Source of the DNA: Mustelus asterias
Lineage: Eukaryota
Length of the DNA: 64,000 nucleotides
NCBI RefSeq assembly: GCF_964213995.1
Contig: NC_135822.1
Location: forward strand, 21,266,001 to 21,330,000
Reading direction: 5' to 3'
In this document: positions 1 to 64,000 of the stretch, piece by piece
Numbering within the stretch: the stretch's first letter is position 1
Layout of the letters: each line of letters opens with the position of its first letter
Translations under genes and position numbers: made by a program
The notes under the pieces: generated by a model
Told to the model about the DNA's origin: nothing
Database searches by the model: none
Seen by the model: the letters and a program-made list of their open reading frames with translations, nothing else

Positions 1-813
1 TCACTCTCAAAAATACAACCAGGTTTGTGGCTTTTGGAATCTTTTGGAGTTCTTCTGTTGATTCCTCTGTAAGTTCTTTCTGATTTGGTACCTTTCGCTA
101 GTTAGATATCTAAAGAGATATCTAAAGCTGGCAGAGTTGAGAGCTGCTCCCTCCCTCTCAAGGCTTGACAGGTGGCAGATCTTCAGTTGCTCTCCTGTTT
201 TTTTTTCCCTGCACTCTCTTTTATACCTGTGGTGACCTATCAATTTTCCTACAATAGGATTGGTCTGGTGTTGTCAACACCATCAAATTCAAATTTTAGA
301 GGTTCCTGGTAGCTGAGTGCCTGCTTTAAATTGATTGGGCTAAATGTTTTTTAAAAAGGTTGTCTTGTCAAGACGACTGCTTGACTTTTAGATACAAATG
401 TTTCCACTTGGACTCTATATGTACTTTGCATTTTAAACCTCCAAGCACTGAAACAAAACACCAGCTTTTAAAAGGGACATCACCATGTATTTTTTCTCCT
501 CCAGCATTTTTACAATTTTGTTTTTACATCTTTACCAACATCAAATTCCAACTTCACAAACTCAACTTCGCAACACATGTTGTTACCTTCTTGCATTTTA
601 GTAGCTTTTTAAAAATCAAGAGTACCTTTTTAAATTGGTTCCTTTTATAACCTAAATAGCTTGGGACTGGGCAAAGTGGGTTGAATAAAGAAAGAGAGTC
701 AGTTCATTCCTCCTTACCGGAGGTCCTAGCAATTTGGAGGGTATTCTGTCCAGAGTTTAGCAAATAGGGGCTTGTACCGAGGCAGTTCCAACAGAGGGGA
801 CAGAGGGTAACAA

Positions 814-878
814 GCTTGGGGGCCCTTGCTTGGGGGACCTTGCTTGGGGGACCTTGCTTGGGGGACCTTGCTTGGGGG
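814..878. repeat. 14-bp tandem repeat (ccttgcttggggga), about 5 copies
   Basis: Directly visible. Confidence 0.9.
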
Positions 879-3650
879 CAGGTCATAACAATATCAACAG
901 AAATTCTTACAGTCTGCTGTTATATTTCGAGCAAGATCTCTCTCGTGCACTAAACTTTCTCCCTTATTAATCTTTAAACTCAATTTTAGATCCCTCTTGG
1001 CTGCAACAATGGCCATTAACTTCAGCAAACTTGCCTCTCCAAACATGGTGATTGGGACAAACCTGAACAGAACAAGTCAGTTACCTGGAATTCAGTTCCG
1101 TAAAATGGAATGACATTAACTCTTGCTTTTTATTTCCAAATTGCAGTAATCAGGGCCAGTCAACAGTCCCCAACAGATGGTTCGTGCTTGGCCAGAGTTA
1201 TAATATTATGAAGAAATTAGAGGATAAATACAGGAAATGGAGGGAATAGCAATCTTCAAAATCATTTAATAATATACCAAGAGAGAGAGATAATGCAAAG
1301 ATAATAGGAGGTAAATGGAAAGCTGAAAAAAAGCCAAAACACAGCGATAAAAGGATGTTTCTCAAACAGATACGAAATGGACAGCAATGTTTCCTAGGTC
1401 TAGAGTTAAGCTGTCCTTATTTACTGTACACCTCTTGGGACTGGAGGGGACAGTACCTGAAATTTGCTCATTACACCCAAGAAGCAATTGTGGATTGTAA
1501 AAGACTAGAACAGCACATAGATCAACAGGTATGCAGCAGATACAGAAAAATCTAAAGTAAGAACATGGAAGAAAATATGCCTTAAATGATAAGGTCTTAT
1601 ATGGAATAAAGAAGCAGATAGACCTTGGTGTGTAGATATACACCAAGAATAAGAAAAGCACCAGCACAGATAGAAAGGGAAGCAGATCAACAGGTTTGTA
1701 TCCAGAGACATAATATTCATAAGCAGGAGGTAACATTGAGCTCGTACAAGACCTCAGTTAAGCTGCGTTTGGATTATTGTGTACAACTTTGGGAACCTCA
1801 TTATAGAAAGAATATAAAAATAATGAGCAAGATCCAAAGTAGAATCAGCAGGAATTGTGGCAGGACTGTTAGGAGCGAGAGATGATTTTAGGTAAGTTGT
1901 ATTTGATTTGATTTATTATTGTCACATGTATTAGCATACAGTGAGAAGTATTGTTTCTTGTGCACTATACAGACAAAGCATATAGTTCATAGAGAAGGAA
2001 ACGAGAGAGTACAGAATGTAGTGTTACAGTCATAGCTAGGGAAGAAGCTGTCCTTGAGTCGGTGGGCACATGGTCTCAGACTTTTGTATCCTTTTCCCGA
2101 CGGAAGAAGGTGGAAGAGAGAATGTCTGGGGAATACAATTCCCTGCTGCCATCAGACTTTTGAATGGACCTACCTTGTATTAAGTTGATCTTTTTTTAGT
2201 TGCCCTGGCAATAGGGGAAGGAAGTTCAAATGACATACCAACACACGTTTTCTCCGAAGAAGTGAAGACAGGCAGCTGAGGGAGAAGATCTCAGTGGAGT
2301 CCCGCCAGCTTCCTCCCTCTTTCTCCACCTGTTAAGCTTCGAACCCTGTTTGCCGAAGGTGGACATCCAGGGACGCCCTGCTGCACAGAGATTTCTCAAA
2401 GGAATCCAACCCAGAATGACCGCCACCCAAATAAACCAAACAACTCAGTCTTCTGCATCTTTAATTGGAAGCATCAAGCCGACCAATTCAACCTGATGCC
2501 AATTCAGTGTCCAAACTACAGACTTTGATTTTGATTTGATTGGATTTGATTTATTGTCACATGTATTAGCATGCAGTGAAAAGTATTGTTTCTTGCACTG
2601 TACAGACAATGCATACCATTCATGGAGAAGGAAAGTAGAGAGTGCAGAATGTAGTGTTACAGTCATGACTAGGGTGTAAAGAAAGTTCAACTTAATGCAA
2701 GGTAAGTCCATTCAAAAGTCTGATGGCAGCAGGGAATTGCCTTTGTTAGGAATAAGTTGCTGTCTTACGTTTAATTGCTATTTTTGTGTTTGTACCTTTA
2801 AAAGGGGGCTGCCTGAGTTTTGGTTTAACGTTAAAGAATTGCCTGAAAGTCTGGGGGGTTTGCTTGTACAGCTTGCATTTTAATTAGGTTTATGACCCTT
2901 GGTGAGAGCTGCGCTATCAAGGGGAAGTGTTTTAAGGAGGTTAAAACAAAGTAGAAACTGGACTGTTGATAAGCAACAGGGGACCTGGAGGAACTGAACA
3001 GAGGAGAGGAAACTGCAGAAAGCAGATTTCCAAAAGGAACAGGAGAAATTGCCAGAAATCAGGGAATGGGACAATCAGAAAGGCCCAGGGAGACACTTAA
3101 GTCAAGAAACAAGGTTCTGTTCAGTGAAGTTAAAGTAAGGAGCAGAGGAAATTAAAGACAGAAAGTGGGTTTGCGAGAAGCCAGAAGATCAGAGGAGACA
3201 TCCAAAGATTGTTGACTCCGTACTATAGGCCTGTGAAGATGGTGTGTTCCGTTGGTACAACGGAGTATCTGAGAGTGTGTGGAAGATGAAGCTTGAATGC
3301 ACATGGAGACCCATGGGGAAAGGAATGTCAGAAGGAAAAGCCAAAACCCTGGAGGTGGATCCTTAATGAAGGTATCCAAGTGAAAACATTGTTCGGAAGG
3401 AAATGCCAAGGCGAGCTCTTCGAGAGTGGAGATTGGAAGCCCAAGTTAAAAGACAGAGCTTCTGCGAGACCATTTCGCCCACAATGTGACAAACGTCTGG
3501 GTGGAGTTGATGAGAAATCCACACAGGTGGCATGTCACTTGGTTTCAGGATGTGGTTTGTCTGACTATAGTCTGACTATAGGTTTACAAGGACTATACCT
3601 ACTCTGAACATTAGAGTACAAGATAGTCTTTGTAACTTGTGTTATAAAAT

Positions 3651-3764
3651 AAAGTTTATTTATTAGTGTCACAAGTAGGCTTATATTAATACTTGAAGTG
3701 AAGTTGCTGTGAAAACCCGGGTCCCTGGTGCTGTGAGGCAGCAGTGCTAACCACCGTGCCACCC
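3651..3764 (-). mobile_element. Internally deleted HE1-like SINE (head joined directly to tail B)
   Basis: Head and tail present, central domain missing. Confidence 0.75.
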
Positions 3765-5181
3765 CTTACAAATCTGTATTTATCTGTAAAGATGTGTTGG
3801 GGTGAAGGAATAGTGTAATATAGTTCATCTTTTCTAGCTTAATAAATATTTATTATTTTGTTAAAAGTCCATCAGCAGACTCCCGTGACTCTGTTTAGTA
3901 GCTGCCCTCCATGTTTCTAAACAAAAAATAAAACTGAGGTTCAATCAAACCAGGTTCCACTCTGAGATCTGATTTGTCCAGTAGCAACATAAGCTGAGAT
4001 CATAACAGGGCAAATAAGCAGGAATGCTTCCAAAGGGACGATAACAAGGGGACACAAGTTTTAAGAGAAGGCATTATAATTTAATGTAATAATTAAATGG
4101 AGAGAGTAGAAACACATAGTTGGACAGAGGATGGTTATAATGTGGAATTCTTTGCCACGAGCCAATGTTGAATTAGAATCCATAAATACTTTTTCAATAG
4201 GGAATTAAAAAGTTCCTTCAAATGAAGAATATTAAAAAGTGTTCGAGTGCAAGCAGACAGCAGGGTAAACTATGATATGAGCTATTTCTGGGCTGTAACA
4301 TTCTATTTAGTTTCTGCTCTTACTTCCCCTCCCCCCCACATCCCCACCCACCACAGAAACTTGCATATAAACTGTTCCCTGCTTCATGCAATCTGTCCCA
4401 ACATCACAGGAACTCGTGAAATTTCAATTGCATTACGAAATAGGAAACTAGACCGAGGCAGCTAACAGATTCGAATTTTGCTGGCATGCTCTCCTTTCGT
4501 ACCCTCAACTTGTCATAATCAAGCTTCCTCCTGTTGTGACAGGAACGCAAGATAGTCTCTTTAGCTGAACCGAAGCTCCAAATGATTCCAATACAGACAG
4601 CTCTACTCATTCTGGAACATTCCAGAATTCTACGAGGCTCTTGACTTAAAGTCATAACTCACGATTCTGAAACATGATTGCAGACTCTTTTCTTCCAAAT
4701 TAAACCAGAGAGGAAATAATACTACATTCAGAATATTTTTATTGAATTCCAAACTTCACCACCTGCCGTGGTGGGATTCGAACCCGGGTCCTCAGAGTAT
4801 TATCTTGGGTCTCTGGGTTACTCGTCCAGTAACAATACCACTACGCCACCATCTCCCCATCTCGACCAGTTTCTGTGAATTGATAGTTCTGGGTACTCGA
4901 GCAGTAAACCAACCGCTCGTCAATTTATAAATAATTAAATCAATGCTTAGCACAGCAAGTGCAGTTAATGTTTTTAGGTAGTCTGACTGATGGAAGTTAA
5001 AAGGAGGATTTGAATCTCATAAATGGGATGAGATTCCCACAGGAGCAGCAGCTTCACGTCGGCATTTACTATCCTGAGTTTCTGGGTACAAAGTGATTAG
5101 AATACCTAAAATATGAGTTGGTGTCAGAAATAAAATGGTATGGTAAACCCCCATGAAAAATGGGACTGGCTTTTCAAATAA

Positions 5182-5284
5182 GCACTCACCTGAAGAAGGG
5201 GCTTGGGGCTCCGAAAGCTTGTGTGGCTTTTGCTACCAAATAAACCTGTTGGACTTTAACCTGGTGTTGTTAAACTTTTTACTG
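5182..5284 (+). mobile_element. 103-bp Penelope-like 3' fragment with hammerhead motif
   Basis: cac-ctgaaga-a-ggggc.ttggg.gctcc-gaaagctt-gtg followed by the family tail; flanked by 11-bp direct repeat ttttcaaataa. Confidence 0.75.
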
Positions 5285-5494
5285 TTTTCAAATAAAACCA
5301 CTATTTTATAGTGGTCTAGTTGGACCAAGGAGCAGCACAGGCTTGGAGGGCCGAAGGGCCTGTTTCCTGTGCTGTACTGTTCTTTGTTCACTGTCTCAAT
5401 ATAGTAGTCACTCCCCAACCTGAACTTCTTCACGATCAAAATTCCATCTCCAAAGCATTGCCCAGACCTGCTCCAGCCTCAGCCCATCTGATTT

Positions 5495-5788
5495 AAGTTT
5501 ATTAGTGTCACAAGTAAGGCTTACATTAACACTGCAATGAAGTTACTGTGAAAATCCCCTAGTTGCCACACTCTGGTACCTGTTCCGATAACACTGAGGG
5601 AGAATTTAGCATAGCCAATGCACCTAACCAGCACATCTTTCGGACTGAGAGGGGAAGCCGGAGCACCCAGAGGAAACCCATGCAGACACGGGGAGACTGT
5701 GCAGACTCTGCACAGACCGTGACTCAAGCCAGGAATCTACCCGGGCTCCTGGCGCTGTGAGGCAGCAGTGCTAACCACTGTGTCGCCC
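5495..5788 (-). mobile_element. tRNA-derived HE1/V-SINE-like element, tail type B
   Basis: Reverse complement of gtggttagcactgctgcctcacagcgccagg head plus central domain; tail cacagtaacttcattgcagtgttaatgtaag. Confidence 0.85.
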
Positions 5789-6738
5789 TCAGATCCTTAT
5801 TCATGACTGTCACCTCCAGACTTGACTATTGCAATCCTCTCCTATCCAGCGTGTTCTTCTCCCTAAATTTCAGTTCATCCAAAGCTCTGTTACTCGGATC
5901 ACACCTGCCCTCACTAACCTATATTAGTTCCCAATCCCAATAAAAATTCTCAATCTTGTGTTTAACGTCCCATCTCTCTGATTTTCCCCCTCCCTCCAAT
6001 TTACTCCCTCTTAAAAGTCTGCATTTTGCCAACACTTGGCTTTGACACATCCCCCCCCCCACCGGCCCCCCCCCCCAGCCCCACCCCTACCCTACCACAT
6101 ATGCCTGTGTCTCTGGTCCTCAGGGCTTCATGCTATGGGGATATTTGCCTCTCCTCCTCAGATTTCTTAAAAGTTACCTCTGACGAGTGCTTTATACACA
6201 GCTCCCCACATCACTTCCTTTGTCTCAGCATTCATTCACTTCCAATTACACCTCTGACACACAATGGGTTATTTTTCCACATTAAAAAGGGTTGGGAAAA
6301 TGCCACATTAGTTGATATTACCACATAATTTCACCAGTTGGACAGAAAAATAACGGATGTTGGCTGGGTAATCCATCACTCACCAGGTTGTCAGGAGCCA
6401 GTGCACGATGATGATCATCTGTGGGAACATGAATCCAAGTCATTCCGAAAGAACTAAAACAAATTCAACAACTTCAGAGACATAGACTGGACTAGAATCT
6501 CATTCTGTCACAACACCATCCCAAGGAGATCATACAGCATCTAAGATTGCAGCCTGGAACTCACAGTGTGCCTGTTATTTGGCTTGTAACTGGGACCTGG
6601 AGCATTTGACTAGATTCCAACTACAATTTAGAAGGAGTGAAAGGGAAAGAAATGGACAAGGGGAGAGGCAAAAAGAGAGGGGCAAGGGCAGGGGCCGTGC
6701 CCACACAGAGCGGGGGTGAGGGGGCCGTGCCCACACAG

Positions 6739-6938
6739 NNNNNNNNNNNNNNNNNNNNNNNNNNNNNNNNNNNNNNNNNNNNNNNNNNNNNNNNNNNNNN
6801 NNNNNNNNNNNNNNNNNNNNNNNNNNNNNNNNNNNNNNNNNNNNNNNNNNNNNNNNNNNNNNNNNNNNNNNNNNNNNNNNNNNNNNNNNNNNNNNNNNNN
6901 NNNNNNNNNNNNNNNNNNNNNNNNNNNNNNNNNNNNNN
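6739..6938. other. Assembly gap (200 N), preceded by a 30-bp-period GC-rich tandem repeat
   Basis: N run; ggggccgtgcccacacag occurs twice immediately before it. Confidence 0.99.
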
Positions 6939-6939
6939 A

Positions 6940-7500
6940 AACAAAATACTTTTCAACTGGTGAGATACAAAAAAAATGTTGATATTTGGAGATCCTGCAC
7001 AGAATCACAAAGAGTTAATATGCAGGTACAACAAGTAATTAGGAAATCAGCTGATATATTATTACAAAAGGATGGAGTACAGGAGTAAAAAACTCTTCCT
7101 TCACTTATATAGGGCCTTGGTGAGATCACACCTGGAGTATTGTGTAAGGTTTCCGTCTCCTTATCTAAGGGATAATATACTTGCCTTAGATAGAGTGCAG
7201 CAAAGATTAACCAGCATGATCCTTGACTTGAGGATTTCCTTAGAGTTGAAAAAAATGATTTCACTCAAAAATATATAAAATTCGCAAGGGACTTGACAGG
7301 CTGTATGCTTGCAGGAGATTGACGGAGGTGTCAAGAACTGGGGTGACTCTCAGAATAAGGGTTCAGTCATTTAGGATTGAGATGAGGAGAAACTTTTATC
7401 ACTCAAAACATGGTGAATCTTAGAAATTCACTATCACAGCAGCGTATTTCGGAGACTTTTAGATACTAAGGACAATGAGGAATCTGAGAATACTGCAGAA
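6940..7500 (+). mobile_element. Degraded CR1 ORF2 3' fragment
   Basis: LYRALVRSHLEYCV...LDRVQQR. Confidence 0.75.
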
Positions 7501-7799
7501 AGGTGGAATGTCTTTCAGGGAAGGAAAACTGCGGTCCTTACCTGGTCTGGCCTACATGTGACTCCAGACCCACAGCAATGTGGTTGACTCTCAACTACCC
7601 TCCAAGAACAACGAGGAATGGGCAACAAATGCTGGCCAGTCAGCGACATCCATGTCCCACAAATGAAACAGCCAATTTTAATTGAATGTAAGAAACTGAA
7701 AATATAAGAAAAGAAGCAGGGTGGACATTCAGCCTTCTGAGTTGGCTCTGTCATTCATTAAAAATTTGTATGTTGTAAGTCACAGAAAGGGGAAATAAA

Positions 7800-8220
7800 A
7801 CAACGTTTAGCACCTTTCATGACCTCAGATTATCCAAGAGCCAATTGAGAACTTTTGACTTGCAGTGACTGTTGTAGGAAATAGAGCAGCCAATGTGTAC
7901 ACAGCAAGGAACACAAACAGCAATGCAACAATGACCAGATAACCTGAGTGTTTTTTTTAAAGAAAATTAACGTCGGTTGAGGGCAAACTATTGGCCCAGG
8001 CACCAGTGACACCTCTTCTACTTTTTCTCAAAATGCAATTTTTTACATCCAATTGGCCTTGGTTTCATATCTGTCCAGAAGAAAAGCACCTCCAATAATC
8101 CAGTAGTCCCTCAATATTGTACTTGAGTGTCATCTTAGATTATGTGCTCACGTCCCTGAAATGAAACATGAACAAATAACCTGAGAAGTAAGAATGCTAC
8201 CGACTGAACCAAGGCTGATT
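7800..8220 (-). mobile_element. DeuSINE-like copy
   Basis: Reverse complement of the domain at 14.5-14.7 kb. Confidence 0.65.
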
Positions 8221-10760
8221 TAAATTCTCAAAACTTACGACTGGGAGGGGAGGATGGAAATTGCACTGTGGAATCAGCCTAGCACTTTTAAAAAATACAT
8301 ACATTAACCTTGGGTGTCACTGGCAGAACCAGCAATTATTGTTTATTTCCCTTCGGAAGATGGTGGTGGACCTTCTTCTTGAATCACGACAGTCAATGCA
8401 TGTTGGTGCTCCCAGAATACTGAGAATTCTTACAGTCTTGGTCCAGTAACAACGAAGAACAGATCTCAATCCTAGTTGAGCCAGTAACAAAAGAATAATT
8501 GACAGAAACCATTCTTCTGCATGGATTTCATTTTCTCTGCAACAGCCGTGGACTGAAATAATCAGGTCTAAATTGAGACGTGAGATGAACTGAGTCAAGG
8601 TTTTCTATTTCACAGTTTTTAATTGGTTGTCAGATTTGTTTGTTTCATGTAGACTAACATTAAAATTAAATAGAAAACAAAGGAAGTGCAAACCTGGTAC
8701 ATTATCATCCTGTCATCATGCATTCCATCACTATAAATTCACATGCAACACAACACAAAATGTAACCATAGCAATGTGACAAACAAGGTAACAATGTGAC
8801 AAATGATGCAACTATAACAATATGACAAACAATCTAACTAAAGCAATGCTTTGTAATTCATTCTTGGGATATGGGTATTGCTGCTCAGGCCAGCATTTAT
8901 TGCCCATCCCTAATTGCCTGTTAGAAGGTAACAGCAATCCACCTTCTTAAACCGCTACAGTCTGCATGGTGAAGATATTCCCACAATACTGTTAGGTAGG
9001 GAGTTCCAGGTTCTTGACCCAATGATGATGAAGAAATAGTGATATATTTTCAAGTCAGGATAGTTACGACAAACACTGTAACTGTTAACAATGTGACAAA
9101 CAATGTATCTATAAAAACGTGTGTAATTCTCTCAGCTTCAATTATTCAAGGTCGAGATTCCAGGATCACAACACCCCAACCCTTCTTGCAATATCTTTAT
9201 TGACCCTGTCCTAATATAAAAAAAACACAGGCTGCCTGAAATTAACAGCTAATAGTGGGAGGCTTTGCATTACTGGCACCCTCCTTATCTGACTCTAGGG
9301 GTGAAACTATTCCTCCATGTTTATCTCGGATCTTCCACAAAAGTTACAGAAGGCATCCAGGAGAATCCCGAGTAAATTTCTGGACTCAAGATGAGAGGTT
9401 GAGCTTTAACCTTACACAAATAGTAAATTACTGCAAGCACTATTGTAGAACTGAAGTGCCTATACTCAATAGCAATGAATTTCTGTTCTTTCCACAGGTA
9501 ATGATTGACCTGCTGAGTGTTTTCAGTATTTTCTGTTTCTAACTTTAACCCTTTCCTGGTTATAACACAAATTATGACAACGGATTAAAATTATTTGGTG
9601 CAAATTGCTGGGAAAAATATGTTGAACCAAGCTTGAACAGAACTTCCTTAATCTTTAAATGGATTCAGTAATAGAAATGATTGCAGTGCCCTGAAAGCAA
9701 GGAGGACCAGGTGCTTCCAAAGGGTTACCTATTTTCTGGATGTTATTGGAGAGCTTCTACAGTGTCAGTGTAATATCAGCCAGTTTTCTTATCACTATCC
9801 ATTCACCCTGCAGGGAAATCACAGTTATCAGGTGAGGACTGAGCTCAACTATGTTACTCTCCAGTCAGGTAGTCTACAAATATTCAACATCTCAGCTCAT
9901 ACATGAGTAATTTGGGCAAGGTACCACCCCCTTTGGAGACATAGCTCAGTAAAAGTCAAAATGGGGTAGGGTGAAACATTTCAGATCAATTCATTGTACC
10001 CAATTCAATTATTAAAGTTGATCAGAGCTTTGGACTGGGCCAGAACCTAGATTTTGTTTTACAAGTTAATTGTATTTATACAATAAAGTGACGGAATCCT
10101 ACAGGATAATCACTACATCATGTTAAATAAGCATCAATATCACAATGAGGACACGGTTAAAGCAGAAGAGTGATTGTGGCATCTGATTTTGGGAGAACAA
10201 TCATTAGGGACAGAGGCAGCTTTTTGGAGAAGGGTAAAATTTGATGGGATGTGGTCTTGGGTGAAGCTGCTTTTTGAGGACTGAGGGGAGGGACCTTAAA
10301 ACTAAACATTGACATCAAAAGATAACAAGCAACCATTATATTATAAGCCACCTTTTTGCTAAATAACATTCAAATTATATTTATAAAGCATGGCATTTCA
10401 AATTTAATTTTAGTGTTGAGCATGAGAGGCAGGACGTTAAAGTAATGAAGCTGTCATTGTATAATGGAACTATATGCAACAGCAGGGTAGTAGATTACAA
10501 TGCTTGGGTATTGGGTTCTGGGATTGTTGGACTTTAATATTGAGCTGTTGGGTGTATGTGGGGGGTATTGAATGTGACTAGGGGTACAGGAGTGATTGCC
10601 AAGGACTTCATTCCAGGCAGCTCTGACATGGCATCATCTATCTGGATAGTCTGGTGTATTTTTTTGGAGCCATCAAGATTTTCACTGCTGATAATGGAGT
10701 TGAAGATTTTCATTGACTGGTTGTTTGGGCCGAAACAGCTGGATTCCTTATGAGGTCTGC

Positions 10761-10873
10761 TCAGACCGTAATAAATGATCCATGGTCAACATTGACGGAA
10801 TCCGGTTCCACGCACCGTCCTCGCCTTCGGGTCACTCTCCGATTCCGATGGAATTTGGCATAACAGCGAAAAC
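10761..10873 (-). CDS. DRAXIN: DRAXIN last coding exon ([37 protein letters not shown])
   Basis: caccag acceptor, TGA stop at 10763-10761; conserved C-terminus. Confidence 0.96.
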
Positions 10874-13800
10874 CTGGTGAAGACAGAAGAGTTTTAGAGG
10901 GTTCAGTCCCCAGGACTTAGCTGACAGGACCTGACTCAGTCACCAACTTCACTTCAAGTGAAATAGCCTCTTTCCCCATTTACTATCTTGATATCTACAA
11001 TCCACACCATGGGTAGTTTGTGACACAGAGTCAAACCCCAGCCTAAACCTAATAGCATCTTGTTTGTGGACCAACATCTGTCTCCCAACAGCCTATCAGT
11101 ATCCCAGGACTTGACCTATGTTGTCACTAAGCAGTGAGCTCCCAATTTCAGGACCTCAGCTGACTTTGATTCACAACGCTGGAAAACTGATGAGGAGCCA
11201 GTGAGTGAGTGGGGAGCTTAAACCCTTAGGTCTGATGTCTACTACTCAGGACTAGGTAACTATGGATACACTTGAACCAGAGGAAACACCCACCTTCTGC
11301 ACACATACAATCATCATAACACTTGTTGTTCAGGCCCCGGTTGTGGGCTTTGCAGATGTGCTGTCGGAGGTCACAACACCAACCTGTAGGAAAAAGGCAC
11401 AAAACAAACTGCTCAGGTCATGATGTAATTTGATATTGGTACAAATTACCACAACTACTGTTGACATGTCAGACAGACAGACACTGCCCAGACAGATGTC
11501 ACAAAGATAGATATTGCACAGCCAGACACGGCACAGATAAAGCACAGACATCCAGATTCGGGTTAGCAGAAATTGCTTTAATTAAATATCAGTAAGATGG
11601 AAGCCATTGTCTTTGATCACTGTCAAAAACTCCATTCCCTAACCACCAACTTCACCTTCCTTCTTGCCCATTGTCTCAGATTGAACCAGACTGTCTGCAA
11701 CCTTGGGACATCCTCTCCATCCCCAAAGACAGCCTACATTCATTTTCCAAACATCACCTGTCTATCCCCTACCTCAGCCTATTTGCTGATGAAATCATCA
11801 TCCATGACTTTGTCACTTTGGACTTGACTATTCCAGTGCTCATATTGCCCAGTCTTCCGACCTTCACTATCCAGAAGTTTCAACTCATCCAAAACTCTGC
11901 AACCCACATCCTAACTTGCACCAAGTCCTGGTCTTCTATCACTCCTGTGCTCGCTGCCCCATGTGGCTCCTGGTCTGGCTATGCCTAGATCTTAAAATTC
12001 TCACTCTTGCTTTAAAATTCCTCCATACATCACCCATCACCACCACTTTCTCTGTAACCTCCTCTAACTGTAAAACATCCCTAAGATCCCTGTGTTCCTT
12101 CAATTCTGATCTCTTGTGTGTCCCACTCTCTTTGTCCCACTATTGGTAGTTGTGCCTGCAGCTTTCCAGGCCCCAAGCTTTGAAATGACCTCCCTCAACC
12201 CTTCCACATCTCACATCTACATTGAGATGCTCCTTAACACCAATCTCTTCAACCAATCTTTTCGTCATCTCTCCCAATATCTTATTCTGTAGCTAGGTGT
12301 CAATTTTTGCCCTGTTACAGTCATGTGAAATATCTTAGATGTTTTACTATGTTAGAGTGCTATATAAATGCACAGACTTGTGTGTAACTTGTTCTGCGTC
12401 TTAGCCTGAAGGGAAAAAGGTACAGGGCATCTACTTTCCCTCTGCTCAGCACGGTCTATTCTGGAAGATGCTGAATTTGGAATACTGGTCTTGATTTCTG
12501 TACCAGTGTATTCTATCTGGTCAGGAAGTTCAATCTTTACACCCTGGAGGTCACAGTGCAAATCTGCACACTTCCCAAATACAATGAGCTTTTTCCTGAA
12601 TACATTGTTATTTTTGATTTCAATGTAGGGTTCATTCCCCTTCAGTGTGAACAGTGCCACGTGTCCAATCACCACTGTTCTTTCTCTTCCCTGAGATGTG
12701 CTGAACTGGGTGAATCCTGCTGTTTCAAATCCTTCACTTGGTTACCCTTTGATTCATAAAGAACAAGGAAAAGGCTGTTAAGCTTTTCCAGTCCCTGCTT
12801 CCTTACAAACCATCTCTAAGTCACTTGACATCAGGAATCGTATAGATAATCACAAGACAGCCATGTGGTATGTGTTTTATAACTGTTTCAGTCATTGCCT
12901 CCAGTGATTATGCAGCAGCTGTGTGGAGATGGCAGCAGGACAGAGAATGTGCATCAGGCACTCAGCGCGGCAGGACACCATCCAGTCTTCTTTTGTTCTC
13001 CACTTGAGTTGGTAGCTCTGAGGTGCCAATGTTTTACTGCCTGCAGCACCGACAGTTAATCCCCCTCTGCTCCGTGAACTATTAGATTATTGTGTTCAAC
13101 AACTAATGTTAATGAGTCTCCCACTGGATTTCTTAGTCTCTGTTAAATTAACTGCACTGAGTCTGAAAGGTTGGGGGTGGGGGAGATAGTCAGAGTGAAA
13201 CCTGCAGTGAACAATCCTGGGATGAAGTAATCACAGCAATATTAAGCTATCAGATTAACTCTTTCAGTGTTCTTGCTGAGAACTGTTCCAGAGGACTGAA
13301 AGATTTAACTAGTTTAATCATTGCTCAAATCACATTTAGAAAGGAGCAATGTACATTTATAAAGTGCCTTTCTCAAAGCTCTTTAAATACATTGAAATAC
13401 TTTTGAAATGACATCATGAACAGGGTGACCAACTCTTAAGAAATAGAGTAAATGATGCTCCAGCTGTGGGACCAGGTTAGGAGAAGAGGGGGAGGCATGA
13501 GTGACCGTATGGGGGCTGGGAGCGGTTGCTGGTGCCCATAACTACAATAGCTTGCCCGGTGGCCGGCAGGCACCACGTGCATGCTGACAAAACACAAGGC
13601 AAAGACAAGAGAAGACTCCCAGGCTCAGTCTCCCAAAGGCTATCCTACAAATAATGCATGAAATGCATTCACAAACAGTCAAAATAAAAGACAATCCCTT
13701 AAATTACAGGACAGTTGGTTACCCTGGTCACTGTTGTAATAAAGAAAACGTGGCAGCCAATTTATGCATTGCAAGGTTTCACAGTGAGATGATGACCAAA

Positions 13801-16800
13801 TCATGTTTTAATCTGCTGAGGGATCAATATTGACCAGGATAACCCTTCTGCTCTTTGATCAGAACTGAAGGATCTTTTACATCCATTTTATGTGGCAGAT
13901 GGCTCAGTTTAACGTCTCATTTGAAAAATGGCACCTCTGTGAGTCCAGTGCTCCCTCACCCTGGATTATGTACTCAAATCTCTAGAGTGGGGTTTGAACG
14001 AGAGGCAAAATTGCTACCAGTAAGTCAAGCCACTGCTGCTCAGAGGTTATTGCATGTGTCACTTTTCCTTTCTTCTCTCTGTCACCCCAGCAAAAAGGCT
14101 TGCCCCTGAGTCAGAAGGATGTGGATTCAAGACCCACTTGACTTCAGCACAAAAATTAAGGCTGACGCTTCACTTCATTATCGTAGGAGCACTGCACTGT
14201 CGGAGTTAGAACATAGAACAGTACAGCACAGAACAGGCCCTTCGGCCCACGATGTTGTGCCGAGCTTTATCTGAAACCAAGATCAAGCTATCCCACTCCC
14301 TATCATCCTGGTGTGCTCCATGTGCCTATCCAATAACCGCTTAAATGTTCCTAAAGTGTCTGACTCCACTATCACTGCAGGCAGTCCATTCCACACCCCA
14401 ACCACTCTCTGCGTAAAGAATTATCGGTATTCAGCCAAGAAGTTAAATCAAGATCCCATCTTCTCCTGTAAGAAGATGTAAAACATCCCATGGTACTCTT
14501 TTGTAGAACAGGGGAGTTTATTCCTGGCATTCAGGTCAATATTTATTCGTAGTCAACATCACAAAAACAGACTATCTGGTAATTCATTGCTGTTTCTGGG
14601 AGTTTGCTGTGCACAAATTGGCTGCCACATTTCCTACATTACAACAGTGACTTCATTTCAAAAGTACGTCATTGGCTGTAAAGCGCTATGAGACGTCCTG
14701 TCGGCATTAAACATGACACTCACATGCCAAGAATAAATCAAAAAGAAAGGTGCTATATAAATGCAAGTCTTTATTTTCTCTTCTTCTTTCCGGTCTCTGT
14801 CAGATCAGCAAAGACTAACATTGATTACAGTATCAGATCATATCCATGACGCACTCTGTTCCCACCTCCCTCTCAACTGGACAAAAATTGACAGGAGGCT
14901 GAAGAGGGGACTGCAGTGTAACCATGTTATAGTGTCAGAGCATTGTCACACTTGGTCACGGGTGATCCCAATCCAAAGCCACAGCTGTTTTACCCATTTC
15001 TATCAGCCTTGCTCTCATTTTTTGATTTTCTGATTTTCTTCTTTACCAGAATCACTGCTGAAAGATGGAGAAAGCCACCAATGACCACCTCAGACATTGG
15101 TCATTGTAATAATACCTGCCCTAGAAGCTTGGCTGAGAAACCTAATTCATTATTAAAGAATTGAGTGATCGGTTAAATCCTCAGGCTAGTCAGGAATTGT
15201 GCAGGTTACCAGGCAGGCAGTCGAGATGATGATCGCATGGTTCCACTTCTGCCAGTGAGGTGAGGTTCCCATTACTCAGGTTCTTGCTGCGACGCTTGTC
15301 TACAAGGAACAAACAGAATAAAAATATCAACTTGTTGGAAAGGAATTGCTTTGTTGGTATGTAAAAGTTATTTTTATTCATAACTGCCCCAATCTAACAA
15401 ACCAAAGATGATTGAGTGGACAAAACTATGGCAGATGGAGTTCAGAGTGGGGAAGTATGAAGTCATTCACTTTGGTCCTGAGAAAGATAGATCAGTGCAT
15501 TTGCTAAATGACAAGAAGTTTTGAACCGTGGAGGAGCAGATTAGGAGTCCAAATACAGAAATCACATATCAGGATAACCTCTATCTCAAAGAAGCTGGAA
15601 CACAAAGGAGGTGACGATACAATGTTATATAACAGTGTACAAAGCTCTAGTTAAACCCCATTGAGAAAACAGCATTCAGTTCTGGGCACTGCAACTCAGG
15701 AAGGATATACTCATCTTTGAGGGGGTACAACACAGATTCACTAGAATGATACCCAGTCTGAAAAGGCTGGGTAAATTGGGTGTATATTCTCCAGAGTTTA
15801 GAAGAATGAGAGGTGATCTCATTCAAACATACAAGATTCTGAAAAGGCTTGATAGCATCGACGCTGAGAGGTTGTTTCTTCTGATCAGGGAATTTAAAAC
15901 ACAGAGGCGCAGTCTCAGATCAAGTGGCTGATCATATAGAATTGAGATGAGGAGAAATTACGTCACTCAAGGGGTTGTGAATCTTTTTGATTTGATTTGA
16001 TTTATTATTGTCACATGTATTAGTATACAGTGAAAAGTATTGTTTCTTGTGCGCTATACAAAGCATACCATACATAGTGAAGGAAAGGAGTGAGTGCAAA
16101 ATGTAGTGTTACAGTCATTGCTGGGGTGTAGAGAAAGATCAACTTAATATGAGGTAGGTCTATTCAAAAGTCTGATGACAGCAGGGAAGAAGCTGTTCTT
16201 GAGTCAGTTGATACGTGTCCTCAGGCTTTTGTATCTTTTTCTCAATGGAAGAAGGTGGAAGAGAGTATGTCCGGGGTTCTCCACCCTACAGGTATGTGGA
16301 TGCTCCATCATTGAATATATTTCAGGCTCGGATATAGACAGATTTTCGGTCTCTCAGGAAATGAAAGGATATGGGATGCAGGAAGGAAAGGAAGTTGAAG
16401 CCTAAGATCAGCCATGATTATATTGAATGGTGCAGCAGGCTTGACAGGCTACATGGTCTACTGCTGCTCCTATTTCTTATGTTCTCGTAAAACGTTTAAA
16501 TTATGACGACAGGTTGCATAGATGAGGATTGAATTCTCTTGAGTGTAGAAGATTAACGGGATCTAACTGAAGTTATAAAAATGATTTAAGGATTTAATAG
16601 GGTAGGAAGAGAGAAACTATTTATTCTGCCTTGATCTGGACTTCTCCCACCAGAATAACCTTAAAATTAGAGGTAAAATGTTCAGGGATGATGTTAGGAA
16701 GGATCTCTTTGCACTTGCAAACCCAGCACATATTGGTTCCCCCCCCCCCCCCCGCCCCCCCCCCCCCGCCCCCCCCCCCCCACCCCCCAACCACCCCCCA

Positions 16801-19800
16801 CCACCACCCCATGCTCACACTCCTCACCCATTACCTTTTTTCTTTGCTGAAGGCCACATTTCTGGCTTCATATCTTCATAATCTGTCCAATCAAAGAGCG
16901 TCATGTCAAGAGTGGGATTCACCTCAGCAACTGTTCTTGCTCCGACCTACATATGCTCAAGAAAACAACGAGCGGGTCAGAGATAGGGACAGAGGTAATG
17001 GAACAAAAAGATGGAGATGGAATAGGGAGTCATAGAAGAAAAATGGTTTGTTTGAGAGATAAAATAAGGAAGAAATAAGAGAGAGAGAGAAAACAAGGCA
17101 AATGAATGACAATGAAGTGAGTGAGCAAAGAAAATGACTGTAATTAGATTGGGAGAAATAATCATTTGCAAACTGTACAGAGACCAGACAGGTGAATAGC
17201 TAGTGAGATGAATTTGGAGATGACCCACCAGGCAACAGTTATCCAACAACTCATGACCCTTGTGCAAGGAACCTTGGGGACCTGAGAAGAATATACATCA
17301 GTTTACCTCACTGACACAGTGACTGCAAATCCCAATAATGGTAACTCGAGAATCTGAATTCAGATAAAAGCTCTGGAAATAAATGTCAGCTTTACAATTG
17401 ATGGCACATGCTGAGAATTAAAAAAACACAACTATTTATACACTATCAGCTTCTCTGATATCAAGTTGTGAATGAGCCACAATTTCCTCAGCTATCTGCA
17501 GCCTTTGTTATTTCCTTCATCTGATTTTTAAAGCTTTGGTCAGACTGCAGCAGATGGAATGCAACTGTGACAAGCTGTCTGACTGAGACATAACCTCCAA
17601 AGCCCACACCTGAGCCCCCTTAACTTCCATCTCCACAACATCTGCTTCTTTCACCTCTATCACCTGCACCTGTGACCAAAACCTTTATCTGCACTTATGT
17701 CAGCTCCAGACTTGAGTCCATTCTTGTTGGCCCCTAGAAACTCCAAAATTCAACTGCTTGCATCCCATCTTATACTGTTTGCCTACCTATCACTCTAACC
17801 CTCTTCACCTACACTGTCACCCTATTCCACAATGTATTGATTTCAAAACCCCCATCCTCATTCATAAATCCATATATAACTCCTCCTCAACCCATCATCT
17901 CCACCCTTCTGGCTATAATGAGCCATAATTTCTTCTAACTCTGCTCCCTTGTGCACCCTCCACCATCAGTGACAAACATTCTCAGTTTTCTCTTTTAGCA
18001 ATCTTTCTGTAAATACAATTTTTCTCCACCTTTAAGTCTCCATCTCGCTGCTCCTGGTTACTACAGTGTAGCTCATGACCCAGGAAATCTAGTTTACCTG
18101 TTGCCGTGTACCCCTAGATTTTGTTGCTGGTGCTTCCTCGGTTGTGATAGTGGTCAGCAATGTGCTGGTCACAATGGTGCTGGACATCGGCAGGGACATT
18201 GTGGAAAGCTCGTCTGTCTCCTTGCTTCTTGTCAGATCCTTTAAGAATGGAATTAACTCAGCACCTGGCACTTTCCCTGCAGAGAAGGGATACGTATTAA
18301 TATCGATTAATCAGCTGCAGTTAAAAAATAAATAGCTGATAGGATGTCAAACAAGGTGGGTGTTGAACAAGGTGGGTGACAAAGACCGCTGGATGACAGC
18401 ATAACAATTGAATCCACATGACAAGGCGATAGGGACCTGCTGAATGGCAGAGGCATCTGGGTGACAGGGATCTGCTGGATGACTGTATGATGTGGAGATG
18501 CCGGCGTTGGACTTGGGTAAACACAGTAAGAAGTCTCACAACACCAGGTTAAAGTCCAACAGGTTTATTTGGTAGCAAAAGCCACTAGCTTTCAGAGTGC
18601 TGCTCCTTCATCAGATATGTGGGAGTTCTGTTCACAAACAGGGCATATAAAGACACAAACTCAATTTACAAAATAATGGTTGGAATGCGAGTCTTCAAGA
18701 CTCGCATTCCAACAATTATTTTGTAAATTGAGTTTGTGTCTTTATATGCCCTGTTTGTGAACAGAACTCCCACATATCTGATGAAGGAGCAGTGCTCCGA
18801 AAGCTAGTGGCTTTTGCTACCAAATAAACCTGTTGGACTTTAACCTGGTGTTGTGAGACTTCTTACTGTGGATGACTGTATGACAGGGATGGATCTCCCT
18901 GGTTGTTCTAGAGATTTGTTTGGTGAAACAATAATAAGGTGACAGGAACCTATTGGGTGACCGGGACCTTCTGGGTGATGGTGTGATCAGGTAACAGAAA
19001 CCTTCTAGGTGACAGCATTATAAAGTGACAGGGACTTTCTGGGTGGTAGGGCACTGCTTGGTGTGGCTGAGTTGCAAATCTGCTGGATATTTTGTACCTT
19101 TGGCTTGCATTTCTTAATTGGATATTATTCTCTCTGTCACTTTGAGGCGCAATTGCTCACAGTGTGAAAGCCAAAGTAATAATGAACCAAATTAGTAAAT
19201 TTGCAACACACGCTGCCTTTATTTGACATTTCAAATGCGACAACTGGTTTAAGATTAAAAACACTGATGGGGAAAAGGTCAAGAGAGAGTTAGGATCATG
19301 CCCCCACACCCCTGACCCCAGGAAGGACTGTTGAAACCCAGTTTTATTCCCTTTGCTGATAGTATCAGCAGTAGCAATTGGCACAGGACAGTTTGCTCAC
19401 CAGCAAGGGAACAGTGCAAGATTAATGCACAACTGCTGATCAACTGCACATGTGGGTCCCTGACAATATTCTTCATCCGCTAAATTATTTAACAATGAAG
19501 TTCACTGTCACTCATGTAAATATTCTGCAAAATTCAAACATTCAGGAAATCCCCAATTCCCCAATTTCAGTTTATTACTCTCTCCTAATGCCACATCCTC
19601 TTCCTGGCCACGAATCTCCCAGAGACATTTCTAACCACATGGTCCCTTTGAACAGACACCACATCAACCAGCACTCTATGGCCCCATGAGGTCTAACTGA
19701 AACATTATCAATATGACTGCATGCTTTTCGTGGGATTTATGGTCAAATTTCACACAACTGGCTAATTCCATTTACATCTAAAATCACACAGGAATTTTGA

Positions 19801-22800
19801 ATCTAATGCCATGCCTGTTTAATGATGCCCTATTGGTTGCACAAAGTCTCACTGTCCAGGAGGACAAATCAAGAATTAGTTTCACACATTTGAATCCCTG
19901 TGAAAGAAAGAAGTGGTCATCCTGGAGGCTGCTCTGCTGGACAATGTTTGCCCTCTTTTAAATAGCATCATTATGCTAATAAAGTCCTTAGTTTGCAGCC
20001 ATATTGTTCCAGTGAGCTTCAGACTGGCTCTGAACTCCCCAAGTGCATGATCCGGCACATTCTTGAAGCTAGACTGCTGTTGCAAAGGTTAATTGTGAAA
20101 CTGGGTACATTTTATTTTCCAGTCTGCATCTGGCTCCATGCAATATGTGTTGTTGCTATAGAAGATGTTCGTTTTGCATTACTTCCCTCCCTATTTCTAA
20201 ATGAGCATGGAGCAAAGTGTCGAGATTCAAAAACCCGTTTGGAATTCTAACAGCCTTATATGATTTAGATAAGGGGAGAAATAAATGAAGGACACTAATT
20301 CAAAGGGCAAGGACACCAGCATTGTAAAAGAAAGACTTGCATTTACACAGTGCATTTCATGATCCGAGGACATCCCAAAGTGCTTTACAGTCAATGAAGC
20401 ACTTTTGAAGTGTAGTCACTGCTGCAATGTAGGAAACCTGCCACCCAATTTGCACATAGGAATGTCCAACAGACAGATATGAGATGACAAGATTCATTAT
20501 TTTAATAATGTTCATTGAAGGATCAATATTTACTAGGACGTCGGGCAGAATGCCCCTGCTCTTTGAAATAGCACAATGGCATCTTTTACATCCAACTGAA
20601 AGGCCAGCTGTTCTTCACTAACAGTGCATTACTTACAAACATCTGGAAACACATGCAAGAAACCCAGATGGGAAAGACTGATCGAGTCCCAGCACCAACC
20701 CAAGGTTACCACACATCCTTCCTTGAGAGAGTTCATTCCAATATTGCTTCTAATGTCAATGTTGGTTGAATATTGATGTGTCACACTTCAAAATTGCAAC
20801 CTGTAGCTTTTCTTCAATAAAGGCTGTTGAAAAAATGAAATGTTTGTCTTCATACTTTGTATGCTGAGTTCCTTAAGCTGCTGTTTTGGTCAGTGCCAAG
20901 TATGTTGGACTTCAATAGCAATAATATAAAAGCTTACATTTACCTTGATACACTACCTGAGTCTGAGAAACTTCTGTAGCATATGGAGGACTAGTCACTG
21001 AGCCGCCTCCATGCAAACTGCATAATCCCCTCCCCAACAGTGTGACCTCCCCACAATCACCCGAACAGTGTGATCCTCATCTCCACCCAAACAAAGTGAT
21101 ATCGAAATCCTTTGCAGCATTTCCTATAACTGGACTTTTGTGACACTAATAACTGAAGTGATTCGTGAGGAAACAAAAACACACTCCTTTGAGGACCGGC
21201 AGCAGCCTTTGAACAACAAATGCTTGTCCAGGTTCCCCTCCAGCCACGCCGCCCTCCCCCCACCAATGCTGCCACCCACCTCACCACCGCCCCCCCCCCC
21301 CCAACCAATTATAAACTATTGAGACATTCAGTACACACTGTTCCTACACAGAGTCTATTAAAATGAAGTGGGAATACCCAATTATGCACAAATTGTTCCT
21401 ACACGGAGTCTATTAAAATGAAGTGGGAATAACCAGTTATGCATCCTTTGCTATTCAATGGCTTTTTAAAAAGAAGTCAGTGATTTTAGCAGAGAATGCA
21501 TTCGCTGTTTGAGGTTAATTTTACAGGATACAACTGACACAGGCATGAAAAACACATGGCACTGGTTATAAAGTGTAACAAAAGAGAAGGCTTTTATTAT
21601 CCTATAACATATGGAGAGGGTTTTGAGCTTTGATAAAAGTTGTAGATCTGGACAATCTATTAGTGCTCTCAATACATTTCCATAAGCCATTACAGGAAAA
21701 CTTCTTGCATAATTTCCAGACAACTGAAAAAATTGGAGGCTAATTGTTTTGCAAAGAATGATTGGCACACTGTTCAGAAAGCTAATTACAAACAAACCTT
21801 TACGCACTAGCTGAACAAAATCTTAACAAACAGCTGGATGTTCTGTGGCCAGGGGCTTCCAGCTCTGAAGGCTCAGCTGTGTTGGAAATGCCATATTGCT
21901 TTGAATAACAGTCAGATAAATGTAGGTCACAGAAAATAAAATCTTTCCACATCATCTCACCTGACATTTCTTCAAGCCTCTCACTGTCAGGTGCACCAAA
22001 TTAGAGTCAATAAATGGTAGTTCCTGCGTTGGACTTTGCGTTTACACCATAGGAGTCGACCCATCTATTCACCCAAATGCAGTTGTACTTCAAAAGCAAG
22101 CATCAGAATGATGCAACCTCCCTTGTAAAACCAGATTATTACTGACATAATGAACAAAGAAGTGAGATTCAGGTCAATCAAACCACATTGAGAACATTCT
22201 TCATTTGTGTCTTTTTCTCTCATCTGTTTTCTCCCATTTTTTCAGATCTCCCAACCGTTGGTGAGGACAGTTATTACTTTGTCCTTGCATCAAACTATCA
22301 GGTTTGTGATTATCACCTTACACTCTGCATGTGCATCAGTCCATCAATGTTCCACACCAGCAGCTGAACATTACCTTTCCTTGAAACTGCACATTTATTC
22401 ATATCTCAAATGCAGAACTTCCATTAACAATTCTGGGCAGGATGGGAGTGGCATGGAGAGAGTGCGGCCAATCCCTGAGTAGGGATGGGAAAGGTGCATT
22501 TGGTAGTAAGAATAAAAAAGAAAAGTATTTTTTAAAAGGTAAAAATCTTGTAAGTGTTGATGTTCAAAGAGACTTGGGTGTTCTTGTACACGGAATGTAG
22601 AAAGTTAGCGTGGAGTTGCAGCAAGCAATTAGGAAGGCAAATGGCATGGGACAGAAGTACAAGACTAACAAAGTTTTGCTATTGTTGTATAGGGTTTTGC
22701 TGAGACTACATGTGGAGTACCATGCGTACAGTTTTGTTCTCCATAATTAAGAAAGGTTTTACTTGCACTGGAGGTGGTACAGTGAAGGTTCACTAAATTG

Positions 22801-24276
22801 GTCCCTCGGATGAGGGTTCAATGATGAGAGGCTGAATAAATTGGTCTTCTAAACTCCAGAGTTCAGAAGAATGAGAAGCAATCTAATTTAAACATACACA
22901 ATTCTGAAGGAGCTTGATAGGATGGACAAAGAAAAAGATAGGAAGAGACAGCAGAAGAGGGTGTTACATGGGAAGAGAAAAGGCAGAAGTAAAGCAGAGG
23001 CAAAAATTAAATAGTGTATTTGAATGTAGGAACATGTCCTAATGCATAAGAAAATAAAAGATTGTAAGCCAAGGAGAAGAGATTAGGAGGAATGACCAAA
23101 ACCTTGATCAAAGAGATGGGTTTCAAGGAAGACCTTAAAGAAGGAGAGGAAAGTGGAGAGACAGAGTGGTTTAGGAGAGGAAATTCCACTCACAACACAA
23201 CCACCAATAATGGAGTAGGGAGGAGATGTAGAAGAGGTAAGGGTCAGAGGAGCAAAGTTTTGGGAAAAGCTGGAGGAGGCTTCAGAGACAGGGAGGGGAA
23301 AGGCCACAAAAGGGTTTAAACACAATTATCCAAATTTCAAATTGAAATGTTGAGGAGGACAATGGAGGCAAGATCCGAGAGGACAGGGGTAATTGCTGAA
23401 TGGGAGTTTCTGTGGGATGAGATATGGGCAACAAGGGATTTGGATGAGCTGAAGTTTATGGAAGGTGGAATGTACATAGACTGAGCAATTAGAACATGAC
23501 AAGATAGAAACTTTGTAAAATAATCAAATCTTGGTAAGTAATCACACACCAGCTTCTGGGTTTGTTATTCTTGATATAAATTTAATTTACTGTTGAGTAA
23601 ATCTAAATAAAAAATACAAACCCTGGAGCTATTGCTGTTATAATTGGATTTTTATAATAATTTCTAATTATTTTAGTTTAAAATTGTACATTTTATAGAA
23701 TAAATTTGTCTGGTTAATCCCAATGCTAAAGCATCTTTTCCAATTCTAAAAATATTTAAAATATTTTTCACTGATGTCTCCAAAATCCCTCTTACCCTTA
23801 TTGTGTCGAGCTCTCTCTCTCCTATTTGGCTTCTTATGGTCTCTGTTGTGCTTTTTCCCTTTATTTGCAGATTCTCCTGTTGGGTAATTTTCTGGCATTC
23901 GAGGATAAAATTGACCATTCTGGCCCATTACTCTCTCCTGCTGCATTGCTGCTGTTCTTTCCAGACTGTCTGTCTCCACACGCACTGGAGTCAGACTCTC
24001 CAACCCCACACTGTCCTCATCTGGTCTGTCTGCCACCAGTACTCTGGTTACCATGGTGTTGGCTTTGTCTTTCCTCTGTACGCCATGTTTGCGGCCAGGT
24101 TTGGGGGGGTCTGGCCAGGACTCGTGTCTCTTCAGATCATTGCTGCTGTCTGGTGGCTGCAGTGTGCTCTTCTTCCCTCTGGTTCCAGTTTCCAGAGCAC
24201 AGACATGGCTTAGACCATCAAAAGCCAAGAGGAAGAGGAAAGGAGACATGAGGTACCAGTGAGCCATTTCCTTCAT
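10761..24276 (-). CDS. DRAXIN: Draxin (dorsal inhibitory axon guidance protein), spliced CDS join(24276-23796,18276-18098,16946-16835,15299-15210,11383-11294,10873-10761), 354 aa
   Basis: Six exons with GT-AG ends and matching phases total 1065 nt. Hydrophobic N-terminal signal peptide, [15 protein letters not shown] motif and Cys-rich C-terminus ([18 protein letters not shown]...[36 protein letters not shown]) are characteristic of draxin. Confidence 0.96.
11294..11383 (-). CDS. DRAXIN: DRAXIN coding exon 5 ([30 protein letters not shown])
   Basis: 90 nt, phase 1-1, GT-AG ends; Cys-rich domain. Confidence 0.96.
11560..12380 (+). mobile_element. Degraded L2-like LINE 3' region
   Basis: LQLIQNSA-type and ITPVL remnants, tail gtgctatataaatgca; similar pieces near 5790-6310, 22990-23480 and 55490-55830. 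Confidence 0.6.
13350..14030 (-). mobile_element. DeuSINE-like copy interrupted by a MITE
   Basis: tacttttgaa|...|gtcactgttgtaat...gcagccaattt. Confidence 0.65.
13421..13726. mobile_element. Non-autonomous DNA transposon (hAT-like MITE), 306 bp
   Basis: Terminal inverted repeats cagggtgaccaact and agttggttaccctg (13/14 match). Confidence 0.65.
14105..14775 (+). mobile_element. DeuSINE (SacSINE1/AmnSINE-like), interrupted by a young CR1 3' fragment at ~14208-14420
   Basis: Deu-domain-like cattgctgtttctgggagtttgctgtgcacaaattggctgccacatttcctacattacaacagtgac and 3' ggtgctatataaatgcaagtctt. Confidence 0.75.
15210..15299 (-). CDS. DRAXIN: DRAXIN coding exon 4 ([30 protein letters not shown])
   Basis: 90 nt, phase 1-1, GT-AG ends; start of the Cys-rich domain. 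Confidence 0.95.
15400..16490 (+). mobile_element. Degraded CR1 3' region interrupted by another LINE 3' fragment (~15985-16275)
   Basis: CR1 C-terminal peptide [14 protein letters not shown]; the inserted tttgatttgatttattattgtcacatg repeat also occurs at ~1900 and ~2530. Confidence 0.75.
16835..16946 (-). CDS. DRAXIN: DRAXIN coding exon 3 ([37 protein letters not shown])
   Basis: 112 nt, gtag acceptor, G|GTAAT donor; conserved draxin motif. Confidence 0.95.
18098..18276 (-). CDS. DRAXIN: DRAXIN coding exon 2 ([11 protein letters not shown]...[16 protein letters not shown]), Ser/Thr-rich
   Basis: ctgcag acceptor, CAG|GTAAAC donor, 179 nt, phase 1 to 0 fits neighbouring exons. Confidence 0.88.
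18491..18869. mobile_element. Penelope-like element remnant arranged as an inverted repeat (two 174-bp arms) with a hammerhead motif
   Basis: Arms 18522-18695 and 18697-18870; flanking 14-bp direct repeat ggatgactgtatga (18477-18490, 18870-18883); ctgatga-a-ggagc.agt.gctcc-gaaagcta at 18778-18806. Confidence 0.8.
20330..20605 (-). mobile_element. DeuSINE-like 3' part
   Basis: aagacttgcattta...gcacttttgaagtgtagtcactg...aatgtaggaaa. Confidence 0.65.
21339..21443. repeat. 55-bp-period tandem duplication (2 copies)
   Basis: tgttcctacacRgagtctattaaaatgaagtgggaata... at 21339 and 21394. Confidence 0.9.
22490..22930 (+). mobile_element. Degraded CR1 ORF2 3' fragment
   Basis: Similar to the CR1 C-terminal coding region (agagacttgggtgttcttgtaca, agaagaatgagaagcaatct). 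Confidence 0.65.
23796..24276 (-). CDS. DRAXIN: DRAXIN first coding exon ([19 protein letters not shown]...RRERARHNK)
   Basis: Acceptor ttctttag before 24285, ATG at 24276, donor G|GTAAG at 23796 (phase 1); encodes a signal-peptide-like N-terminus. Confidence 0.92.
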
Positions 24277-25374
24277 ATGATTAATCTAAAGAAGAAACAT
24301 GCGAGGTGAACCAGAGAGTTTTATTACAATTGTTGATAAAGTATTATGTGCTGTACAACACTCAGGGGTAGATTAACCACCATTGCATTTGCATAATTAG
24401 CTTTAGTGGGTGCCAACATCAATCAAAACTCCCCCAATAGTTCAGATGGTAAAAGCTTTGCATAACTAGCCAGTTCCAGGATAGGATTTGGGACTCAGTT
24501 GCTGGACTTCTTAGATTCGGCCTATATCAGTCAAAATTCTTGTAGGAGCATTCCAATTTGTCTCAGTGTCCCTGCACTACAATAAGGGCAAGGAGGGGGA
24601 AATTCAGTTAGATTATCATGCAATGACCCCTGATGGATCCTATACCTCAACAACAGGTAGTGTCTTCAGGAAAAAAATAGGACTAAGGAAAGACATTGGC
24701 AAAATGACAAGCAAACCCTTAACCTCGGCTGTTATTGTGCTCAGTGACATGTTCTGTGATATTTACAGGCCATCCTAATGTGGCTCAGTGCAGGCTACAA
24801 TGAGTGTCACTCACACTTCCTTTTCCATTTCATTTAGTATTCCCTCTAGTCCAAAGAACAAAAATTCAAAGCTAATATAGCAAGGTGTTTTTTTGCCAAG
24901 TCCAAAATTGCACAGGGGTGTGATAAAAACTGAGTGAGAATGATAGTTGCGAACAGAAGGACGCTATTCTGCTCTCTGGTTCTGTGTCATCTCTTTCAAA
25001 GAATGGCAGTAGGTTTGGAAAGGAACAAGAGGTGGGCTTAGGTCTAAGTTAGAGTTTATTAATGCTGAGATACAACTGAAAACCTTAATAACTAAATAAC
25101 TCTTTCACACTATTAGACACAAGTGTAAAAACTAAATTTTCCTCTCTTTGTTAACATACCCATAATGCAGTGTTGGTCTTGTGCCTGCTTCCATATCCCA
25201 ATAGTGATGCACATTCCTCCACACTTCAGCTTGTCCATAAATGATTCTGGCATGACTTTCCCTTTCTTCCACTTCTCCCCCTATTGAGTCCCTCACATGG
25301 AGAAGAGGACATTTGTAGCAAGGAGAGCATTTATTACCCACCCAAAATAGTCCTTGAACACAAGGACATAGGAT

Positions 25375-25565
25375 AAAGGCAAAATACTGCGGATGCTGGA
25401 ACCTGAAACAAAAATAGAAAATGCTGGAAAATCTCAGCAGGTCTGACAGCATCTGTGGGGAGAGAATAGAGCCAACATTTCGAGTTCAGATGACCCTTTG
25501 TCATTCAGACTCAAAACGTTGGCCCTATTCTCTCCCTACAGATGCTGACAGATCTGCTAAGATTT
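25375..25565. mobile_element. Second Penelope-like family remnant with internal inverted repeat
   Basis: Arms ~25429-25485 and ~25509-25565; related fragments near 9480, 29355, 46600-46780, 52160-52262, 53695/54030 and 61380. Confidence 0.55.
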
Positions 25566-25965
25566 AACAAGGAACATAGGAAATAGGAGCAGGAGTAAGG
25601 CTTATAAATAGGCTCCTCAAGCCGACTGTACCATTCAATAAGATTATGGCTGATCTGATTTGTGGCCTTTTCCCCATTTTTCTGCCTGACCCTCATAAAC
25701 TTCAACTTCCTTCTAGATCAAAAATCTAATTCCGCCTTGAATATATTAAATGACCAAAGTGGTGCAGAGCGGCGTTCCTGAACCATGTAGTCTGTGTGGG
25801 TATAGATACATCCACAGTGCTGTTGGGGAGGGAGCTCCAGGATTTTGACCTGGTGATATATTCCCAAGTCAAGATGATGTGTGATTTAGAGGGGTACTTG
25901 CAGGTGATAATGTTCCCCTGTACTTGCTTCCCTGGTCCTTCTAGGTACTAGATGTCATAGAGTCA

Positions 25966-26082
25966 TTGGGCGCGATTTTCCAGTTGCGCTTGTCCCAAAA
26001 CTGGAAAATCCCACCCCCAAGGTCAATGGACCTTTACATGGTACAATTCCTGTGGCGGGTGGCATGGGAAAATTCCCCCCAT
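25966..26082. mobile_element. Small MITE-like element
   Basis: Imperfect terminal inverted repeats tgggcgcgattttcc and gggaaaattcccccca, plus internal gattttccagt/actggaaaatc hairpin. Confidence 0.4.
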
Positions 26083-27534
26083 AGAGTTTTACAGCATTTG
26101 TGGGTATGGAAAATGTTGTCAAAGAAGCCTTGGCATGTTGCTTGCTGCAGTGCATCTTGTAGATGGCACACTAATGCAATTACGTTTTACTGGTGGTGTA
26201 GGGAGTGAATGTTGCTTTGTCCTGAATAGTATTGCATTCCTTGAGTGTTTGTTTTTGGACTGAACAAGGCAATGGAGACTATTCCATTACACTCCTGACT
26301 CGTGTCTTGTAGATGGTGGAAATATTTTGAGGCGTCAGGAGGTGGTAGGAGTACTGCAATGAATTATTCAGTGTTCTTTATGACCACGTGAATTACAGTA
26401 GCTAGCGATCCATGGTAAGGGAGAGGAAAATCAGCCAGGAAATCTAGTCCTGAACACCATTCACGTGCATTTTCCAGCAGGAATGCCTCCTGCTGGAAAA
26501 TGCACGTGACGTGTGAAGTATGAGGACAGGAGTTTGGTTAGTGGTGATCCCGTTATGGTGAATACTGCGCCCACATTGTCTGGGCCAACAACAACTTGGT
26601 CCGTTTGTGTACCTATGAATCTGTACCTCAGCAAGAAAGAATCTCGTCGGGGCGAGAGGAATTTAGACAGAGGGGAGAAAAAGGAAAAGGTCAATGTGAC
26701 TGACGAACCATAAGACTGGACTTTGCAAAAATATATCGCACAATAAAAAAATCATACAACATTGGATATCAATATCCAGATGTGTGACTAAAAGGCGGAG
26801 GAAGTAATGTTTGGAAAGGATAATTATATTCCGCGGGAGTTATTCAGCTTTAAATCTCTATTGTTGAACGGGTATCTCCCGGGCCTCAGGGGTAATGTTA
26901 ATTATCTGCAGCTCCCCATAGAGACACTCTCTCATCTCCCATCTGCTCTAACACCAAACATCGCTTAAGCTTCCGAGATAAACTTGCAGCATCTTCCGTA
27001 AGTACCCCCAGAATTCCTGTTCTCCGGCATCACATGCATAGATTGGCCACTTGCACTGAACACCTTGGCTACAGCCCGAACCTACTAACAACTGTCAGGA
27101 ACATGTTCGGTGTCAGATTCACAAAGCATTGTTTCCAAGTCTCATTAGACATGTACATCACCTCCATTCCAATCCCCGGGGTATGGTCAAATGTTCAAAG
27201 CAGTGCTGGAGTCCAGCCACCATACAGACCGTTCAATACCCTTAGTGTCCAATACAAGACACAAAAGGAGCACCAGGGTTCAAACAGTGCGCGAACTTCT
27301 GCTCCTGTATTACTGGATATCAAATCCCAAACACTTAGCACAAGCTTGGAACATACCTTTCCCAATCTGAATAAGCTACTGCCAACCAAATGCAGAAATT
27401 TAAGAGGATCTTTTCTGCACACAATGAATGTTCGTTGCTCCCCACCTCGTGCGATACTCAACACACCTTGGAGTCCTTTTCAGTTTGACAGAAAACAATT
27501 TATACACAGATTGGGTTCCTACCCAGCGGCTCGA

Positions 27535-27612
27535 GAGAGAGAGACAGAGGTGCAGACACAGACATACACACCGACAGACAGACACATAGACTGACAGACA
27601 GACACACACACA
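27535..27612. repeat. Compound (GA)/(GACA)/(CA) microsatellite
   Basis: Directly visible. Confidence 0.8.
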
Positions 27613-27759
27613 CTTTCATTCTGACAACCACCTGCTATTGTCTCTGCTCCAGTAAACACAAACATTATGAAAATCCTAAAAGAGTCATTTACAGATGGGC
27701 TGCAGGTGAATGGACAGCCATCGCCCTGAACAACGTTTGAAAAGGGGCGTCTTTTTGGG

Positions 27760-27965
27760 ATTGAGCATCACCGCCGGTCAGGACACTTCCTACCTGTCTG
27801 TCGCCGGGGGGACGGGGCACAGAGAACGACCGCTGTCCACAATCTGATACAAGCGAAGATTCAATATCTCAGAGACTGGGACAGAGCTGAGCATCCGCGC
27901 TCCCGGGGCGCGCTCTCGACAATGATGTCAGCGACAGACGGGGGCGGGCGCAACCCGAAAGAATA
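27760..27965 (-). promoter_or_regulatory. CpG-rich region; probable DRAXIN promoter and non-coding exon 1
   Basis: Local CpG/GC enrichment, GC box ggggcgggcg near 27941, candidate minus-strand donor CAG|GTAGG at 27794. Confidence 0.55.
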
Positions 27966-28489
27966 AAGAAATGCAACCAGAGAAAGAGAAAAGCAAATAC
28001 AAAATAAAAGATTAAAAACTAGAGGCAGAGGGCCATGCCCACCTAATGAGATCTTTGCCCTAACTGAGTTGCTGAGGTGGTGAATAGAGGGAGGCGAGTG
28101 GATGTTGGGGTACATGTGAGAAGGTTTGGTCCTGCTAGCTAAACCGAGGTAATTGGACATGGATGCGAATAGGAAACTGGTTATGAATATAGGAAGCAAA
28201 AGACCATTCTCAGATTGGTGGCTGTGACAAGTGGTGTCTCCCAGGTAACCGTGTGAGAAATGTATGCTTGGCATGTTTTTAGAGGAGGATATCCAAGAGT
28301 CTAATCTGGGAAAGAGAGTGGTGGAAGGTGGAACGGGAGGATAGATTAGGTGGGGTGAGCAAAGGGTAACAGATGCAGTTTAACGAACACGGTGTGAAAA
28401 CGTAGAAATACTAACATGGGAATCAGAGACAGTCCAAATAGGAACGCATTGGGGATAGATGAGTTTAGGATTTTAAAAAAATCATCCAT

Positions 28490-28835
28490 GGAATATGAGC
28501 GTTGCTGGTTGGGCCAGCATTTATTGCCCATCCCTAATTGCCCTTGCATTTCAGAGGCATTTAAGAGCCAAAAACATTGTGGATCTGGAGTCACATGTAG
28601 GCGAGACCAGGTAAGGACGGCAGATTTCCTTCCTTAAAGGGCATTAGTGAACCAGACGGGTTTTTATAACAACCGACAATAGTATCATGGTCATCAATAG
28701 GCTTTTAATTCCAGAATTGTATGGAACTCAAACTTCACAATCTGCTATGGTGGGATTTGAACCTGGGATTCTGAAGCATTACTCTGGCTTTCTAAATCAC
28801 TAGCGCAACGACAATATCACGATGCCATTACCTCC
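28490..28835 (-). mobile_element. Another tRNA-headed SINE family copy
   Basis: ggtgggatttgaacctggg (B-box-like, minus strand) and ccagcatttattgcccatccctaattgccc; similar copies near 4735-4855, 7510-7665 and 60000-60180. Confidence 0.6.
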
Positions 28836-31800
28836 CCGGGGGCCTAGATATTCAAGTAAGGAAAAGCTAACTCGTAAATACAAAAAAAATTCGAAAAGGT
28901 TAATGAGATTTGGCTTAAATCAGGAGACATTGACTATAAAAACAAGAAAACACCACAACAACTGAATTGTGGTGCGAGACTGGGGACATTTGTTTTATAG
29001 TCTCTGAGGATGAAAAGATTGAAGGGCCATCTGAGTCAATGTTTAAAATAACGACGGGACAATTTTATGCCAGGAATGACTTTTTGCTTCAGTAAGGCAG
29101 TTCAGAATAAGGATTGACAGTCTTAAAAATTCAAGTTATGCAGTAAAAAAAATCCCAGGGAACAAACGCTTTAATTTACTGTTACAATAACTGTTACAAT
29201 ACAGAAAATACTGACCAGAAGTCACAGGTACATTTGAGATGCTTAATCAGCGACTGGGTATCTAGGGAAGTAAAGCTCTGAAAGGACCAGAAGAAACAAT
29301 GGAGATTGGATTTAAAGGATTGAACTGACGTTCATAGAATCCCTACAGTGCATAACTCTGCTTCTCTCTCCACAGATGCTGCCAGACCTGCTGCGTTTAT
29401 CGAGCATTTTCTGCTTTTATTTCATTTCTAATGTTTGTTATTGTGATACATTAAGTGAGAGAACATTGCAGGACAGAAAACTGAATACAGAAATGGAAAT
29501 GCATTAGCCATCCCTCAACCTAGGGAGAATCAGGACATGTGAGTGACATCAGATTAATCCAGTGTTTATGATCAGGGAGACACATAACAGATAATAATGA
29601 GATTTTAATTGTGTTTCTATTGACAAAAAACATTGCAGGACAGAAATAAACCAAGAGGCGCAAGTGGTCCATGCCAGTGTTTATGGTCCACACAAACCTC
29701 CTCCTCTTTCCATCTTCATTTCACCCAATCAGCATATATTCTTTCTCACTGGTGTTTTTCTAGCTGCCCTTTAACTGCATCTATCCCATTCACCTCACTG
29801 ATAAAAATTCTTACCATTCTCTGGGTAAATAAGTTTCTTCTGAATTCCCAATTGGGTTCATTAGTGGCTATCTGAAATTCATGATCCCTGGTTTTGGTCT
29901 GCCCTCCAAGTGGGTTATCTATGTTAACCCTATCAATCCCTTTCATAACCTTAAAGATTTCTAGGAACACAGGAAAACACTATTTTCTGTTTTGTATCCA
30001 TCCTGCAAATCATGGAACAAAATATCATGAAGAAGGTCATTCAACCCATTGTGTTGGCTCTTTGATAGAGCTACTCCCCCCCCACCCTACTCCAGCTGGG
30101 TATTTTTTCCCCTCAAGTATTTCTCCAATTCCTTTTGAATCTGCTTCCATCATCCTTTCCGATCACAATAACTTGCTGTGTAAAAACAGTTTCCTCATGG
30201 CAGCTCTGTTTTTTTTGCCAATCATTTTAAATTTATGAATCTGCAAATAATAGTCTTGCTGACTGGTCAGGTAAAAGTTGAAAATAGAAATGAAGGAGAG
30301 TTTTAACTGATTTAGTACACAGAGTGGGTGTAGTGCAATAGGTTAATAGAAGTCATGCTAATGAGTGATGTAAGCCATGATATATCAGTGACATCAGCAG
30401 TTATGTGCTAGACTCTTGAGAGTGGTATCTACGCTGCAACCTCTTATATATAGTGTTGATAAACCAACTGAAAGCGAGTTCTAGAGTAAAACTACAATTT
30501 ATCTAGATTGAATAGGTTACACATACCAGAAGCCAGCAACCACGCCACAGGTATATGAAACATGATAGCAGTGGTGGTAATACCAATTGAATCAAACATT
30601 GGTGTCATTGATTGAATCATGGCAGAAAAAAGTGCAGAAAGATCTAGTAGAGTGAAGAATTTATGAACCTAACCAAGAAGGAGGCAAAATGGTGGAGGAT
30701 AATGATGTCTGTACCCAGTGGCAATCGCTGCTCCTACTTCACCCATTTGATAGTCTCAATGGCACGCAAAGAGGTCAAAACTGGGAGTAGCACTTCTGAA
30801 ATCGAGCAGCATCGAGCCTTTGTGCTAAAGAGCAGAAGCGCCAGGTCAGTTTGTTTCTTTATGCCGTGGGTCCACTGATGATGTCCTCCTGAGGCAGGGG
30901 GTGGAAGAATCCTCTTTAGACTTCAACGTCATTCTCAAAGCCTTCAACATGTGTTTTAGCCCAAAGTGAAATCTAGTGATAAGATTATTCATGCTTTAAC
31001 CAAAGGTCCCTATGACCACAGGAATCAGTTGAATTATTTCTTACTGACCTGTATTACCCAGCGAGCTCTTGTGGATACAGGGCTTTGAAACTTGAGCTCA
31101 TCTGCGGCCACATTGTCATTGGGGTCCATGATGAGAAGCTTTCTGATTTTTATTTTACAGACCAGGGACAACTGCACCTTGGATCAAGCAGTTCAATATG
31201 CAAGGCAGGCCAAAATCAGGCTATAATTCTGCGCTATACCAAGGCTCTAGATCACTCTATTAACTGGGTAGGCCTGGGGCAGTGGCTCCGCCCACTCAAA
31301 AGCCTACCAAATCATGCGAAAGGGTAGGAAATCCCACAGCAGCCCTTTTTTTATGCTGTGATGCAAAGAAACAACACAGATGCCAAGATTGCCCAGCAGG
31401 GGCAATGTGGTAAGACTAGATAGTTCAAGCTTCTGGAAGTCCAACAACTTTAATTGAGGAAGAAGACAGAAAATATTTATGAGACACATTCCATCCAACA
31501 AATTGGATATAAGACAGAGATAAAACTACAGGATTTCTAGGGGAAGTACATTACCCTAATCAAGGCTCTTGGTCTGTTACTGTGCAAGTTAAAGGCTTTG
31601 ACACTAATTTTAAAATTAACACTGGAGCTGGCATTAACATGCTAGCAGATCATCTGGACTGGCTTCAAGCAATACCCCTTCATCAATCAAAATAGCAAAT
31701 TGCAAAGTCTAGGTAGCACAGGCCTTCCAATGAAAAGCACCTAATTGCATGTCTTTGTTACAAAGGGCAACAAATTGTTGATTTTCTTTGTTGTTCACAA

Positions 31801-32085
31801 ACCATGCACATCCTTATTGAGTGGAGATGTTAGCATCTTACTGAAATTCCTGAAAAAAAGTGGATGATGACCACCATTTACACAACCCGATGCATTTCAT
31901 GGAACAAACATTGAGGTTATGTAGAACCAGTGGACTCTCAGCCTATAGCAGCTGAGGAGGTTTATTCAGTAAGCAGTGAATTACTTTCATAGAACATAGA
32001 ACATAGAACATTACAGCGCAGAACAGGCCCTTCGGCCCACGATGTTGCACCGACCAGTTAAAAAAAAAAACTGTGACCCTCCAAC

Positions 32086-34905
32086 CTAAACCAATTTCTT
32101 TTCGTCCATGAACCTATCTACGGATCTCTTAAACGCCCCCAAACTAGGCGCATTTACTACTGATGCTGGCAGGGCATTCCAATCCCTCACCACCCTCTGG
32201 GTAAAGAACCTACCCCTGACATCGGTTCTATAACTACCCCCCCTCAATTTAAAGCCATGCCCCCTCGTGCTGGATTTCTCCATCAGAGGAAAAAGGCTAT
32301 CACTATCCACCCTATCTAAACCTCTAATCATCTTATATGTTTCAATAAGATCCCCTCTTAGCCGCCGCCTTTCCAGCGAAAACAATCCCAAATCCCTCAG
32401 CCTCTCCTCATAGGATCTCCCCTCCATACCAGGCAACATCCTGGTAAACCTCCTCTGCACCCTCTCCAAAGCCTCCACATCCTTCCTGTAATGTGGGGAC
32501 CAGAACTGCACACAGTACTCCAAGTGCGGCCGCACCAGAGTTGTGTACAGTTGCAACATAACGCTACGACTCCTAAATTCAATCCCCCTACCAATAAACG
32601 CCAAGACACCATATGCCTTCTTAACAACCTTATCTACTTGATTCCCAACTTTCAGGGATCTATGCACACATACACCTAGATCCCTCTGCTCCTCCACACT
32701 ATTCAAAGTCCTCCCGTTAGCCCTATACTCAACACAACTGTTATTCCTACCAAAGTGAATTACCTCACACTTCTCCGCATTAAACTCCATCCGCCACCTC
32801 TCGGCCCAACTTTGCAACCTGTCTAAGTCTTCCTGCAGACTACGACACCCTTCCTCACTGTCTACCACACCACCGACTTTGGTGTCATCAGCAAATTTGC
32901 TAATCCACCCAACTATACCCTCATCCAGATCATTAATAAATATTACAAACAGCAGTGGCCCCAAAACAGATCCCTGAGGTACACCACTTGTAACCGCACT
33001 CCATGATGAATATTTACTATCAACCACCACCCTCTGTTTCCTATCCGCTAGCCAATTCCTGATCCAATTTCCTAGATCACCCCCAATCCCATACATCTGC
33101 ATTTTCTGCAGAAGCCTACCATGGTGAACCTTATCAAACGCCTTACTAAAATCCATATATACCACGTCCACTGCCTTGCCCCCATCCACCTCCTTGGTCA
33201 CTTTCTCAAAAAACTCAATAAGGTTAGTAAGGCACGACCTACCTGCCACAAAACCATGCTGACTATCACCTATCAATTCATTACTCTCCAAATAACTATA
33301 AATCCTATCCCTTATAATTTTTTCCAACATCTTGCCGACAACAGAAGTGAGACTCACCGGTCTATAATTCCCGGGGAAGTCTCTGTTCCCCTTCTTAAAC
33401 AATGGGACAACATTCGCTAACCTCCAATCTTCTGGTACTATACCAGAGGCCAACGACGACCTGAAGATCAGAGCCAGAGGCGCTGCAATCACTTCTCTTG
33501 CCTCCCAGAGAATCCTTGGATAAATCCCATCCGGACCAGGGGATTTATCTATTTTCAGACCCTCCAGAATATCCTGCACATCCTCCTTATCAACTGTAAT
33601 ACTGTCTATTCTACTCCCTTGCAACCCAGTGTCCTCCTCAGCTATATTCATGTCCCCTTGCGTGAACACCGAAGAGAAATATTGGTTCAATGCTTCACCA
33701 ATCTCCTCCGGTTCCACACATAACTTCCCTCTGCCATCTATAACTGGCCCTAAACTTGCCCTAACCAACCTTCTGTTCTTGACATACCTATAGAACGCCT
33801 TAGGATTCTCTTTAACCCTATCCGCCAAAGTCTTCTCATGTCCCCTTTTAGCCCTTCTAAGCTCGCTCTTCAACTCCCTCTTAGCCAATCTAAAGCTTTC
33901 TAGTGCACTACCCGAGTGCTCACGTCTCATCCGAACATAAGCCTCCTTTTTCTTTTTAACCAACAAAGAAACTTTTTTGGTGCACCACGGTTCCCTAGCC
34001 CTACCAATTCCTCCTTGCCTGACAGGGACATACCTATCACAGACTCGCAGTAGCTGCTCCTTGAAAAAACTCCACATGTCGGACGTTCCCAGTCCCTGTA
34101 ATCTCCTAGTCCAACCTATGTTTCCTAATTCTCTCCTAATAGCCTCATAATTACCCTTCCCCCAGCTAAAACCACTGGCCCGAGGTTCATGCCTATCCCT
34201 TTCCATCACTAAGGTGAACGTAACCGAATTGTGGTCACTATCACCAAAATGCACACCAACTTCCAAGTCTAGCACCTGGTCTGGCTCATTTCCCAGCACC
34301 AGATCCAATATAGCCTCACCTCTAGTTGGCCTGTCTACATACTGAGTCAAAAAACCTTCCTGCACGCTTTGAACAAAAACTGACCCCTCTAACGAGCTAG
34401 AGCTATAACAATTCCAGTCAATATTAGTCAAGTTAAAATCCCCCATAACAATTGCCCTATTACTTTCACTCCTAAGCAGGATTGACTCCGCAATCCTTTC
34501 CTCAACCTCTCTGGAACTTTTAGGAGGTCTATAAAAGACTCCCAACAGGGTGACCTCTCCTCTCCTATTTCTAATCTCCGCCCATACTACCTCAACAGAT
34601 AAGTCCTCATCAAACCTCCTCTCTGACACTGTGATACAATCTCTGACCAATAATGCTACCCCTCCCCCTCTTCTACCTCCTTCCCTACTTCGACTAAAAC
34701 ATTTGAACCCCGGGACCTGCAGCATCCATTCCTGCCCCTGCTCTATCCATGTCTCTGAAATAGCCACAACATCGAAGTCCCAGGTACTGATCCACGCTGC
34801 AAGTTCACCCACTTTATTGCGAATACTCCTGGCATTGAAGTATACACATTTCAAACCCTGCTCCACCCCACCTCTGCAATGCCGTGCATTGCAGTCCCCA
34901 TCCAT
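32086..34905 (-). CDS. CR1 LINE ORF2: APE endonuclease plus reverse transcriptase, 939 aa, uninterrupted
   Basis: Endonuclease motifs NARS, SETW, YRPP, GDFN, SDH; RT motifs KSPGPDG, YRPVSL, DFSKAFD, GVPQGSVLGP, KFADD; CR1 C-terminus RPHLEYCVQFWSP. Confidence 0.95.
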   Translation of the reverse strand: MDGDCNARHCRGGVEQGLKCVYFNARSIRNKVGELAAWISTWDFDVVAISETWIEQGQEWMLQVPGFKCFSRSREGGRRGGGVALLVRDCITVSERRFDEDLSVEVVWAEIRNRRGEVTLLGVFYRPPKSSREVEERIAESILLRSESNRAIVMGDFNLTNIDWNCYSSSSLEGSVFVQSVQEGFLTQYVDRPTRGEAILDLVLGNEPDQVLDLEVGVHFGDSDHNSVTFTLVMERDRHEPRASGFSWGKGNYEAIRRELGNIGWTRRLQGLGTSDMWSFFKEQLLRVCDRYVPVRQGGIGRAREPWCTKKVSLLVKKKKEAYVRMRREHSGSALESFRLAKRELKSELRRAKRGHEKTLADRVKENPKAFYRYVKNRRLVRASLGPVIDGRGKLCVEPEEIGEALNQYFSSVFTQGDMNIAEEDTGLQGSRIDSITVDKEDVQDILEGLKIDKSPGPDGIYPRILWEAREVIAAPLALIFRSSLASGIVPEDWRLANVVPLFKKGNRDFPGNYRPVSLTSVVGKMLEKIIRDRIYSYLESNELIGDSQHGFVAGRSCLTNLIEFFEKVTKEVDGGKAVDVVYMDFSKAFDKVHHGRLLQKMQMYGIGGDLGNWIRNWLADRKQRVVVDSKYSSWSAVTSGVPQGSVLGPLLFVIFINDLDEGIVGWISKFADDTKVGGVVDSEEGCRSLQEDLDRLQSWAERWRMEFNAEKCEVIHFGRNNSCVEYRANGRTLNSVEEQRDLGVCVHRSLKVGNQVDKVVKKAYGVLAFIGRGIEFRSRSVMLQLYTTLVRPHLEYCVQFWSPHYRKDVEALERVQRRFTRMLPGMEGRSYEERLRDLGLFSLERRRLRGDLIETYKMIRGLDRVDSDSLFPLMEKSSTRGHGFKLRGGSYRTDVRGRFFTQRVVRDWNALPASVVNAPSLGAFKRSVDRFMDEKKLV

Positions 34906-34955
34906 GCATCCCTCACTTTCAGCCCCACTACTCAGGATCCCTCCCCCCCCCCGAA

Positions 34956-35381
34956 TCAGTTTAAACCTCCCTGCATGGCCTTAGCAAATTTACCCCCCAG
35001 GATATTGGTCCCCTTCTGATTAAGGTGTAGACCATCCTTCTCATAGAGGTCACACCTTCCCCAGTACGAGCCCCAATTGCTTAAGTACCTGAACCCCTCC
35101 CTCCTGCACCATCCCCTCAGCCATGAATTCAAACCTTCCCTCTCCCTATTCCTCTCTAAACTATCCCGTGGTACAGGCAAGAGTCCAGAGATAACCACTC
35201 TGTCAGTCTTGGCCTTTAGTTTCCACCCCAACTCCATAAATCCCTGCCTAATATCCCCTTCCCCTATCCTCCCTATGTCGTGTGTCCCCACATGTACAAT
35301 AACTTGTGGTTTATCTCCCTCCCCCCTAAGAGTCCTGAATACACTGTCAGACACATCCCGGACCCCAGCCCCTGGTAGGCA
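34956..35381 (-). pseudogene. C-terminal part of CR1 ORF1 (SGNH-esterase-like domain), 5'-truncated
   Basis: CLPGAGV, VIVHVGTHDIG and DGLHLN blocks typical of CR1 ORF1 esterases; upstream codons of the track ORF are flanking DNA. Confidence 0.85.
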
Positions 35382-37339
35382 ATTCTTTCCATTACAGAAA
35401 CACCATCCACCAGACCCTGGGCAGATATTGAGATTGTGGATCTCTTGGTTCTTTATAGAAGGTGGCAGAGGTGGCAGATACAGGAGCCACTGCGATGGAC
35501 AGTGACTATGTGCAAGGAAGCCTTTCGGACCTGAGTTGGTAATGAAGGAAGAGGTCATTGTAGCATTCAATAATCTGCTGGAGGGTGGTGTCCTAGAAGT
35601 TGGTATCTTATTCAAATCAACAGCCAAATCATGTGAAGTCACTTTATTTTGAGAAGTCAGCTGTGTTTCTTGTGACTGAGCCACATTCAGATCTTTATTC
35701 CACTGAACTTACTAAAGCAATGTCTAGTCTATCATTGGTTAACCATGAGTCTTCCAGGTAGAACCCCATGCTTGATTCCATGCTTGAGTTCAAAGTATCA
35801 GAGTGCCAAAGAGTTGGTAGCACCTGTTTCTGAAAGTAAATTGATGCCCATACTTCAACCCCAGCTAAACATCTTCTCCCACTAGAGCTATCTTTCACAG
35901 CAGAGGCTGAGGCAGAATCTTCAGAGCTTCTACAACTTAATGATCCTGTACAAGAAATCTATCTTCATATCAGCCCAGAGATTCATTCTATTGTAGACAA
36001 TGGTGTTATCTTAGCTTCTTATCCTCAATAATTCTTCCGATTCTCCATGGTGGAGCAGCATCACGCAGAGAAAAGTGTAGCAATGTTACCCCTGCCTACA
36101 GAAAGAAACAAATCTTTCAAAAGTGACATCATGAAGCCATCTTTTTTTCATTTGCTGCAAGCCTTTGGAAGTTTGTCATTCTTCTTCTCTTTGTCCAGAT
36201 TTGATAGAATCTCAGATCTTCAATATCTTTTTCGTCTTCAATTCAGCAGTGATCATTTGTCTTCTCAGGTCTTTCCCCAGAGTGCTTTGAGGGAGCTGGA
36301 GATTCCTGACAAAGTCCTCATTTTTTAAGTTCAAGAGAGTTCAAGTATTGATGATCTTCAGTCTTCTCTCTTGGATTAGTCTTTCTTTGAAAAGGATCTG
36401 TGGTCCTCCAAATTCAGCAGTCCTAAGATCTACACTCTGATTACCAGCACTCCTGTGAAGTTGCTGTCTTATTTCACTCAAGAGAAAGAGGAATGCCTGC
36501 ACGTCTCTTCCCAAAGAGTCAAGTACCTGTGGGTGACTGAATCCCTCATATCAGTGACATGGGGTGGGGGGAGGGGGCTGAAGAGCAGAAGTAAGAGTTG
36601 GATAGAATCTGTAGCAGTGAAAGGAAGTTACAGGAATACAATGTAAATAATTAAAACATAATTTCGTGTTAAGGTTTTAGAAAACTTGAAGGTAGATGTT
36701 GTGCAATGGGTTAATTGAATAGTTATTTATGCTCATGCATGATGTAGGCTATGATGTAAGTAACATCAGCAGCCATATGCTAGACTCTCTCTAAAGGTTG
36801 GAATACCCCTATCTTGTATATGGTGCTAATAAACTGGTTTAAAGCAAGTTCCAGAGTAAGATCATATTCAGTCTAGATAGGGTACATCATGCATACCAGA
36901 AACCAACAATCACACCACAAATATATGAAAAAATGAATGATTTTCAAAGAAAGTCAGGTAACTTTTTGAACCACAGGTAATTGATAAACGGGGAGAGAGG
37001 CAAGGTGGGAGAGAGGGTAGTATTATCCTTTTACATTGCGCTAGCAACCAGCCAACGTGTTGGATCAAATGGCTTCCTGTTCTATGCTGATGAATGCCGC
37101 TGATACTGTGTGTTGTCCAGATTGGTGCAGTTCCTCTGGAAAGTTGCTGGATGTGTGATATTAAGTCTGAACAAATAAGTTCCATCTGGCAAAAGCTTAT
37201 GTTTCTTCCCTGCTTCATCCCTCTGGATAGCTGTCTGCAGTTTGGGGTGAAGTTAAAGAGTGGAAAATGAGGTGAACTGTGAGACTGAAGGATGTGAGGT
37301 GGGGTATAATGGTGGAGGGAGTAAGGCAAATGTGAGAGG

Positions 37340-38640
37340 ATAGAGAGGATGAGGTAAGTGTATATGAGAGGGGTGTGTGAGAGAGGGACTGAGCTGAGGA
37401 TATGTGGGAGGTGTGTGTGTGAGAGGGGGACTGAGATGAAGGTATGTGGGAGGAGTGTGTATGAGAGAGGGGCTGAGGTGAGGGTATGTGGGAGGTGTGT
37501 GTTGTGAGAGAGAGGGGGACAGGGATGAAAGTATGTGGGAGGTGTGTGTGAGAGAGGGACTGAGATAAGGGTATGTGGGCGGTGTGTGTGTGTGAGAGGG
37601 ACTGAGATAAGGGTATGTGGGAGGTGTGTGTGAGAGAGGGACTGAGATGAGGGTATGTGGGAGGTGTGTGTGTGTGAGAGAGGGACTGAGATGAGGGTAT
37701 GTGGGCGGTGTGTGTGTGTGAGAGGGACTGAGATAAGGGTATGTGGGAGGTGTGTGTGAGAGAGGGACTGAGATGAGGGTATGTGGGAGGTGTGTGTGTG
37801 TGAGAGAGGGACTGAGATGAGGGTATGTGGGAGGTGTGTGTGTGAGAGGGGCTGAGATAAGGGTATGTGGGAGGTATGTGTGTGTGAGAGGGACTGAGAT
37901 GAGAGTATGTCAGAGGTGTGTGTGTGAGAGGGACTGAGATAAGGGTATGTGGGAGGTGTGTGTGTGAGAGAGGGACTGAGATGAGGGTATGTCAGAGGTG
38001 TGTGTGTGAGAGGGACTGAGATGAGAGTATGTCAGAGGTGTGTGTGTGAGAGGGACTGAGATAAGGGTATGTGGGAGGTGTGTGTGTGAGAGAGGGACTG
38101 AGGTGAGGGTATGTGGGCGGTGTGTGTGTGTGAGAGGGGCTGAGATGAAGGTGTGTGGGAGGTGTGTGTGTGAGAGGGGCTGAGATGAAGGTGTGTGGGA
38201 GGTGTGTGTGTGAGAGGGGCTGAGATGAAGGTGTGTGGGAGGTGTGTGTGTGAGAGGGGCTGAGATGAAGGTGTGTGGGAGGTGTGTGTGTGAGAGAGGG
38301 ACTGAGATGAAGGTGTGTGGGAGGTGTGTGTGTGAGAGGGGCTGAGATGAGGGTATGTGGGAGGTGTGTGTGTGAGAGGGACTGAGATGAGGGTATGTAG
38401 GAGGTGTGTGTGTGTGAGAGGGGCTGAGATGAGGGTATGTGGGAGGTGTGTGTGTGAGAGGGGCTGAGATGAGGGTATGTGGGATGTGTGTGTGTGAGAG
38501 GGACTGAGATGAGGGTATGTAGGAGGTGTGTGTGTGTGAGAGGGGCTGAGATGAGGGTATGTGGGAGGTGTGTGTGTGAGAGGGGCTGAGATGAGGGTGT
38601 GTGGGAGGTGTGTGTGTGAGAGGGGCTGAGATGAGGGTGG
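37340..38640. repeat. G-rich minisatellite, ~38-42 bp unit gagagggactgagatgagggtatgtgggaggtgtgtgtgt, roughly 30 copies
   Basis: Directly visible tandem array with variable (GT)n and (GA)n lengths. Confidence 0.97.
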
Positions 38641-38739
38641 AAGGAAGATGTAAGGATGGAAGAGGTGAAGCTGGAGGGATGAAAGGGAGAGTGTGAGGAT
38701 GGGTAGAGGGGAGGTTGTAAAGCTGGAAGAGGTGAAACG

Positions 38740-39020
38740 GGTTTAGTAGTGGCGCTGCTCGCGCTCTATTTCGGTTGGGTTTAAATTGAAGCGCGCGCTG
38801 TGGCGCGTTCGGGCACGCAGGCTGGTGACATCACGGCGCATTGCGTGACCGGGAAACGGCAGGGTCACGGTGAGGTCAGGATGCGGCCTAGGGCGGGGTG
38901 CTGAGGAACAATGAGGCAGCCGGCGGAGTCAATTTAGAGTGTGTTCAACAGCTGGCGGCGGCGGTGATAACCAGTATTCTTGGTGCCCGATTTCGCTGCT
39001 GGGAAGCCGAGGTGGCCGGC
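38740..39020 (+). promoter_or_regulatory. CpG island; probable MAD2L2 promoter and non-coding exon 1
   Basis: Dense CpG (gcgcgcgc, cggcg), GC box gggcgggg near 38891, candidate donor CG|GTGAGG at 38869/38870, about 650 nt upstream of the first coding exon. Confidence 0.7.
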
Positions 39021-39527
39021 CTTGGTTGAGGTTTCTCTGCTACCTCAGGCACGGGTTTCACAAATATCTCCAAGCTTCATTGACTAAAATGCAGCTCAAA
39101 CATTCATTGAACCTTCCAATGCACCAGTGTTGGACCACATATCAATACTGGCCCTGTTAACAGGGCTACACTGCCTGAAAGTGGCAACATGTTAATTGGT
39201 CTAAAATTGAAATAATAGAATTTGACATGTTCGATCTGATGAATGCTCAATGAAAATCATTACACATATTTCAAAAGGAAAAATATGGAAACGGGTTACT
39301 TGCTCTCTACTCCTATAAGATATTCCCTCAGATAAAGCTTTTGTCCACCTGTCCTAATATTGTACATGGCTCAGTGCCAGATTTTTTTTTAACGCTTCTG
39401 CAAATTGTCTCGGGATGATTTATTACATATTGTTCATCTGCAGGTGGGATAAGGAATAAACAATTTTTAACCCTGCCATCTGGATTAATTACAAATGATT
39501 TTGTTTCTCCGACAGGTGTTCGTGGAC

Positions 39528-39567
39528 ATGGCCACCCTCACACGACAAGATCTCAATTTTGGACAAG
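39528..39567 (+). CDS. MAD2L2: MAD2L2 coding exon 1 ([13 protein letters not shown])
   Basis: Acceptor gacag ends at 39515, ATG at 39528, donor G|GTGCAG. Confidence 0.93.
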
Positions 39568-42500
39568 GTGCAGTTTTTGTTATTCTTACTTTGTCAGTCA
39601 ATGATATTCTGTGTAAAATTATTTTTTAAATTATTTTGTCAATTGATTCCTTTTGCTCCCTTCAGAAGCTGCTGATTGGTTGGGGTACAGTTCGACGCAA
39701 CTGGTTGCCTGCTGAAGCTTGCCCTAGTAGTTACTGGATAAGTCAGTGTGGGGGACATCATAACTGAACCTGATCTCTTATTCACTTTGTCACTTTTAGG
39801 TGGAGTTATTGGTGATGATTAGAAACAGAAATTAGGGTACAGTATTTATTTTGGAGTCCTCTGACAGGGATGTAGAGGTCTCTACCAATTGCCTCACAAT
39901 ACTTTGTGTAGTGTAGGTTCAATAGCGTTCAACCTATTTTTATAATTCTGTTTCTCTTCCCTATATTTTCCTGAAACCCAGGCATACGCGACAGGTTATG
40001 TCCCAATGTCTTTGCATCCAAGCTGTGTAACTGGTCTCATCTTCTCTCTGCCTCTCCAGTGGTTGCGGATGTACTGTGTGAATTTCTAGAAGTGGCTATT
40101 CATATGATCCTGTATGTCCGGGAGGTTTATCCAATAGGAATCTTTCAGAAGAGGAAGAAGTATAACGTACCTGTCCAGGTGAGACACAAGATGAGCTTCC
40201 AGCTTGTTAATAGTCTGAAGCAATGATCTGCAGTTCATTGTTTATTTTCTGAATGTTGTATCACACGACACATTTGGTCACGACATTTTTGAGTTTGTTT
40301 ATTATGGAGCTGACGTTGGGATTTTATGCTTTAAATAAAGTTGAGAATCACTTTTTTGCTGAATGACACATTGTTTACCCTGTTTGTTTAGATGTCGTGT
40401 CACCCGGAGCTTAACCAATACATCCAGGACACACTGCACTGCATCAAACCTCTGATCGAGAAGGTGAGGAAAACTTTTAATTGGCTGTTTCCATCATCAT
40501 GCACAACTGTTTATATGAATGTAGATTTTTGTCATGGACAAAATTTGTGTTTTCATGATGCCCCTAATCAGTGTGTTTTGTTAGTGTATTTTTTTTACCT
40601 TGCGTGATTGTCCCAATTTAAATAATTTGAGCAGCAAACTTTTTTGAGTTTAAAAATAAAGGTTGCTTTCCCACACTTGCCCTCTTTTGTTTAAAACACA
40701 GTATTGCTCACTCCTTACATATGCTATCATTCTCAAGGATTAGACATAGATCATAGAATCCCTATAGTACAGAAGGAGACCCATCGAGTCCACACCGACA
40801 ACAATCCCACCGTAATCCCGGAACCCCACATATTTACCCTGCTAATCCCCACAAAATTAGGGACAATTTAGCATGGTGAATCAACCTAACCTGCACATCT
40901 TTGGACTGTGGGAGAAAACCGGAGCACCCGGAGGAAACCCACACAGACACGGGGAGAACGTGCAGACTCCACACAGACAGTACCTGAACCAGGAATCAAA
41001 CCCGGGTCCCTGGTGCTGTGAGGCAGCAGTGCTAAACACTGTGCCGCCATGCTAATAAAATATATATTTAAAATATGATTACAAAGTATAATTGTCTCAG
41101 TCTCTCTTTTGTGGCAGGGAAAACATCTGTCTATCCAGCCTCTTCATATAACTTAAACCATTAAGTCCCAGTAGCATCCTAGTAAATCTTTTCTCCACTC
41201 TTTCTAGTTTAACAATATCTTTCTATATGGTCACAGGTCTCCGGTTTGAAAAACAACCCTCTACAACCATCTTCTGTCGTCAAGCTAATTTTCTATCCAG
41301 TTGACTACCTGGATCCTGTGAGATTTAACCTTGTGCAACAACCTATCATGCGGTATCTTGTCAAAGGCCTTGCTAACGTCAACTGTACTGCCCTCATCTA
41401 CCTTCTTAGTTACCGCTTCAAATTCGCGAGACATGATTTTCCACTCTCAAAACCATGCTGACTGTCCCTAATCAGTCCTTGACTCTCTAAATGCCTGTAG
41501 ATTCCGTCTCAGAATACCTTCAAACAACTTACTGCTACAGATGTTAGGCTCACCGGCCTGTAGTTCCCAGGCTTTTCCCTGCAGCACTGCCACCCTCCAC
41601 TCCCTCCAATGGGGTGGCACGGTAGCACAGTGGTTAGCACTGCTGCTTCACAGCACCAGGGATCTGGGTTCGATTCCCGGCTTGGGTCACTGTGTGGAGT
41701 TTGCACGTTCTCTGCGTGGGTTTGCTCCAGTTTCCTCCCACATTCTGAAGGACATGCTGGTTAGGTGCCCGAACAGGCGTCTGAATGTGGCGACTAGGGG
41801 AATTTCACAGTAACTTCATTGCAGTGTTAATGTAAGCCTTACTTGTGACTAATAAATAAACTTTAAACTTTTACTTTACAGGCACCTCATCTGTGGCTGT
41901 TGATGATTCAAATATCTCTGCTAGGGAACCTGCAATTTCCTCCCTAGTCTCCCACAATGTCCTAGGGTACACTTCATTAGGTCCTGGGATTTGTCTACCT
42001 TAATATGTTTTAAGACTTCTAGCACCACCTTCTCTGTAACATATACACTCCTCAAGACATCACTTTATTTCCCTAAGTTCCCTAATATCCATGCCTTTCT
42101 CAAAAGTAAATATTGATGAGAAATATTCATTTAGGATCTCTTGTGGATCCGTCCATAGATGACCTTGGTGATCTTTCTCCCTAGTTACTCTTTTGCCCTT
42201 TGTATTTGTAAAAGCTCTTTGGATTCTCCTTTGCCTTATCTGCCAAAGCAATCTCATGTCCTGTTTTTGCCCTCCTGATTTCTCTCTCATCTTTACTCCG
42301 ACACCCTCTATACTCTTAAAGGGATCCACTTGATCCCAGCTGCCTATGCATGTCATATGCCTCCTTCTTCTATTTGACCAGGACCTTAATATCCTGAGTC
42401 ATCCAGGGTTCCCTACTTCTACCAGCTTTGCCCTTCACTGTGAAAGGAATGTGCTTACCCTGAACCCTGGTTAACACACTTTTGAAAGCCACCCACTTAC

Positions 42501-45500
42501 CAGACATTCCTTTGCCTGCCAACATACTTCTCCAATCAACCTTTGAAAGTTCCTGTCTATTACCATCAAAATTGGCCTTACCCCAATTTAGAATTTTAAC
42601 TTTTGGGCCAGACCTATCATTCTCCATAGCTATATTAAAACTAATGGAATTATGGTCCCAAAGTGATCCCTCACTAACCCTTCTGTCATCTGCCCTTCCT
42701 TATTTCCCAAGAGGAGGTCAAATATTGCCCCCTCTCTGGTCGGGCCATCCACATACTGAATGAGAACTTCCTCCTGAATACACTCAACAAATTTCTCTCC
42801 CTCCAAGCCCCTAATGCTATGGCTGTCCCATCAATGTTGAGAAAGTTAGTCTCCTACTATTACCACCTTATTTTTCTTGGAGCTATCTGTAATCTCCTTA
42901 CATGTTTGCTCCTCAATTTCCTGCTGACTATTTGGGGGCCTATCAATAGGTATCAGTCAGTACAATCCTATCAAAGTGATCTCCCCCTTATTTCTCAGTT
43001 CTACCCATATAGAGTCAGTGGGCGAATCTTTGAATATATCCTCTCTCAGTACTGCCGTGATGTTGTCCCAAATCAAAAATGCAAATTCCTCTCCTCTCTT
43101 ACCTCCTGTTCTCTTTCTTATAGCATCTGTATATTGAATTGCCTGTCCCTCCCTTAGCCGTGTTTCAGTAATAGCTATAAATCCCAGTCCCATGCACCCA
43201 TCTATGCCCTGAGTTTATCTGCCTTGCCCATCGGGCCTCTTGCATTGAAATAAATGCAGTTTAATCTAGACTTCCCTTGCTCTCTGTCCTGCTTTGCCTG
43301 ACCTGTCTAGTACTCGGATTACTGACACTGTCTTTACTATTTAATGTACTCTCTCTAACTTCTGTGCTGTCCTCAACCTTCTCTTCTGTCTCCCTACTGC
43401 TTTGGGTCTCACTCCCCCCTATCAAAACTAGTTTAAACCCTCCCGAGTGGCTCTAGCAAATCTCCCCGCCAGGATATTAGTCCCCGTGCAGTTCGGGTAC
43501 AAAGTACCTCTCAAAGCATCTCCATCAACTACAAGACACAGGTCAGGAAACTCAGTAGTTACTCTGAGGGGTGAAATTGCAAAAACTCTTGATTTGATTC
43601 AGCATAGAGTAGCTCACTTAATGAACTGACTACTGGAATTTGGGATCACCCCTTATTTTTGTTAGACTGTGGCAACTCTCCAAGGTTACCTTGATATTAC
43701 CTATCAATGCAACCTGTACCACAAAGGAAGACTAAAAACAGTAAGGCTGTTGGGATACCTATCTCCTCTGAGTTCCCTTTATCCCTTTAAAGTACACACA
43801 CATCTGGATTTGAAGATCTATTGTTCCTAATGTTGCCGGACCAAAATCCTGGAATTTCCCACCTAGTGCCATTGTGCAAGCACCATCAATGCTACAGATT
43901 AAGAAAGAGCCACCCCTATCACAAACTCTGCATTAAGTGATAGTGTTCACCCACCTCCCGAGAACAAGTAGATTAATGAAAAGTCAGTGAAATCCAGCAA
44001 AGCATCGGTTTCCTCCATCTGCTGTCTGTGTATCAGCAGAAACTGTTACTTGAAGGGCCATTGCAAGTGTCTGCCAATCTTGGTTCACATCTGTTAATAT
44101 GTGGATGATCAGCTGCTTGGGAAGAGTTGCAAATGGACTGTGACCTGCAATCTTTTCCCCTGTTTAGAATGAGGTGGATCGGATGGTGGTGGTAATCCTG
44201 GACAAGGAGCATCATCCTGTGGAGCGCTTTGTCTTTGAGATATCCCAGCCTCCTCTACTATCTGTCAGGTGAGGCATTTTCAGCATTCTGTTTCTTGTAC
44301 TACCTACGTAAGGGTTGGTTTAGCTCAGTAGGCTGGACAGCTGGTTAATGATTCCACTGGTGGGGCCTTCTAGGACGAGAGGTCATAGTCTTAGGATAAG
44401 GGGAAGCAAATTTAAAACAGTGTTGAGGAGAAACTACTTCTCCCAAAGGCTTGTAGATCTGTGGAATTCACCATCCCAAAGTGTGGTGGATGCTGGGACA
44501 GTGAGTAAATTTGAGGAGTTAGATGGATTTTTAATCGGTAATGGGTTGAAACGTTATGGGGTGAAGGCAGGAAAATGGGGATGAGGAGCAAATCAGCCAT
44601 GATCGAATAGTGGAGCAGACACGATGGGCCAAATGGCCTAATTCTGCTCCTATATCTTATGAACTTATAATGATGCAGAGCAACGCCAACAATGTGGGTT
44701 CAATTCCTGTACCGGATGAGGTTATTCATGAAGGCACCGCCTTCTCAACCTTGTTCCTTGCCTGAGGTGTAGTGTTCCTCAGGTTAAATCACCACCAGTC
44801 ACAGCCTATGGTCATCTGGGACTATGGTGACTTTACTTTACTGACTACGTAACCAAAGGATTGATCAGATTCCTGAAATTGTTACAATTAAACTTGGAGT
44901 AGGGCTGATTTAATCCTTTGTTTCAAACCGAACATTTTTTAATACCATTGTTAGGTATTCCTTTTATCATGATTCTAAATATTGTAACCCCCATCCTGCT
45001 CCCTGCACTGCTACACTGAAGCAGGCAATCCCATGAAAAATTCTGAGATCAGTAGGTATAATGAACGCATTCAGGGCAGATCCATATTAACTTGGCTGGG
45101 TCAGAAAATGCACTCGTGGAAAGGCTGGATTATGAATGTGTTGTTTTCTAACTTGGATCAATTGATACTGTGGATAAAGACACAGGCTCTCAAATTATTG
45201 TACAACAAATCTCCTTTATTGTACTCTACCCAACTTACCACAGAAGTATCAAACGCTACTATTTTGTAGCACACCAGGCATCAATTTCGTTATTCACAAA
45301 GTATTTAACCTCTGATTTTACTTCCTTATACACACAGCAACTAACATTTGACTTTTTTTGTTACACACACAGTATTTAACCTCCTAAGCTACTTTGTTAT
45401 ACACACAGCATTGAAAAGGAATCAAAACTTTACTGGGAAATTGCACACCATACGAACATTAGTAGGAGTAGGTCAGATAGCCCTTTCAGCCAGATCTGCC

Positions 45501-48500
45501 ATTCTGTAAGGTCATGCCTGAATTTCTACATTTACTCCATTTTCCCATCCAATCCCTTGATGTCCTTAACACCCAAAAATATATGGATCTCAGTTTGAAA
45601 ATTTGAATGGAAGATTCTGACAAAGTATATAACAGGCCCAGCAACTCGCAAAGTAAAGCAGGGCAAAAGGGAGGGTGCAGCATTCTGTTGTGATGAATGA
45701 TTTTCCCCTAGTTGCCCCCCCCCCCCCCCCCCTCACATCACCAAATGCAAGACTGTTTTCCCTCCCCCAGACATTGATAGACCCGCCTACAATTCTGAGG
45801 AGTTTGACAAACTTAGCTAACTGATCTCCTGAGGCATTGATCATAAACAGTTTGAAAAATTGCAACTGCCTTTTTATTTCTGACTCTTTCTCACTGTTCT
45901 CAACTCCCAGTATGCTGATATTCCATTTTAACCCAATGTATGTGAGCTTGCTCTAATATTGAAACAGATTGGCTTGTTCCCGAGGCTGACATCATAAGAG
46001 TGGATGATAGAGCAGCCTGGGATCCTCTGCAAAAAAAGGTGAGGAGCGAAGAGGATCAGAGGAGCATGGGAATGTGTATAGGCATTTTCTCTATGGTTCA
46101 TAGAATTATACAGGTGAGGTCAGGATCATACATATTTGTGTTAATTCCATGGTCAAATAAACATTGAGACCAACATTTAAAGACTGTCCATCACTGAATA
46201 CCAAAGGCCAGTTGAGCAACATCCAGGAAGATCCAGTGCCTTCAGAAGTGGTGTAAACGGGAGGAAAGGGTAGATAAGGGCACTTGTATTGGTTGGATTT
46301 TCCTGTGAGATCTATTAACCTTCCTTATTATTTTTACAGCTCTGACTCGCTTCTCTCCCATGTTGAGCAGCTGCTTCGAGCATCAATCTTGAAGATCAGT
46401 GTTTGTGATGCGATTCTTGACAGCAACCCCCCAGGTAAATTTTGGTTACGATTGTGTTTGTTGGGCCCACAGTCATGGCACTTGTGAATTTTGCTTTCTT
46501 CTGCTAGGCATCCAGGGAAAAACTGACTGGATGCAATCTGACTGTTCTTTATGCTCTTCTCTGGAACAGCAACTTTTCTCTGCTACTTTCTCCCCATCTC
46601 TATTGAAGGTAACTACTCCTTCGGGGTTATGGTTTCATAGGCATCAGTTCCTCTTCAGAATCTGTAGAACACGGTGGAACAGTTTGCTGATTCTCAGCCC
46701 GAATTGTTCACCTATGTTTTTTCCTCTTGATGTTTATGGATGTTGCATATTTCCTTCGGTGTTTTTTATCTGTTTTTTGAAAGTACACTCAAACCTGCTA
46801 TTCTTGATTTTCAAGCCTGGATAGTGATCATTGTCAACCCATTTGACTGAGTAATATCATAGCTGAATGTCATTGTCAACACTGTCTCTTTTTTTAATCC
46901 CGAGACAAAAATAACTTTAGGCCATTCCTAGGACCTGAAAGCATGAAATAAAGTCCTTCACAACAAATATATGGATTCTTTGAAATCTTACTCTTCAGTA
47001 GACAAATGTATGGCTAATACATGTATAACACAGTAATGCATCAAGCAAATAAATAACTAGATTATTTGTTTTTCTTAGTATTGTTTCCATAATTCCAGGA
47101 GAGCAACTTGTTCTTCTGTGAGTAGTGCCATAGGTTTGATTACTTACTTGCTCTTGGATAGGCAGGCAGTTTAATGGTTCATCCATTGCACCAAACCTCT
47201 GACCATGTAACACCCTCAATATATCACTGAAGCACTTTTAGCCCTAACTGTTTCCCCAGATGCAGACTGGCAATTGAGCTTGTGACTTTCTAGGTCTGCA
47301 GGGCTCTGTGGACTAGTTGTCGGGTGATTGAGGGAGCATGACTTTAGAAATTTACAAAGCGATGCTTAATGCAGGAGCTGGGATAAATTGCGCCTGAGTT
47401 TTCTTCCTTTGTATGCATTAGAATTGTGCTATTTATTTCTAGGCTGTACCTTTACCGTATTGGTTCATACTCGAGATGTTGCCACTCGAAACATGGAGAA
47501 AATTCAGGTGATTAAGGTGAGTAGACCATCTGGGTTGACGTAGGGGGCTAAAGTCTGTGGTATGCAATGCATCGATAATTGTGTAGGTTAACGTTATACA
47601 TGTCTCCAGTCATTGGATCAGAGAAAAGTTCTGTTCACCAAATCTAGTTGGGAATGGCGTTAGACATTCGGGCAACCTTTGGAAGGTGAAAACTCCATAA
47701 ATATCCAGTAATCTCCTTTAGACCTTCCAGGTTGTCAGCATCAACAACATTGACCATTAGCTTAACTGAATTGGCAATATCATCACTAAGGCCAGGCCTA
47801 AGGATTCACCACCTGGCCCTTCATAGCCTCCTTGTCATCCAGAAGGCTCAATTAAGGATTGTGACAGAATTCTCTCCATTTACTTTGATGGGGTAGATGC
47901 AACATCCCCCTCGAAACACCACCCACTCGATTCAGTATCCACCATCTTCATCACTAATGTAAAGTTTGTTTCAACACTTCCAATCCAACAACCTACACTA
48001 AAAGATTATGAGCAGCAACATCATGTGGGACAATGTCACCTGCGAGTTTCCCTCAAGTCATATGCTTACCTGACTTGGATATATATTGTCGTTCCCATTT
48101 TGTCACTGGATCGATATCCTGAAGGTCGCTATCCATCACCATTCTGGGAGCGCTATCACCATAAAGGACTGCAGCAATTCAAGGAAAAGATCCACTACCA
48201 CTGCCTTGGGCAACTAGGCATAAACACATTCCTCAACTCTGAGAACAAATACACAATAAAGACTTAATTAATGCTGTTTTTCATCTTCACCATTTTGTTT
48301 GCCTATTCCCCGTGTAGGACTTCCCGTGGATCCATGCTGATGAACAGGAAGTGAACATGCGGGAGCCACGGTTAATCCCACTAAAAACTATGACATCAGA
48401 TATCTTAAAGGTAACAATTCTAGCAAGGGGTGTCTTGTGTTTTGTTTGAGTTTCTTGTGCAGTAGCTCATGAGCTTTGATTGTAAAGTTGTTAGATGTTT

Positions 48501-48827
48501 ATGAAACAATTTGGGTGGTAGCTTTGGGCAGCAAGTGAGGCCATTTGTTGAAAATACCACATGAAGGATCATCTAGTTTGTTTTCTATGAACTTCTGAAA
48601 CTGTTGGCTACCAAATGCGTGCGGTTGAAGAATTACCTCAGTTTATTGTAGCTGCTGCTTCATAGATTATATCAGAAGAACATGATAACACTGACCCCTA
48701 TAAACTGATGTATTCAGCTGTGCTATAGTCCACTGTATACACAGATTTGCACTTAATTCATGTTTTTAAAAAACTTTTTTTTCAGATGCAGTTGTATGTT
48801 GAGGAGAGAGCTCAGAAAACATTCTGA
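39528..48827 (+). CDS. MAD2L2: MAD2L2/REV7 HORMA-domain protein, join(39528-39567,40060-40178,40392-40463,44168-44268,46340-46434,47443-47516,48318-48410,48786-48827), 211 aa
   Basis: Exons total 636 nt. Translation [28 protein letters not shown]...[27 protein letters not shown]...[26 protein letters not shown] is near-identical to vertebrate REV7. Confidence 0.97.
40060..40178 (+). CDS. MAD2L2: MAD2L2 coding exon 2 (VVADVLCEF...YNVPVQ)
   Basis: 119 nt, GT-AG ends. Confidence 0.96.
40392..40463 (+). CDS. MAD2L2: MAD2L2 coding exon 3 ([24 protein letters not shown])
   Basis: 72 nt, GT-AG ends. Confidence 0.96.
40745..41048 (-). mobile_element. HE1-like SINE with CR1-type tail
   Basis: tRNA-like head, central domain, ...gggattctatg tail. 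Confidence 0.85.
41110..43500 (-). mobile_element. Degraded CR1 LINE (endonuclease and linker region) in a MAD2L2 intron
   Basis: Frameshifted CR1 peptides: [44 protein letters not shown]. Confidence 0.85.
41611..41870 (+). mobile_element. HE1-like SINE, tail type B, nested in a degraded CR1
   Basis: A/B-box-like ggtagcacagtgg and ggttcgattcc; tail ends aataaataaactttaaactt. Confidence 0.85.
44168..44268 (+). CDS. MAD2L2: MAD2L2 coding exon 4 ([33 protein letters not shown])
   Basis: 101 nt, GT-AG ends. Confidence 0.96.
44348..44670 (+). mobile_element. CR1 3' end nested in a short repeat
   Basis: [11 protein letters not shown]...[11 protein letters not shown], tail gggccaaatggcctaattctgctcctatatcttatg. 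Confidence 0.75.
46340..46434 (+). CDS. MAD2L2: MAD2L2 coding exon 5 ([31 protein letters not shown])
   Basis: 95 nt, GT-AG ends. Confidence 0.96.
47443..47516 (+). CDS. MAD2L2: MAD2L2 coding exon 6 ([25 protein letters not shown])
   Basis: 74 nt, GT-AG ends. Confidence 0.96.
48318..48410 (+). CDS. MAD2L2: MAD2L2 coding exon 7 ([31 protein letters not shown])
   Basis: 93 nt, GT-AG ends. Confidence 0.96.
48786..48827 (+). CDS. MAD2L2: MAD2L2 last coding exon ([13 protein letters not shown])
   Basis: Poly-T plus cag acceptor, TGA stop at 48825-48827. Confidence 0.95.
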   Translation: MQLYVEERAQKTF

Positions 48828-49457
48828 TTGTACATCAGATGGCCACAATGCCAAATGAAACAGATCCCAAGGCATTGGGTATATTTCATCATTGAACTGA
48901 CTTTTGGGGTTTAAGAGAAGTTTCAAACTTGTTGTAAGGTGAAACATGAGCAGGGATCAAATTCTGAATTGGTACCTTTTGGGTTTTACCCTCTTGTACC
49001 TGTGGTTTGACCATGCATATTGCATTGTGCTGAGGATGAGGTGAAATTTGGTGTAATTTTATAGTTCTAGGTTGGGCTTGGAAATAGCCTATCTCCAGCA
49101 TGATTAGGCAATGCTTTTTAACTTGGTGGTCAGACTTTCTCTGAACAGACTGTAGAGCAATTATACAGCATTGTACAAATGCATCATGCTTATCTAGATT
49201 CTGCAGCCATCCCAGCCGTTTTCTCCCAGCCTCCATAATGAATTAGTCAATGGGGTGCAAGGTTCTGGCTTTCACAAGACAGGAGGGAGCAGACCTGAGA
49301 CTAGTTGTGGTGCCCTGGAGAGGGCTTGAAGCCTTGGTTTGTACAGCATTGCTAGATGGAAGGAACTGGCTGAGCAGAAGAATATTTTGAAAATTAAAAA
49401 CAGAAATCTGTGTGATGTTTGTGTATTGTTTCTTTGTACTTTTTCTAAAATGCAGAA

Positions 49458-49463
49458 AATAAA
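49458..49463 (+). terminator. Candidate MAD2L2 polyadenylation signal AATAAA
   Basis: AATAAA about 630 nt after the stop codon, just before repeat-derived DNA begins. Confidence 0.5.
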
Positions 49464-50508
49464 GTATTTAAATACGAACTAAACCGTGCGAAATCTATTA
49501 GCAGCCTTTATAAAAGCGCATTTTCAAGTCCTCTTCCTTCTTTCTCTTGGTGGTGTAGGGAAATTGCTCAAGGTGTTTCACAGAAGCATAATAAAGCACA
49601 AATAGATGCTGAACTAGAGATGGAGATGTTTGGAGAGACGATCAAAAACTTAGTCCAAGAAGTGGATCTTAAAAAGAATTTTAAATGAGGATGGAGAGGT
49701 AGAGGAGTTTGGGGAGAGAATTTCACAGAATGGTCCCCAGAAAATACCCTGATTTATCTTGAGTGCAAAGTGGATGACTTTTACTAGCCCACATTGAATT
49801 AATTTGCCATAGTACTACCTACTCACTTGAACTCCCTATTTCTCTTTGCAATTTCCTACTTCTATCTGGACTAAACTGTCTCTACTCACTTGGTGTCACC
49901 TCGCATATATAACTCTCTTTTTTTCAACTAAGTTGAGGCCCCCATAACATTCCAGAGCATATCGCTCCTGCCACCCGGATACTTTTATCCCCACCATCGC
50001 CAATTTCCAGTCCAATTCTGTGCATTTGTAGTTTTGATGATTTCTTCTGTGCAACAGTTGCAAATGCCTTCCGGGTGTTAATTTGGATAGTGTTTGTTGA
50101 TTCCTTTACCTATCTTTGTTAGCAACCTCCTCTCAAAGCATTCAAGTAAATTAATCACACATGACAAATCTTTGTTGGCTCTCTGCTCTGCTCAAGTTCT
50201 TGGGCACTGTCCCTAATGACAAATTCTAATAGCTTCCCACAACTGAGCTTAAACTGACAGGACTGTTAAGTTGTCTGGTTTCTCTCTCTCTCTATAGTTA
50301 CAAACATATCTTCAATCTAACAGCACATTTCCATAGCTACAGAACTTTGAAATATTATTCAATTCCTTACCTTTTACTTCAGTGGAATCAAAACCATCAT
50401 GTCTTGGGGATTTATTTAGTTTAAACTTTATTTTCTCCATTCTGACATTGTTACTTGTATTAAATCCATAACTTCCTCCTGTAATTTATTTTGTTTTGCT
50501 TTGCCTGT

Positions 50509-51303
50509 TGTGGCGCGACTGTGCCTTTTAAGAAAGGTATTTTCCGTCATGAGCAGCTCTTTTTTTTTTCATTGTGGCACCGAGTTGCCTAACAACTAGA
50601 TGTTCTTTTATTGCTGCTTAAATGATTTGATGGGCCTTTCAATTATTTTTAATTTGGCCTAATGTAGTGTCCTGGAGTTTTATGACCCTTTTTGAAGTGT
50701 TGGGTGGAGCCTGATAGGTCAGGTGGTACCTTGGGACAGTTTTTTAATAAGGGTTTTAGTTTCTGTTTGTTAGAAGCTGTTTGGACTGCAGACTGGAAAG
50801 CAGTCTTTCTTGTGCCTCTCTCTCTGTGGAGTGAAATTCTGCTGTCGTTCGTTTGCTGGCTAGAAACTAGAGACAAGCAGTGGCTCTATCTCAGTTTGCT
50901 GAAACTCCAGGACTGGGAAGTCCGTTTCAATTCTCTATCCAAAGGACTGATTGACAGCAGGGGTTGCAAAGCTGCAAGATCCAGCATCACATGAGCATAC
51001 ATATTTTCTGTGCTAAACCAAAACTGGGGTGTATGTGTTGGACCAGTATTTGTAGCTGTTAAGGTTTATACAATATCATGTTTTCTTTTCTTGTTTGTAA
51101 TTAGTAAAAGGTATTGTTAATTGTCTTGTATGTTAACTGTATTCTTAAATAAACTTTGTTTGATAAAAGCTCCTAGTGGATCATTTGAATCATACCTGGA
51201 GTGAAACATCTTATGCTTACCCGTGCCAAAATTCAAAGTGCAAAACTCACGATCTAGACTGACTCCACAAAACACCTCGGAGTTTCTGACTAGGTTTATA
51301 ACA
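50509..51303 (+). mobile_element. Probable solo LTR between MAD2L2 and AKR7A
   Basis: TG...ataaCA ends; aataaactttg...ggagtga 3' block similar to the 56.4-kb LTR; flanks ctgt/ctct. Confidence 0.55.
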
Positions 51304-51738
51304 CTCTCTATAATGGACCTATATTGCTGCTTTTTCTTAATTGTATACTCCTGAAAAGTTTTTTGTTTTACAATTTTGAAGCTCTTAATATTTTCTTCAG
51401 TCCTTTTGTTGCTTTTTATATTTCTCTCGGATTGCTTGATAGTTTTTCTTGTATCTTGCCTCATATTGTCTATGATTGCTTGTCTGGAAATGTGGAAGTT
51501 TTGTCTTTTAGAGATATACTCATCTTTAGCTACTTCACCAATGACTTTCCATGTACTTGCACACTTATATTGACTCTGGTATTCCCTGGATTTAAAAATC
51601 TTGCTTTCCAATCCCTATATGGCTTCATCCCTCTCTATCTCCTTCAGCCCAGCTGTCCATTCAGATCTCTGTTCTCCAACTCTGATTTTAAACAATCCAC
51701 CACCAATAGCAGCCATGCTATCTCATTATCCAGCCCTC

Positions 51739-51985
51739 CGGTGCCACAGTGGTTAGCACTGCTGCCTCACAGCACCAGGGACCTGGGTTCGATTCCTGGC
51801 TTGGGTCACTGTCTGTGTGGAGTTTACACGTTCTCCCCGTGTCTGCCTGGGTTTCCTCCCCACAGTTTGAAAGACGTGCTGGTTAGGTGCATTGACCTGA
51901 ATTGGTGCCGAATTGTGGCGACTAGGGAAATTTCACAGTAATTTCATTGCAGTGTTAATGTAAACCTTGTGACAAATAAACTTTT
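51739..51985 (+). mobile_element. HE1-like SINE, tail type B
   Basis: Same head and tail as the 41611 copy. Confidence 0.85.
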
Positions 51986-52324
51986 AAAGTTATGGAATCC
52001 TGTCACTATATTACTCTGTATTTCTCTGTCCTTTAAAATGCTTCTTAAAACCACTTCCTTTATCACCAACCTTAATGTTTCTTGAAACTCATCTTGGCTG
52101 CCACCTATCCTGACCTGCTCTATTCCCCTTTTCCAACTAATGATCTGTCACGTTTTATCCCTTTTCAGCTATGAAGAAGTCATAAAGTCTCAAAATGTTA
52201 ACTCTGTTTCTCTCTCCAGATGCTACCAGACCTGCTGAGTTTATTGATCAATTTCTGTTTTTAAGTTTGCATTTATTTTCATATTTCCTTGTGTCTAGGT
52301 GTCAAGTGCTGTTTGATAATGCTC

Positions 52325-52898
52325 CATAGAATCATAAATTCCTGACCGTACATAAGAGGCCATTTGGCCCGTCATGTATGCACTGACTCTCCGACAGAAC
52401 CGCTGACCCAGGCCTCCCTCCCCACGTTTCCCACGGCTGATTCACGTAACCTACACATCTTTGGACTGTGACAGGAAACCCATGCAGACACGGGGAGGAC
52501 GTGCAGACTCCGCATAGACAGTGACCCGAGGCTGGAATTGAACCCGGGTCTCTGGCGCTGTGAGGCAGCAGCGTTCCTAACCACTGTTCCTCTTCATAGA
52601 ATCCCTACAGTACAGAAAGAGGCCATTCGGCCCATCGAGTCTGCACCGACCACAATCCCACCCAGGCCCTACCGCCATATCCCTACATATTCACCCACTA
52701 ATCCCTCTAACCTACGCCCCTCAGGACACTAAGGGGCAATTTTTTTAGCATAGCCAATCAACCTAACCCGCACATCTTTGGACTGTGGGAGGAAACCCAC
52801 GCTGACACGGGGAGAACGTACAAACTCCACACAGACAGTGACCCAAGCCGGGAATCGAACCCAGGTCCCTGGAGCTGTGAAGCAGCAGTGCTAACCAT
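52325..52898 (-). mobile_element. Two tandem HE1-like SINEs with CR1-type tails
   Basis: Copies 52325-52588 and 52595-52898; the second is flanked by direct repeat tgttcctcttc (52585, 52898). Confidence 0.85.
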
Positions 52899-53002
52899 GT
52901 TCCTCTTCCCAGGGATATTTTAGCAAAGTTAAAGATGCTACATAAATGCAAATTGCTTCACCCTCCATCCAGCACAGCAGAAATTATGGTTGGGAAATGC
53001 TA

Positions 53003-53146
53003 CCTGGAGGGGGCGGGGATTGGTGACATCTACCGAAGGGGGCGGGGATTTGTGACGTCTACCGGAGGGGGCGGGGATTTGTGACGTTTACCGGAGGGGG
53101 CGGGGTTTAGAACCCTTCTGGGAGGGGCGGGGTTTGGTGACGTAGA
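53003..53146 (+). promoter_or_regulatory. AKR7A proximal promoter: five ~29-bp tandem units, each with a GC box and four with a TGAC(G/A)T site
   Basis: Unit ccggagggggcggggatttgtgacgtcta repeated, ending about 35 nt before the ATG; CpG-rich. Confidence 0.75.
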
Positions 53147-53181
53147 CCACCCGGACTCTGCTCGGCTCCGCCCCGGACGCC

Positions 53182-58452
<5,271 letters not shown>

Positions 58453-59649
58453 GACAGATCTCGATAAGAAAGGCGTCTGAAAATATGCACACTGAAATAA
58501 TGAATTTAATAATTACCCTACATTCTTAGAACCATGTTTGGCAAAAAGTTATTAGTTAATGTGTTTGGAAACGGATGAAATGATTCATGTAACTGATTGT
58601 TTGGATAGATCAGCTGCTCGTAATCCAGATGGCAAGATGCTAAACTGCAATGGGAAATTATTCACAGATATAGATAGCTTGAGTTAAATGTTCTGCAATA
58701 AGGAATCGGGCAGAGGACCAGCCTCTAGGACAAACACCAGTGAGAGCAATAAGATTGAACTGAAGACTTTTTTCATTTACTGCAATCCCACAACAGCTAG
58801 GAATTGAACTGTCAGCACAAACTGTAAACAGGATCAAAGCTGTTACTGAAAGTACAAAATATTTGTTTCAAATCTGTCTCCAATGGAGAATTAAAACCAA
58901 GACTAATTGAGCATTTATACATTTGTTAGTGCTTGATTCATCCACTGCATCACACACGGGCGGATTCACCTGAAATCAGATGAATGAGAATGGATTGCTG
59001 TCCTTGTTTCACTGGCAGGTTGTTATAAATTTCTGTGTTTACATGTACAGCAGAGGCTGCTAAACTAAAGTGGTTACAGTTACCTACCAACATTGGTATA
59101 ACTATGACCCCTTCAGATGGGGAGTGGGGGAATTGCATAACCACCTAATAGTCACGAGTACATGGACAGCATATCACAGAACATTAACAGTCCTGGCTTA
59201 GTGGCAGCATACTAACCTGAGTTAAAGGTTGAGAGTTCAAAGTCCATTTCAGTAGAGGGCCAGTAATGACAGTGTTATGCTTTCTCTCTTTTAAATTGTT
59301 TTTGGGATGAAAGTCCATCATTATTGCTCATTACCCTTTTTGAATCTGCAGTTTGTGGATAGGTACACCTACAGTGCTTGTTTTCCTGTGGCAGTAACTG
59401 AGCGGTTAAAACTCAACTACACTACTGTGGATCTGGAGTCACCTGTAGGGCAGACTGGGTGAAGATTGCAGGACAGTGAACAAAATGGGGTTTTCCCAAA
59501 AATCTGGAAGTTTCATGATCGTTATTGAGACTAGTTTTTTTTATTCCAGATTCATTAATATATTGAATTACCACTATGCTACAGTCCCTGATGTCAAACT
59601 GGAATCTTGCCTACTTGGGTGTGGGGAGATACTCAGGCCCTTTTCCCAG

Positions 59650-59937
59650 AGCAGGAGGCTATTCGGCCCATTGAGTCTGCACCAACAACAATCCCACCCA
59701 GGCCGTATCCCCATAACCCCACGTATTTACCATAGCTAATCCCTGATACTAAGGGGCAATTTAGCATGGCCAAATCAGCCTAACCTGCACATCTTTGGCG
59801 TGTGGGAGGAAATCAGAGCACCCAGAGGAAACCCACACAGACACAGGGAGAACGTGCAGACTCCACACAGTGATCCAAGCTGGGAATCGAACCCGGTTAC
59901 CTGGCACTGAGGCAGCAGTGCTAACCATTGTGCCGCC
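59650..59937 (-). mobile_element. HE1-like SINE with CR1-type tail
   Basis: Same head and central domain as the other copies. Confidence 0.85.
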
Positions 59938-60404
59938 AAAACATTTGTTGCATTTTGAAGGGAGAAGCTACCAAAATCCAGTGGCAGATCCTTATATGGT
60001 AAGTTGCAACTTAATCAATCCTCGACAATGGTTTCATGGTCATCAGTAGATCCTTAATTCCAGATATTAACTGCGAATTCCACCATCTGTCGCTGTGGGA
60101 TTTGAACCTGGGTCCCCAGAACATTAGCCGAGTTTCTGGATTAATAGTCTAGTGATAATTCCAATAGGGCATTGCCATCCCCCAATGATCATCTCATCTG
60201 GAACTCTGGCAACTTTACTTTGAATGATCATCTCCCTTCAAAGCTGTTTATTAGCTGGAAAAGCTCAGAAAATTATATAAACAAGTTATTTTGTCTATAA
60301 CACTAAGATGGATGTGGTCAGTAAAAACCATTTAACCTCAGACAGTTCCTGTCTCTTTCATCATAGGCAAGACCCAGACAATAATTCTGCTGAAGGTCGA
60401 AACT

Positions 60405-60410
60405 TTTATT
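60405..60410 (-). terminator. Candidate MRTO4 polyadenylation signal
   Basis: tttatt on plus = AATAAA on minus, about 115 nt after the stop codon. Confidence 0.55.
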
Positions 60411-60526
60411 AAAAATCCACGTGTCCATTATTGCAACAACTGATATCCCAAATGTTCATGGCATTGCTGATTAGTCACTGAAGATTAATACTGATGGCAC
60501 ACGCAGTGCAGCCCTTGAACCACCAG

Positions 60527-60661
60527 TTACTCCTGTTCATCATCCATCTCTTTGTCGCTTTTCCCACTAGTTGCTGTCAGTTGCTCAAATTCACCAGTCT
60601 CTGAGTTCCACATACAGTTTATCGTCACTTTGAAGGTCGCCATCTCGACACCAAGCAGTTT
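60527..60661 (-). CDS. MRTO4: MRTO4 last exon ([28 protein letters not shown]...DDEQE*)
   Basis: 135 nt, TAA stop; acidic tail. Confidence 0.95.
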   Translation of the reverse strand, partial: KLLGVEMATFKVTINCMWNSETGEFEQLTATSGKSDKEMDDEQE

Positions 60662-63600
60662 CTGGGACAAGAGTGTGGATAATTAAGAACTTGCTGTGTC
60701 CATATCACTAATAGTTACATTATTTGAAAAGTGCAAATTTAGAAATTTCTATTTTGACTTGCAGGTAATGTTTTTTCCAATTTGTTGGTACAGTAGCTTA
60801 AGTTTCTGAAAGTTATTCTTTAAAAATAAAAACTAACCAGAAGACGAGCTTGTTCAGGGGTCAGTGAGGCACCTTCTTTACACACAACATAATCAGACAA
60901 TAATGTCACGACACCTAGGAAACAGAGACCACACAAAATCCAATTACTGCCTGCTGTTCCAAATCTTACTCTTAAATATGTAACAGTAGAGAACGAAAGA
61001 ACCTCAGTTTGCATGAGTTGCCGTTGCTTCTTGCTGTACCTTTCTTCAATGTGGTCGGTAACCCAAGCTGCCGCAGCTGTGGCTCAAGAGAGTGTGTGAA
61101 CTGTGGCAGTGGCCCAGCGTCAAGCGTAACAGCCATTGTAGCTATATTTCCAGCACGAGCAAAATCGGACTCTGTGCATCGATCAAACCACCTACAAATT
61201 GGAACCAGAGACATATGTTGGAGAAGTCTGTAGAAAGACCAATGAATTAAAATAAGAATGGAAGCGAAAAAGTGGACAGAAAAAATGTTGGGAGACTCAC
61301 TCAACCACTTCCACTTTTGTGCGATTAGTGAACAGAAGACCAACTTCACCTTGCAACTGTTTACTGACCTAGAGGAAAAGACATAAAATTCTAGATGTTG
61401 GAAATATTCAGCAGGTCAAGCAGCACCTGGACTAGGCAACAGTGGGTTAATGTCAATGAACCTTCACCACAACTGAGAAAAGGTAGACTTGAAATGCTAA
61501 CCAGGTGGCACGGTGGTTAGCACTGCTGCCTCACAGCGCCAGGGACCCAGGTTCAATTCTGGCCTTGGGTGACTGTGAAGCTTGCATGTTCTCCCTGTGT
61601 CGGCATGGATTTCCTCTGCATGCTCTGGTTTCTTCCCACATTCAAGATGTGCGGGTTAGTTTGATTGGCTACGCTAAATTGCCCTTTAGGGTCTGGGTGG
61701 GATTGTTGTCAGTGCAAGCTCAATGGGCCAAACAGCCTGCGTTTGCACTGTCCGGATTCTATAAACTTTTGAGTTTGCATTATGGAAATGTAGGATGAAA
61801 AATAAGAGCCCCAGATCCCCAACATGGCCCAGTCACTGAGACCTTACCTTGTGCAAACCGTCCTTATACTCATCTGCTGGTTGTTTTCCCAGGGCCAACA
61901 TCATCACTTTGTTTTTACCAAAGAAAAACCTGCATAACCACAAAAAATAAGTTTCACGCTTATATACATAAGAAACTGATAGTAAAAGTTACAGCACAAG
62001 AAACTGATAGCAACCTATCAATCTGGGTAAAGAATTGCGAGAAGGTAGAGGACAGCGTAGGGATAATTGATATGGCTCTTTAATCACCTGCCTGTGGTTG
62101 AAGAGCTCCCTCCCGCGTTGCAATGCAGATTCCACCCACTATGGTGAACAACCATGTGGCAACGACCAGAGAAATACAGGAAACCGCACCAACCCTTGTA
62201 CATGCCCTTCTTTGACCTCAAGAGTCAACGTAGTCAATCACAAGGCATTATGGATCGTACTCCTGTTTGGCTGCCCCCAAAAGTGTATCACCATCCCCTG
62301 CCTGCTCCATGATGACATGCAAGTCCTGATTCCTGACCAACCGATCCACCGACATTCTTCTCAATCTTGCTTGCTGCAATGCTCCAGCTCACGCTCAAAG
62401 CTCCCCGCAAGAGTGCAGCTAAACCACAGAACAAATAGGAATCTGTTCACCATTTGCTGCCTGCAGGTCAGATCGAAGGCCATCCTGTGCAATCCTCTGT
62501 CATTGAACTATAGTAAGCAGACAATGCTTCTGTCTGTGCAAATTCAATGAGGCTGAGCGCCAAGCCATTGTCAACATTTTCACCAAGGCATACAACATCT
62601 GTAAGACAAAGGTCGTCGCCCAATCTGTCCCTGCCACACAATAATAACCCCCAGGTTATCAAAATTCACGAGACCTTGGTCAACATGGCCACTTTCCATA
62701 TGTTGGAGGCCTCAGGGCAGATACTGACGACGAGGTTCAATGCTGCCTTCAATGTGCCAGTGCAACCTTTGGTCACCTGAGGAAAAGAGTAGTGCAAGAC
62801 CAGAACCTCAGACCTAGCACCAGTCTCATAGTCTACAGCACAGTAATGATACCCACCCTCTTATTTGGCTCAGAGATGTGGACTATGTACAGCAGGCACC
62901 TCAAAATCCTGGAGAAGAATCACCAGCGCTGCCTCCGCAAGATCCAATAAATCCATTGGCAGGATTTGTGTGGGCCAAATTGTCCAGATGCCCGATAGGA
63001 GACTCTTGAAACAAGTACTCTACCTGGAGCTCTGACACAGCATGCAGACACTGCCCAGGAGGGCAGAGAATACGCTTCAAGGACACCCTCAAAGCCTCCT
63101 TGAAATAGTGCAACATCCCCATCGGCACATGGGAATCCCGAGCCCAAGACTGCCCAAAGTGGAGGAAAAACACCTCCAGTTTCATCAGCGAGCTAGCCGA
63201 TCCTAAGTGTTGACAATAAAAGGAGCACATGACAACCCGGGCACCCCAACCACCTACTCCTCCAATCATTGTCTGCCCCACATGTGACTCTCGCAGTAGG
63301 TTGCGCACTGGACTCTTAGATCACCTGAGAACTCATTTTTAGTGTGGAAGCAAGTCATCCTTGACTCCAAGGGACTGCCTAAGAAGTAAGAAATGACATG
63401 AACTCAAAATTGGCAGGATATTAGTGGTGGCCCCAGGGATCTGCACTGGGCCCTTATCACAATATTTACAAATGACTTTCATAAAGTAATAGGAAGTTGT
63501 ACATCTAAGTTTGCTGCTAGCATTAAGTTAGATGGCACAGTAAATGTGCGCAATGGCAAGTCAAGGTGCAGTGATAGATTAAGTGGGCAAAATGGCAGAT

Positions 63601-64000
63601 GGAATTTGGTGTTCACTTTGGGATCACGAAAGATAAATCAGAATACTTTCCAAATGAGAAAAATCTTGAAACTGTTGATGGTCAGAGATTTCACAACTGA
63701 AGCCCTAAGAATTTTACTAAGAAGTGGGGAAAGGATCAGGAATCAGGTAGATAAGTGGAGTTAAGATGCAAATCAGCCACAATTCAATGATGGAACAGGC
63801 TCAAGGGGCTGAATGGCCTGCTCCTGTTCCTAGGTTCCTCCTCTGCACAATGGAAATAAAATTTTACCGAAATTGGTACGTGTCTGGGGGAGGGAAGTTT
63901 AAATCCCAATGACTTACCGACTATGTTTCCAGGCACCCCGTATGTCCTTTAGTTTATTATTTCTCATATTCTCAACGGAAAAGACAAAGAGATTCTTGTA
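60527..64000 (-). CDS. MRTO4: mRNA turnover protein 4 homolog (pre-60S factor, uL10 paralog), partial join(>64000-63918,61929-61848,61368-61301,61191-61040,60914-60838,60661-60527)
   Basis: [42 protein letters not shown]...[11 protein letters not shown]...FARAGN...[45 protein letters not shown]; GT-AG ends and phases consistent; 5' exons lie outside the window. Confidence 0.96.
60838..60914 (-). CDS. MRTO4: MRTO4 exon ([26 protein letters not shown])
   Basis: 77 nt, GT-AG ends. Confidence 0.95.
61040..61191 (-). CDS. MRTO4: MRTO4 exon ([15 protein letters not shown]...LGLPTTLKK)
   Basis: 152 nt, GT-AG ends. Confidence 0.95.
61301..61368 (-). CDS. MRTO4: MRTO4 exon ([23 protein letters not shown])
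   Basis: 68 nt, GT-AG ends. Confidence 0.95.
61504..61762 (+). mobile_element. HE1-like SINE in an MRTO4 intron
   Basis: ggtggcacggtggttagcactgctgcctcacagc head, ggattctat tail. Confidence 0.85.
61848..61929 (-). CDS. MRTO4: MRTO4 exon ([27 protein letters not shown])
   Basis: 82 nt, GT-AG ends. Confidence 0.95.
62090..63390 (+). mobile_element. Degraded RTE-clade LINE in an MRTO4 intron
   Basis: Peptide remnants [32 protein letters not shown] and [13 protein letters not shown]...[16 protein letters not shown]. Confidence 0.75.
63918..64000 (-). CDS. MRTO4: MRTO4 exon, truncated by the window edge
   Basis: [27 protein letters not shown], donor CG|GTAAGT. Confidence 0.93.

What the first reader, a model, noticed from the sequence alone, without database searches (positions are those of the whole stretch)
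18477..18883. 349-bp near-perfect palindrome of a hammerhead-bearing Penelope-like repeat, about 250 nt upstream of a DRAXIN exon
Seen: two 174-bp arms (18522-18695 and 18697-18870) separated by one base, with about four mismatches, mostly CpG decay. The insertion is flanked by a 14-bp direct repeat (ggatgactgtatga). Each arm carries a CUGAUGA-stem II-GAAA hammerhead core, so both strands encode one. Both arms share a variant (cacatatctg) absent from the other two family copies here, implying one template or arm-to-arm conversion. Established: Penelope-like elements often insert with inverted pseudo-LTRs and carry minimal hammerheads. Inference: the DRAXIN pre-mRNA would fold into a ~170-bp dsRNA near the 18276 acceptor (possible ADAR/Dicer substrate or splicing modulator), and the DNA could extrude a cruciform.
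Basis: partly seen in the sequence, partly recalled or inferred. Interest (0 to 1): 0.7.

Follow-up and report, generated by a model that had tools for sequence, protein, structure and literature searches.

The report
Mirror-image Penelope stub in DRAXIN intron
This 349-base palindrome in an intron of the DRAXIN gene is real, but it is one of many thousands of similar stubs left by a very abundant Penelope-type jumping gene, likely made when both cut DNA strands copied the same RNA, and nothing seen here suggests that it regulates DRAXIN.

Summary
The palindrome, 14-bp duplication, two hammerhead cores and DRAXIN context are confirmed. It is a 5'-truncated insertion of a Neptune/Nematis-type Penelope-like element (RT and GIY-YIG-type ORF in longer copies): a tail-bearing arm, an inverted tail-less arm and a TSD, a published layout. 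It is the family's default form here: 42,717 exact tail matches; 69 of 100 sampled copies have an inverted arm; 9 of 100 match or exceed this one (up to 3.8 kb). The 'private' variant sits in both arms of another insertion, so it came from a rare source element; conversion is not needed. The hammerhead on the DRAXIN strand has lost its conserved stem-II pair and is buried in the hairpin. The left junction is shared with two other organisms. No RNA data could test editing or splicing. Family-level clues favour two reverse transcriptions of one RNA from both nicked strands: a symmetric TG-N16/17-CA target (44 of 54), arms of one haplotype (781:14), matched 5' ends (37 of 61 within 20 nt). The scan has already reported this pattern many times, in this and other shark genomes. 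Interest low.

The parts
18477..18490 (.). left copy of the 14-bp target-site duplication; its last 4 nt also fit the element's 3' end
   Evidence: sequence
18491..18521 (-). 31-nt 3' 'tail', present on this arm only
   Evidence: 42,717 exact matches of a 30-nt tail motif genome-wide
18522..18695 (-). tail-bearing arm: 5'-truncated 3' end (pLTR region) of the element, sense with DRAXIN
18586..18614 (-). minimal hammerhead core of the DRAXIN-sense arm; G10.1-C11.1 lost (G-U) plus a C-A mismatch in stem II; stem I weakened
   Evidence: features from PMC4209133
18696..18696 (.). 1-nt centre joining the two 5'-truncated ends, both about 203 nt from the reference 3' end
   Evidence: only 2 loci genome-wide have this centre with a 0-3 nt spacer
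18697..18870 (+). inverted, tail-less arm; last G shared with the right TSD
18778..18806 (+). minimal hammerhead core of the inverted arm; stem II intact, stem I weakened; antisense to DRAXIN
18870..18883 (.). right copy of the 14-bp TSD
18472..18474 (+). left half (CTG) of the symmetric target CTG-N16-CAG
18884..18886 (+). right half (CAG) of the symmetric target
18098..18276 (-). DRAXIN coding exon (179 nt) downstream of the insertion; context, not part of the element

Best explanation
The palindrome is a 5'-truncated insertion of an abundant Penelope-like retrotransposon, likely built on the spot when a paired enzyme nicked both strands of a symmetric target and each nick likely primed a copy of the same RNA, and it is likely inert for DRAXIN. 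Shown: element identity, layout (TSD, tail, arm, centre, inverted tail-less arm, TSD), abundance, symmetric target, same-haplotype arms, correlated 5' ends. Inferred: one nick primes at the distal RT start (arm with tail), the other at the proximal start about 31 nt inside (arm without tail); both copies stop near the same broken 5' end of one RNA; host end joining fuses them head to head. Identity as an ordinary PLE stub is about 0.95; the two-copies-of-one-RNA route about 0.55.
For: Longer copies carry RT (PF00078, E 2e-10) and a GIY-YIG-type domain (PF01541, E 1.7e-4, just under cut-off). 67 of 100 position-sampled tail copies have an adjacent inverted arm, 69 with two loci fetched longer; none of the 69 has a second tail next to it; 56 of 67 have a TSD, mode 12-13 nt; the inverted arm stops 26-35 nt before the tail motif's end in 55 of 67. 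Both 3' ends face the TSDs, as target priming predicts. Target TG-N16/17-CA in 44 of 54 (shuffle mean 2.4, max 11); the window site is CTG-N16-CAG. Arms agree at subfamily-diagnostic sites 781 to 14, 317 discordant expected if random. 5' ends within 20 nt in 37 of 61 (permutation mean 11.3, max 22); the tail-less arm is the longer in 16, the tail-bearing in 8; 20 of 61 centres hold inserts over 5 nt. In vitro a lizard PLE cuts and extends both strands, has two RT starts that bound the tail and is predicted to be a dimer (PMC11167929).
Against: Matched 5' ends, same haplotype and the window's own 1-nt spacer are also what fold-back copying predicts; asymmetry could be later centre deletion, and 16:8 is not significant (p 0.15). 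The lizard element is a Poseidon, this one has the Neptune/Nematis linker. Arm divergence (4 of 174) is somewhat low for an insertion shared with organism C: expected 5.7-11.9 depending on how flank changes are split, P 0.33-0.008, so some homogenisation is not excluded. The sample of 100 is the first 7.2 Mb of one contig and needs an exact tail motif. Inertness is an inference from abundance and anatomy, not from RNA data.
Confidence: 0.6

Rival explanations
1. Same element, but one cDNA folds back and copies itself (self-priming); later centre deletions and repair give the asymmetric copies.
For: Proposed in PMC3846280 (Discussion). Predicts same haplotype (781:14) and matched ends (16 of 61 within 3 nt). 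The window copy is symmetric to the base.
Against: The tail-less arm reaches further 5' than the tail-bearing one by over 20 nt in 16 of 61, including young pairs with 0-2 differences; equal ends are sometimes separated by 41-165 nt of filler (L060, L117, L070); it does not explain a fixed tail-less end or the symmetric target.
Confidence: 0.25
2. Two-strand priming, but on two separate RNA molecules carried by the enzyme pair.
For: Predicted dimer and two-strand extension in vitro; a few pairs disagree at diagnostic sites (L081 3, L061 2).
Against: Independent RNAs should give independent truncation points and, with several subfamilies active, frequent haplotype mismatch; observed rho 0.72 and 14 of 795 discordant.
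Confidence: 0.08
3. The insertion has been co-opted: its ~170-bp hairpin is edited or diced, or tunes inclusion of DRAXIN exon 18276-18098.
For: Hairpin predicted at -317 kcal/mol, z -40; left junction retained in two other organisms; arm divergence slightly low. Long intronic dsRNA is a general ADAR substrate (recalled).
Against: Thousands of equivalent hairpins; hairpin is self-contained and starts 246 nt from the exon, outside the acceptor region; skipping a 179-nt exon would shift the frame; arms decay at CpGs like neutral DNA. Incidental editing would not be function.
Confidence: 0.05
4. Assembly or library fold-back artefact.
For: None positive; long perfect palindromes can be artefacts (general knowledge).
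Against: Arms differ by strand-specific CpG decay, the tail is on one side only, flanks are not mirrored, a TSD and the family's target motif bracket it; the layout recurs with TSDs in 56 of 67.
Confidence: 0.01

Closest known systems
Insertions of EN+ Penelope-like elements with inverted pLTR, one-sided 30-40-bp tail and TSD (Pen2a_Av of Adineta vaga, PMC3846280, passages and Discussion; general scheme in PMC8557442, passages)
   Same: Head-to-head inverted 5'-truncated copy, 31-nt tail on one end only, 9-14-bp TSD, palindromic junction.
   Different: Here the direct copy is itself a ~205-nt stub, so the whole insert is a near-perfect palindrome; this is the majority form in a family of over 40,000 copies. 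I did not find length-matched arms or a symmetric target in the passages read.
Neptune/Nematis clades of C-terminal EN+ PLEs (PMC8557442, passages)
   Same: RT, then a CX4CxxC linker, then a GIY-YIG-type domain with two Cys between the GIY and YIG positions and downstream His.
   Different: No tree was built, so Neptune versus Nematis is not decided; the N-terminus was not recovered.
Poseidon of Anolis carolinensis, PAc (PMC11167929, parts 1-2 of 4 read)
   Same: Tail between two ends, hammerhead near the end, two-strand cutting and extension fits the layout.
   Different: PAc lacks the linker, prefers AT-rich ATT sites; this family uses TG-N16/17-CA. The text read does not explain inverted copies.
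Minimal hammerheads of metazoan PLEs (PMC4209133, parts 1-2 of 4 read)
   Same: Extra nucleotide between 9 and 10.1, palindromic AGCU at 15.1-16.1, short stem I; opposite-strand pairs 100-700 bp apart are mentioned there.
   Different: Both window copies have a weakened stem I and the DRAXIN-sense one has lost G10.1-C11.1; they face opposite ways, so no tandem partner for the dimeric fold lies in the insert.

Membership tests
EN+ Penelope-like element | Single ORF with RT | tested here: met
   PF00078 E 2.1e-10 in L142, a longer copy contiguous with the same end
EN+ Penelope-like element | C-terminal GIY-YIG endonuclease with CCHH | tested here: met
   PF01541 E 1.7e-4, 22.3 bits against cut-off 22.6; VVY-x-C-x3-C-x-YIG and later His seen directly
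EN+ Penelope-like element | Inverted 5'-truncated copy with a one-sided 30-40-bp tail and TSD | tested here: met
   window; 67 of 100 copies, 56 of 67 with TSD
EN+ Penelope-like element | RT groups with PLE RTs in a tree | not tested
   no tree built
EN+ Penelope-like element | Full-length copy in partial tandem with direct pLTRs | not tested
   longest copy read was about 1.9 kb per arm
Neptune/Nematis clade | CX2-5CxxC linker between RT and EN | tested here: met
   C-x4-C-x2-C in L040, L142, L143, L144; definition
Minimal PLE hammerhead | Catalytic boxes, extra nt after A9, palindromic 15.1-16.1 | tested here: met
   both arms (features). No Rfam hit at gathering score
Minimal PLE hammerhead | G10.1-C11.1 and a stable stem II | tested here: not met
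   not met for the DRAXIN-sense arm, met for the other arm
Minimal PLE hammerhead | Self-cleavage | not testable with these tools
   needs an in vitro or in vivo cleavage assay
MITE / fold-back DNA element moving as a unit | Copies share a fixed centre and length | tested here: not met
   centres and lengths differ copy to copy; only 2 loci share this centre

The most novel reading that the evidence does not exclude
This family integrates by symmetric double target-primed reverse transcription: a dimer reads TG-N16/17-CA, nicks both strands and copies one RNA molecule twice from two fixed starts, so it writes DNA palindromes as its normal product (about 30,000 in this genome, up to 3.8 kb), some ending where the hammerhead cut the RNA in vivo.
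Probability: 0.4. Interest if true: 0.55.

Novelty: new member of a known kind. Interest (0 to 1): 0.2.

Why it matters
The locus itself matters little: it is one ordinary stub. The family statistics bear on an open question, how Penelope-like elements make their inverted structures, which PMC8557442 calls undefined. A symmetric target, same-template arms and matched 5' ends give testable predictions for the existing in vitro system. A genome carrying tens of thousands of long, nearly spacer-less palindromes is also a natural test of how palindromes and intronic dsRNA are tolerated. The scan has noted most of this before.

Tried and rejected
No RNA holder was listed for the flank, so editing, small RNAs and exon inclusion could not be looked at. 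Laying contigs on the 83-nt centre listed no exact piece with 31 nt on both sides, with 6,007 pieces not shown: no verdict. The same-sample flank contig was not listed (a filter drops records). Gene conversion as the source of the shared variant: rejected; rare variants shared by both arms occur in 7 of 62 pairs, 23 columns (15 are two insertions in one locus) against 126 unshared. A hotspot centre at AAGACT seen was an effect of searching with the palindrome; it is not seen in the position sample. A pile-up of 5' ends at the predicted hammerhead cut is weak here: 21 of 42 ends in the middle of three windows (p 0.019, paired ends not independent; 16 against 8 and 9 loci), and a pile as large lies 31-40 nt upstream. 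Six pairs were dropped from the length test because a subfamily-specific break at -341 mis-set their ends (67 to 61). Paper searches for twin priming, head-to-head pLTRs, two-strand TPRT and target preference and for shark PLEs or shark editing gave only listings and no paper stating the two-copies model or this target; the library lacks most subscription papers and no supplements were read (those of PMC11167929 show insertion ends and may bear on this).

Full report
Observation. The two 174-nt arms, the 1-nt spacer and four mismatches are as described; three mismatches are CpG decay. The 14-bp repeat occurs exactly twice in the window, at 18477 and 18870. Between the left repeat and the left arm lies a 31-nt stretch (18491-18521) with no partner on the right: the tail. 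The host gene is DRAXIN on the minus strand: five of six exon translations hit PF15550, and the 18276-18098 exon sits in frame between them. The genome is 3.68 Gb; a run labelled 'shark metagenome' matches the flank with 6 differences in 317 nt.

What the repeat is. Copies that extend further 5' run into an ORF end. Longer copies give an RT (PF00078, E 2e-10) followed by a C-x4-C-x2-C linker and a GIY-YIG-type domain with the CCHH pattern (PF01541, E 1.7e-4, just under cut-off). By the definitions in PMC8557442 (passages) that is a Neptune/Nematis-type Penelope-like element; no tree was built. The layout (inverted 5'-truncated copy, one-sided 30-40-bp tail, TSD) is published (PMC3846280, passages and Discussion; PMC8557442, passages), as are opposite-strand hammerhead pairs 100-700 bp apart (PMC4209133, parts 1-2 of 4).

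How common. A 30-nt tail motif has 42,717 exact matches. I took the first 100 by position on contig C1. An adjacent inverted arm was found in 67 and in two more after fetching longer stretches; 56 of the 67 have a TSD of 7 nt or more, mostly 11-14. Eight have stems of 150 bp or more, no spacer and at least 95% identity; a ninth is a 3.8-kb palindrome at 97.8%. Scaled up, that is about 29,000 inverted copies (25,000-33,000) and about 3,800 (1,800-7,000) that match or exceed the window's; the sample is one 7.2-Mb region. A direct count of head-to-head exact 21-mers 240-270 nt apart, the window's size class, gives 960 loci, not all of them perfect palindromes. Centres differ from copy to copy and only one other locus has nearly this centre, so the palindrome does not move as a unit.

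The shared variant. The 18-mer carrying it occurs four times in the genome, against 4,858, 150 and 12 for the parent and the two single variants. Two hits are the window's arms. One other is a separate palindrome with its own TSD whose second arm also carries the variant with one further change. It therefore came from a rare source element. Across 62 pairs the arms agree at diagnostic non-CpG sites 781 times and disagree 14 times (317 expected at random), while rare variants are mostly unshared, so one template is the rule and conversion is not pervasive. Median arm-to-arm divergence is 2.2% against 5.9% to other copies (58 pairs).

Mechanism. Both 3' ends of the element face the TSDs and the truncated 5' ends meet in the middle, as expected if both target strands primed reverse transcription. 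The inverted arm stops 26-35 nt short of the tail motif's end in 55 of 67 and never carries an adjacent second tail. Following a lead from earlier scan notes I rebuilt the target sites: TG-N16/17-CA surrounds 44 of 54 (shuffle mean 2.4, max 11), and the window site is CTG-N16-CAG. The two 5' ends are correlated: rho 0.72, within 20 nt in 37 of 61 (permutation mean 11.3, max 22), also for arms over 150 nt (10 of 22 against 2.3); six pairs were dropped for mis-set ends. Centres show overlap in 24, blunt joins in 7, 1-5 nt in 10, 6-80 nt in 17 and more in 3 of 61; small overlaps may be alignment over-run. In vitro the lizard PLE cuts and extends both strands from two RT starts that bound the tail and is predicted to be a dimer (PMC11167929, parts 1-2 of 4). 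The most economical reading is two copies of one RNA, joined by end repair. Fold-back self-priming explains matched ends and shared haplotype equally well but not a longer tail-less arm (16 of 61, against 8 the other way, p 0.15) unless centres were revised later. This step is inferred, about 0.55 against 0.25.

Function at DRAXIN. The pre-mRNA is predicted to fold into the full hairpin (-317 kcal/mol). Only the left arm's hammerhead is on the DRAXIN strand; it has lost G10.1-C11.1, does not form stem II when folded alone, is transcribed after its complementary arm, and belongs to a class reported to need a dimer or protein to cut. The hairpin starts 246 nt from the exon and leaves the acceptor region free. 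Contigs of two other organisms (15 differences in 613 nt and 33 in 615) run through the left TSD into the tail, so the insertion predates their split. Four arm differences are on the low side for that age (expected 5.7-11.9, P 0.33-0.008); mild homogenisation is not excluded. Nothing positive points to co-option; editing and splicing remain untested.

Verdict. A real, ordinary, probably inert stub of a known kind. The scan's notes hold 15 findings with all my search words in at least 6 genomes and 176 that fit 'Penelope palindrome' in this genome; none was returned for this sequence. Interest 0.2, carried by the family-level mechanism.

Noticed in passing
window 18765-18795: The commonest family alleles read CAG|GTAAGT or CAG|GTGAGT on the antisense strand of hammerhead stem I, a consensus splice donor; the window's variant reads CAG|ATATGT and lacks it. 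An intronic palindrome of the common type offers such a donor on the host strand whichever way it lands.
   Followed up: partly
window 53735-54025: Second copy with the same layout but asymmetric: tail plus about 28 nt of arm, then a tail-less arm of about 230 nt; older (85% to the palindrome), TSD unclear.
   Followed up: partly
window 5190-5288: Solo tail-less stub of the same family starting at the hammerhead core.
   Followed up: no
L142:3958-7742 (G000:C1): 3.8-kb palindrome at 97.8% reaching into the RT; L073, L113, L124 and L133 are 1.1-1.35-kb palindromes at 99% or more.
   Followed up: partly
L042 and L098; L083 and L097; L063 and L064; L061: Independent insertions into equivalent sites of other repeats (same or nearly same flanks); L061 sits in the element's own ORF.
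   Followed up: no
position sample L042-L141: 5' ends pile up 31-40 nt upstream of the predicted hammerhead cut (20 of 167 ends), at the start of stem I, as much as at the cut itself (17).
   Followed up: partly
window 32086-35708 (-): Open 964-aa frame with endonuclease- and RT-like motifs and an upstream 250-aa frame, looks like a young CR1/L2-type LINE (label recalled).
   Followed up: no
window 25429-25565: 66-nt inverted repeat, 83%, 5-nt spacer, from a different repeat family.
   Followed up: no
window 37339-38734: Minisatellite of alternating 40/42/44-nt units.
   Followed up: no
window 6739-6938: 200-nt run of N.
   Followed up: no
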